Assembly (NCBI RefSeq): GCF_000012805.1
Contig: NC_007484.1
Coordinates: forward strand, 1,170,001-1,202,000
Length of the DNA: 32,000 nucleotides
Reading direction: 5' to 3'
From: Nitrosococcus oceani ATCC 19707
Lineage (GTDB): Bacteria > Pseudomonadota > Gammaproteobacteria > Nitrosococcales > Nitrosococcaceae
Numbering within the stretch: position 1 is the stretch's first letter; every line of letters begins with the position of its first letter. The position numbers and the translations under genes are program-made. Under the pieces are notes generated by a model, which was given only the letters and a program-made list of their open reading frames with translations, was not told where the DNA came from and made no database searches. This document shows, one piece after another, positions 1 to 32,000 of this stretch.

Positions 1-2565
1 CTCGATCCCGACCACGGAACCGCTTATGCCCTGCAAGCCATCATCGCCCTGGCGCAGAACCGAAAAGAGGACGCCCTTCGGTTGGCCCGGCAGGGGGCTA
101 AGCTCGATCCCCAGTCCTCCATTCCTCAAATCGCCCTGTCCTATGTTTATCAGGGAAGGTTTAATATCGAGCAAGCGTTACAACATGCCCAGCAGGCTAC
201 CGAGCTTTTCCCTGGCGAGGCCCTTGCCTGGGCGAGGGTAGCGGAATTACAACTCTCCCTGGGTGATTTGGATGGAGCCGCCAAAGCCGCCCAACAGGCG
301 GTAGCCCTCGACCCGGATTTAGCTCGGACCCAAACCGTGCGGGGCTTTGCCGAGTTGACGGCCATTGATATTGAGGAAGCCAAAGCGAGTTTTCAGCGGG
401 CCATTGAACTGGACCCCGCCGATCCCCTCTCCCGCCTTGGGTTGGGACTGGCCAAAATCCGCCAGGGGGATCTCAAGGCAGGCACTGAGGAAATCGAAAT
501 TGCCGCCAGCCTGGACCCCAATAATTCGCTGATTAGAAGTTATCTCGGCAAAGCCTATTACGACCAGAAACGGGGAGAGGCGGCCGCAACGGAGCTGGCG
601 ATAGCCAAGGAACTCGATCCTAACGATCCCACCCCCTGGTTCTACGACGCCATTCGCAAGCAAACGACGAATAGGCCGGTGGAAGCCTTGCATGACATGC
701 AAAAGGCCATTGAACTGAATGATAACCGGGCGGTGTACCGCTCGCGATTACTTATGGACCAAGATCTGGCCGCAAGAAGTGCGAGTCTCGGACGCATTTA
801 CAACGATTTGGGCTTTCAGCAACGGGGCCTATTGGAGGGATGGAAATCGGTTAACACTGATCCCAGCAACTACTCCGCCCATCGGCTATTGGCGGACAAC
901 TATGCGGCATTACCAAGGCATGAAATTGCCAGGGTAAGTGAGTTATTGCAATCCCAACTTTTGCAACCGCTTAACCTCACGCCCGTGCAGCCAAGCTTGG
1001 CAGAAAGTAATCTGCTTCTTTTAGAAGGTGCCGGTCCTTCAGGGCTTGCGTTTAATGAGTTTAACCCATTGTTCACGCGCAATCGCCTAGCCTTGCAGGC
1101 ATCCGGTGTTTTTGGCAGCAATGATACCTTGGGTGATGAGGTGACTCAGTCGGGGCTGTGGAAAAATTTCTCTTATAGTGTGGGACAGTTTCATTCTGAA
1201 ACGGACGGATTTCGGGAAAATAGCGACTTTGCGCGAAACACTTATAATGTATTTACTCAAGGGGCTTTATCTCCTAATACAAACTTGCAAGCGGAATTTA
1301 GACATGATGAGCGCATACAAGGAGATTTAGCTCTTAGATTTGATCCAAATTTTTCCAAAGTTCTTCGCGAAACCAGTCGTGTCAACACATACAGATTAGG
1401 AGCGCGGCATGCTTTTTCGCCTAACTCGCAGATTATAGCTTCATTAAGTTATCAAAACGTTAATGTTAAGCAAAAAACACAAACCCAAAGAACCATTTCC
1501 ATTCCTACCCCACTTGGCCCGTTAGAAACAGAAATTCTGATTCCTACAGAAGCTACGATTAATAGAAATGGATTTATAGGCGAATTACAACATTTCTATA
1601 CTAATGAAAAAGCCACGGTAATTTCTGGTTTCGGTCATATTAACAATGATGTTATTCAAAATGTCACTTTTCCTGAGAATAAACCGCCTTTGACTGAAGT
1701 TATTACCCACCCAGATATAAGAAAAGTTAACATTTATAATTATTCTCAGATCCGTGCTTTTGATAAGTTAACTGCAATACTGGGGTTAAGCATAGATTCT
1801 TTGGAAATAAGAGGTCAACTCGATAAAACTCAAGTGAACCCAAAATTCGGTCTAATTTGGATGCTGCATTCTTCAACGACTCTTCGGCTGGCAGGGTTTA
1901 GAAGCATGAGTACCACAAGAACTGCTAATCAGACTATTGAGCAGACACAGGTTGCTGGTTTTAATCAATTTTTCGATGATGTAAATGGGACCGATGCTTG
2001 GCGTTACGGGGCTGCGGTTGATCATGTTTTTTCTAAATATTTTTATGGAGGAGTTGAGTATTCAGAACGAAAATTAGATGTTCCGGTACTTATCTCCCAA
2101 GGTTCAAAGGCGCAATTCGTTAATTGGAAAGAAAAGACATCACGAACCTATTTTTATCTAACGCCAAATTCTAATTTTGCGGCAAGTATCGAATATTTTT
2201 TTGAGCGTTTTGACCGGCGCTCTAATCCGTTACGGACTGGAATTGTTGATGTGGCAACACATCGGGTTCCAGTAGGCTTAAGTTTTTTTCATCCTTTAGG
2301 TTTTTCGGCTAACCTCAAGGCCACCTATGTTAATCAATCCGGATTTTTCCAAAGACGTAATTCGGATGATATATTTAATGATCAGAGCGGGTTTATCGTT
2401 GTTGATATGAGCTTGAACTATAGATTGCCGAAAAGATTTGGAATTATTAGAGTAGGCTCAAAAAATTTATTTAATGAGAGATTTAAATATCAAGACATGG
2501 ATCCAAATATGCCATTGTTTTTTCCGGAGCGATTTTTGTACACACAATTGACTTTGGCATTCTAA
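1..2565 (+). CDS. TPR-repeat protein fused to a C-terminal outer-membrane beta-barrel (5' end outside window)
   Basis: Frame 1 is open from nt 1 (LDPDHGTAYALQAIIALAQNRKEDALRLARQG...), so the TTG at 82 in the track is internal. The first ~350 aa are tandem TPR-like units (AVALDPDLARTQTVRGFAELTAIDIEEAKASFQRAIELDPADP; SLDPNNSLIRSYLGKAYY; AKELDPNDPTPWFYDA). The last ~480 aa are Y/F/N/G-rich with alternating strand-like patterns and end in ...YTQLTLAF, a terminal aromatic typical of OMP beta-signals. Confidence 0.7.
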   Translation, partial: LDPDHGTAYALQAIIALAQNRKEDALRLARQGAKLDPQSSIPQIALSYVYQGRFNIEQALQHAQQATELFPGEALAWARVAELQLSLGDLDGAAKAAQQAVALDPDLARTQTVRGFAELTAIDIEEAKASFQRAIELDPADPLSRLGLGLAKIRQGDLKAGTEEIEIAASLDPNNSLIRSYLGKAYYDQKRGEAAATELAIAKELDPNDPTPWFYDAIRKQTTNRPVEALHDMQKAIELNDNRAVYRSRLLMDQDLAARSASLGRIYNDLGFQQRGLLEGWKSVNTDPSNYSAHRLLADNYAALPRHEIARVSELLQSQLLQPLNLTPVQPSLAESNLLLLEGAGPSGLAFNEFNPLFTRNRLALQASGVFGSNDTLGDEVTQSGLWKNFSYSVGQFHSETDGFRENSDFARNTYNVFTQGALSPNTNLQAEFRHDERIQGDLALRFDPNFSKVLRETSRVNTYRLGARHAFSPNSQIIASLSYQNVNVKQKTQTQRTISIPTPLGPLETEILIPTEATINRNGFIGELQHFYTNEKATVISGFGHINNDVIQNVTFPENKPPLTEVITHPDIRKVNIYNYSQIRAFDKLTAILGLSIDSLEIRGQLDKTQVNPKFGLIWMLHSSTTLRLAGFRSMSTTRTANQTIEQTQVAGFNQFFDDVNGTDAWRYGAAVDHVFSKYFYGGVEYSERKLDVPVLISQGSKAQFVNWKEKTSRTYFYLTPNSNFAASIEYFFERFDRRSNPLRTGIVDVATHRVPVGLSFFHPLGFSANLKATYVNQSGFFQRRNSDDIFNDQSGFIVVDMSLNYRLPKRFGIIRVGSKNLFNERFKYQDMDPNMPLFFPERFLYTQLTLAF

Positions 2566-2610
2566 AATACAGATCGTACTGAGCGGTTCATAGAAAGGAA
2601 AAAGGTAGCC

Positions 2611-3015
2611 ATGAAAGAAACTTTATCTAATTTCTTGAGAGAGAAACCCCTGGTCGCCGGACTTTTATTATTGCTCGTTATATTTTTATTTACCTTAGCG
2701 AGGTGCAATGATACCCCAACGATTGAAATAAACCCAGATGGCTCTGTAAAAAATGCGGTGGTGAATATTACCTTTACGGTAGATGGTGAGTTTATAATCA
2801 CTACACCCGATGGTAAAATTGTGCCTCCAACCGCTAACCCCTTTCCTGTTAAGGTTAGTACAGTGAGGGTATTGAAAAGTTTATCGATCATGGAAACAAG
2901 TGGCAGCCCGGTGCAGGTATGGATCGATCTCGATAACCAGATCACATGTATTGAGGTTGATTATGATGAGAGTACTCGCCAAGTAACCCGTATTATTGGA
3001 CCATGTAACTTATAG
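2611..3015 (+). CDS. small exported or membrane-anchored protein, unknown function
   Basis: A purine-rich RBS (gaaaggaaaaagg) lies just upstream of the ATG. The N-terminal hydrophobic segment PLVAGLLLLLVIFLFTLARC is followed by a polar beta-rich body. No family recognised. Confidence 0.5.
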   Translation: MKETLSNFLREKPLVAGLLLLLVIFLFTLARCNDTPTIEINPDGSVKNAVVNITFTVDGEFIITTPDGKIVPPTANPFPVKVSTVRVLKSLSIMETSGSPVQVWIDLDNQITCIEVDYDESTRQVTRIIGPCNL

Positions 3016-3531
3016 TAAGTAAAGGTTATTGGGATTGTAATAGCAGGTAGGGGGGCTCAGGAAAATCTTGCATAGTGTAGGCGGGAAAGTGGAGCGCATC
3101 CCGCCTTACCATACAAGAGGGTCACTTGGGGAGCCCTCGCTTTACCTGACTAAGCCGCAACTTATTCTCCTGGATATGTCCAGCTAGTTATCCAGAACTA
3201 ACGTAATTACGATGCTGTGTCCGTTGAATGAACGGTTGTTCATAAACTCTGCGGGCATAGGCCATTTAGCGCCCCCAATAATTCTGGCAGGATTGGCGGG
3301 GCTGGCTTAAAAATACGCATTAATAAAGAATCGTCCAACACCTCTCCAGAAATCTTCCTTCGTCAATAATAAGTATTTCGACTCATCAGTATTTCACAGT
3401 TATCAGGGTAATATGTCACGGGCAGTGATAAGCAAGGAAGGTATTATTATAAACAAGCAACGGCTTTGTGTTTTTGAACATAAGCTTTTTTTCTGTTTCT
3501 GGCTTAGAAGTTAGGCTAACTGAGGTGAGTC

Positions 3532-4275
3532 ATGAACAAGAGATTAGTCCGCATATTTACATCTTTTGCACTAATTTTTTTCTTCATACCTACCATTGCT
3601 TACGCGGAGATTCTCATTCAGTCGGGGCATAGTGGTGAATGGTTTAACCCGGAGCGTAGCGGCGAGGGATTTTTTCTCGAAGTGCTTGAGAATGATCGAA
3701 TGGTGTTCTCCTGTTTTACCGATGATTCTAATCAGAATCAGATGTGGCTGTTTGGCGCTGGTAATATCGTGAATGATAAAGCAGTGATACCTGTCTTTGT
3801 GACAGAAGGAGGAGTCTTTGGTTCTAACTTTGATCCCAATGAAGTGGTGATGACGGAATGGGGGACCGTTGAATTTAGTTTCTCTTCCTGTCATAAAGGA
3901 CAGGCTGTTTATAATTCTATGCTCGGTTTTGGTTCTGGCGCTGTCGATTTCACTCACCTTACCATGCTAAAAAAATCTCAGTGTGCGGAAAATCCATCTA
4001 GCCTTGAGGGGACTTATACGCTAGAGAGGCTTTCTATTCAGTTTTCCGACCAAAGCGTTTTTGACAGTGAAAACCCAAACATAGCTGTTACCGGTGCCAT
4101 GTACATAAGCGAAAATAATATCTCGCAGGAGGTTACAATTTTTATTTCTGGTGAGGATCCTCTTATAGCTAATTTATCCGGCACCTTTGTTGATGAGGGA
4201 TCTGTATTAGTAGTGACACAGCCTCCTAATGTGGACGGCGCTCTCATTTTAATAGAGAGAGATAAAATAGGATAA
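3532..4275 (+). CDS. secreted protein, unknown function
   Basis: RBS GGTGAG lies 4 nt before the ATG. Clear signal peptide MNKRLVRIFTSFALIFFFIPTIAYA/EIL. The mature part starts with an SGEWFNPERSGEGFF motif that I associate with uncharacterised secreted beta-domains. Confidence 0.55.
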   Translation: MNKRLVRIFTSFALIFFFIPTIAYAEILIQSGHSGEWFNPERSGEGFFLEVLENDRMVFSCFTDDSNQNQMWLFGAGNIVNDKAVIPVFVTEGGVFGSNFDPNEVVMTEWGTVEFSFSSCHKGQAVYNSMLGFGSGAVDFTHLTMLKKSQCAENPSSLEGTYTLERLSIQFSDQSVFDSENPNIAVTGAMYISENNISQEVTIFISGEDPLIANLSGTFVDEGSVLVVTQPPNVDGALILIERDKIG

Positions 4276-4573
4276 CCACATCGTTGCATGTTAACGATGC
4301 CGGGGAAATAGATTTTAATGAAATACAAATCTGGCGAAAGATAGACCCTTCTAGGGTAGCTTCTGCAAGTGCTCTTAGTAAGCGGGCGCTCCCGCAGCCA
4401 GCAGCAACCTCTGAGGGCACCATAGGCGCGCTTGGAAGGATAGAGGAGATATTTCAACAACGATAAATGTGGCACATAAGCATCGATGTTTGAGGAAATG
4501 ATAAGACTAAATATGCTTGCATGGGTAAGCGGATAAATCCCGAGAAGGTTGAATTCCCCTTTATCCTGGTTAG

Positions 4574-4593
4574 AAAAAAAAGCGTGAAACGCT
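4574..4593 (-). terminator. putative rho-independent terminator of the rhomboid gene
   Basis: On the minus strand the hairpin AGCGT-ttc-ACGCT (4593..4581) overlaps the TAG stop and is followed by a run of 7 T (4580..4574). The stem is short (5 bp). Confidence 0.45.
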
Positions 4594-5269
4594 AACGGAG
4601 TAGGCTGACGTCGGAGCGTTTAAATACCGGCAACAGGAGCATGCCGGCCATGAACCCGCCAGCATGGGCGGCGAAGGCTATGCCGCCTTCATCCCCCGGA
4701 GTCGCTGCCGATTGCAAGAGCTGAAACAAGAACCACAAACCCAGCATGAGCCAGGCGGGCACCCAAACGAAAAAGAGGATGAAATAGGGTACCAGTAGTT
4801 TAATCTGAGCGAAGGGGTGCAAGAGCAGATAAGCGCCGAGGATGCCGGATATGGCGCCGCTAGCCCCCACCATGGGGATCGTGGAATCGGGGGCTATAAA
4901 AGTCTGCGCCAGCGCCGCGGCCACGCCGCAGAGTAAATAAAAAACGATGAAGCGGCCATGCCCCATGGAGTCTTCTACGTTATTGCCAAATACATGAAGG
5001 TAGAGCATATTACCTAACAGGTGCAGGAAGCCACCGTGCAAAAACATAGAGGTAAACAAACTGAGTACGGGAGGAATTAGCAATTGAGGATGGCCCAAGG
5101 GCGCATCCGTCAAAGCCTTGGGAATCAGTCCAAATAGAATAACTGAAGCTTGAAATCCTTCTTGTGGCAGGCTTAACTGCCACAGGAAGACAAGCACGCA
5201 GGTTCCAATCAGAATCCAATTAACGATAGGGGTGCGCTGAACAGGATAGTTATCACTGATGGGGATCAT
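4592..5269 (-). CDS. rhomboid-family intramembrane serine protease
   Basis: Multi-TM protein with the rhomboid signatures HGGFLHLLGNMLYLHVFGNNVE and the catalytic GASGAISGILGAYL (GxSG), plus a downstream AHAGGF His. I prefer the start MIPISDNYPVQRTPIVNW at 5269 (AGGA-rich sequence upstream). The ORF is open up to an ATG at 5377. Confidence 0.85.
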   Translation of the reverse strand: MIPISDNYPVQRTPIVNWILIGTCVLVFLWQLSLPQEGFQASVILFGLIPKALTDAPLGHPQLLIPPVLSLFTSMFLHGGFLHLLGNMLYLHVFGNNVEDSMGHGRFIVFYLLCGVAAALAQTFIAPDSTIPMVGASGAISGILGAYLLLHPFAQIKLLVPYFILFFVWVPAWLMLGLWFLFQLLQSAATPGDEGGIAFAAHAGGFMAGMLLLPVFKRSDVSLLR

Positions 5270-5432
5270 TTCCTTGTTTCCTTCTCTTACATGAATATTT
5301 GACTCTATGACATTTTCAGCAACGATAGCTACAGATTCCTGGTCGATATAAAGGGGAAACAGATATCCATCGTGCAAGCAGAGCGTGTAAGCTTCCCTGG
5401 TTATCAGGGTGACCCATTGGCAGCCCGATTAG

Positions 5433-5903
5433 AAGAGCGGTCAGATAAGACATCCTTGGGCTATATTGTTTACCCATTGCTTTACCTGCTCTAAAGATTT
5501 TTTCGCGGTGACGCGTATTAGTAATACCTTGGCGCAGCGGGGGGTAGGGGTCTTAAGATTTGATTTTACTGGACTGGGCAATAGCGGGGGGGATTTCAGC
5601 AATACTAATTTCTCCTCCAATATTGCGGATCTGGTGCAGGCAGCATCCTTCATGAAGGCAGAATATCAAGCTCCCCGGTTACTTATTGGGCATAGTTTAG
5701 GCGGGGCGGCGGCGGAAGAAATTCCTGAAACCTTGGCCGTGGCGACGATTAACGCTCCTAGCGATCCAGCCCATGTGAGCCAATTATTTACCACATCGAT
5801 ACCTGAGATTGAAAATCAGGGTGAAGTTGAAGTCCAGTTGGTAGGGTGTTCTTTTCGAATTCAAAAACAATTTCTGGATGATATCGGCGGGGCTTGCCCT
5901 TAG
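5433..5903 (+). pseudogene. remnant of an alpha/beta-hydrolase (family often fused to OsmC)
   Basis: The frame opens just after a TAG at 5430-5432 and reads ...AILFTHCFTCSKDFFAVTRISNTLAQRGVGVLRFDFTGLGNSGGDF...LLIGHSLGGAA (nucleophile elbow GHSLGG). There is no credible N-terminus or ATG. The helix after the elbow looks shortened (GGAAAEEIPE) and the ORF stops long before the Asp/His part of the fold. Confidence 0.6.
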
Positions 5904-6424
5904 CGATGCCGTTTTCATAGTCGTTTGTTACAGCTACCGAATTTACTCCATAAAAGGTCCAAAAGAATCCCCTGGTGCGGCAGATAATTTTCGTTTCCAC
6001 TCCAAGCAATTTCTGTCTATTGGCACCTAGCTTATGTCTGGCCGGCAGTTCAGGGAGAACTGCTATAAACTAAAATGATGCAATACGAAATTACATAAAA
6101 GTGCTCTCAGGTGATTTACGTAACGAGCAAACAGTTGGGGCTATATCTGCTGATCGAAACGGCAATTGGATAAAGAGCAGCCTTGGGGGAAAGTAAAAAA
6201 TTCTACTGTGCCAATTCAAAGAGCTCTACCTCCTGCTGTGCTACTGGGGTAAAAGAGAAATGCCGGCGAGCAGAAGCAAATACTCTCGTTAGGGCCTCAA
6301 TCGCTGCTCTATTGGATTTCTCTGGCCCTCGGGCTTGATGCGCCCATGACTCAGCTAGAGGGGAGGTAGAGGGGAGGGGACTGCGGTGTATCACTGCGCC
6401 TATTCAACGAGGAGTCCTGATAGT

Positions 6425-6790
6425 CTAATCCGCAACTTTCCAGGTTCCATCTTCGGTTTTGCAAAGCAGGAACACCGATCTGTCGTCGAAATTAGCAGTG
6501 TCGGTTTCGAATGAGGTCTGACGGCATAACATACCCTTCTTATGCTCCGTTGTTAATACCTTGATTTTTCCAGAAGCCCCCGTATTTTCATTCCTCCAGC
6601 TCTTGATAGTGCCATTGGGATGATTGTTCAGGATATCCCGTCCGGTGGAACGGAGTAGTTTCCAGTCTTGGTCGTTCAACTCCGAGTAAACAGATTGATC
6701 GAGCCATCCCCAAGGTCCAACTCGTGCCATCGATGCCGTAGATAGCATTGTTGCAGTTAAAACAACGATACAGATCAGTAAGAACTTCAT
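6425..6790 (-). CDS. exported surface-antigen-like protein (COG4520-like pattern)
   Basis: The best start is MKFLLICIVVLTATMLSTASMA (signal peptide) at 6790. The mature part has the pattern W.NENTGASGKI......CRQ....D.......LLCKTEDGTWKV, recalled for small proteobacterial 'surface antigen' proteins. The family call is tentative. Confidence 0.5.
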   Translation of the reverse strand: MKFLLICIVVLTATMLSTASMARVGPWGWLDQSVYSELNDQDWKLLRSTGRDILNNHPNGTIKSWRNENTGASGKIKVLTTEHKKGMLCRQTSFETDTANFDDRSVFLLCKTEDGTWKVAD

Positions 6791-7573
6791 AAAATTCTCC
6801 GTGCGCCGAAAACCTCTGGGTTCAATCAGGGGAAGGAGGCGCATACCCTTGATTAAATTGAGTAGAACTGTTACCTCATGTGGTATGTAAAAGGCGTCTA
6901 AAATACATAAGGTAGGTACCTATTGGCACTATTGCCAAATTGAAAACACATAGTATCCTTGCTGGATTTTTTTAGTATATACCATATCATCCGGCTTAAT
7001 GCTAGTAGGCATTGAATGCTTTTCTTTATAATTATTAAACGGTTACATGTTGTGTTGATGCCTGATTGAGAAGTTGCTGCTCTTATAGCTCAGGATAATA
7101 GCAGATAGCAGCAGGGCATGAACGAGGCAAAGATTGAGCAATCGAGAAGGAAGCCGCGGTTCCCTATACTAGCAATTCATTGAGATATGCGTGCAAAGAT
7201 GCAAGCTAGTGAAGTGAAGGTCGGCAAGGGATCAGTAAAGGAGGCGGTAGGCTGGGACATTCATTGTCGTTGGGAAAAATCAGCCACGTGGAGGGCGTTT
7301 ACCTGGTTGGTTCACCGTCGTCTATTGCCAGAAAGCCTGCGCGCTCGTCCCGCTCCTTACCATTTGCCCTAATGAGGATTTTTTCTTAATCCCGCCTTTA
7401 TTCGAAGCTGTCTAGTAAATAGCCCAGAACTCTTTTCTCAAAAGCACCTCGCAGAATTCGGAGACCGAATGAGATTTGTATTTAATAAAATGATCAATGG
7501 GACGCCAACTGCGCCGTGCTCCGTTGGCGCTTATTATTACTACTGGCATTATGAAAAGATATGAGGTTCAAAT

Positions 7574-8056
7574 ATGATAAATACCGTAAAGATAATATTT
7601 ATAGCGTTCAGTTTGATTTTTGTTTCATCAATTGGGCATGCGGATTCATCAGTTGAAAGTTTATCACCAGAGCTTCGTGCTCTACTTGGAAAAGAAATGC
7701 GGGCTCTAGAAGAAGGTATGCAATCAATAATTACCGCATACGTTTCAGGTAATTTGGAAAAGGTTTCAAATATCGCAGAAAAAATGAAAAACAGCTTTAT
7801 TTTAAAGCAAGAGATCACAAACGGGCAAAAACATGAGCTAGTGAATAAAATATCGAGATCCTTCTTGCGCCTTGATAAAAAATTTCATGAATATGCTGGA
7901 ATGCTTCAGCATGTGGCAAAGGAGAAACATATAGAATTAGTCGGTTTTTATTATTACAAACTAACGGAAGCATGTGTTGTCTGCCACAGCAATTTTGCAA
8001 GCCATCGATTTCCAAAGCTTAAGTTTGATGCCACTAAAGAAGGGCATAATCATTAA
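7574..8056 (+). CDS. class II (cytochrome c'-like) four-helix-bundle c-type cytochrome
   Basis: RBS GAGG lies 7 nt before the ATG. Signal peptide MINTVKIIFIAFSLIFVSSIGHA. The helix-rich mature protein is about 138 aa with a single CxxCH (EACVVCHSNF) close to the C-terminus, which is the hallmark position for class II cytochromes c. Confidence 0.65.
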   Translation: MINTVKIIFIAFSLIFVSSIGHADSSVESLSPELRALLGKEMRALEEGMQSIITAYVSGNLEKVSNIAEKMKNSFILKQEITNGQKHELVNKISRSFLRLDKKFHEYAGMLQHVAKEKHIELVGFYYYKLTEACVVCHSNFASHRFPKLKFDATKEGHNH

Positions 8057-8106
8057 GTTTAGAGTCGGGTTATTACGATGTTATGTCTCCCTTGGTGGAG
8101 TTAACT

Positions 8107-8161
8107 ATTCAACAACCATTTAGGCGGCACCGATCATTGGAATTAAACATGGATGTTGAGC
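8107..8161. repeat. attC-like imperfect palindrome 50 nt downstream of the cytochrome gene
   Basis: ATTCAAC(8107-8113)-aa-CCATTTA(8116-8122)-21 nt-TAAACATGG(8144-8152)-at-GTTGAGC(8155-8161). The outer boxes fit RYYYAAC / GTTRRRY. The inner boxes pair with one bulged G. The spacers are only 2 nt, shorter than in textbook attC sites. Confidence 0.3.
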
Positions 8162-8275
8162 GCCCCCCCCAGCGAGCGTGCCTGCCTGTGCGTGTCCGCA
8201 CGCAGACAGGCGAAGTGAAACAGCGCCTCGAACGGGAGGACCACATTAGTTTCGTTTTGCCATCAATTCGCGTTT
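8135..8275. repeat. repeat family copy A (left module with nested hairpin)
   Basis: cattggaattaaacAtggatGttgaG..ccagcgagCgtgc...cgaagtg...gttttgccatCaattCgcg aligns by eye with 30809-30915 (copy C). The first ~40 nt plus the hairpin also align with 21661-21728 (copy B). It overlaps the last ~10 codons of the RHH ORF. Confidence 0.7.
8178..8210. repeat. REP-like hairpin, 33-nt stretch identical to 21696-21728
   Basis: gtgcctgcctgtgcgtgtccgcacgcagacagg occurs identically at both sites. It folds as TGCGTG-tccg-CACGCA extended by CCTG/CAGG. It is absent from the homologous position of copy C (gtgc|gaaacgaagtg). Confidence 0.8.
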
Positions 8276-8386
8276 CACGTAAGCGGCCAGCATGGTCTCT
8301 ACTAGATTGGATAGCGTTCGGTTTTCTCTTTCCGTTAAAGTTTGAAGCTTCTTTTTGAGTGCAGAGTCGATGTGCGTATTTAACAA
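8246..8386 (-). CDS. small ribbon-helix-helix (CopG/Arc-like) protein, orphan antitoxin-like
   Basis: LLNTHIDSALKKKLQTLTERENRTLSNLVETMLAAYVKRELMAKRN fits the RHH pattern (beta strand, then helix-turn-helix with a 'R.LSNLVE..L' motif). I prefer a TTG start at 8386 with aaAGGAaa 4-8 nt upstream. The longer track ORF (to ATG 8467) would read through the tail of an IS630-type transposase. Confidence 0.5.
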   Translation of the reverse strand: MLNTHIDSALKKKLQTLTERENRTLSNLVETMLAAYVKRELMAKRN

Positions 8387-8389
8387 TTC

Positions 8390-9118
8390 TTTCCTTTTTA
8401 TAGTTATTCTAAATAACTTTGTGACATGAGGAGTTTTTCGATATTTTCTCCTGAGACCTGCCTTCATTTTTTGAGTAGAACAAAGGATGGTTCAAGGGGG
8501 TTGCCATCGGGTGAGTAGGTTGGGAGTGGAAGTAAGGTATGGCCGGCTTTCTCAAGAAGGGCTTTGATATCAGATTTTTTGTGAAACCGCGCCTTATCCA
8601 TCCCAATAACGCTTGGTTTTTTTAATTCTTTAAGCAAAAAATCCTTTAGCCACGTCTTAACCAAAGCTGTGTTGCAGGAGCCTTTGAATATAACCGATGC
8701 CAGCCCTTGTTCTCTGCGCTGGGCGATGATAACGTTCACCTCCTTGCGGTTGTTTCCCGCTACATCCCCCTACATTTTTTGGCCCCGTGGTGCCCATCCA
8801 TGGGGGCGATAGCTGTGTTTTTCAAAGCCCCTTTCATCAAAATAAACAATCTCTTCCTTACCGTGACTTTAAACATGGCGCTTTAATGCCACCTTATCCA
8901 GCTTTCGATGACCAGGCCCAGGCGGCTTAGGGTGTAAATCCTCACGCGTGCATCAGCGATATAGGGTGTGACAGGATATTTTGACTAGGCGCCTGGCTTC
9001 CACCAGCTTCGATAAAGCTCACCATATTTGTACGAAAGTCTAAAGAATATCTCATGGGTTCACTGTACCATGAGCGATTCTTATCTCAAATCACTATACT
9101 CCGCTTTGCTATAGAACT
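8390..9118 (-). mobile_element. degenerate IS630/Tc1-mariner-type insertion sequence (transposase pseudogene)
   Basis: Minus-strand pieces lie in different frames separated by stops. They read MRYSLDFRTNMVSFIEAGGSQA (ATG at 9055), VYFDERGFEKHSYRPHGWAPRGQKM*, then NVIIAQRREQGLASVIFKGSCNTALVKTWLKDFLL..VIGMDKARFHKKSDIKALLEKAGHTLLPLPTYSPDGNPLE (8464-8739), then KAGLRRKYRKTPHVTKLF. The order matches an IS630-family DDE transposase with an internal deletion. Ends not defined. Confidence 0.65.
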
Positions 9119-9120
9119 AG

Positions 9121-9999
9121 GGCGTGTCATCGGTTAAGCCAGATAACGATGGCTGCGAGGTGGATGCCGCCGAGGAAAGCGCATGCGCGTTTATCGTATC
9201 TGGTGGTGATGGCGCGGTATTGTTTGAGTTTAGCAAAGAGGTTTTCGATGAGATGGCGCCATTTATATATTTTCTCATCATATTCGCGCTGCCTGGTACG
9301 GTTTGATTTAGGTGGAATAACAGCTTCTATATCGGCTCCACCCAGCACGTCCAGCACACGTTCAGCGGCATCATAGGCTTTATCTGCCAAAAATTGTTTC
9401 ACCTTGTTTAAAATGTCCGGCAACAGGGCATCAGCGCCTTGCAGATCATGGGCCTGTCCAGGGGTCAGATGAAAGCCTGTGGGATTGCCCAGCGCATCGC
9501 ATGTTGCATGAATTTTTGTCGTTAATCCGCCTTTTGAGCGCCCGATGTATTCGGCTGTCCGCTCCCCCCCCTTTTTGCACCGGCACTGTGTTGGTGCGCC
9601 CGCACGATTGTGCTGTCTATGGCGGCATATTCACTATCGGCCTCGCTGGCCAGATGTGCGAAAACCCTTCGCCATACGCCACGTCTACTCCCACCCATGT
9701 GCCGTGTGTGAATAACCCGGAAATCGCCAACGCGCTCCGGCAAATCACGCCATGCAATACCTGCACAGTAGCGCTATAAAACCGCCTCCACAAACAAACG
9801 GTTGTCTTGAGCGGTTCCCCCAACGTGAGCTTCCCGGCCCGGCACAAATCCCCTGATCCGCTCCCCTTGATCATCACGGCAGCGCATAACCTCTTTTCGC
9901 CATTCATTAAGCCCCTCCTATGGCCTATTAATATTGAATCATAATCTCATCATAATTGTGAATCCAGAAAATGATTGTGCCAGTAGCTGATGACACACC
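9121..9999 (-). mobile_element. IS5-family insertion sequence (879 bp) with 4-bp CTAG target duplication
   Basis: The terminal inverted repeats are GGCGTGTCATC (9121-9131) and the reverse complement of 9989-9999, GGTGTGTCATC (10/11 match). CTAG sits directly outside both ends (9117-9120 and 10000-10003). The size and YTAR-type target fit small IS5-family members. Confidence 0.8.
9127..9887 (-). pseudogene. IS5-family DDE transposase, interrupted
   Basis: Minus-strand reading gives MRCRDDQGERIRGFVPGREAHVGGTAQDNRLFVEAVL*RYCAGIAWRDLPERVGDFRVIHTRH...IDSTIVRAHQHSAGAKRGG, with an in-frame TAG where related proteins have Tyr. After a -1 shift at the A5G8 run (plus strand C8T5 at 9564-9576) it continues ..IGRSKGGLTTKIHATCDALGNPTGFHLTPGQAHDLQGADALLPDILNK...FLADKAYDA...WRHLIENLFAKLKQYRAITTRYDKRA. 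Confidence 0.75.
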
Positions 10000-10118
10000 C
10001 TAGGTAAACATGACGAGGTCCTTTTCCCGTAACAAGGGTAGATAATGCCACAGTTACATACGTCAAAAATTGACTATGATTAATAGTGCAGAAGACTTTT
10101 GGGAAAGGATAGAAAAAA

Positions 10119-11105
10119 ATGCCGACTTCAAAACAGATTGTAGACCGCAGGGGTCGAAAGGCCCGTCATCCGGGGGAAATTCCCACTAAGGGATGGCGTG
10201 ATATTGCCTACCGGATTAAAGATTCTTTGGACGATGATAATATTTCTATCGTTGCAGCGGGGGTTGCTTTCTATGCTTTGCTGGCTATTTTTCCCGCTTT
10301 GGTGGCGATGGTTTCCATCTATGGAATAATAGCTGATCCCGCCGATGTTCAGCGCCAATTCGATGCCCTCAGTGGTATCTTGCCGACAGAAGCACAAGTG
10401 TTATTGAGTGAGCAATTGCGCCGGATTACCTCTCAAGCTTCAACAGCTTTGAGCGTGGGCGTGGGGGTAGGGGTGATTTTGGCCCTTTGGAGTGCCACCC
10501 GAGGCACGAAGGCGTTTATAATTGCTTTGAATATTGTGTATGGTGAAAAGGAAAAGCGCGGTTTTTTAAAATTAAACGCGATTGCCCTAATGCTGACTCT
10601 GGGTGCCATCGTGCTGGCTATTTTAGCCCTGGGCATGATCGTGGTTTTGCCGATTTTGCTTAGTTATCTTGATTTGCCCGAAATTTTTCAGGTCTTAGCC
10701 TCTCTTTTGCCCTGGTTGCTATTAGCGTTCACCTTTATATTGGGCCTGGCGGTGCTTTACCGTTACGGGCCTAGCCGGAGCGAGGCTCGGTGGCGGTGGG
10801 TAAGCTGGGGGGCAGTTGCCGCCACCGTACTTTGGATAGTTGGCTCCGCCTTGTTTTCGTTTTATGTCGCCAATTTCGCTCAATACAACAAAACCTACGG
10901 TTCAGTCGGCGCCCTTATTATTTTGCTCATGTGGTTTTTTGTAACGGCCTACATTATTTTGCTTGCCGCTGAATTCAATGCCGAAATGGAGCACCAAACA
11001 AAGGTTGATACGACTAGAGGGAAGCCTCAGCCGATGGGAGAACGCGGTGCCTACGTGGCCGATACCGTGGGTAAGCCTTACGGCGATGAAACCGGTGCCC
11101 CTTGA
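10119..11105 (+). CDS. YihY/BrkB (virulence factor BrkB / RNase BN-like) family membrane protein
   Basis: The N-terminal KGWRDIAYRIKDSLDDDNISIVAAGVAFYALLAIFPALVAMVSIYG is the family signature. Six predicted TM helices follow, with a hydrophilic tail. Confidence 0.8.
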   Translation: MPTSKQIVDRRGRKARHPGEIPTKGWRDIAYRIKDSLDDDNISIVAAGVAFYALLAIFPALVAMVSIYGIIADPADVQRQFDALSGILPTEAQVLLSEQLRRITSQASTALSVGVGVGVILALWSATRGTKAFIIALNIVYGEKEKRGFLKLNAIALMLTLGAIVLAILALGMIVVLPILLSYLDLPEIFQVLASLLPWLLLAFTFILGLAVLYRYGPSRSEARWRWVSWGAVAATVLWIVGSALFSFYVANFAQYNKTYGSVGALIILLMWFFVTAYIILLAAEFNAEMEHQTKVDTTRGKPQPMGERGAYVADTVGKPYGDETGAP

Positions 11106-11187
11106 AGTGGTTTTTGGCAAATAACCGGCTACCGCTGATAATAAAACGCTGGCCGGTAAAAATCTCTATAGCATACGGAGTAGACTC

Positions 11188-11481
11188 ATGAATACCTATA
11201 TGATTCGTCGCCGGAGCGCATGGAAAACAGCTTCAGAACTGGAGATGGCGGCTGACCGTTCAAAGCGGGTTGGCAATGAAGAAATGCCTGACCGGGTGCG
11301 TTGGATTCGGTCCTATGTCGTTGAAGAGGAGGACGGTCAACTCGGCACGGTATGTATCTACCAGGCTGTTGATACCGGCGCGCTTCGGGAACATGCGGAG
11401 CGCGCTGGTCTGCAAGCGGATGAAATCACCCCTATCGCCCAGACTGTGGTGGTTAGGAAAGATCCAGCAGAGGGGGGATGA
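11188..11481 (+). CDS. DUF4242-like small protein
   Basis: RBS GGAG lies upstream. The pattern MIRR....TASELE.......V..EM...V.WIRSYV.....G....CIYQA.D..ALREHAERAGL.ADEI resembles DUF4242 proteins as I recall them. Confidence 0.5.
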   Translation: MNTYMIRRRSAWKTASELEMAADRSKRVGNEEMPDRVRWIRSYVVEEEDGQLGTVCIYQAVDTGALREHAERAGLQADEITPIAQTVVVRKDPAEGG

Positions 11482-11508
11482 AGTGCCTTAACACATTAGC
11501 ACGGCCCT

Positions 11509-11531
11509 CCAGGGGTGCCCCGTGCCCCTGG
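11509..11531. terminator. hairpin between convergent genes (possible bidirectional terminator)
   Basis: CCAGGGG(11509-11515)-tgccccgtg-CCCCTGG(11525-11531). It is a GC-rich 7-bp stem followed by atattt on the plus strand. Confidence 0.35.
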
Positions 11532-11541
11532 ATATTTAGGC

Positions 11542-11886
11542 TTAGGCTTTTCTTTTCTTTTTTTCTTGTCGGATTCTGGGTAAGAAGCTTAGAAACAAAA
11601 AATAAACGAAGAGAGAGCCCATAATAATATGTAACGGAAGCCAGGGAATCTGTAGCACTTCTAGCGTGGCGTTCGCGTTTCTCAGGTCACCTTCTTTTAT
11701 AAAGGGGGTCAGCGTGACAAAAGCTTTAGTCAAGGCGGTATTCCAGATGCTTAGGCAGGCGTAGGTTATAAATGTAATAACCTGGAGTGAATTAAATAGC
11801 CGCTCGTATTTTTCAGGACGTTGATAGGCAAGATAGGTAATTCCTATAACCGCTATTACTATCGTGAGGTAAAATATTTTATCCAT
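11542..11886 (-). CDS. small integral membrane protein, last gene of the minus-strand cluster
   Basis: Three or four hydrophobic helices and a KKKRKA tail. It overlaps the GT gene stop by 8 nt, implying co-translation. Confidence 0.5.
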   Translation of the reverse strand: MDKIFYLTIVIAVIGITYLAYQRPEKYERLFNSLQVITFITYACLSIWNTALTKAFVTLTPFIKEGDLRNANATLEVLQIPWLPLHIIMGSLFVYFLFLSFLPRIRQEKKKRKA

Positions 11887-12955
11887 AGAATGTCTTAGGT
11901 GGTTCCTGTTTTTTAAAGATTGCCAAAAAATACTGAAATGTTATTTCCCAAGTCGGAAAAAAAGCTCCCACCGGGTTTTTTTGTGCTTGTTGCTTTAAAA
12001 GCAAAAGTTTTTTGGGATGATAAAGTAATTCTGCCAAGGTTGCCGCAAATTTTTTTCTATCCCCTCTTGGAATTAAAAACCCATTTTCTCCCTCTTTAAT
12101 CCACTGCTGGGTTTCCCCTACCTGGTAGGCTAAAACAGGGACACCCATAGCCGCCGCTTCAGCGATAGCCATGCCGTAGGACTCAAAACAGGAAGCTGAA
12201 ACCAATAAGTCAGCCCCACGTAATGAGGGGCCGATGAGTGAGTGGGGGATGCCATGGCATACATGAATCGACTTTTTTAACTCGCTATTTCTTAGTTTTC
12301 TTTTAAAGCGGTGATGAATGTCGGGCTCTCTATGTAAATCGCCAAACAGCCGCCACGTGCCTTTAAAGACGGGGTTTATTTGCTGTAAGTGGGATAAAAT
12401 TTCTAATTGTCCTTTACTACGGCTTAAGGTTCCTAACGTTATCAATCGGGGCCTGGAATCTTTTTTCCAGGGATCGGGCTGAGGCGTACCGGATTCAGTA
12501 AACTCAATCCCTGGCGGGCAATGACGGATAGGCCCCGCGTATAACGACTCGCTTTTTAAATAACTTGCCAAGGTGGGACCAGGGACGATTACTGTATCCG
12601 CTAGGGCGAGTAACGCATGTTCTTTTTTTTGCAAGGTTTTTCGTTCCGCTGAGGAAAGGAAGGGGTCCATGCAAGGCAGAAAGTGGAGCAAGAAATAGAG
12701 ATAAGTCGGGTGATTCCGGCTGCTGAGGGCGCAGCTTAGACGGGCAGGATTGAGGGTGGTTAGGTAAAGGCTGTCCAGGACAATATGGGCTGGCGACGCA
12801 GAGGGTAGGGTTAGAATTTTTTCAGGTACTTGCTGGGAGAGAGCATAAATGCCGGCGCCAGTGCCAGTAGTAGTAAGACCTTTCCGCAGCATTTCGTTGA
12901 CCCGGAACCCTCCTGAAATTTGGGCCTTGGGCGCTGGCGCCAGCAGGTAAATCAT
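11879..12955 (-). CDS. GT-B glycosyltransferase (GT4 / group 1)
   Basis: The C-terminal half carries ADLLVSASCFESYGMAIAEAAAMGVPVLAYQVGETQQWIKEGENGFLI, the E-x7-E donor-binding motif region of group 1 glycosyltransferases. Confidence 0.8.
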   Translation of the reverse strand: MIYLLAPAPKAQISGGFRVNEMLRKGLTTTGTGAGIYALSQQVPEKILTLPSASPAHIVLDSLYLTTLNPARLSCALSSRNHPTYLYFLLHFLPCMDPFLSSAERKTLQKKEHALLALADTVIVPGPTLASYLKSESLYAGPIRHCPPGIEFTESGTPQPDPWKKDSRPRLITLGTLSRSKGQLEILSHLQQINPVFKGTWRLFGDLHREPDIHHRFKRKLRNSELKKSIHVCHGIPHSLIGPSLRGADLLVSASCFESYGMAIAEAAAMGVPVLAYQVGETQQWIKEGENGFLIPRGDRKKFAATLAELLYHPKKLLLLKQQAQKNPVGAFFPTWEITFQYFLAIFKKQEPPKTFYG

Positions 12956-12958
12956 GGC

Positions 12959-13339
12959 TCAAGAGACCGGTCCTTCATAGGAGCCCCAAGCCACGTGGCT
13001 TTCTTCCAAGGTGATTTTGAGCTTTCCCTGGAAGGTGGCGCGGACTCGTTTGGCGAGTTGGCCATGAATATAGTGGGCCAAATATTCGGTTGTGGTATTG
13101 GCGCCACGGAATGACTGTTCTTCATCTAGATTTTTGTAATTAAGCAAGGCGAGGACTGCTTGCAGGGCCTTAAGGGCTAGGCCAATGTCAATCACTATGC
13201 CATCCTGGTCCAGTTTCTCAGTATGAAACTCGGCGATCACATTGTAAGTGGCCCCATGAAGTCCCTGGGCAGGACCAAACACCTCTCCTTGTAGGCTATG
13301 GGCAATCATAAAATGGTCTTTGACGGCAAGGGTATACAT
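12959..13339 (-). CDS. divergent 6-pyruvoyl-tetrahydropterin synthase / QueD-fold protein
   Basis: FMIAHSL......GPAQGLHGATYNV...D.DGIVIDIGL..A..A.L..LNYKNLDE follows the PTPS/QueD (COG0720) layout. Several catalytic positions appear substituted (see findings). Confidence 0.65.
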   Translation of the reverse strand: MYTLAVKDHFMIAHSLQGEVFGPAQGLHGATYNVIAEFHTEKLDQDGIVIDIGLALKALQAVLALLNYKNLDEEQSFRGANTTTEYLAHYIHGQLAKRVRATFQGKLKITLEESHVAWGSYEGPVS

Positions 13340-13344
13340 AACAT

Positions 13345-14376
13345 TTAGGCTTTGTGGAGTCGAGGATGAAAGGGTGGATAGGTCACGGCAAAGGAAAAGT
13401 CGACCGGATTTTTATGGTAGAGTTCCTGCATAAAAAGAGGCAGGCTCTCAAAGGTGATCGCTGGGGCAATAAGAGCATCAAGTAAGGGGCTTTGCAAATA
13501 ATTCAGGGTCTGCTCTAAACGCTGCTGGTGGCTCGTATGTTCCCGCTTGGGTTTGGCAATCGTGCTGACTTGGGAAGAGAGAATCTGTTTCCTTTGGAAG
13601 TGAAAAGATCCGCCCAGGTTAAGGGTGACTGGCTGATGAGCCAACCAGCTCACCTCAATGACTTTTCCTTCAAACCCCACGCTATCCAAGGCTGTTTGCA
13701 GTCCTGCTCCTTGTCCCGAGGCATGAAAACAGAGGGAAAATACCCCCTGGGGGGCCTCCTGGACTTCAAGGACAGTAAGTCCCCATCCTAGTTTTTCAAT
13801 GAGTTGCCGACGCTGCGGATCGCGCTCAATGATAATAGGGAAGGCATCCCAGGCGGTTTTGAGCAAAAAGGCGATAAGCAAGCCCACAATGCCGCCACCG
13901 ACGATGGCTACCGGCGCTGGCGCCTGGTATTCGCTGTCCCAAATGGCGTTCAGGGCGGTTTCCAGGTTAGGAAGCAGCGTAGCCCGTAGAGGGGGTATAT
14001 CCTGAGGGAGGGGTAATAGTTGCTTATTGGGGACAATTGCGTAATCTTGGTGGGGATGCATGGTAAAGACGAGCTGGTCAGCGTAGGGGCCATTAATAGC
14101 CTGGCCTAGGAGGCAATATCCGTATTTGACTGGCAGCTTGAATGATCCCCCCATAGCAGGGCAAGCCATGGCTTGCTGGCATTCCGCGGGTACCTTCCCC
14201 AATCCGACCAATCGCTCTGTCCCAGGGCTGATTCCAGTTAGCCAGGTTTCAAGGAGGCTATAACCCACTGGTACCGGCACAGAGAGCGTTTCCTGGCGAA
14301 TGGCGCCTTTCCCGGACGCTTCCACCCAATAAGCCCGGGCAATAGATGGGACTAAGCGTGGTGGCGGGGTAGACAT
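13345..14376 (-). CDS. MDR-superfamily (zinc-type alcohol dehydrogenase-like) oxidoreductase
   Basis: About 340 aa. The central Rossmann motif is PVAIVGGGIVGLLIAFLLK, with a GroES-like N-terminal half. The ATG at 14376 is the only start in the N-terminal region. Confidence 0.65.
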   Translation of the reverse strand: MSTPPPRLVPSIARAYWVEASGKGAIRQETLSVPVPVGYSLLETWLTGISPGTERLVGLGKVPAECQQAMACPAMGGSFKLPVKYGYCLLGQAINGPYADQLVFTMHPHQDYAIVPNKQLLPLPQDIPPLRATLLPNLETALNAIWDSEYQAPAPVAIVGGGIVGLLIAFLLKTAWDAFPIIIERDPQRRQLIEKLGWGLTVLEVQEAPQGVFSLCFHASGQGAGLQTALDSVGFEGKVIEVSWLAHQPVTLNLGGSFHFQRKQILSSQVSTIAKPKREHTSHQQRLEQTLNYLQSPLLDALIAPAITFESLPLFMQELYHKNPVDFSFAVTYPPFHPRLHKA

Positions 14377-15452
14377 TCCAGCAATATTTCCTTATCAAGG
14401 CAGAAGTGAGTCATATGAAAATAGGTTCCCTCCTGGATACGGGCAACTGGAGGGAGCTGGAAGGAAGGTAAGCCAGAACCCAGCAGAAGCGGTGCAATAT
14501 GGAGGTGAAGCAAATCCGTTTGTCCTCCCGCCAGAAAAAAAGAGAGGGTTTTGCCCCCACCTTCCACGAAGACGGAGCGTATTCCCAGAGACCAAATTGT
14601 TTCTAATACGGCTTTTAAATCCATAAGTTTGCCGTTTTTCTCTCCCGCTTGATTTCTTACTCCCAGGGGGATGACTTTTTCGGGAATGGCATGGTGTGTT
14701 TCTATTTTATTTAGGCTATCTGAATGGAGCAACCAATTATGACCCGGTTCCTGGAAAATTCGGTAGGGCTTTTCTCCAGTCAGTAAATGGCATTGACGGT
14801 CAAGAATTACCCGTTTAGGATTTTCCCCCGGAACCTCGCGTACCGTGAGGCGGGGATTATCTTTTTCTACTGTGCCCCGGCCCACCAACACGGCATCATG
14901 AAGGGCCCGGAGACGATGGGCGTGTTTGCGATCGGCATAGTTACTGATCCACTGGGAGTGACCACTTGCAGCAGCGATTTTACCGTCCAAGGTTTGTGCC
15001 AGGTGAGCACTAATCCATGGTAGGCGTTTTTGGGATGCGATATGATGGCCGGCGAGGCAGGGCAAATAAAGACGAAAAGCGGTGAGCAAATGGCTGGGCA
15101 GCCTGGGGCCGCGGGAATGAATCCAAGGCGAGGCGCCGAGAGATAGCGCTGAAGGATCAAAAGCTAGCAGTGTGGGAATATGGACAATAGCTACCTCGTT
15201 TATATGAGGATAAGGCGGCTTGGGCGTGGAGAAATAAACGATAATAAGCGCTTTGGGCGCGGTTTTTACTATTATGTCCAGACTAGCCGTAAAGCGCCAT
15301 CGAGACGGTTGCTGTTCCGTCTCAAAAGGATAGAAGAAAACATAGGGAACCTCCGGCGCGGTGCTATGGTTTTGGCGCCAACGTTTAAAATCAAGCAGAC
15401 TCTCCCAGATTTGATTAACTGAAGAGTCAAGTATGGCACATTCCATAAGCAC
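14352..15452 (-). CDS. RibD C-terminal (pyrimidine reductase / DHFR-like) domain protein with ~150-aa unknown N-terminal extension
   Basis: PWISAHLAQTLDGKIAAASGHSQWISNYADRKHAHRLRALHDAVLVGRGTVEKDNPRLTVR...RVILD...IRSVFVEGGGKTLSFFLAGGQTDLLHLHIAPLLLGSG is the RibD_C pattern. The first ~150 aa are unrecognised. Confidence 0.75.
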   Translation of the reverse strand: MLMECAILDSSVNQIWESLLDFKRWRQNHSTAPEVPYVFFYPFETEQQPSRWRFTASLDIIVKTAPKALIIVYFSTPKPPYPHINEVAIVHIPTLLAFDPSALSLGASPWIHSRGPRLPSHLLTAFRLYLPCLAGHHIASQKRLPWISAHLAQTLDGKIAAASGHSQWISNYADRKHAHRLRALHDAVLVGRGTVEKDNPRLTVREVPGENPKRVILDRQCHLLTGEKPYRIFQEPGHNWLLHSDSLNKIETHHAIPEKVIPLGVRNQAGEKNGKLMDLKAVLETIWSLGIRSVFVEGGGKTLSFFLAGGQTDLLHLHIAPLLLGSGLPSFQLPPVARIQEGTYFHMTHFCLDKEILLECLPRHHA

Positions 15453-15497
15453 TAAATTGCTCTATTCCTTAACGATTGGCACTGAACGCGAATTTTT

Positions 15498-16238
15498 ATG
15501 GCTGAAGGTTACCACAACCACATTTTCCGGCAACAATACCGCAGGCTCCTGATTTTTCAATCATTAATTTCTGTTTTATTGCTGGCGGCTAGTGCATTTT
15601 ATCTACAAAAGGTTCCCGCTGGCTATGCTTTTGTCATTTCCGTTGCCGTCTTTTGGCTTCTGGGCAGCCACGGTTTCCTGATCTATTTCCTCCGTGCTTG
15701 GCGAACGCCTGCGGATTGGGCGACGCTGCTGCGGTTTTTTTTAGCAATCGCAGGCTTGTTGATAGCCATTTTTGGGGGGGCGCTGCTATGGATTCTGGTC
15801 ATGACGAGCCTGGCTTCCCTGGGCGATTGGCTGGATGGCTGGCTGGCTGACCGCTACGGCGGAACTTCTCAGGGGGCAATCCTGGATGCTGAAACCGATC
15901 AAACGCTGATTTTTATGCTCGCGGTATTAGGGGCTAGCGTGGGAGGTTTGGCCTTGTGGGTGCTTTTATTTCCTGCTTATCGCTATGGGTATATCTTATT
16001 GTTGGAAATTTTTGCGATTCCTGCGGATGATCCGAAGCCCAAGGCCGGAGATAATTTTCGGGGCCGGATTGCCTGTGCGACCATCCAGGTGGCTTTGTTA
16101 GCTAATCTGTTGCCCTCTTTGGCTTTGCCGGTAAAAACTCTATTCAGTGCTTTAGCGCTTGGTTTTCTGACCTATTCTTTCGCTGATGATCTTTTTTATC
16201 AGTTCAAGGCGCGCTTTGCCTCTTTTCTTCGTTTCTAG
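15498..16238 (+). CDS. CDP-alcohol phosphatidyltransferase family membrane protein
   Basis: GDWLDGWLADRYGGTSQGAILDAETDQ matches D-x2-D-G-x2-A-(R)-x7-8-G-x3-D-x3-D, except that Asp replaces the usual Arg, with Arg one position later. Six hydrophobic helices. Confidence 0.75.
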   Translation: MAEGYHNHIFRQQYRRLLIFQSLISVLLLAASAFYLQKVPAGYAFVISVAVFWLLGSHGFLIYFLRAWRTPADWATLLRFFLAIAGLLIAIFGGALLWILVMTSLASLGDWLDGWLADRYGGTSQGAILDAETDQTLIFMLAVLGASVGGLALWVLLFPAYRYGYILLLEIFAIPADDPKPKAGDNFRGRIACATIQVALLANLLPSLALPVKTLFSALALGFLTYSFADDLFYQFKARFASFLRF

Positions 16239-16257
16239 AAGGTTTGATGTCAGGATC

Positions 16258-16920
16258 ATGTCTGCTTTCGAGCTAATTATATTAGGTGCTTATGGGTTAA
16301 TGGTGGTTGAATTAGTTTTTTTGCCAGTGCCCAGTGAAGCTTCCACTTACCAACTGTTAGCCTCCAAGCCCCAGGGGCAATGCCTTTCAGGGGGGCTGCG
16401 TCAGGCCCATCAGGCTTCGTTAGGGCGCAAGTTATTGATTTTTTTATTGCCTACGGGGCTGATTCTAATTGCTTTTTTGCTCCCCTTGGGACAAATATTT
16501 TTCCCCCAGCTAAAGAATTATTTATGGCCTATCTCTATTTTTGAAATTCCTTTATTTCGGTGGGTAGCGATAGGCTTGATTATTTCAGGATCGGTTTTCA
16601 CTTTGATAAGCGTACTGGAAATGCGTGGGGGGATGACTAAAAATCCTTTCAGAAAAATAGGATCGGAGTTACAGTTTCAAGGACCATTCCGATGGTCCCG
16701 CAATCCAGGCTTAGTGGGGAATTACGGACTATTTCTTGGACTATTCTTTTATTTCCCTAGCCTGGTGATGGCTTTGGGCATGGGGGTTTATCTTTTGAGT
16801 ATGCATCATCGTATTTTGCTAGAGGAAAGTCAGTTAGAGGTTCGGTTTGGTGAGACTTACCGTGCTTATCAGCGCCGCGTGCCCCGCTATTTAGGTTTTC
16901 GCCAGTCGGTAATTAAATGA
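16258..16920 (+). CDS. ICMT/PEMT-like membrane methyltransferase
   Basis: The C-terminal GPFRWSRNPGLVGNYGLFLGLFF......HHRILLEESQLEVRFGETYRAYQRRVPRYL is the isoprenylcysteine carboxyl / phospholipid methyltransferase signature. I prefer ATG 16258 over ATG 16186, which overlaps the upstream gene. Confidence 0.7.
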   Translation: MSAFELIILGAYGLMVVELVFLPVPSEASTYQLLASKPQGQCLSGGLRQAHQASLGRKLLIFLLPTGLILIAFLLPLGQIFFPQLKNYLWPISIFEIPLFRWVAIGLIISGSVFTLISVLEMRGGMTKNPFRKIGSELQFQGPFRWSRNPGLVGNYGLFLGLFFYFPSLVMALGMGVYLLSMHHRILLEESQLEVRFGETYRAYQRRVPRYLGFRQSVIK

Positions 16921-17028
16921 TTGATAAGGTTTTTTGTGATTGGGTGCAGCCATAGGCGGGCTGAAGTGGTTTTTGCTAAGATAAATCCTTTCTTTTACAT
17001 AATCAGAATAAAAAAATTGGAAAATTTT

Positions 17029-17598
17029 ATGTTACGTTTTGCTGGGACGGTGATGATATCTTGGTTGTTCCTGGGGGGGCTTGCCGAAGCTGGGGAGCCT
17101 GGCAATGGAAAAGAAGGCACTAATGAACGGGTTATCATGGGATGGGTGGAGCCAGTGGTTCTCATTCCTTGGGGTGTTGAACTTAAGGCAAAGCTAGACT
17201 CCGGCGCTAAAACCTCATCATTGCATGCTGAAGATATTGAGCGGTTTAAGAAAGATGGCGAGGAATGGGTGCGCTTTGTGATTGATATAGAAAGAAAGGC
17301 GAAAAAGATAAAACAGCTCCACGTAGAACAGCCATTAGCCCGTGATGTGCATATAAAGCGGCATCGGGGCAGCGCAAAAAAACGGCCTGTAGTTAGTTTG
17401 GAATTTTGTTTAAACGGTAAACGCCATAAGGCTCAGTTTAGTTTAGTTGACCGTAGCCAGTTAAATTACCCAGTACTTTTGGGCCGCCGTTTTCTGAAAA
17501 AGGCGGCCCTTATTGATTCCGGTAAAATCTTCCTTACGAGGGAAGGATGGAAGACTTGCTTGGTAGAATATGCTGCCGGCGAAGCTCCTAAAAGTTAA
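17029..17598 (+). CDS. retropepsin-like aspartic peptidase (family annotated 'putative ATP-dependent zinc protease', COG4067)
   Basis: Signal peptide MLRFAGTVMISWLFLGGLAEA. IMGWVEPVVLIPWGVELKAKLDSGAKTSSLHA contains the D-S-G aspartic protease motif. The C-terminal part reads NYPVLLGRRFLKKAALIDSGKIFL. Confidence 0.75.
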   Translation: MLRFAGTVMISWLFLGGLAEAGEPGNGKEGTNERVIMGWVEPVVLIPWGVELKAKLDSGAKTSSLHAEDIERFKKDGEEWVRFVIDIERKAKKIKQLHVEQPLARDVHIKRHRGSAKKRPVVSLEFCLNGKRHKAQFSLVDRSQLNYPVLLGRRFLKKAALIDSGKIFLTREGWKTCLVEYAAGEAPKS

Positions 17599-17635
17599 GT
17601 TCTTGCGCTAGGCTCAGCAGTTTGGAAAATAAAAT

Positions 17636-19174
17636 TTGAAGAATCTCCATATTAAGATCCTTGCCTTTCTCCTTGTGATGATCGGCTTAGGCTTGGCTTA
17701 TTATAAGGTGACGCGGCTTGGTTTGCCGGTATTGCCAGCCGAGCAAACCGAAGTTTGGATGGTAGAGGCCCGCCTCGCCTTTGAAGCTAAAGGCGGTCCG
17801 GTGAAGGCGCGCTTCTATATTCCAAACGCTCCCCCCGGTTTTACTGTTGTGGGAGAAGACTTCATCTCTAGTAAATATGGTTTAACCATGGATGAGGGGG
17901 ACATTAATCGTACCGCCCAATGGGCGGTACGCCGGGCCGAGGGGAAGCAGGTGTTGTACTACCGGATTGAATTGGCACCTGAGATTGCCCATATAAAACC
18001 ACAGAAGGGGAATATCCCCCCCTTTCCGGCCGCCCCCGATTATCCTGAGCCCATGGGCTCGGTGGTGCAGGCGTTATTAGAAGAGGTGCGCCGTAAATCA
18101 GCTGACGTAGCTTCCTTTTCCGGGGAACTCCTGGCCCGCCTCAATGCTTCTAATCCTACTGAAAATGTTCAGATTTTGCGCAAAGGCATTGAAAGTGCGC
18201 ACGCCTGGGTAAAACAAGTGATTTATATTTTGGCCGGCGCCCGGATTCCTGCCCGTATGGTTTATATCTTGCCATTAAAAGGCGATGTGAGTCATAGTAA
18301 GTTGCTTCCTTGGCTAGAAGTCCATAATGGACGGGAATGGCTAGCTTTTAACCCTAAAACGGGAAGCCGGGGATTCCCTGCGAACGCATTGATTTGGCAT
18401 GTGGGCGATGAGCCCTTGCTCGAGCTGGAGGGAGGCGAATCACCTAAGGTGGAATACTCTGTCTCGAGTCGTTTTCAAGAATTGGTTTTGGTCGCGGAGC
18501 AGCGAGCGCGGCAAATTAACTCTCTGATAATGGATTTTTCCCTATTTAGCCTCCCCGTGCAGACCCAGAATGTCTACCGGGTGTTACTGTTAATTCCTAT
18601 TGGGACTTTTTTGATTGTCGTGCTGCGAAACGTTATTGGCATTAAAACGTTTGGTACATTTATGCCTATTTTGATAGCCCTGGCATTCCGAGAAACCGAT
18701 CTTTTGTGGGGAGTCGCGATGTTCACTGGGATCGTGGCTGTTGGTTTGATACTGCGTTTTTATTTGGAATACCTTAAACTGCTGCTAGTGCCACGCCTAG
18801 CCTCGGTGCTGGTGATGGTGATTCTTTTAATGGCGGTTATCAGTGTGCTGACTCATAAAATGGGGCTAGAACGGGGCCTGTCTGTGGCCCTCTTCCCGAT
18901 GGTGATTTTGACCATGACCATTGAGCGCATGTCCCTGGTTTGGGAGGAGCATGGCCCTGGAGAAGCGCTGCAACAAGGGCTTGGAAGCTTGCTGGTGGCT
19001 ATATTGGGTTATTTATTAATGGCCAATAAGCTATTGGAGCATCTGGTTTTTGTTTTTCCTGAATTGTTGTTGGTGGTGTTAGCCATGACCTTGTTGTTGG
19101 GCCGTTATACGGGCTATCGGTTAACGGAGATTTGGCGTTTCAAGGAGTTTTTGCGGAAAACGGAACTTCCATGA
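17636..19174 (+). CDS. inactive transglutaminase-like domain fused to a 7-TM module
   Basis: One N-terminal TM helix is followed by a periplasmic part with a transglutaminase-like core, AGARIPARMVY...LPWLEVHNGREWLAFNPKTG. The expected Cys/His/Asp positions look substituted. About seven hydrophobic helices span aa ~310-500. The start is TTG 17636 (alternative ATG 17678). Confidence 0.7.
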   Translation: MKNLHIKILAFLLVMIGLGLAYYKVTRLGLPVLPAEQTEVWMVEARLAFEAKGGPVKARFYIPNAPPGFTVVGEDFISSKYGLTMDEGDINRTAQWAVRRAEGKQVLYYRIELAPEIAHIKPQKGNIPPFPAAPDYPEPMGSVVQALLEEVRRKSADVASFSGELLARLNASNPTENVQILRKGIESAHAWVKQVIYILAGARIPARMVYILPLKGDVSHSKLLPWLEVHNGREWLAFNPKTGSRGFPANALIWHVGDEPLLELEGGESPKVEYSVSSRFQELVLVAEQRARQINSLIMDFSLFSLPVQTQNVYRVLLLIPIGTFLIVVLRNVIGIKTFGTFMPILIALAFRETDLLWGVAMFTGIVAVGLILRFYLEYLKLLLVPRLASVLVMVILLMAVISVLTHKMGLERGLSVALFPMVILTMTIERMSLVWEEHGPGEALQQGLGSLLVAILGYLLMANKLLEHLVFVFPELLLVVLAMTLLLGRYTGYRLTEIWRFKEFLRKTELP

Positions 19175-20106
19175 TCTTTCCTTGGCGGCGTTTACGGCAG
19201 CTGGGGGTTCTAGGCATGAACCAACGCAATGCCGACTATATTTTGCCCTTTAATCCGCGGCATCATTATCCGTTAGTGGATGATAAAAGACGCACTAAAC
19301 AATTGGCTTTAGCGGCGGGGATTGCCGTGCCCAAACTTTATGGCGTCGTGGAAATGGTTCACCAAATTAAACGCCTGGATAAGCTGCTCGGCCCCCATGA
19401 AGATTTTGTTATCAAGCCCGCCCATGGCAGCGGCGGAGAAGGTATTCTGGTGGTTAACGGGCGCTATCAAGGGCGTTATCGTAAGGCGAGCGGGGTTATC
19501 CTGACCGCAGAAGAAATCGGCCACCATATCGCCAATATTCTGAGTGGCATGTATAGCCTGGGAGGATTGCCCGATACCGCGCTTATCGAATACCGGGTCA
19601 AGTTTGATCCCCTGTTTGAGGCTGTTAGCTATTTAGGAGTCCCGGATATCCGTACCCTGGTTTATCGAGGGATACCCGCCTTGGCGATGATACGGTTACC
19701 CACGCGCCTTTCGGATGGCAGGGCCAATTTACACCAAGGGGCTATTGGCGTGGGTATTGATTTGGTGACTGGCCGGACTAGTGCTGGCGTATGGCAAGAA
19801 CATGCCATTGACCGTCATCCTGATACGGAGGGGGAGATACGCAATTTAAGGATACCCCACTGGGAGAGCGTTCTTGAGTTAGCTGCCCGCTGCTTTGATT
19901 TAGTGAATTTGGGTTATATTGGAGTTGATATTGTGTTAGATCGGGATTTGGGCCCCATGGTTCTGGAGCTTAATGCCCGTCCTGGTCTTAGTATTCAACT
20001 GGCCAATAAGGTGGGGCTGCAGCCCCGCCTCCAGCGCATTCAAAGGCTGAGTGAAATTCCCTCCTCCGCCGCTGAACGGGTGGCATTAGGAAAATCTTTG
20101 GCATAA
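19171..20106 (+). CDS. RimK-related ATP-grasp (alpha-L-glutamate ligase-like) protein
   Basis: MIFPWRRLRQLGVLGMNQRNADYILPFNPRHHYPLVDDKRRTKQLALAAGIAVPKLYG...DFVIKPAHGSGGEGILVV...VLELNARPGLSIQ matches the alpha-L-glutamate ligase-related family. The ATG overlaps the upstream stop (ATGA at 19171-19174). Confidence 0.8.
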   Translation: MIFPWRRLRQLGVLGMNQRNADYILPFNPRHHYPLVDDKRRTKQLALAAGIAVPKLYGVVEMVHQIKRLDKLLGPHEDFVIKPAHGSGGEGILVVNGRYQGRYRKASGVILTAEEIGHHIANILSGMYSLGGLPDTALIEYRVKFDPLFEAVSYLGVPDIRTLVYRGIPALAMIRLPTRLSDGRANLHQGAIGVGIDLVTGRTSAGVWQEHAIDRHPDTEGEIRNLRIPHWESVLELAARCFDLVNLGYIGVDIVLDRDLGPMVLELNARPGLSIQLANKVGLQPRLQRIQRLSEIPSSAAERVALGKSLA

Positions 20107-20613
20107 TTTTATGTCTATAAATACATTTGATTCTGGGCCTTGTCGCCACCGTCCCATTTGCCGATTAGCAGGCCCGTAGCTACTTAATAACAGGCCCTAT
20201 AGGAGGGCCTGTCCCCCGTGGTGGAGTGGATAACATTGGCGAAAGCAACGCCTAGAGAAGCCAGCAAATACTCCCGGCGTGATAAAAACGCCCACACCGA
20301 TTATGTTACCCGCCGATCGCGACAAATCCTGGCACGGCGCTTTGAGCCCATTGCTCCTTAGTAATCAATAAGCCTCATTTCACAGGGGGAGTCGGTTCTC
20401 TTAATTTATTAAGTTTAAGTGCCTGGCGTTCACAGCGCCTTACCTGTTCCAGGGTTGCCACCATGAAATCTTCTCCTTTTTTCTTTTCCACTTATTTAAG
20501 CGTTTCTGGAGTTTTTTTAGCTGGCCGTGCTTCTTAGGATAACATCTGAGTAATCTCTCAAGTGAAATATCGCTACCTTTAAGATTCCTTGCTTCTTTTT
20601 CCCAGGCGTCAAT

Positions 20614-20826
20614 TCACCACCATTGGACAAATTCCTTGACGGCTGTTTTCCCTCGCCCTTTGACTTCGGTTGGTTGGGCTTCGGTCTCGATGGGTGGGCA
20701 TTCTTTATCCAATGCCTTAAAGCCTTCCTCCCGCAGCGCTGCGCTCTCTTTCCTGTATCGATCCAGTTCTCGAAGCGTTTTTATATGATCTTCAAGATTA
20801 TGAGCATGTTCTCTGATATTGTTCAT
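20614..20826 (-). CDS. small coiled-coil protein, probably the 5' piece of a broken gene
   Basis: A strong RBS (GGAGAGG) lies 4 nt before the ATG. The 70-aa ORF ends ...EFVQWW-TGA. The same frame stays open for 57 more codons to 20443 (TAA stop at 20440-20442). Confidence 0.45.
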   Translation of the reverse strand: MNNIREHAHNLEDHIKTLRELDRYRKESAALREEGFKALDKECPPIETEAQPTEVKGRGKTAVKEFVQWW

Positions 20827-21064
20827 GAGCCTCTCCTTCTCTATGACAGACTCCTATCTAGTTCTGTAGTCAAAAACAAGGCAAAAAGCAAACAAAGAAT
20901 GAGGTTGTTTTCCCCAACCCGGTTATCGTTGGGGGTGAGCGCCTATGCTTCTCTTCCTTTTGTTATGCCGAGGCAGATCTGAGGAGGAGAGATGTTCCAG
21001 GGCTTACTGGCAAGCCGGGGTGTCGCTGAACGAGGTTATCCTAGGAAATCAGCGGAGCCTGGAA

Positions 21065-21634
21065 TTAGCGAGATTCCAGATGCCTTTGAAGCACTGCGAA
21101 GTCTTGCTCTAGCGCTGTTTTCTTGGTTTCGTCCCGCAGGGCCGCCGCGGGATGGTAGGTAACGAAGGTGGGCAGCTTTTTGACTTCTACCCATTGGCCC
21201 CGCAGCGCGGTGATTTTTGCCTTAGGATCGAGCAGGGCTTGGAGGGCGGTTGCCCCTAGTAATATCAATAGCTGGGGTTGGAGAAGCTCAATTTGCCGCA
21301 GCAAAAAAGGGAGTTCTCTTTTAATTTCGCTGCGATAAGGTTTGCGGTTGCCGGGAGGATGGGTTTTAAGAATATTGCTGATATAGACGTGCTCTCGTTT
21401 CAAGCCGATTTGATGCAATAACTGGGTGAGCAATTTTCCCGAGCTTCCCACAAAGGGCCGGCCGGTTTTTGCTTCCTGGACGCCCGGCGCTTCACCGATA
21501 ATCATGATTTCTGCCGGGGATGGGCCTTCTCCGAATACCAATTTTTCGCCTTTGGGCACTTCGGGACCCAGAGAGCGCTCGCAGTGCCATTTTAGCTCCT
21601 GTAGCGTAACGGCCTTTTCTAAAAAATCATCCAT
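21065..21634 (-). CDS. family 4 uracil-DNA glycosylase
   Basis: IMIIGEAPGVQEAKTGRPFVGSSGKLLTQLL (GEAPG..E...G.PFVG.SG motif) and the C-terminal TYHPAAALR. Confidence 0.85.
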   Translation of the reverse strand: MDDFLEKAVTLQELKWHCERSLGPEVPKGEKLVFGEGPSPAEIMIIGEAPGVQEAKTGRPFVGSSGKLLTQLLHQIGLKREHVYISNILKTHPPGNRKPYRSEIKRELPFLLRQIELLQPQLLILLGATALQALLDPKAKITALRGQWVEVKKLPTFVTYHPAAALRDETKKTALEQDFAVLQRHLESR

Positions 21635-21657
21635 GGAAAGGGGGAGGGGTTTGCATC

Positions 21658-21770
21658 GGAGTTCTCCATGGATGTTGAATGCCCCCCCAGTGAGAGTGCC
21701 TGCCTGTGCGTGTCCGCACGCAGACAGGTAGGAACAAAACTGAAATCAGTCATGGCGAAACTCCAAAGAA
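21658..21770. repeat. repeat family copy B (113-bp miniature form) between UDG and slyD
   Basis: ggagttctccatggatgttgaatgcccccccagtgagagtgc, then the 29-nt hairpin, then gtaggaacaaaactgaaatcagtcatggcgaaactccaaagaa. The left part matches copies A and C, and the right part matches 31072-31114 of copy C. The ends show a weak inverted repeat (GGAGTTCTCCATGGAT versus GGAGTTTCGCCATGAC). Confidence 0.7.
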
Positions 21771-21796
21771 GACAAGCCCTGTCCTAGTAGGGCTTG
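21762..21796 (-). terminator. rho-independent terminator of slyD
   Basis: On the minus strand the hairpin CAAGCCCT-actaggac-AGGGCTTG (21796..21773) is followed by tcttctttgg. It lies 40 nt after the slyD stop. The T-tract overlaps the right end of repeat B. Confidence 0.6.
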
Positions 21797-21835
21797 CCTT
21801 TGTGGGGTTAGAGCAGGATTGTAATGGTCGTACCG

Positions 21836-22321
21836 CTAGGCGTGCTGATGGCCGCCCGCGCCATGGGCGTGGCCGTGCTCTAGTTCTTCCTCGGTGGCGT
21901 TGCGGACATCGACGACTTCCACGTCAAAGTCTAGTGTTTCGCCTGCGAGGGGATGGTTGGCATCCACCAGTACTTGATCCGTCTCGATTTCAGCCACCGT
22001 TATCAATTGGGGGCCATTCGGGGTCTGGGCCTGAAATTGCATACCTTCCTCCAGCTCCTCTACGTCCTGAAAAGCGTCCCGTGGAACGGTCTGGAGCAGT
22101 GTTTCATTACGCTCTCCATAAGCATCTTTCGGTTCTATGCTGACATTGAGTTTATCGCCTTCGGATTTTCCGGCTAGCGCCTTTTCGAGACCTGGAATGA
22201 TATTACCGAGCCCGTGTATATAGGCTAAGGGCGTTTTCTGGGAAGAGCTGTCAAGCACGGCGCCTTCCTGATTCTTTAAGGTGTAATGGATATAAACTAC
22301 TTTTTTATCAGCAACCTGCAT
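21836..22321 (-). CDS. slyD: FKBP-type peptidyl-prolyl cis-trans isomerase SlyD
   Basis: MQVADKKVVYIHYTLKNQEGAVLDSS...AYIHGLGNIIPGLEKALAGK...HPLAGETLDFDVEVVDVR plus the His-rich tail HGHAHGAGGHQHA. Confidence 0.85.
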   Translation of the reverse strand: MQVADKKVVYIHYTLKNQEGAVLDSSSQKTPLAYIHGLGNIIPGLEKALAGKSEGDKLNVSIEPKDAYGERNETLLQTVPRDAFQDVEELEEGMQFQAQTPNGPQLITVAEIETDQVLVDANHPLAGETLDFDVEVVDVRNATEEELEHGHAHGAGGHQHA

Positions 22322-22576
22322 AATGACGCCTCCTTATAATTGCGGCGGTAAGTTTATATAGAGTATCGGTTTTCGTTATTCACTTATAGTGTTTAGTTAA
22401 ATTTAGACGTATTAATTCAAAATTAATAGTCCCTCTGAAGTTCGGGGAGAGGCAGAAGGTGGAAATTTGAGTGGATATTTAATTTGAGAAAACTAAAAAT
22501 TCCGCACTCTCTTCTTGAATGATGCTGGCATACGGACGGATGAAATGAGAATCTAGCTGTAGTGTATAATTATCGT

Positions 22577-23626
22577 ATGGATTCGATGAGTTATGAACGG
22601 CTATTTGCGCAGATAGAAGATCTGGTCTTGCGCCATTCTCCCAGTGGGGCCGAGCAAGAAATAGATGGATGGTTGTTAGAACGTTTCACGGCGTTAGGGC
22701 AGACTGTCTGGCAAGATGCCGCGGGCAACATTGTTGTGAAAGTTAGGGGGAAAAATCCCGGGGCAATCGCGATTACCGCCCATAAGGATGAAATTGGCGC
22801 AATCGTGAAAACTAGTAATAGCCAAGGGCAAGTGGAGGTGCGGAAGCTAGGCGGCGCTTTCCCCTGGGTCTACGGAGAAGGGGTAGTGGATTTGTTAGGC
22901 GACCATGCCTGCATTAGCGGTATTCTTTCGTTTGGTTCCCGCCATGTTTCCCATGAGAGCCCGCAGAAAGTCCAGCAAGATCAGGCGCCACTGCAATGGC
23001 AGCATGCCTGGGTGGAAACCAAATGCACGCAAAAAGAGCTGGAGGCCGCCGGAGTGCGTTCAGGTACGCGGATGGTGGTGGGAAAACACCGCAAGCGCCC
23101 CTTCCGCCTTAAGGATTACATTGCCAGTTATACGTTGGATAACAAGGCTTCAGTGGCGATTTTGCTGGCATTGGCGCAGAAGCTTCATAAACCCTTAGTA
23201 GATGTTTATTTGGTGGCCTCTGCCAAGGAAGAAGTGGGAGCAATAGGAGCGCTTTACTTTAGCCGGTGTCATTCTCTGGATGCTTTGATTGCTTTGGAGA
23301 TATGTCCCTTGGCGCCTGAATATTTCATCAAAGAAGGCACCGCTCCTGTGCTGCTTTCCCAGGACGGTTATGGTCTTTACGATGAGGGACTCAATGGACT
23401 TATCAGGCAAGCCGCGGCCCGGCGAGAAATCCCCTTGCAACTGGCGGTGATTAGCGGTTTCGGCAGTGATGGTTCCATTGCCATGAAATATGGCCACGTG
23501 CCACGGGCCGCTTGTTTAGGTTTCCCTACCCAAAACACACATGGTTATGAGATCGCCCATTTAGGCGCCATTGCCCATTGTATTGAAATACTTTACGCCT
23601 ACTGCACCCAGACGGAGGAGGGTTAG
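22577..23626 (+). CDS. M42-family metallopeptidase (FrvX/CelM-like aminopeptidase)
   Basis: ITAHKDEIGAIV, YTLDNKASVAILLALA and VASAKEEVGAIGA are the M42 metal-binding blocks. ATG 22577 or 22586 is more likely than the GTG at 22562. Confidence 0.75.
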   Translation: MDSMSYERLFAQIEDLVLRHSPSGAEQEIDGWLLERFTALGQTVWQDAAGNIVVKVRGKNPGAIAITAHKDEIGAIVKTSNSQGQVEVRKLGGAFPWVYGEGVVDLLGDHACISGILSFGSRHVSHESPQKVQQDQAPLQWQHAWVETKCTQKELEAAGVRSGTRMVVGKHRKRPFRLKDYIASYTLDNKASVAILLALAQKLHKPLVDVYLVASAKEEVGAIGALYFSRCHSLDALIALEICPLAPEYFIKEGTAPVLLSQDGYGLYDEGLNGLIRQAAARREIPLQLAVISGFGSDGSIAMKYGHVPRAACLGFPTQNTHGYEIAHLGAIAHCIEILYAYCTQTEEG

Positions 23627-23647
23627 CAAAAGATTAACTTCGTGTTG

Positions 23648-24247
23648 TTAATTTGCTGTAATTTCCAGGCTGCGGGAAGGGGAGGGGAAGGCATGATCCT
23701 GGCAAATCTTTAGAGTTTCTTCCGCCCTGAGCAGTTCCTGGGTTAGGCCACAACGGAAAAGCTGTTTGTCATGGGTCGTTAGCAAATACCGGCAGGTATG
23801 GCATTGGCCAAAGGTGCGGTGGTGATTTGCTTTTTGAAGATCGCATAACAATCGTTCCAGAACTTGCTGAGTGACTTGCAATTCTGCCGTGGCTAACCCG
23901 GCTAGGGTTTTTTCCTTATTGGCCAATAAAGCAAGTTTTCTGGTAAGTGCCCGGCCCTTCGGCATGAGTTCTAAATGGACGACGCGCCGATCTTTCGGAT
24001 CGGATTTTTTTCGGAGGTATCCTTGCCGTTGTAATACCAACAATGATTGGGAAGTTGTACCCTTGGTGGTGCCAAGATACTCTGATACCGCCATAGGTGT
24101 ATCGCTGTACCGATTACATTGGGCAAGATAACGTAAAACTTGGAGATGAGCCGGATGTAGGTTTAGTGTCGTTGCCGATTTACGTTCTTCTGCCCGCAGC
24201 AGGGTGCCAACACGCTCTAGTAGCTGAAACAGCTTTTGCTTGTCCAT
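23648..24247 (-). CDS. MarR-family transcriptional regulator with Cys-rich C-terminal extension
   Basis: Winged-HTH core LHPAHLQVLRYLAQ...MAVSEYLGTTKGTTSQSLLVLQRQGYLRKKSDPKDRRVVHLELMPKG. An extra ~60 aa tail reads FGQCHTCRYLLTTHDKQLFRCGL...LKICQDH (4 Cys). Confidence 0.8.
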   Translation of the reverse strand: MDKQKLFQLLERVGTLLRAEERKSATTLNLHPAHLQVLRYLAQCNRYSDTPMAVSEYLGTTKGTTSQSLLVLQRQGYLRKKSDPKDRRVVHLELMPKGRALTRKLALLANKEKTLAGLATAELQVTQQVLERLLCDLQKANHHRTFGQCHTCRYLLTTHDKQLFRCGLTQELLRAEETLKICQDHAFPSPSRSLEITAN

Positions 24248-24279
24248 AATTTATTATGATACTTAAAAACTGTCGTGGG

Positions 24280-24327
24280 ATCGATACTCGCTTGACATCT
24301 CTTGGGATGCTCATCTATGGTATCGAC
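24280..24327 (+). promoter_or_regulatory. candidate sigma70 promoter of the protoglobin gene bracketed by an inverted repeat (possible MarR operator)
   Basis: TTGACA (24292-24297), then 18 nt, then TATGGT (24316-24321). ATCGATAC (24280-24287) and GTATCGAC (24320-24327) are 7/8 reverse complements flanking the -35 and overlapping the -10. Confidence 0.4.
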
Positions 24328-24411
24328 TCGATAACACCCTATGTTTAAAGGCCCCTTGATTTTTTGGTGCTTATGAATTTAAGAAGAAGTAAAGAAAACA
24401 GGTAATAGGCA

Positions 24412-25002
24412 ATGGGCGAGAAAGAAATACCGGGTTATACTTATGGAACGCAGGCAGTAGCTAAATCCCCTGTTTCCTTGGAGGATTTTGATCTCCTCAA
24501 AAAGACAGTGCTCTTTACTGAAGAGGATGAAAAATACTTACGTCTTGCTGGCGAAGTGTTAGGGGACCAAGTTGAGGAGGTTCTGGATTTATGGTATGGC
24601 TTTGTCGGTTCTCATCCTCATCTAGTGCGCTATTTTAGCGACCTGCAGGGTGAGCCTGATAGTAGCTATTTAGCTGCCGTACGCAAGCGTTTCGCTCAGT
24701 GGATTTTGGATACTTGTAACCGCACCTATGATCAGGATTGGCTTAACTACCAGCATGAAATTGGTCTGAGGCACTATCATACCAAGAAAAATAAGACAGA
24801 TAATGTGCAGTCCGTGCCTATCATTAGTTATCGCTATTTGATTACCTTTATTTATCCCATTACGGCTACCATTAAACCGTTTTTGGAGAAAAAAGGCCAT
24901 AGTGCGGAGGAAGTTGAAAAAATGCACCAGGCTTGGTTTAAATCGTTGCTGCTCCAGGTGACTTTATGGACTAATCCTTACCTGCGTCAGGAGGACTACT
25001 GA
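24412..25002 (+). CDS. protoglobin (single-domain globin of the globin-coupled-sensor lineage)
   Basis: IPGYTYGT...SLEDFDLLKKTVLFTEEDEKYLRLAGEVLGDQVEEVLDLWYGFVGSHPHLVRYF...YLAAVRKRFAQWILDTCNRTYDQDWLNYQHEIGLRHYHTKKNKTDNV..VP.ISYRYLITFIYPITATIKPFL..KGHSAEEVEKMHQAWFKS..LQV.LW is near-colinear with the Methanosarcina acetivorans protoglobin as I remember it. That includes the proximal-His region EIGLRH. Confidence 0.85.
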   Translation: MGEKEIPGYTYGTQAVAKSPVSLEDFDLLKKTVLFTEEDEKYLRLAGEVLGDQVEEVLDLWYGFVGSHPHLVRYFSDLQGEPDSSYLAAVRKRFAQWILDTCNRTYDQDWLNYQHEIGLRHYHTKKNKTDNVQSVPIISYRYLITFIYPITATIKPFLEKKGHSAEEVEKMHQAWFKSLLLQVTLWTNPYLRQEDY

Positions 25003-25285
25003 TGGTTGAATTATTTGCTGATCGGCAGCAAGTAATTTAGATATTTAGGGTAATATTGACGGCGGGGGTATTTCCTCTCCTTTAAGGTATTGAGACGAAA
25101 TAAAGGGTCAAGATCCTAAAATAAATATAAACCGAATACAATCCTGACAACAATTAGCGTTTCTGTCTTTTAATCTAAAGGTGCAGAAGAATGCTGTTTT
25201 GTTTGTTAGGGAGTTGTAAGCGCCCTTAAGATTTTTAAAGAGGGCTGTTTCATGTGTACTAAAAATGGACAGAGGAAGGTAATTG

Positions 25286-25708
25286 ATGAAAATAACTAAA
25301 GCTATATTTATAAGTTTTGCTCTTGGGCTGTTACTGATGGGCACAGCGCAAGCAAAGGATGTGAAAGCACAAAGTTTTACAGTTGTTATCAATGCTTATG
25401 ATACGAATATTCCGAAGCTTGAGGTGGAAGGAGTAACCGTTAAGGATATTCGCGCCTTTAATGTGCTTAATGAGCCCGAGGCGCTGGTTGTTCGGAAAGG
25501 AACTCCAGTAGAGATTACCGTAGAAAATAAGTCCCCCATTAGTGAGGGGTTCTCCATCGACGCTTATGGCATCTCGGAAGTCATTAAAGCAGGAGAGACC
25601 AAAACCATTAAATTCAAGGCTGACAAGGCCGGCGCTTTCACTATTTGGTGCCAGCTCCATCCCATGAATATCCATCTGCCTGGTTCCTTGAATGTCGTCG
25701 AAAAATAA
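25286..25708 (+). CDS. ncyA: nitrosocyanin-type red copper cupredoxin
   Basis: RBS GAGGAAGG. Signal peptide [23 protein letters not shown]. The mature part reads [39 protein letters not shown]...[17 protein letters not shown]...[24 protein letters not shown]. The ligand spacing Glu88-x34-Cys123-x2-His126-x4-His131 (ORF-track numbering) equals the Glu60/Cys95/His98/His103 site of Nitrosomonas europaea nitrosocyanin. Confidence 0.8.
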
Positions 25709-25782
25709 GGAACTTACAGAAAATCTATGAAAATAAGCCGTAGATAGAATATTCAATATCTTAATTTATTTGCAGCTTATCG

Positions 25783-25823
25783 TTGGGCCGGGTGGGTATC
25801 CTTCCATCCGGCCCAATTTTTTT
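25783..25823 (+). terminator. strong rho-independent terminator after ncyA (also faces the valS 3' end)
   Basis: TTGGGCCGG(25783-25791)-16 nt loop-CCGGCCCAA(25808-25816), followed by T7 (25817-25823). Confidence 0.8.
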
Positions 25824-25830
25824 ATGCCTT

Positions 25831-28620
25831 TTAAGGATTTAAATCTGTTATCTCGGCATGTTGTTGTTCTAGTGTGCTTAAGGCAGCAGTTACTTCCTGT
25901 GCCCGCTGGCGTTCTTTTGCGACGATCTCGGCTGGAGCCCGCTCCACATAATTAGAGTTGGCGAGCTTTCCTTGGACTCGCGCTAGATCTTTACGCATTC
26001 TCTGCATTTCCCGATCCAGTCGTTTAAGTTCTGCTTCCTTGTCGATAAGCCCAGCCAGAGGAATTAGAAGCTTGAGTTCGTCTACCAGGGCAGTCGCCGC
26101 AGGCGGTGGGGTTTCATCTTTTAACCATTGAATAGAGTCCAGTTTAGCTAAGGCCGCGAGAAATTTTTGATTAGATTCCAACCGGGTCCGGTCATGGGCC
26201 TTTCCGGCTTGTAACAATAAGGGAATGGGTTTGCCAGGGGCGATATTCATTTGGGAACGGATGGAGCGTACCCCGGTAACAAAGGCGATGACCCACTCTA
26301 TTTCCGCAACGGCGTCTTCATCGATTTTATCGATTTCTGGTTGGGGATAGGGTTGCAACATAATGGTTTTTCCTTGGCGGCCAGCCAAGGGTCCCACTTG
26401 CTGCCAAATTTCCTCGGTAATAAAAGGAATGATAGGATGGGCAAGACGTAGCAGGGCTTCTAGCACATGTACCAGTGTGTGACGGGTTCTCCGCTTGGCG
26501 GCTTCTGGACTGGCCGGGTTATTGAGCACCGGTTTAGAGAGTTCCAGATACCAATCGCAATACTCGTTCCAGGTAAAATTATAGATCGCCTGGGCAACTC
26601 TATCAAAGCGGTAGTTTTCGATACCTTCGATGACTTCCTGGGTGGTTGAGTGGAAGCGGGAAATAATCCAGCGTTCTGGGGCGCCTAGCATGAGATTTTC
26701 TTCGGCCTGCTCCGGCTTGCCTTGTCTCTCAACCGATATTTCCGAAGATACATTGATCAGGACATAGCGTGCCGCATTCCAAAGTTTATTGCAGAAATTG
26801 CGGTAGCCCTCAATTCGGCCCAAATCGAAGCGGATATCCCGGCCTCGGGTAGCCAGAATAGCGAAGGTAAAACGCAGGGCATCGCAGCCAAAAGAGGGAA
26901 TTCCCTGGGGAAATTCCTTACGCGTCGCTTTTTCTATGCGCTTGGCCATGGCTGGTTGCATTAAACCGCCGGTTCGCTTGGTGACCAAAGTTTCCAGATC
27001 GATGCCATCAATGAGGTCCAGAGGATCAAGGACATTGCCCTTGGATTTAGACATCTTCTGGCCCTCGGCATCGCGAACCAGACCATGAATATAGACTTCG
27101 TGGAAGGGAACCTCTCCTGTGAATTTCAGGCCCATCATGATCATCCGGGCCACCCAGAAAAAGATAATATCAAATCCGGTGACCAGGACACTGGTAGGGT
27201 AGAACGCTCGCAGCAGGGATGTGTCCTCCGGCCATCCCAAGGTAGAAAAAGGCCACAGAGCCGATGAAAACCAGGTATCTAGTACATCCGGGTCTTGTTC
27301 TAAAGGGAGATCGGGAGGAAGGTTGTATTTTTGGCGGGCTTGGGTTTCCGTGGGTGCGACATAGATTTTGCCTTCTGGATCGTACCACGCCGGAATCCGG
27401 TGTCCCCACCAAATTTGGCGGGAGATACACCAATCTTGAATGTTTCGCATCCACTCAAAATAAATTTTGTTCCAGTTTTCGGGAATAAAGCGGATTTGGC
27501 CATTTTCTACTGCTTGAATCGCAGGCTCGGCCAGGGGGGCGGTTTTGACGAACCACTGATCGGTCAAATAAGGCTCGATGACGGTGCGGGAGCGATCGCC
27601 CCGGGGTACCATTAACTTATGATCTTCAATTTTCTCTAATAAACCGGCGGCTTCCAGATCGGCTACGACAAGCTTGCGGGCCTCGAAGCGGTCCAAGTTC
27701 CGATATCTCTCAGGGACGTTTTCGTTGAGAGAGGCATCCACCGTAAAAATGTTGATGAAGGGCAGCCCATGCCGTTGTCCCACTTCGTAGTCGTTAAAAT
27801 CATGGGCTGGAGTGATTTTTACACAGCCGCTGCCAAATTCTGGCTCCACGTAATCATCGGCAATCACGGGAATGGTGCGATCTGTCAGAGGCAAAGCAAC
27901 CGTTTTGCCGATGAGATGCTGATAGCGGGGGTCTTCCGGATGGACCGCCACTGCCGTGTCTCCTAGCATGGTCTCGGGGCGGGTGGTGGCCACTACCAAG
28001 TGCCCGCTGCCATCCGACAGAGGATAGCGCATATGCCAAAGGTGGCTATTTTCCTCTTCCGAGATAACCTCCAAATCCGAGATGGCCGTATGGAGTACCG
28101 AGTCCCAATTTACCAAGCGCTTGCCGCGATAGAGGAGTCCTTCATCATAGAGGCGCACAAAGACTTCACCTACTGCTTGGGACAAGCCCTCGTCCATGGT
28201 AAAGCGTTCCCGACTCCAATCCACGGAGGTTCCCATGCGGCGGAGCTGACGGGTAATGGTGCCACCTGAATGTTCCTTCCACTCCCACACTCTCTGGATA
28301 AAAGCCTCTCGTCCTAAATCGTGACGGGTTTTCCCTTCGGCATTTAGTTGATTCTCTACCACCATTTGGGTTGCGATTCCGGCATGGTCGGCACCTACTT
28401 GCCATAGGGTATCGTCCCCTCGCATCCGGTGATAGCGGATTAGAGCATCCATAATGGTGCTCTGGAAGGCATGTCCCATATGGAGGTGCCCGGTGACATT
28501 GGGGGGCGGGATCATAATGCAGTAGGAGGAGTCTTTCCCCTGGGGAGTAAAATAACCTTTCTGCTCCCAGATCTGGTACCAGTATTGTTCTATCGCTTGC
28601 GGGTTATAGTTTTTATCCAT
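25831..28620 (-). CDS. valS: valine--tRNA ligase
   Basis: 929 aa. HIGH-type motif [18 protein letters not shown] motif ([11 protein letters not shown]), the CP1 editing domain and a C-terminal coiled coil ([28 protein letters not shown]). Confidence 0.97.
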
Positions 28621-28700
28621 GGGGGTCGGCGAATCGTTGTTTATTTATTAGAGAAACGGAAAGGACAGAAATTCTGCCCGTGGTTTAAGTATTATACATT

Positions 28701-28982
28701 TCATTTATGTTTTTTATCCGCATGACCCAGATCCTTGGTGGGGGCTATTTGGTTTCTGACAAGCTGCTTTAGCTCGGTAATCTCGGGGAATCGACCGGCT
28801 TCTTTTCGCGACCAGACAAGCTTACCGTTAGCAAATATATTGAAAACGCCACCGGTTCCAGGGCGCAGCGTTAATTCTGAAATTTCCTGCTCAAAGGTTG
28901 TTAATAGTTCTTGCGCTATCCAGGCTGCTCTAAGCAACCAACGGCACTTGGTACAGTATTGGATTTCTATTTTATTAGACAT
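28701..28982 (-). CDS. SelW/SelT/Rdx-family thioredoxin-like protein (Cys form)
   Basis: MSNKIEIQYCTKCRWLLRAAWIAQELLTTF....L.L.PGTGGVFNIFANGKLVWSRKEAGRFPE is the Rdx pattern, with CxxC where selenoprotein members have CxxU. The start at 28982 is preferred over 29006. Confidence 0.65.
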   Translation of the reverse strand: MSNKIEIQYCTKCRWLLRAAWIAQELLTTFEQEISELTLRPGTGGVFNIFANGKLVWSRKEAGRFPEITELKQLVRNQIAPTKDLGHADKKHK

Positions 28983-29262
28983 ATTCCAGTATATGTTGAG
29001 TAACACTGAAAGAATTAGCGTAAGGCCCTGATGGGTATATATCTATGGAAGCGATATTGACCTTATCATACTAGGCCGTACACTTGATTGAGCATTATGA
29101 TAGTAGCAGCGGTAAACGTTTTTTATCTCCAAATCGCTCCGGAAGGCCGCGTCACAGGATACTCCCATGGTAACAATAAATTACCATTTTTATTCTTAGC
29201 AAAATCTGCGTAAACCCCCGCCCACTGGGGCGGGGATATAAGCGGGGGTCGCGCAAGCGAGC

Positions 29263-29457
29263 CTAGTCGGGTGTTTTCTGTCCATTGACGTATGCCTTGA
29301 GCGTTTCAAGGGTGGCGCCTCCCGCGCTGCACGCAAAATACGATCTTGAGCACAGCGCGGCGCTGTGCTCAAGATCGTATTTTGTCGTGAACACGAGATG
29401 GACGACAAGCCGGGTAACGCTATATCGGCCGCGTCGATAATTACGCTGCACCCTCAC
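29263..29457 (-). pseudogene. tnpA: IS200-type Y1 transposase TnpA, internally deleted
   Basis: YRRGRYSVTRLVVHLVFTTKY (N-terminal strand) is joined directly to SRSYFACSAGGATLETLKAYVNGQ (the C-terminal helix region with the Tyr). The whole middle, including the HUH motif block, is missing. The junction is a 51-bp palindrome. Confidence 0.75.
29334..29384. repeat. perfect 25+1+25 bp palindrome at the tnpA deletion junction
   Basis: CAAAATACGATCTTGAGCACAGCGC g GCGCTGTGCTCAAGATCGTATTTTG. Both arms were read off the sequence and are exact reverse complements. Confidence 0.95.
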
Positions 29458-29512
29458 TTGATTTTCCTATTACACTCTCTAATATAGGGGCGTTGTGGTA
29501 AGGTATACCGAC

Positions 29513-30706
29513 ATGCTAAAAGCCACGAAGATACGTCTCTACCCTACGAGGGAGCAGGCGGAGTTTCTGAACCGCCAGTTCGGTAGCGTGCGGTTTTGCT
29601 ATAACACCGGCCTTCGCATTATGTCTCACCGCTATAAGCGACACGGCCAATCCTTGAGCGCCAAGTATGACACCAAGAAATTGTTGCCTGTGGCCAAGAA
29701 GTCCCGTAAGTATGGATGGTTGAAGGAGGCGGATTCGGTTGCGCTCGCTCAAGCGTGTATCAATCTCGACAAGGCGTTTCAGCGTTTTTTCAAGGAAAAG
29801 AAAGGCTATCCCCGGTTCAAGCGCAAGCGTGGCAAGCAGTCGAGCTACCATTGCATGAGCGTGAGCTGCGGTGAAAGCTGGGTCAAGGTGCCGAAGCTCG
29901 GCCCCATCAAGGCTAGAGTTCATCGGTCCGTTGAGGGCAAATTGAAAAGCATCACCCTGTCGCGCACCGTTACCGGCAAACACTACGCGTCTCTCCTGTA
30001 TGAAACCGAGCAACCTGTCCCTGAGCCGATGACGGCTATCGACGCCACCAAGGTGCTCGGCTTGGACATGGGTCTCTCGCACCTGGCGATTGACTCCACT
30101 GGACGAAAAGTAGCCAATCCACGCTTTATCAAGCAGGTTCAGAAAAATCTCAAGCGCAAGCAACAGTCGCTGTCACGAAAGCAAAAAGGCAGTTCCAAAC
30201 GAGCAAAAGCACGCCTACTGGTCGCTAAGGCTCACGAGCGGGTCGCTGATGCCCGCAGTGACTTCCAGCATAAACTGTCCCGGCAGATCGTTGACGACAA
30301 CCAAGCGGTGATCGTCGAGACGCTGAAAGTCAACAACATGATGAAGAACGCCAAGCTCGCCAAGCATATCGGCGATGCCTCTTGGCACGCCTTGATCGCC
30401 AAGCTGGCATACAAGGCCAAGGAGCAGGGCAAACATCTGGTCAAGATCGACCCCTGGTTTGCCAGCTCAAAAACTTGCCATGTATGCCAGCACAAGATGG
30501 ATGCCATGCCACTAAATATCCGGTCGTGGGCGTGCCCTACCTGCCACACGCGCCATGACCGCGACATCAACGCGGCGCTGAACATCCAACATCAAGGCAT
30601 TTTGAAGTTGAAGGCGGAAGGGCTGTCCGTCTCTGCCCATCGAGGCTTGCGTAAATCCGGCATGCCGCCGGTGGCTGCCGTTGAAGTGGGAAGCTCCGTC
30701 CGATAG
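29513..30706 (+). CDS. tnpB: TnpB (IS605 OrfB-type RNA-guided endonuclease), apparently intact
   Basis: MLKATKIRLYPTREQAEFLNRQFGSVRFCYN is a canonical N-terminus. The RuvC acidic residues sit in VLGLDMGLSH, AVIVETLKVNNM and HDRDINAALNI. Zinc ribbon CHVCQHK...CPTCH. There are no internal stops. GTG 29495 is also in frame. Confidence 0.9.
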   Translation: MLKATKIRLYPTREQAEFLNRQFGSVRFCYNTGLRIMSHRYKRHGQSLSAKYDTKKLLPVAKKSRKYGWLKEADSVALAQACINLDKAFQRFFKEKKGYPRFKRKRGKQSSYHCMSVSCGESWVKVPKLGPIKARVHRSVEGKLKSITLSRTVTGKHYASLLYETEQPVPEPMTAIDATKVLGLDMGLSHLAIDSTGRKVANPRFIKQVQKNLKRKQQSLSRKQKGSSKRAKARLLVAKAHERVADARSDFQHKLSRQIVDDNQAVIVETLKVNNMMKNAKLAKHIGDASWHALIAKLAYKAKEQGKHLVKIDPWFASSKTCHVCQHKMDAMPLNIRSWACPTCHTRHDRDINAALNIQHQGILKLKAEGLSVSAHRGLRKSGMPPVAAVEVGSSVR

Positions 30707-30800
30707 GGCGGAGAGCAGTCACTTAATGGTGCGTCACAACCACCGAATTAAAGGGATAGACACTCCCAAGTAAGTTAAATTAAACTGAAGCGGAGTAAAA
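30560..30800 (+). ncRNA. predicted omega (reRNA) guide-RNA scaffold of TnpB
   Basis: This rests on position only. In characterised TnpB loci the RNA overlaps the 3' end of tnpB and the RE and ends at the element boundary. The RE-type hairpin at 30694-30713 and further small stems (GGGA-tagacac-TCCC at 30753-30767) lie here. The exact 5' and 3' ends are unknown. Confidence 0.3.
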
Positions 30801-30808
30801 AGGGGCCG

Positions 30809-31114
30809 CATTGGAATTAAACCTGGATATTTAATGGCCCTCCAGCGAGAGTGCGAAACGAAGTGGCGCATCGAGCGCGAGGGCCAAGTTGCTTGCGTTT
30901 TGCCATGAATTGGCGCTATGAGTTTCTCGTTGCCACAAGCGCGACCTATCCTCGGGAGGAGGAGAAGTGATGGGCGTGGAGGGTGGTACCCAACCGAGGG
31001 CCTTGCGCGCTAAGTCGTGGCCAGCCCGAGGCGCCCGTTGAAACGCGAATTTGCTAGGCTGATAAGATTTTGTAGGAACAAAATTGAAATGAGTCATGGC
31101 GAAACTCCAAAGAA
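30809..31114. repeat. repeat family copy C (306-bp long form, no nested hairpin)
   Basis: The left module is cattggaattaaacCtggat...ccagcgagagtgcgaaacgaagtg...gttttgccatGaattGgcg (as in copy A). About 155 nt of unique sequence follows. The right module is gtaggaacaaaattgaaatgagtcatggcgaaactccaaagaa (as in copy B). It contains its own imperfect hairpin, TGGCCCTC (30835-30842) ... GAGGGCCA (30879-30886). Confidence 0.7.
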
Positions 31115-31124
31115 AGGAATTGTA

Positions 31125-31715
31125 ATGAGAATAATAGTTTGTATAAAAATTGGTATTTTAATGCTGATTTTATCGAGCATGGGATGTGCCACTAGTGGGG
31201 GAGAAGAAAATGTTGCTAGCTCCGTGGATAGTGGCTTAGCAGCAGTTGAACAAGCAGCACAGGGGGGAAGACAAGCGATTGAATCAGGAACAACCGCCGC
31301 TAAAAATATGGAGACTGGCCAAGCTGATTTAGCGGATATTTTAGTTAACCAATTAGGTGTTTCTAACCAGCAAGCCATGGGAGGTGCTGGCGCAATTTTC
31401 CAAGAGGCCAGGACTAACATGAAGCCCCAGGATTTTACAACCCTATCTCAATCCGTGCCAGGAATGAGCGATATGCTAAAAGCGGCACCTAAAGTGTCTG
31501 GTTCGGCGCCAGGTATGGCTGGCGGCCTTTCCTCAATGATGGGTGATGCGAACAATGCATTAGGAAGCATGGCTTCCTTAGCCTCCTCATTTCAACAATT
31601 GAATCTTTCTCCTGATATGGTCAGCCAATTTGTACCCGTAGTGACGAATTACGTGAGGAATACTGGCGGGCAAGCAGTAGCTAATTTATTGCAGTCAGCC
31701 TTAGGTACGCCTTGA
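31125..31715 (+). CDS. DUF2780-family lipoprotein
   Basis: RBS AGGA lies 7 nt before ATG 31125. Lipoprotein signal MRIIVCIKIGILMLILSSMG/C. The body LVNQLGVSNQQAMGGAGAIFQEA...DF..LSQSVPGMSDMLKAAP...LASSFQQLNLSPDMVSQFVPVVTNYVRNTGG fits DUF2780. The longer track ORF (31017) reads through repeat C. Confidence 0.65.
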   Translation: MRIIVCIKIGILMLILSSMGCATSGGEENVASSVDSGLAAVEQAAQGGRQAIESGTTAAKNMETGQADLADILVNQLGVSNQQAMGGAGAIFQEARTNMKPQDFTTLSQSVPGMSDMLKAAPKVSGSAPGMAGGLSSMMGDANNALGSMASLASSFQQLNLSPDMVSQFVPVVTNYVRNTGGQAVANLLQSALGTP

Positions 31716-31747
31716 TTTCGGTAATATCGATTCAAATAAAGCGGAGA

Positions 31748-31785
31748 GGGAGAAATAGGTTTATCGCTATTTCCCCCTTGCTTTG
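31748..31785 (+). terminator. rho-independent terminator of the DUF2780 gene
   Basis: GGGAGAAATAG(31748-31758)-gtttatcg-CTATTTCCCCC(31767-31777), with one mismatch, followed by ttgctttg. It sits exactly where the intI reading frame breaks off. Confidence 0.55.
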
Positions 31786-32000
31786 CCGCGTTGCAGCAAA
31801 TGTGTGGCAAAACTGTGCCGAAAGGTATGTGCAGAAACTCGCTTGGTAATACCCGCTTGTCGAACCGCAGCCTTGATCGCCTTATTGATCAGCGATTGAT
31901 CTATAGGATGGCGTCGAGTCAAACCCGACAGAGGATCTACCGATAGCGAACGGGCCGGAAACACATATTGCCAGCCCCATTCCCGTTCGGCATGAGGATA
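31767..32000 (-). pseudogene. intI: integron integrase IntI, 3'-truncated (5' part outside window)
   Basis: The frame is open to the window edge. It reads [72 protein letters not shown], then KARGK-stop. The WQYVFP...S.DP.SG..RRH segment is the IntI-specific insertion and [12 protein letters not shown] is box II. The expected DIRTVQELLGH....Y (catalytic Tyr) is absent. Confidence 0.8.

Follow-up and report, generated by a model that had tools for sequence, protein, structure and literature searches.

A reduced copy of a widespread, uncharacterised PTPS-IV-centred biosynthetic gene cluster in Nitrosococcus oceani

Introduction

The closest described counterpart of the locus considered here is the orphan SCO6650–SCO6655 cluster of Streptomyces coelicolor, for which Spoonamore et al. 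are said to have found in 2006 and 2008 that SCO6655 makes FAPy and that SCO6650 has neither PTPS activity nor zinc. SCO6650 is a member of the PTPS-IV subfamily of T-fold proteins, an orphan group marked by an FGPAQ motif and the lack of the catalytic Cys. FGPAQ is the signature of PTPS-IV, and a neighbourhood network ties this subfamily to PF00925 (GTP cyclohydrolase II; GCHII) and PF01872 (RibD_C) (PMC5445326). Earlier publications thus report the link to these two enzymes (PMC5445326, PMC5041015) but, as far as we found, mention neither CDP-alcohol transferase, GT4 or MDR partners nor a proposal for the product.

Other described systems run parallel to parts of the locus: The tetrahydrobiopterin (BH4)-glucoside route comprises GTP cyclohydrolase I, PTPS, sepiapterin reductase and a pteridine glycosyltransferase (BGluT/PGT; PMC5683033, PMC4133829). 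The early steps of archaeal and fungal riboflavin synthesis deploy GCHII or ArfA/ArfB, followed by the reductase Rib7 or MjaRED. In Chlamydia, RibA and TrpF take the GCHII product through an Amadori-type step to a pterin, dihydroneopterin phosphate (PMC4161248). Finally, in PIP synthase and PimA a CDP-alcohol phosphatidyltransferase likewise stands beside a GT4 enzyme.

Results

The window, i.e., the whole 32,000-nucleotide stretch of Nitrosococcus oceani ATCC 19707 that was analysed, features seven ORFs arranged as originally described (Table 1): five minus-strand genes with spacings of -25, +5, +3 and -8 nt from the reductase onwards, and two plus-strand genes across a 45-bp gap. Profile searches with Pfam and NCBIfam upheld the domain calls made from the letters, namely RibD_C with an N-terminal domain, MDR, PTPS-like, GT4, CDP-alcohol transferase and PEMT/ICMT-like. 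Homologues of the RibD_C protein start at Met3 of the N. oceani protein; hence, judging from this alignment, the ATG at 15446 is the probable true start. For the PEMT-like gene, 16258 (Met25) is the probable start, which would replace the 53-nt overlap with the CDP-alcohol transferase (CDP-OH) gene by a gap of +19 nt. The 45-bp gap presumably houses back-to-back promoters; a consensus sigma-70 scan of it returned nothing above the shuffled background, so we only infer them.

Table 1. Features of the N. oceani locus (positions are those of the window)
Feature	Position	Strand	Evidence or context
114-aa ORF, two hydrophobic segments	11542..11886	-	matches no family
GT4 glycosyltransferase, retaining, GT-B	11879..12955	-	Glycos_transf_1 1.4e-18; Glyco_trans_1_4 2.8e-19
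PTPS-IV subfamily T-fold protein, SCO6650 homologue	12959..13339	-	Pfam PTPS 1.8e-24
MDR-superfamily dehydrogenase, BchC-like	13345..14376	-	ADH_zinc_N 1e-5; TIGR01202 BchC 5e-11
RibD_C reductase-like protein, N-terminal family-specific domain + RibD_C	14352..15452	-	Pfam RibD_C 2e-37
Divergent intergenic region, 45 bp	15453..15497	.	between reductase operon and CDP-OH/PEMT pair
CDP-alcohol phosphatidyltransferase-family membrane protein, Noc_1080	15498..16238	+	Pfam CDP-OH_P_transf 6.7e-12
PEMT/ICMT-family membrane methyltransferase	16186..16920	+	Pfam PEMT 2.7e-8, 34.6 bits vs cut-off 25

Six of these genes, and not seven as first proposed, form the conserved unit. Homologues of the 114-aa ORF, the small membrane protein of the original prediction, are missing from all the fetched loci: tblastn recovered no match in about 80 loci, including those of N. 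wardiae and N. halophilus, and Pfam, NCBIfam and PADLOC gave none either. It overlaps the GT4 stop by 8 nt at a synteny breakpoint and is specific to N. oceani and probably external to the cluster.

About 60 fetched loci, spread over at least six phyla, combine the RibD_C, MDR, PTPS-like and GT4 genes. These loci were gathered by RibD_C or PTPS similarity, such that every co-occurrence frequency is conditional on the presence of these two genes. The bearers include Planctomycetota (among them Brocadiaceae), Nostocales, Pseudomonadota, Verrucomicrobiota, Bacteroidota and Actinomycetota. The core retains a single gene order, with GT4 after PTPS-IV, in 50 of the 60 loci that have MDR, PTPS and GT4, and 29 of the 33 planctomycete-type loci with the core additionally carry CDP-OH and 28 PEMT, which speaks against a chance arrangement. 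The MDR gene is present in 68/73 clustered loci and in all groups of loci compared, always directly upstream of the PTPS-IV gene, and the MDR-PTPS-GT4 trio is the most tightly coupled, persisting without CDP-OH in Nostocales and Rhizobiales. The divergent layout, with the CDP-OH start 0.7–1.1 kb from the core, recurs in 26 planctomycete-type loci and in both other Nitrosococcus genomes. Methyltransferases accompany the core in most lineages; the class I and FkbM types of other clusters are absent from the N. oceani window. Some clusters with CDP-OH encode additional membrane proteins, namely an LPG-synthase-TM protein in Microbacterium and, in 35 loci, a protein of the TM+sulfatase family (Pfam Sulfatase, 26.5 bits); in the Methylosinus and Neorhizobium clusters, where CDP-OH is missing, an MdoH-like GT2 can stand in for it. 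The N. oceani locus is best read as a copy, reduced to six genes, of a biosynthetic cluster that is widespread, uncharacterised and centred on PTPS-IV. Its distribution is patchy, and many copies are borne on plasmids. Both chance co-occurrence and a match to a characterised pathway were looked for, and neither was found; nor did we find a paper covering this gene set. The reading of the genes as one functional unit is supported. Hence, the designation “orphan” is apt in the sense of uncharacterised but not in the sense of rare, and the PTPS-IV/GCHII/RibD_C link was already published.

In Streptomyces, a plasmid of S. fungicidicus bears a matching set: CDP-OH is divergent from genes for a Zn-ADH-like protein, PTPS, GT4 and a methyltransferase, joined by creatininase-family and GCHII genes; a RibD gene is unlisted, with a 1-kb gap at that point in the incomplete PLSDB gene table. 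Compared with the Streptomyces clusters, the N. oceani window is without genes for GCHII, the creatininase-family protein and the class I methyltransferase, and has in addition the PEMT/ICMT-like methyltransferase and the N-terminal extension of the reductase.

The PTPS-like protein has FGPAQ at residues 21–25 and matches SCO6650 (PDB 3D7J) over residues 1–123 (E 2e-38). Aligned with rat PTPS, it has Ala24 for Cys42, Ala30 for His50 and Asn67-Tyr68 for Asp88-His89, with His48 kept as His28; it is devoid of the catalytic Cys and of the Asp-His pair, and the third zinc ligand is gone as well. Conversely, H14, H28, T83-T84-E85 and E113 are invariant across 121 sequences, and in the alignment the Thr-Thr-Glu and Glu fall on the residues with which PTPS anchors the pterin. 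The proposal that this fold acts on a pterin-type substrate is therefore, for PTPS-IV, a deduction from the binding site and not a known activity.

The reductase, 99% identical to an N. oceani “RibD family protein”, displays its RibD_C domain at residues 145–336. The nearest kin of this domain are the archaeal and fungal diaminopyrimidine reductases, with MthRED, MjaRED and Rib7 giving the best alignments and the archaeal and fungal DARPP reductases matching the C-domain model at TMt 0.7–0.79 (AF2 model, pLDDT 80.8). The protein nevertheless falls below every NCBIfam equivalog cut-off, scoring 93 against 186 bits in the comparison with the diaminopyrimidine reductases. It bears no deaminase motif, and at the position of its invariant His150 B. 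subtilis RibG has Lys151 and the archaeal enzymes have Asn. Its N-terminal domain of about 140 residues (approximately 1–141), an addition relative to the DARPP reductases, has no Pfam match and, modelled alone, neither a significant PDB match nor an assignable fold.

GCHII lies within 10 kb of the cluster, or is fused into it, in 44 related loci, and in Nostocales it is the N-terminal part of the reductase homologues. No copy is present in the N. oceani window; this candidate first enzyme is one that the letters of the window do not reveal, and it came into view through the 44 loci. The Tyr of the canonical enzyme is kept in 41 of the 44 cluster-linked GCHIIs; that of the Streptomyces cluster has a Met at this position, and its gene adjoins a creatininase (ArfB-family) gene.

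The MDR dehydrogenase scores weakly with ADH_zinc_N (25.9 bits, under the 31.8 cut-off), and displays the Rossmann motif GGGIVG at 160–165 and a Cys-free GISPGTE at 48–54. In RefSeq plasmid records its homologue is labelled “zinc-binding alcohol dehydrogenase”. The GT4 protein has an EX7E motif at 258–266 and 6kih as its best PDB sequence match (5e-9), with matches also to the inositol-phosphate transferase MshA (NCBIfam) and to PDB 7qsg.

The CDP-alcohol transferase, 100% identical to Noc_1080, is a member of a small, dedicated cluster subfamily (506 representatives at E<=1e-3 among 1.84 billion) that is distinct from the housekeeping synthases. It matches PgsA (4e-7), archaetidylinositol-P synthase (9e-5) and PIP synthase (6e-4) weakly and lies far under the equivalog cut-offs of these and other NCBIfam models. 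All four Asp of the motif D110-x2-D113-G-x2-A-D-R...G-x3-D130-x3-D134 are kept; the “DGxxAR” Arg is displaced or substituted, with Asp in N. oceani and Thr in N. wardiae. Linkage of CDP-OH to the core, counted for five phyla, extends over Planctomycetota, Verrucomicrobiota, Pseudomonadota, Actinomycetota and Nitrosococcus. It takes three forms, the gene lying divergent from the core, upstream in the same direction, or downstream. In two members of the subfamily, the transferase is joined in one protein with an FkbM methyltransferase that is 40% identical to that of the Nostocales cluster; one of these fusions comes after a GT4 gene and the other precedes a PEMT-like gene. The PEMT-like protein, with weak matches to LmtA (5.5e-5) and MddA (3e-3), is paired with CDP-OH in 28/33 planctomycete-type, 3/3 Verrucomicrobiota and 5/9 other Pseudomonadota loci, plus the locus L082; in N. 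wardiae its gene is cut to 124 aa.

Discussion

We tentatively propose, with a probability of roughly 0.45, that the cluster makes a glycoside, of ribityl-pyrimidine or pterin-like type and derived from GTP, and couples it to a lipid or the envelope. The original prediction of a glycosylated, possibly lipid-anchored or phospho-linked polyol or pterin-like molecule thus remains the best reading after the neighbourhood analysis and is partly supported. The gene families with their conservation and linkage, the lost catalytic residues of PTPS, the fusion and linkage of GCHII and the fusions of CDP-OH with a methyltransferase are observed; we infer the order of steps, the lipid nature of the product and all chemistry past GCHII. 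Given that GCHII occurs inside or fused to the 44 related loci, the pathway most likely begins with GTP, which a GCHII, encoded outside the window in N. oceani, would convert to 2,5-diamino-6-ribosylamino-4(3H)-pyrimidinone 5′-phosphate. The RibD_C protein would then reduce the ribosyl to a ribityl chain without prior deamination, as suggested by the missing deaminase motif and by the His at a position where bacterial 2-oxo-specific enzymes have Lys. These steps would resemble the early archaeal and fungal riboflavin pathway, likewise without an active deaminase partner, and the actinobacterial version also has an ArfB-type creatininase-family gene and a Met-switch GCHII; the enzymes downstream of the reductase differ. 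The BchC-like dehydrogenase could next oxidise the side chain at a secondary alcohol, and the metal-less PTPS-IV might bind the 2-amino-4-oxo-pyrimidine moiety and promote its cyclisation or rearrangement into a pterin-like compound. The chlamydial route offers a precedent, in that the GCHII product feeds a pterin once the side chain has a 2′-carbonyl; there the carbonyl stems from Amadori rearrangement of the ribosylamine, whereas here it would arise by reduction and subsequent re-oxidation.

GT4 would then add a sugar, followed by the methyltransferases in most lineages, and the dedicated CDP-alcohol phosphatidyltransferase could link the product to a lipid via a phosphodiester. Equivalently, its acceptor might be the polyol-phosphate intermediate, as with the PIP and PGP synthases, the proposed acceptor being a GTP-derived compound and not inositol or glycerol. 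The PEMT/ICMT-like enzyme would methylate the membrane-bound product, and in the larger clusters the membrane-anchored sulfatase-family (LtaS/OpgB/EptA-like) protein could move the phospho-head group to an envelope acceptor. The TM+sulfatase, MdoH-like glucan synthase and LPG-synthase-TM proteins of these clusters recall the OpgB/LtaS/EptA-type head-group machinery of the envelope; this likeness, as that to PIP synthase and PimA, is mechanistic only, with bits far below the curated cut-offs and no orthology at the sequence level.

It is also conceivable, if on balance unlikely, that the cluster makes just a soluble pterin or ribityl-pyrimidine glycoside, comparable to biopterin glucoside or cyanopterin, and that CDP-OH and PEMT are ordinary phospholipid genes next door. 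The Nostocales loci are consistent with this, as they combine GCHII-RibD_C, MDR, PTPS-IV, GT4 and methyltransferases with CDP-OH or PEMT within 10 kb of the core in 0/24, as are the degenerate signature Arg and truncated PEMT gene in Nitrosococcus. Further, the succession of a cyclohydrolase, a T-fold enzyme, an NAD(P)-oxidoreductase and a GT-B enzyme of about 350 aa parallels the BH4-glucoside route, and GT4 weakly matches tetrahydrobiopterin glucosyltransferase (9v0l, 2.4e-5 only). However, that match spans nothing beyond the C-terminal GT-B domain, a generic one, and unrelated GT4 enzymes score above it. GT4 shows no specific kinship with BGluT. Unlike the BH4-glucoside route, the cluster uses a type II cyclohydrolase, an MDR in place of an SDR and an interposed ribosyl reductase, its T-fold protein lacks the PTPS catalytic apparatus, and membrane lipid enzymes are attached. 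The neighbouring-gene view also sits poorly with a sub-cut-off subfamily as small as this one, which stays with the core in five phyla through its rearrangements and has fusions to a cluster-type FkbM methyltransferase beside GT4 or PEMT-like genes.

Quite improbable in our estimate is an inverse order, wherein CDP-OH first makes a polyol-phosphate lipid that GT4 glycosylates in a PimA-like manner, with RibD_C, MDR and PTPS-IV supplying a polyol (e.g., ribityl) head group and no pterin ring. The weak matches of CDP-OH to polyol-phosphate-accepting enzymes, those of GT4 to MshA and 7qsg, and the ribityl 5′-phosphate compound expected from RibD_C are in keeping with it, but the trio persists without CDP-OH in Nostocales and Rhizobiales, and the conserved pterin/pyrimidine-anchoring residues of PTPS-IV argue for a heterocycle that is retained and processed. 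That these genes represent a paralogous offshoot of riboflavin, F420 (deazaflavin) or folate synthesis appears highly improbable: RibD_C and GCHII are riboflavin/FO precursor enzymes, current annotations read “RibD family” and “6-carboxytetrahydropterin synthase”, with RefSeq labelling the PTPS-IV genes QueD, and a remark in print, with reference to unpublished work, gives PTPS-IV a part in archaeal F420 synthesis (PMC5041015), but the RibD, archaeal reductase and QueD cut-offs are unreached (no equivalog cut-off was, in line with the original exclusion of riboflavin, folate, queuosine and H4MPT sets), PTPS-IV is devoid of the Cys and complete zinc site needed for QueD/PTPS chemistry, CofG/H, CofD, CofE, RibE/H, FolB/K/P and QueC/E are absent from the annotated neighbourhoods, the cluster is patchy and often on plasmids, and these pathways have no role for GT4, CDP-OH or PEMT.

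Counting against the favoured reading of a lipid- or envelope-coupled glycoside are the absence of GCHII and of class I and FkbM methyltransferases from the window, the N-domain of the reductase with its lack of an assignable fold, and the F420 remark on PTPS-IV. Under this reading, the Nostocales loci indicate that lipid coupling is not universal, and their end product may be a soluble glycoside. The replaced CDP-OH Arg together with the PEMT truncation in N. wardiae suggests, at the level of sequence, that the membrane arm may be decaying in Nitrosococcus.

The PTPS-IV-type cluster of Nitrosococcus oceani

The N. oceani genes that had been read as combining pterin/riboflavin-type with lipid head-group enzymes constitute a member of the long-noticed, still uncharacterised PTPS-IV (SCO6650-6655-type) family, whose genes have, to our knowledge, been an acknowledged orphan since about 2006-2012. 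An ORF map reproduces the proposed seven-ORF layout, with junctions of -25, +5, +3 and -8 nt along the minus-strand run and a 45-bp gap (15453-15497) separating this run from the divergent membrane pair, i.e., the genes for a CDP-alcohol phosphatidyltransferase (CDP-OH) and a PEMT-like methyltransferase. The reductase shares 99% identity with a protein of N. oceani, and the CDP-OH protein matches Noc_1080 of strain ATCC 19707 at 100% identity. Pfam and NCBIfam searches agree with the initial domain call for each protein, and none of the cluster proteins attains an NCBIfam equivalog cut-off; they are not housekeeping versions of RibD, QueD, PgsA and the like.

Open reading frames of the N. oceani cluster
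Feature	Position	Strand	Basis
RibD_C reductase	14352-15452	-	ORF map
MDR dehydrogenase	13345-14376	-	ORF map
PTPS-like protein	12959-13339	-	ORF map
GT4 glycosyltransferase	11879-12955	-	ORF map
Small 114-aa ORF	11542-11886	-	ORF map
CDP-alcohol transferase	15498-16238	+	ORF map
PEMT-like methyltransferase	16186-16920	+	ORF map

Literature searches on the genes and on their combination yielded no match to a characterised pathway: neither the gene combination nor Noc_1076-1081 is treated in any paper found, no later characterisation of PTPS-IV came up, and the matches are limited to two papers on gene neighbourhoods and to a riboflavin review of 2026 in which the S. coelicolor paralogue of GTP cyclohydrolase II (GCHII) is mentioned. 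The finding in the original prediction is real, and its cautious interpretation is largely right; its label “orphan” holds in the sense of uncharacterised but not in that of unique, given the membership in the PTPS-IV family. The MDR and GT4 partners, constant and tightly coupled, are new relative to the literature found, as are a dedicated subfamily of CDP-alcohol transferases, which includes methyltransferase fusions, and the further envelope transferases found with the cluster. In combination, they point to a head group or envelope decoration derived from GTP.

A T-fold protein of the PTPS-IV type at the center of the system

The PTPS-like protein (Pfam PTPS, 1.8e-24) can be assigned from its sequence to the SCO6650-like PTPS-IV subfamily of COG0720. 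It matches SCO6650 of S. coelicolor (PDB 3D7J) at E 2.3e-38 over residues 1-123, with the next PDB match at 2.8e-4, and bears at residues 21-25 the motif FGPAQ, which is present in 110 of its best 120 homologues and is a signature of PTPS-IV (PMC5445326, citing Zallot 2016 and Phillips 2012). Genes for PF00925 (GCHII) and PF01872 (RibD_C) are part of the described PTPS-IV neighbourhood (PMC5445326); in N. oceani, the RibD_C gene lies two genes upstream of the PTPS-IV gene in the same operon-like run, with the MDR gene in between. The family is very large: of the 8,000 candidates scored, each a cluster at 90% identity, 7,999 match PTPS-IV at E<=1e-10, a number that is a lower bound.

Canonical PTPS/QueD enzymes (PTPS-I, -II and -III) are recognized by a Cys (CxxxHGH or CxxxxxHGH) or a Glu (ExxHGH) together with a three-His zinc site. 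We rejected such an assignment: in the alignment with rat PTPS (1b66), the catalytic Cys42 is replaced by Ala24, the third zinc ligand His50 by Ala30 and the Asp88-His89 pair by Asn67-Tyr68, and the QueD equivalog reaches 38 bits where 89 are required. All of 121 family members share His14, His28, Thr83-Thr84-Glu85 and Glu113, of which the Thr-Thr-Glu triplet and Glu113 align with the pterin-anchoring residues of PTPS. SCO6650 itself was reportedly found by Spoonamore and colleagues in 2008 to have neither zinc nor PTPS activity while retaining a pterin-type pocket.

Conservation of the core across phyla

A profile of the reductase scanned over one genome per species returned 68 loci, which were then searched by tblastn with the seven proteins. 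Genes for RibD_C, MDR, PTPS and GT4 are grouped in a constant order in planctomycetes (the anammox Brocadiaceae among them), Nostocales cyanobacteria, Pseudomonadota, Verrucomicrobiota and Bacteroidota. In 50 of the 60 loci that have MDR, PTPS and GT4, these three genes are colinear within 2.5 kb. The recurrence of the arrangement across phyla speaks against chance co-occurrence in a single genome. Nitrosococcus did not surface in the profile scan; congener genomes, retrieved separately via contigs encoding homologues, display the same six genes in an identical layout (N. wardiae and N. halophilus). Annotated plasmids were searched independently with the PTPS-like protein. Of the 21 records obtained, six were inspected, and five of these show the MDR-PTPS-GT4 trio: those of Streptomyces fungicidicus, Methylosinus trichosporium OB3b, Thiodictyon, Neorhizobium and Microbacterium. 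The same trio is found on a gammaproteobacterial metagenome contig reached via a PTPS-IV homologue from a protein search. The exception is the sixth plasmid, that of S. anthocyanicus, on which the PTPS-IV homologue (L077, 8001-8426) is the neighbour of MEKHLA- and cupin-domain genes, with no MDR, GT4 or RibD_C gene nearby.

The reductase and the entry from GTP

The first 140 or so residues of the reductase match no family; a RibD_C domain (Pfam 2e-37) follows. The fold of the reductase is that of the RibD_C proteins (Foldseek TMt 0.70-0.79 to 6p8c, 2azn and 5xux) with the NADPH site, the EGGG motif at 297-300 being invariant. The equivalogs of the riboflavin reductases are not reached (TIGR00227, 132.5 vs 150; TIGR00326, 119 vs 156; TIGR01508, 93 vs 186), and the domain aligns best with the 2,5-diamino-pyrimidinone reductases of archaea and fungi. 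In RibG of B. subtilis, Lys151 discriminates between substrates; the position aligned with it is occupied here by His150, invariant in 20 family members, and by Asn in the archaeal enzymes. The N-terminal domain has neither the HxE nor the PCxxC motif of the deaminase of bifunctional RibD. On its own it models confidently (pLDDT 85), and the model has no significant match in the PDB, only weak deaminase/JAMM-like ones (TM about 0.3, E>=0.18). With regard to a possible degenerate deaminase domain, full-length RibD structures head the fold search, but these superpose with an rmsd of about 9 Å.

In Nostocales, the reductase homologues carry an N-terminal GCHII fusion; in planctomycetes, a GCHII gene comes after the GT4 gene; and altogether GCHII is encoded within 10 kb in 44 compared loci. 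The whole 32-kb window lacks a GCHII gene, and N. oceani must therefore rely on one outside it. At the residue corresponding to Tyr105 of E. coli RibA, as placed with an E. coli sequence that is supported by matches of 44-57% identity, 41 cluster-linked GCHIIs have a Tyr and only that of S. fungicidicus has a Met. The gene for this Met-type version (on plasmid p1; locus L074, 12645-14138) stands back-to-back with a creatininase-family gene; ArfB, the archaeal formamidopyrimidine deformylase, belongs to the creatininase family. The Met agrees with Met120 of SCO6655, which is reported to make the formylated product. These observations are consistent with a route in actinomycetes via a formylated intermediate followed by its deformylation.

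The MDR dehydrogenase and the glycosyltransferase

The MDR protein is predicted to be NAD(P)-binding and of a BchC-like type, since the Rossmann motif GGGIVG is present. A zinc-dependent alcohol dehydrogenase was rejected: ADH_zinc_N scores 25.9 bits vs 31.8, and GISPGTE has a Ser in place of the catalytic-zinc Cys of GxCxxD/E. The GT4 protein scores 67.5 bits vs 26.4 for Glycos_transf_1 and has the EX7E motif as ESYGMAIAE at 258-266. It was not accepted as an orthologue of the tetrahydrobiopterin glycosyltransferase BGluT/PGT (9v0l), which is matched at E 2.4e-5 in the C-terminal stretch 168-301 only and ranks sixth behind unrelated GT4 enzymes. A PF20706 (“GT4-conflict”) match raised the possibility of an anti-phage defence or conflict system, which was dismissed as none of the seven proteins matches the PADLOC models.

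The membrane pair and larger versions of the cluster

The CDP-OH protein (PF01066, 6.7e-12; 46.5 bits vs a cut-off of 22) has several hydrophobic segments and keeps all four Asp residues (D110, D113, D130 and D134) of the signature D-x2-D-G-x2-A-R...G-x3-D-x3-D. The Arg after the Ala is an Asp in N. oceani, with an Arg one position later, and a Thr in N. wardiae; “ARR” is kept in the homologues of Planctomycetota, Streptomyces, Thiodictyon and Microbacterium. Orthology to PgsA, PIP synthase, Pcs, PssA or ClsA is not supported, the best score being 30.6 bits vs 109 for PgsA and the others lower. As a word-index search gave 11 close relatives, we used instead an exhaustive search of 1.84 billion representatives, which recovered only 506 relatives at E<=1e-3; this is a small specialised clade and not a general phospholipid synthase.

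The gene for this protein adopts different configurations relative to the core: it is divergent in 26 planctomycete-type loci, Nitrosococcus, S. fungicidicus and a gammaproteobacterial MAG; upstream and co-directional in MAGs of Pseudomonadota and Verrucomicrobiota and in Microbacterium; and downstream in Thiodictyon. The proteins from these differing arrangements are nevertheless related to one another (pairwise E 3e-4 to 1e-43). Two members (P0329, on a JGI 3300072015 contig, and locus L082, 132-2368) are fused to an FkbM methyltransferase domain that shares 40% identity with the FkbM methyltransferase encoded in the Nostocales cluster. One of the fusion genes overlaps by 4 nt the GT4 gene that it follows; the other precedes a PEMT-like gene. 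The lipid-type genes, which the original prediction had grouped with the rest, belong to the system.

The PEMT-like protein (PF04191, 2.7e-8; 34.6 bits vs 25) does not reach the equivalogs LmtA (23 vs 325) or MddA (16.8 vs 270). Its gene accompanies that of CDP-OH in 28 of the 33 planctomycete-type loci. Its truncation to 124 aa in N. wardiae (8816-9190 of the compared locus), beside an otherwise intact cluster, suggests that the enzyme is dispensable in Nitrosococcus. The Nostocales have neither CDP-OH nor PEMT at the cluster loci compared, and hence the lipid coupling is optional to the system rather than universal.

Larger clusters, seen in planctomycete-type loci (L001-L072; e.g., L071, 3756-8546) and in L076 (about 14648), additionally code for two class I (CMAS-like) methyltransferases and a protein of 500-590 aa combining an N-terminal membrane domain with a sulfatase-family domain in an LtaS/OpgB/EptA-like architecture; some also code for a polytopic membrane protein of about 550-800 aa with no Pfam match. 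On the plasmids of the Rhizobiales M. trichosporium OB3b and Neorhizobium, the gene beside MDR-PTPS-GT4 is instead one for an MdoH-like membrane glucosyltransferase (GT2, glucan synthase; L075, 6079-7881; L078, 5098-7011); neither stretch encodes a CDP-alcohol transferase, which in other lineages usually adjoins the core. The Microbacterium cluster features an LPG-synthase-TM protein. A pattern that recurs is the combination of soluble enzymes with a transferase embedded in the membrane.

A proposed pathway

We propose that the pathway would start from GTP with the product of GCHII, and we infer every step thereafter. The RibD_C enzyme would convert this product to a ribityl-diaminopyrimidine phosphate, the MDR enzyme might oxidize the side chain, and the metal-less T-fold of PTPS-IV could bind the resulting compound and effect its ring closure or rearrangement. 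A precedent for the passage from a 2′-carbonyl side chain to a pterin is the chlamydial bypass by RibA and TrpF (PMC4161248). Glycosylation by GT4 and then methylation would follow, with the CDP-alcohol transferase performing the final phosphodiester coupling and the PEMT-like enzyme a methylation in the membrane. The product would be a new class of membrane lipid or envelope decoration, whose GTP-derived (via GCHII), glycosylated and, in most lineages, methylated pterin-type or ribityl-diaminopyrimidine head group would be installed by the dedicated CDP-OH enzyme; we offer this tentatively, with a probability of about 0.3.

Among the rivals is a purely soluble pterin glycoside, to be weighed with the Nostocales loci on one side and the dedicated CDP-OH clade on the other. 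A different order of steps, in which a glycolipid is made first, would draw on the same GT4 and CDP-OH genes. PTPS-IV has been listed as “involved in F420 synthesis (unpublished)”, with nothing further given (PMC5041015); a cofactor role, be it in F420 or riboflavin, is a poor fit given the lack of catalytic residues and partner genes, and membership in the riboflavin, queuosine, folate and F420 pathways was rejected on the same grounds and on equivalog scores that are too low.

The features added here turn a widespread open problem into a definite hypothesis on the class of the product, one that can be put directly to the test. If the proposed lipid or envelope decoration is true, it would tie purine/pterin metabolism directly to the head-group chemistry of phospholipids, in organisms that range from nitrifiers, purple sulfur bacteria and verrucomicrobia to actinomycetes and to planctomycetes, anammox and others. 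Environmentally important bacteria such as ammonia oxidisers, anammox bacteria, lichen Nostoc and Streptomyces would thus possess a lipid head group or a modification of the envelope that is new and derived from GTP, and thousands of “QueD” and “RibD” annotations would be corrected.

The borders of the cluster

The small ORF of 114 aa, originally counted as a membrane protein of the cluster, was rejected as a conserved member: it has no homologue in any compared locus, including those of N. wardiae and N. halophilus. A synteny breakpoint lies directly left of the GT4 gene (window 9127-11886 vs L080, 13665-17337, of N. wardiae and L081, 11485-17802, of N. halophilus). Beyond GT4, both congeners have a gene for a methyltransferase-like protein of 289-290 aa, of a family that also follows GT4 in Nostocales, Streptomyces, Thiodictyon and others, as well as a 238-aa and a DnaJ-like gene; none of these is in the window, where the unique 114-aa ORF, an SCO4226-like gene and BrkB take their place, together with IS/transposase remnants (9127-9907).

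Both flanks are unrelated to the cluster, the left one comprising BrkB/YihY, the SCO4226-like protein and the IS remnants. A Rfam gathering scan found no RNA elements in the window and a tRNA scan no tRNA; a consensus scan for promoters and terminators did not rise above shuffled expectation. The right flank, directly downstream of the PEMT-like gene, is a triad coding for a Zn_protease (PF05618), a 7TM-transglutaminase and an ATP-grasp protein (ATPgrasp_ST; 16921-20106). All three Nitrosococcus genomes have this triad in synteny; since the cluster lacks it in other phyla, it probably represents a module of its own. Toward the start of the window, the G+C content falls sharply from 0.56 (1-1000) to 0.39-0.40 (1001-3000) inside a single ORF (82-2565) coding for an 827-aa TPR-repeat protein.

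Follow-up and report, generated by a model that had tools for sequence, protein, structure and literature searches.

The Pfam families considered here reportedly go back to Iyer, Abhiman, Burroughs and Aravind, who are said to have predicted amidoligase systems by comparative genomics in Mol Biosyst in 2009, a paper cited in PMC12096838; the notion of a peptide tag or polymer linked to the membrane is said to come from the same work and to have been offered there as a prediction only. A three-gene operon has since been named rloABC in Pseudomonas (Lormand et al., mBio 2025, PMC12239564), where it corresponds to PA14_41690, PA14_41710 and PA14_41730 in P. aeruginosa PA14 and to PA1768-PA1766 in PAO1. 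The RloA protein, for which crystal structures have been reported, cleaves runs of at least eight glutamate residues, an activity described in vitro only, and does not cut a mixed aspartate/glutamate run; lysine and arginine residues in its channel are needed for polyGlu cleavage and also in vivo (PMC12239564). Cells that lack each of the three secreted RloA paralogues suffer hypo-osmotic death, and the low-salt lethality of the rloA1-3 triple deletion is suppressed by deletion of rloB or rloC, the rlo phenotypes as a whole concerning hypo-osmotic conditions, biofilm, antibiotics (beta-lactams) and cell shape (PMC12239564). No encoded polyGlu-like ligand was found in Pseudomonas genomes, and in Vibrio the operon is part of an envelope-stress regulon (PMC12239564). 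With this work, the statement made in an earlier, sequence-only reading of the locus described below, that no substrate or phenotype had been shown for such a triad, is out of date.

The second system to be compared is RimB-RimK(-RimA), which acts in the polyglutamylation of ribosomal protein S6 (PMC11957791) and in which a retropepsin-like peptidase likewise partners an ATP-grasp ligase. RloA cleaves RimB substrates in vitro, and no genetic interaction between the RimB-RimK and rlo systems was seen in Pseudomonas (PMC12239564). RimK carries a Rimk_N domain and, unlike rloABC, the RimB-RimK system has no membrane partner. In addition, RimB lacks a signal peptide, whereas one is predicted for RloA; the RimB-like paralogue in the genome studied here starts with the polar sequence MTTRQEPDKEDFF.

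The rlo-like locus of Nitrosococcus oceani

We analysed a window of 32,000 nucleotides from the genome of N. oceani ATCC 19707 (NC_007484.1, positions 1,170,001 to 1,202,000), to which all coordinates without a prefix refer. Three open reading frames follow each other on its plus strand, placed as in the sequence-only reading: an rloA-like gene at 17029-17598 (189 aa, PF05618), an rloB-like gene at 17636-19174 (512 aa, PF14400 and PF14402) and an rloC-like gene at 19171-20106 (311 aa, TIGR02291 and PF14397). The intergenic distance is 37 nt between rloA and rloB and -4 nt between rloB and rloC, with the ATG of rloC overlapping the TGA of rloB in the sequence ATGA at 19171-19174, which reproduces the stop/start overlap noted earlier and supports translational coupling. 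Putative co-transcription of rloABC is favoured solely by this overlap and the short gap.

The family assignments held up in profile searches. The rloA product matches PF05618 (E 2.9e-38), the rloB product matches PF14400 (E 3.8e-54) and PF14402 (E 9.1e-110), and the rloC product matches PF14397 (E 1.9e-94) as well as TIGR02291, for which it scores 474 bits and lies above the cut-off of 314. NCBIfam now includes models for RloA, RloB and RimB, and those for RloA, RloA2 and RloA3 (NF052262-64) and for RloB (NF052267) are Pseudomonas-calibrated "exception" or narrow "equivalog" models. Their cut-offs are not reached by the rloA product (158.5 bits against NF052264 RloA3, cut-off 210; 103 bits against the RloA model, cut-off 280) or by the rloB product (495 bits against NF052267, cut-off 900), which means that these are not the Pseudomonas proteins and leaves their family membership unaffected.

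We propose that the three genes are very probably a Nitrosococcus-type orthologue of rloABC from P. aeruginosa and P. fluorescens. The same three families are encoded in the same order on a single strand in both cases. As judged from the protein sequences, the RloA proteins have secretion, a D(T/S)GA motif, basic channel residues and a periplasm-type cysteine pair in common, the RloB proteins share a dead transglutaminase domain followed by a 7TM bundle, and both operons encode a cytoplasmic ATP-grasp RloC. Both genomes also code for additional secreted RloA paralogues, amounting to two secreted proteins in N. oceani versus three in P. aeruginosa, and for a separate RimB-RimK pair. The systems differ in that N. 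oceani RloA has a DSG and Pseudomonas RloA a DTG sequence; moreover, the similarity between the Rlo proteins, known in N. oceani from sequence alone, is moderate and falls below the NCBI Pseudomonas-calibrated cut-offs. The 2025 work on Pseudomonas had already named this operon and characterised it genetically, so the copy described here is an ordinary locus; rloA, rloB and rloC are adequate annotations for its genes, whose significance for the window is limited. The rloABC identity combined with the mechanism proposed below forms an explanation in which we have good confidence.

Features of the three predicted proteins

RloA is predicted to act in the periplasm as a homodimer; it would be an aspartic peptidase of the retropepsin-like type in which the channel for the substrate is basic. 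At its N-terminus, MLRFAGTVMISWLFLGGLAEA followed by GE (MLR-FAGTVMISWLFLGGLA-EA before the G), n-, h- and c-regions and an A-x-A site can be recognised by eye, suggesting a putative signal peptide of about residues 1-21 and matching the exported D-S-G aspartic peptidase-like protein described previously. The best matches in the PDB are 9g58 (E 3e-22), 9g59 (E 2e-18) and 2pma (E 2e-12), the first two of which are Zn_protease-domain chains matching the RloA structures of Lormand et al. (PMC12239564). RloA is approximately 35-40% identical to the crystallised proteins and aligns with 9g58 and 9g59 in KLD(T/S)GAKT, PLAR, RPV, the first cysteine and DRS. Its catalytic motif is K-L-D57-S-G-A, with D57 in DSGA, where 9g58 and 9g59 read KLDTGA, so that a serine replaces the threonine; DSG instead of DTG is found in RloA of each of the four species of the genus, as well as at two other loci of the order. 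Candidate basic channel residues are K55, R105, R119 and R142, of which R105 lies in PLAR, R119 in RPV and R142 in DRS, the same motifs as in 9g58. By motif inference, these residues map to K46, R92, R114 and R137 in P. aeruginosa numbering, and the spacing of 23 between R119 and R142 equals that between R114 and R137. The cysteine pair is formed by C127, which is aligned with a cysteine of 9g58, and C177 in the C-terminal tail, and the mature protein is basic, with 33 K+R versus 22 D+E. A second secreted RloA paralogue is also encoded in the genome, as is a RimB-RimK pair that is cytoplasmic and lies apart from the rlo genes (C1:1718812-1722213).

RloB is translated from a TTG start codon, and its N-terminus, MKNLH, agrees with the consensus of 46 homologues. 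The hydropathy profile predicts a first TM helix (aa 4-22) and a 7TM bundle (aa 316-488), which enclose a periplasmic transglutaminase-fold domain of about 290 aa (approximately aa 23-310) and are followed by a conserved basic cytoplasmic tail (aa 489-512). The degenerate transglutaminase core with about seven TM helices that had been noted before is thus recovered, with one N-terminal helix and seven more. RloB does not contain a single cysteine, and its triad positions are occupied by A188, L224 and N239 versus C, H and D in two relatives (L047 and L048). None of the 46 homologues has a cysteine in the catalytic column, and RloB gave no match to PF01841, the family of active transglutaminase-like cysteine peptidases. 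Based on sequence and structural model, we predict that RloB is an inner-membrane protein, in which the transglutaminase-fold domain has lost the Cys, His and Asp residues. The best Foldseek match of the AF2 model (mean pLDDT 79) is 3isr, a transglutaminase-like putative Cys protease (E 5e-8); a sequence search against the PDB yielded no match for RloB, and Foldseek found no fold match for the 7TM part. As no structure of a relative of the 7TM domain has been solved, transport by RloB is a guess. Invariant charged residues are present within the 7TM helices (R331, R352/E353, R374/E378, R387, E430/R431, E437/E438 and E476), and the invariant residues of the tail among the 46 homologues are G489, R490, Y491, G493, Y494, R495, E498, W500, R501 and F502. 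By analogy with S6 and RimK, we considered the C-terminus of RloB as the acceptor of a glutamate tail added by RloC and rejected this idea, as the last residues are not conserved: the final residue among the 46 homologues is P in 10, E in 8, G in 8 and others in the remainder, and the conserved part of the C-terminus is the helix G-R-Y-T-G-Y-R-L-x-E-L-W-R-F only.

RloC is predicted to be a cytoplasmic ATP-grasp amidoligase of the alpha-L-glutamate ligase-like type. The hydropathy profile contains no TM segment of consequence, and the nearest solved folds of the AF2 model (pLDDT 84) are RimK, which ranks first (5zct, E 3e-11), and ArgX/LysX. The ATP-grasp motifs VIKPAHGSGGEG, RANLHQGA, GVD and LELNARPG are preserved in an alignment with RimK. 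Judged by model and sequence, RloC is RimK-like in fold, yet it is not a RimK: it lacks PF18030, which is found in the true RimK of this genome (L003:526-1431), and it scores 41 bits against TIGR00768 (cut-off 143) and 18 bits against PRK10446 (cut-off 331).

Conservation of the arrangement and possible function

The gene order A-B-C on one strand is found at 19 of the 20 loci of relatives. In a family-balanced sample of 300 Gammaproteobacteria genomes, TIGR02291 was detected in 50, all of which also carry PF14402, and in none of the 245 PF14402-negative genomes. PF14402 gave no match in any of 14 control genomes either. The rloC gene lies directly 3' of rloB in 48 of these 50 genomes, the remaining two being split by contig ends, and a PF05618 gene lies directly 5' of rloB in at least 35. 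Because the order recurs and the ligase family is restricted to 7TM-positive genomes, the three-gene arrangement is far beyond chance, which bears out the earlier view of one conserved three-gene system.

One relative (G306; L047:2976-5492) encodes a natural fusion protein of 838 aa in which a transglutaminase of the active type is joined to the 7TM domain and to the ATP-grasp part, so that the ligase follows the 7TM domain at its cytoplasmic C-terminal end; the fusion is 28% identical to RloB over the full length of RloB. In a second relative (G304), a 7TM_transglut domain and an ATPgrasp_ST ligase, the same combination as in the fusion, are encoded by an adjacent gene pair (L048:2836-5365). 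Unlike RloB, the proteins of both relatives retain the Cys, His and Asp residues and match PF01841, and unlike rloABC, neither locus has an adjacent PF05618 peptidase gene; no PF05618 protein was detected in the G304 genome at E <= 1e-10, and the neighbouring genes of its pair encode TPR proteins. A correlation between the loss of an adjacent rloA and an active transglutaminase was considered and discarded, since the inactive type occurs without an adjacent rloA in two further genomes (G252 and G266). The fusion and the cysteine-free RloB with A188/L224/N239 are small new points. The co-occurrence in all 50 genomes, the conserved RloB tail and the fusion bear on the product of RloC and on the role of RloB; they are supporting detail, and none of them is particular to N. 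oceani.

As a mechanism, we propose that RloC would work while docked to RloB through the cytoplasmic tail of the latter, and that its product would be acidic, with a poly-alpha-glutamate-type chain or tail as the most likely form. RloB would pass or present this product to the periplasm, where trimming by RloA would prevent its accumulation. We put this sequence from synthesis to trimming forward tentatively, and consider its chances as a whole to be somewhat below even. A more specific version, in which RloC is an RloB-docked, membrane-bound synthase of a poly-alpha-glutamate-type polyanion that RloB threads into the periplasm and whose length is set by RloA, is rather doubtful; if true, rloABC would build and trim a polyanion in the periplasm as a buffer against osmotic or ionic stress. 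A run of six or more consecutive glutamates was found in none of the genome's open frames of at least 60 aa, and a polyGlu substrate would therefore need enzymatic synthesis. The sequence EDEDDEDDD forms the C-terminus of one secreted CpxP/Spy-like protein.

In another reading, RloC would not make polyglutamate; the amino acid that it ligates would go to an acceptor other than protein, for instance a peptidoglycan precursor, a lipid or a sugar, and polyGlu would be an in vitro proxy for a different acidic substrate of RloA. A non-peptide acceptor is made possible by the Pfam label "sugar-transfer associated ATP-grasp", and this reading is in keeping with the absence from RloC of the pre-ATP-grasp domain of RimK (PF18030), with the Foldseek ranking, in which RimK is closely followed by Ddl, cyanophycin synthetase and PsnB, and with the cell-shape and beta-lactam phenotypes in Pseudomonas, which made the authors consider peptidoglycan (PMC12239564). 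However, among solved folds those of RimK and of the LysW-Glu ligases ArgX/LysX come nearest, and the polyGlu-coordinating residues of RloA, which are needed in vivo in Pseudomonas (PMC12239564), are conserved here. We regard such an acceptor as unlikely.

A different direction of flow would apply if RloB were a 7TM receptor that senses a periplasmic peptide through its dead transglutaminase domain and switches RloC on or off, with RloA degrading the signal and no export taking place. An extracytoplasmic binding domain joined to seven TM helices and a docked or fused cytoplasmic enzyme would be as fitting for a receptor as for an exporter, the published rlo epistasis fits outside-in signalling equally well, and the place of the Vibrio operon in an envelope-stress regulon speaks for it (PMC12239564). 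However, the source of a periplasmic polyGlu-like ligand would be left unexplained, since none is genome-encoded, and the invariant charged residues in the 7TM helices resemble a conduit more than a relay, although this is only suggestive. We think that signalling of this kind is decidedly improbable.

The upstream cluster and the boundaries of the locus

The sequence-only reading had further considered a functional connection with the upstream genes (15498-16920), and cooperation of the triad with the CDP-alcohol transferase, methyltransferase and pterin-like cluster at 11879-16920, for example by glutamylating the cluster product, is hardly credible. In its favour, the triad shares a strand with the plus-strand arm of the cluster, the 108 nt that separate them contain no convincing terminator, the four species of the genus all keep the two adjacent, and RloC is weakly similar to the methanopterin:glutamate ligase MptN (35 bits, cut-off 350). 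Against it, the two are neighbours in those four species only and at none of the 16 other loci of the order, a homologue of the CDP-alcohol transferase gene at 15498-16238 was detected in none of the other 299 genomes (E <= 1e-15), 49 of which carry rloBC, relatives of the reductase encoded at 14352-15452 occur in seven sampled genomes, four of them without rloBC and three with it on a different contig, and a conserved promoter-like block separates the two units. On the grounds of synteny and the two marker genes, we consider the link close to refuted. While the families, topology, coupling and three-gene system of the earlier interpretation stood, its cluster link, like its statement on phenotypes, did not. 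The rloABC operon is a self-contained unit, separate from the adjoining lipid/pterin cluster, and the rlo genes should be left out of any analysis of the upstream orphan cluster.

Promoter and terminator scans of positions 15300-21200 gave no more sites than shuffled sequence, and the hairpins at 16947-16963 and 20190-20212 were not significant. An extended -10-like motif (TG-n-TAAGAT), TTTTTGCTAAGAT, is located at 16970..16982 on the plus strand, about 47 nt 5' of the rloA ATG, and is a candidate for an rloABC promoter of its own, although it was not flagged by a generic sigma-70 scan. In the form TTTTTGYTAAGAT, this motif is the sole conserved block in the otherwise diverged 5' intergenic region of the four species of the genus. 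Downstream, 84 nt past the rloC stop codon, the plus strand contains a G+C-rich 9-bp hairpin without a U tract (20190..20212), which was not called by the terminator scan; its sequence is unique in the genome and folds with -21.3 kcal/mol (z-score only -1.5), weakly suggesting a possible transcript end.

Identity and co-occurrence of the three genes

This locus is an unremarkable orthologue of the published rloABC system, which was named in Pseudomonas aeruginosa (PA14_41690/41710/41730, that is PA1768-PA1766; Lormand et al., mBio 2025, PMC12239564). All three genes lie on the plus strand. The rloA-like gene (17029-17598, 189 aa, ATG start) is followed after 37 nt by the rloB-like gene (17636-19174, 512 aa, TTG start), and the ATG of the rloC-like gene (19171-20106, 311 aa) lies inside the rloB stop codon (ATGA at 19171-19174). 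The TTG of rloB is the first start codon past an in-frame TAA, and translation from it gives MKNLH, the same N-terminus as the consensus of 46 homologues; for rloC, the TIGR02291 alignment starts at the ATG and not at an upstream TTG. The three family assignments of the sequence-only reading are borne out, with RloA matching Zn_protease (PF05618, E 2.9e-38), RloB matching Transglut_i_TM (PF14400, E 3.8e-54) and 7TM_transglut (PF14402, E 9.1e-110), and RloC matching ATPgrasp_ST (PF14397, E 1.9e-94) and TIGR02291, 'alpha-L-glutamate ligase-like protein' (474 bits vs a cut-off of 314). The NCBIfam matches also include the models RloA, RloA2, RloA3, RimB and 'osmotic stress tolerance membrane protein RloB', and near-identical relatives in public records are labelled 'inactive transglutaminase family protein' and 'alpha-L-glutamate ligase-like protein'.

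Of 300 gammaproteobacterial genomes, sampled with balance across families, 54 gave PF14402 and 50 gave TIGR02291 (counted at E <= 1e-20). PF14402 is present in all 50 of the latter, and TIGR02291 in none of 245 PF14402-negative genomes; the matches of the four genomes that have PF14402 alone are weak and divergent. The ligase gene directly follows the 7TM gene on the same strand in 48/50, the other two being contig-end breaks. Of the 39 loci in which the gene before the pair could be read, 35 have an adjoining PF05618 gene and four do not, so the peptidase gene immediately precedes the pair in at least 35/50. Among 20 loci of the Nitrosococcales, 19 are colinear in the order A-B-C. We regard the identity, topology, tight coupling and strict co-occurrence of the three proteins as established, and neither a failing family call nor a lack of co-conservation, either of which was to count against the triad, was found. 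The exception to the A-B-C order is a same-family relative with a 2.0-Mb genome (L049, G004:C1:978000-987000), which keeps rloB-rloC with an ATGA-type overlap and no adjacent rloA; the pair is preceded by HAD hydrolase and aminotransferase genes and overlapped on its downstream side by an HhH-GPD glycosylase gene.

RloA and its likely counterparts

The sequence-only reading held that no substrate or phenotype had been shown for such triads, which is outdated; its observation of the triad is confirmed, its interpretation only partly supported. The solved RloA structures are retropepsin-like dimers with a basic channel, and RloA cleaves runs of at least eight glutamates in vitro (PMC12239564). 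In P. aeruginosa, three secreted RloA paralogues are jointly needed for saltless growth, biofilm formation, beta-lactam tolerance and normal cell shape, and a strain lacking all of rloA1-3 is relieved of its defects when either rloB or rloC is deleted as well (PMC12239564). In addition, transposon hits in PA1766-1768 were obtained in an exopolysaccharide suppressor screen (PMC7314104), and disruption of an RloB-type gene altered vesicle production in Shewanella (PMC12096838).

N. oceani RloA aligned to PDB 9g58 (E 3e-22) and 9g59 (E 2e-18), the pair of Zn_protease-domain chains corresponding to the RloA structures of PMC12239564, and to Legionella 2pma (E 2e-12). In the alignment, K55-L-D57-S-G-A pairs with KLDTGA of the PDB chains; serine takes the place of threonine in 4/4 species of this genus, as it does at two further loci from the order. 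R105 (PLAR), R119 (RPV) and R142 (DRS) fall in the motifs holding the polyglutamate-coordinating arginines (PMC12239564), and the R119-R142 spacing of 23 equals that of R114-R137 in the P. aeruginosa protein. Of the periplasm-type disulfide, C127 pairs with the first cysteine; C177 is located in the C-terminal tail. The N-terminus looks like a signal peptide, a feature that the cytoplasmic paralogue beside rimK lacks, and the mature protein is basic (33 K+R vs 22 D+E). Orthologues from order relatives of genus g5 (loci L031-L046) are without the periplasmic-disulfide cysteine pair and carry a conserved Ala-Cys-Pro near the N-terminus, their start codons being picked automatically and uncertain. 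As this motif may be a lipobox, these proteins may be lipoprotein versions of RloA.

The N. oceani genome (3,481,691 + 40,420 bases) encodes two further PF05618 proteins: an orphan secreted paralogue (G000:C1:625386-625793, minus strand; L002:1426-2010; 194 aa, DTGA) and a cytoplasmic RimB-like protein of 164 aa, whose gene immediately precedes a true rimK (PF18030 + PF08443; pair at G000:C1:1718812-1722213, L003). This set follows the pattern reported for rlo-bearing genomes (PMC12239564). A further ORF past rimK (L003:1-522) is cut at the locus edge.

Proposed roles of RloB and RloC

RloB begins with a single TM helix, followed by a soluble domain (about 290 aa), a further seven TM helices and a basic tail of 24 residues, a layout which predicts a periplasmic soluble domain and a cytoplasmic tail. 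RloB has no cysteine; A188, L224 and N239 stand where two active-type (PF01841) relatives have Cys, His and Asp, and none of the 46 homologues has a cysteine at the catalytic column. In the AlphaFold model built with these homologues (mean pLDDT 79), the soluble domain resembles 3isr, a transglutaminase-like putative cysteine protease (E 5e-8), and the 7TM part gave no match among solved structures. The tail residues G489, R490, Y491, G493, Y494, R495, E498, W500, R501 and F502 are invariant in the 46 homologues. RloC retains the ATP-grasp motifs, and its model (pLDDT 84) is nearest to RimK (5zct, E 3e-11) and ArgX/LysX, followed by cyanophycin synthetase, Ddl and PsnB. Since the RimK_N domain is missing and its scores fall far under the RimK cut-offs, RloC is judged, from sequence and model, to be RimK-like by fold and not a RimK.

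We tentatively propose that RloC, working at the membrane from a site on the cytoplasmic tail of RloB, might make an acidic, poly-alpha-glutamate-type peptide, which RloB would hand or present to the periplasm, where RloA would trim it. The published epistasis supports this, showing that the RloBC product does harm once RloA is missing (PMC12239564). Among open frames of at least 60 aa, the N. oceani genome encodes no run of at least six glutamates, so a polyglutamate substrate would have to be synthesised. The proposal is also supported by an active-type relative from another gammaproteobacterium (L047:2976-5492, G306:C24), an 838-aa fusion in the order transglutaminase-7TM-ATP-grasp, because it puts the ligase exactly at the position of the cytoplasmic tail. 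A second such relative (L048:2836-5365, G304:C85) is split into two overlapping genes with TPR protein genes on either side, and a PF05618 gene is absent from its genome at E <= 1e-10. Both keep a PF01841 core with Cys/His/Asp, the 7TM_transglut domain and an ATPgrasp_ST ligase. It seems rather unlikely that RloC instead modifies an acceptor other than polyglutamate, for example a precursor of the cell wall or of lipids, and somewhat less likely still that RloB is a sensor controlling RloC. What RloC makes and how RloB acts are matters for the family as a whole and not for the N. oceani copy in particular.

The C-terminus of RloB itself was rejected as a glutamylation site because its terminal residues are unconserved. 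Only one open frame of the genome has at least nine acidic residues in a run; it lies about 5 kb ahead of the window (G000:C1:1164942-1165412, minus strand). Its product is a secreted CpxP/Spy-like protein (156 aa), rich in His, that carries LTxxQ-type motifs and has EDEDDEDDD at its C-terminus. As Pseudomonas RloA leaves a mixed D/E run uncut (PMC12239564), this protein is probably not an RloA substrate.

Boundaries of the operon

A functional link to the lipid/pterin-like cluster at 11879-16920, conceivable to the sequence-only reading, appears very improbable: the cluster adjoins rloA only in the four species of the same genus, none of the six cluster genes lies near the rlo genes in the other 16 loci of the order, and a homologue of the CDP-alcohol transferase (15498-16238; E <= 1e-15) occurs in 0/299 other genomes, 49 of them with rloBC. 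Seven of the sampled genomes carry relatives of the reductase (14352-15452; E <= 1e-30); four of them are without rloBC, and three have reductase and rloB on different contigs. The sole intergenic block upstream of rloA conserved among the four species, TTTTTGYTAAGAT at 16970-16982, reads as an extended -10 element with no recognisable -35, and generic scans between cluster and rloA gave no significant terminator or promoter; a boundary is likely here, as judged from sequence. Past rloC, about 950 nt (20107-21064) hold no convincing gene; this stretch spans 20375-20826, earlier flagged as a broken small gene, and includes, at 20190-20212, a 9-bp GC hairpin whose sequence is unique in the genome.
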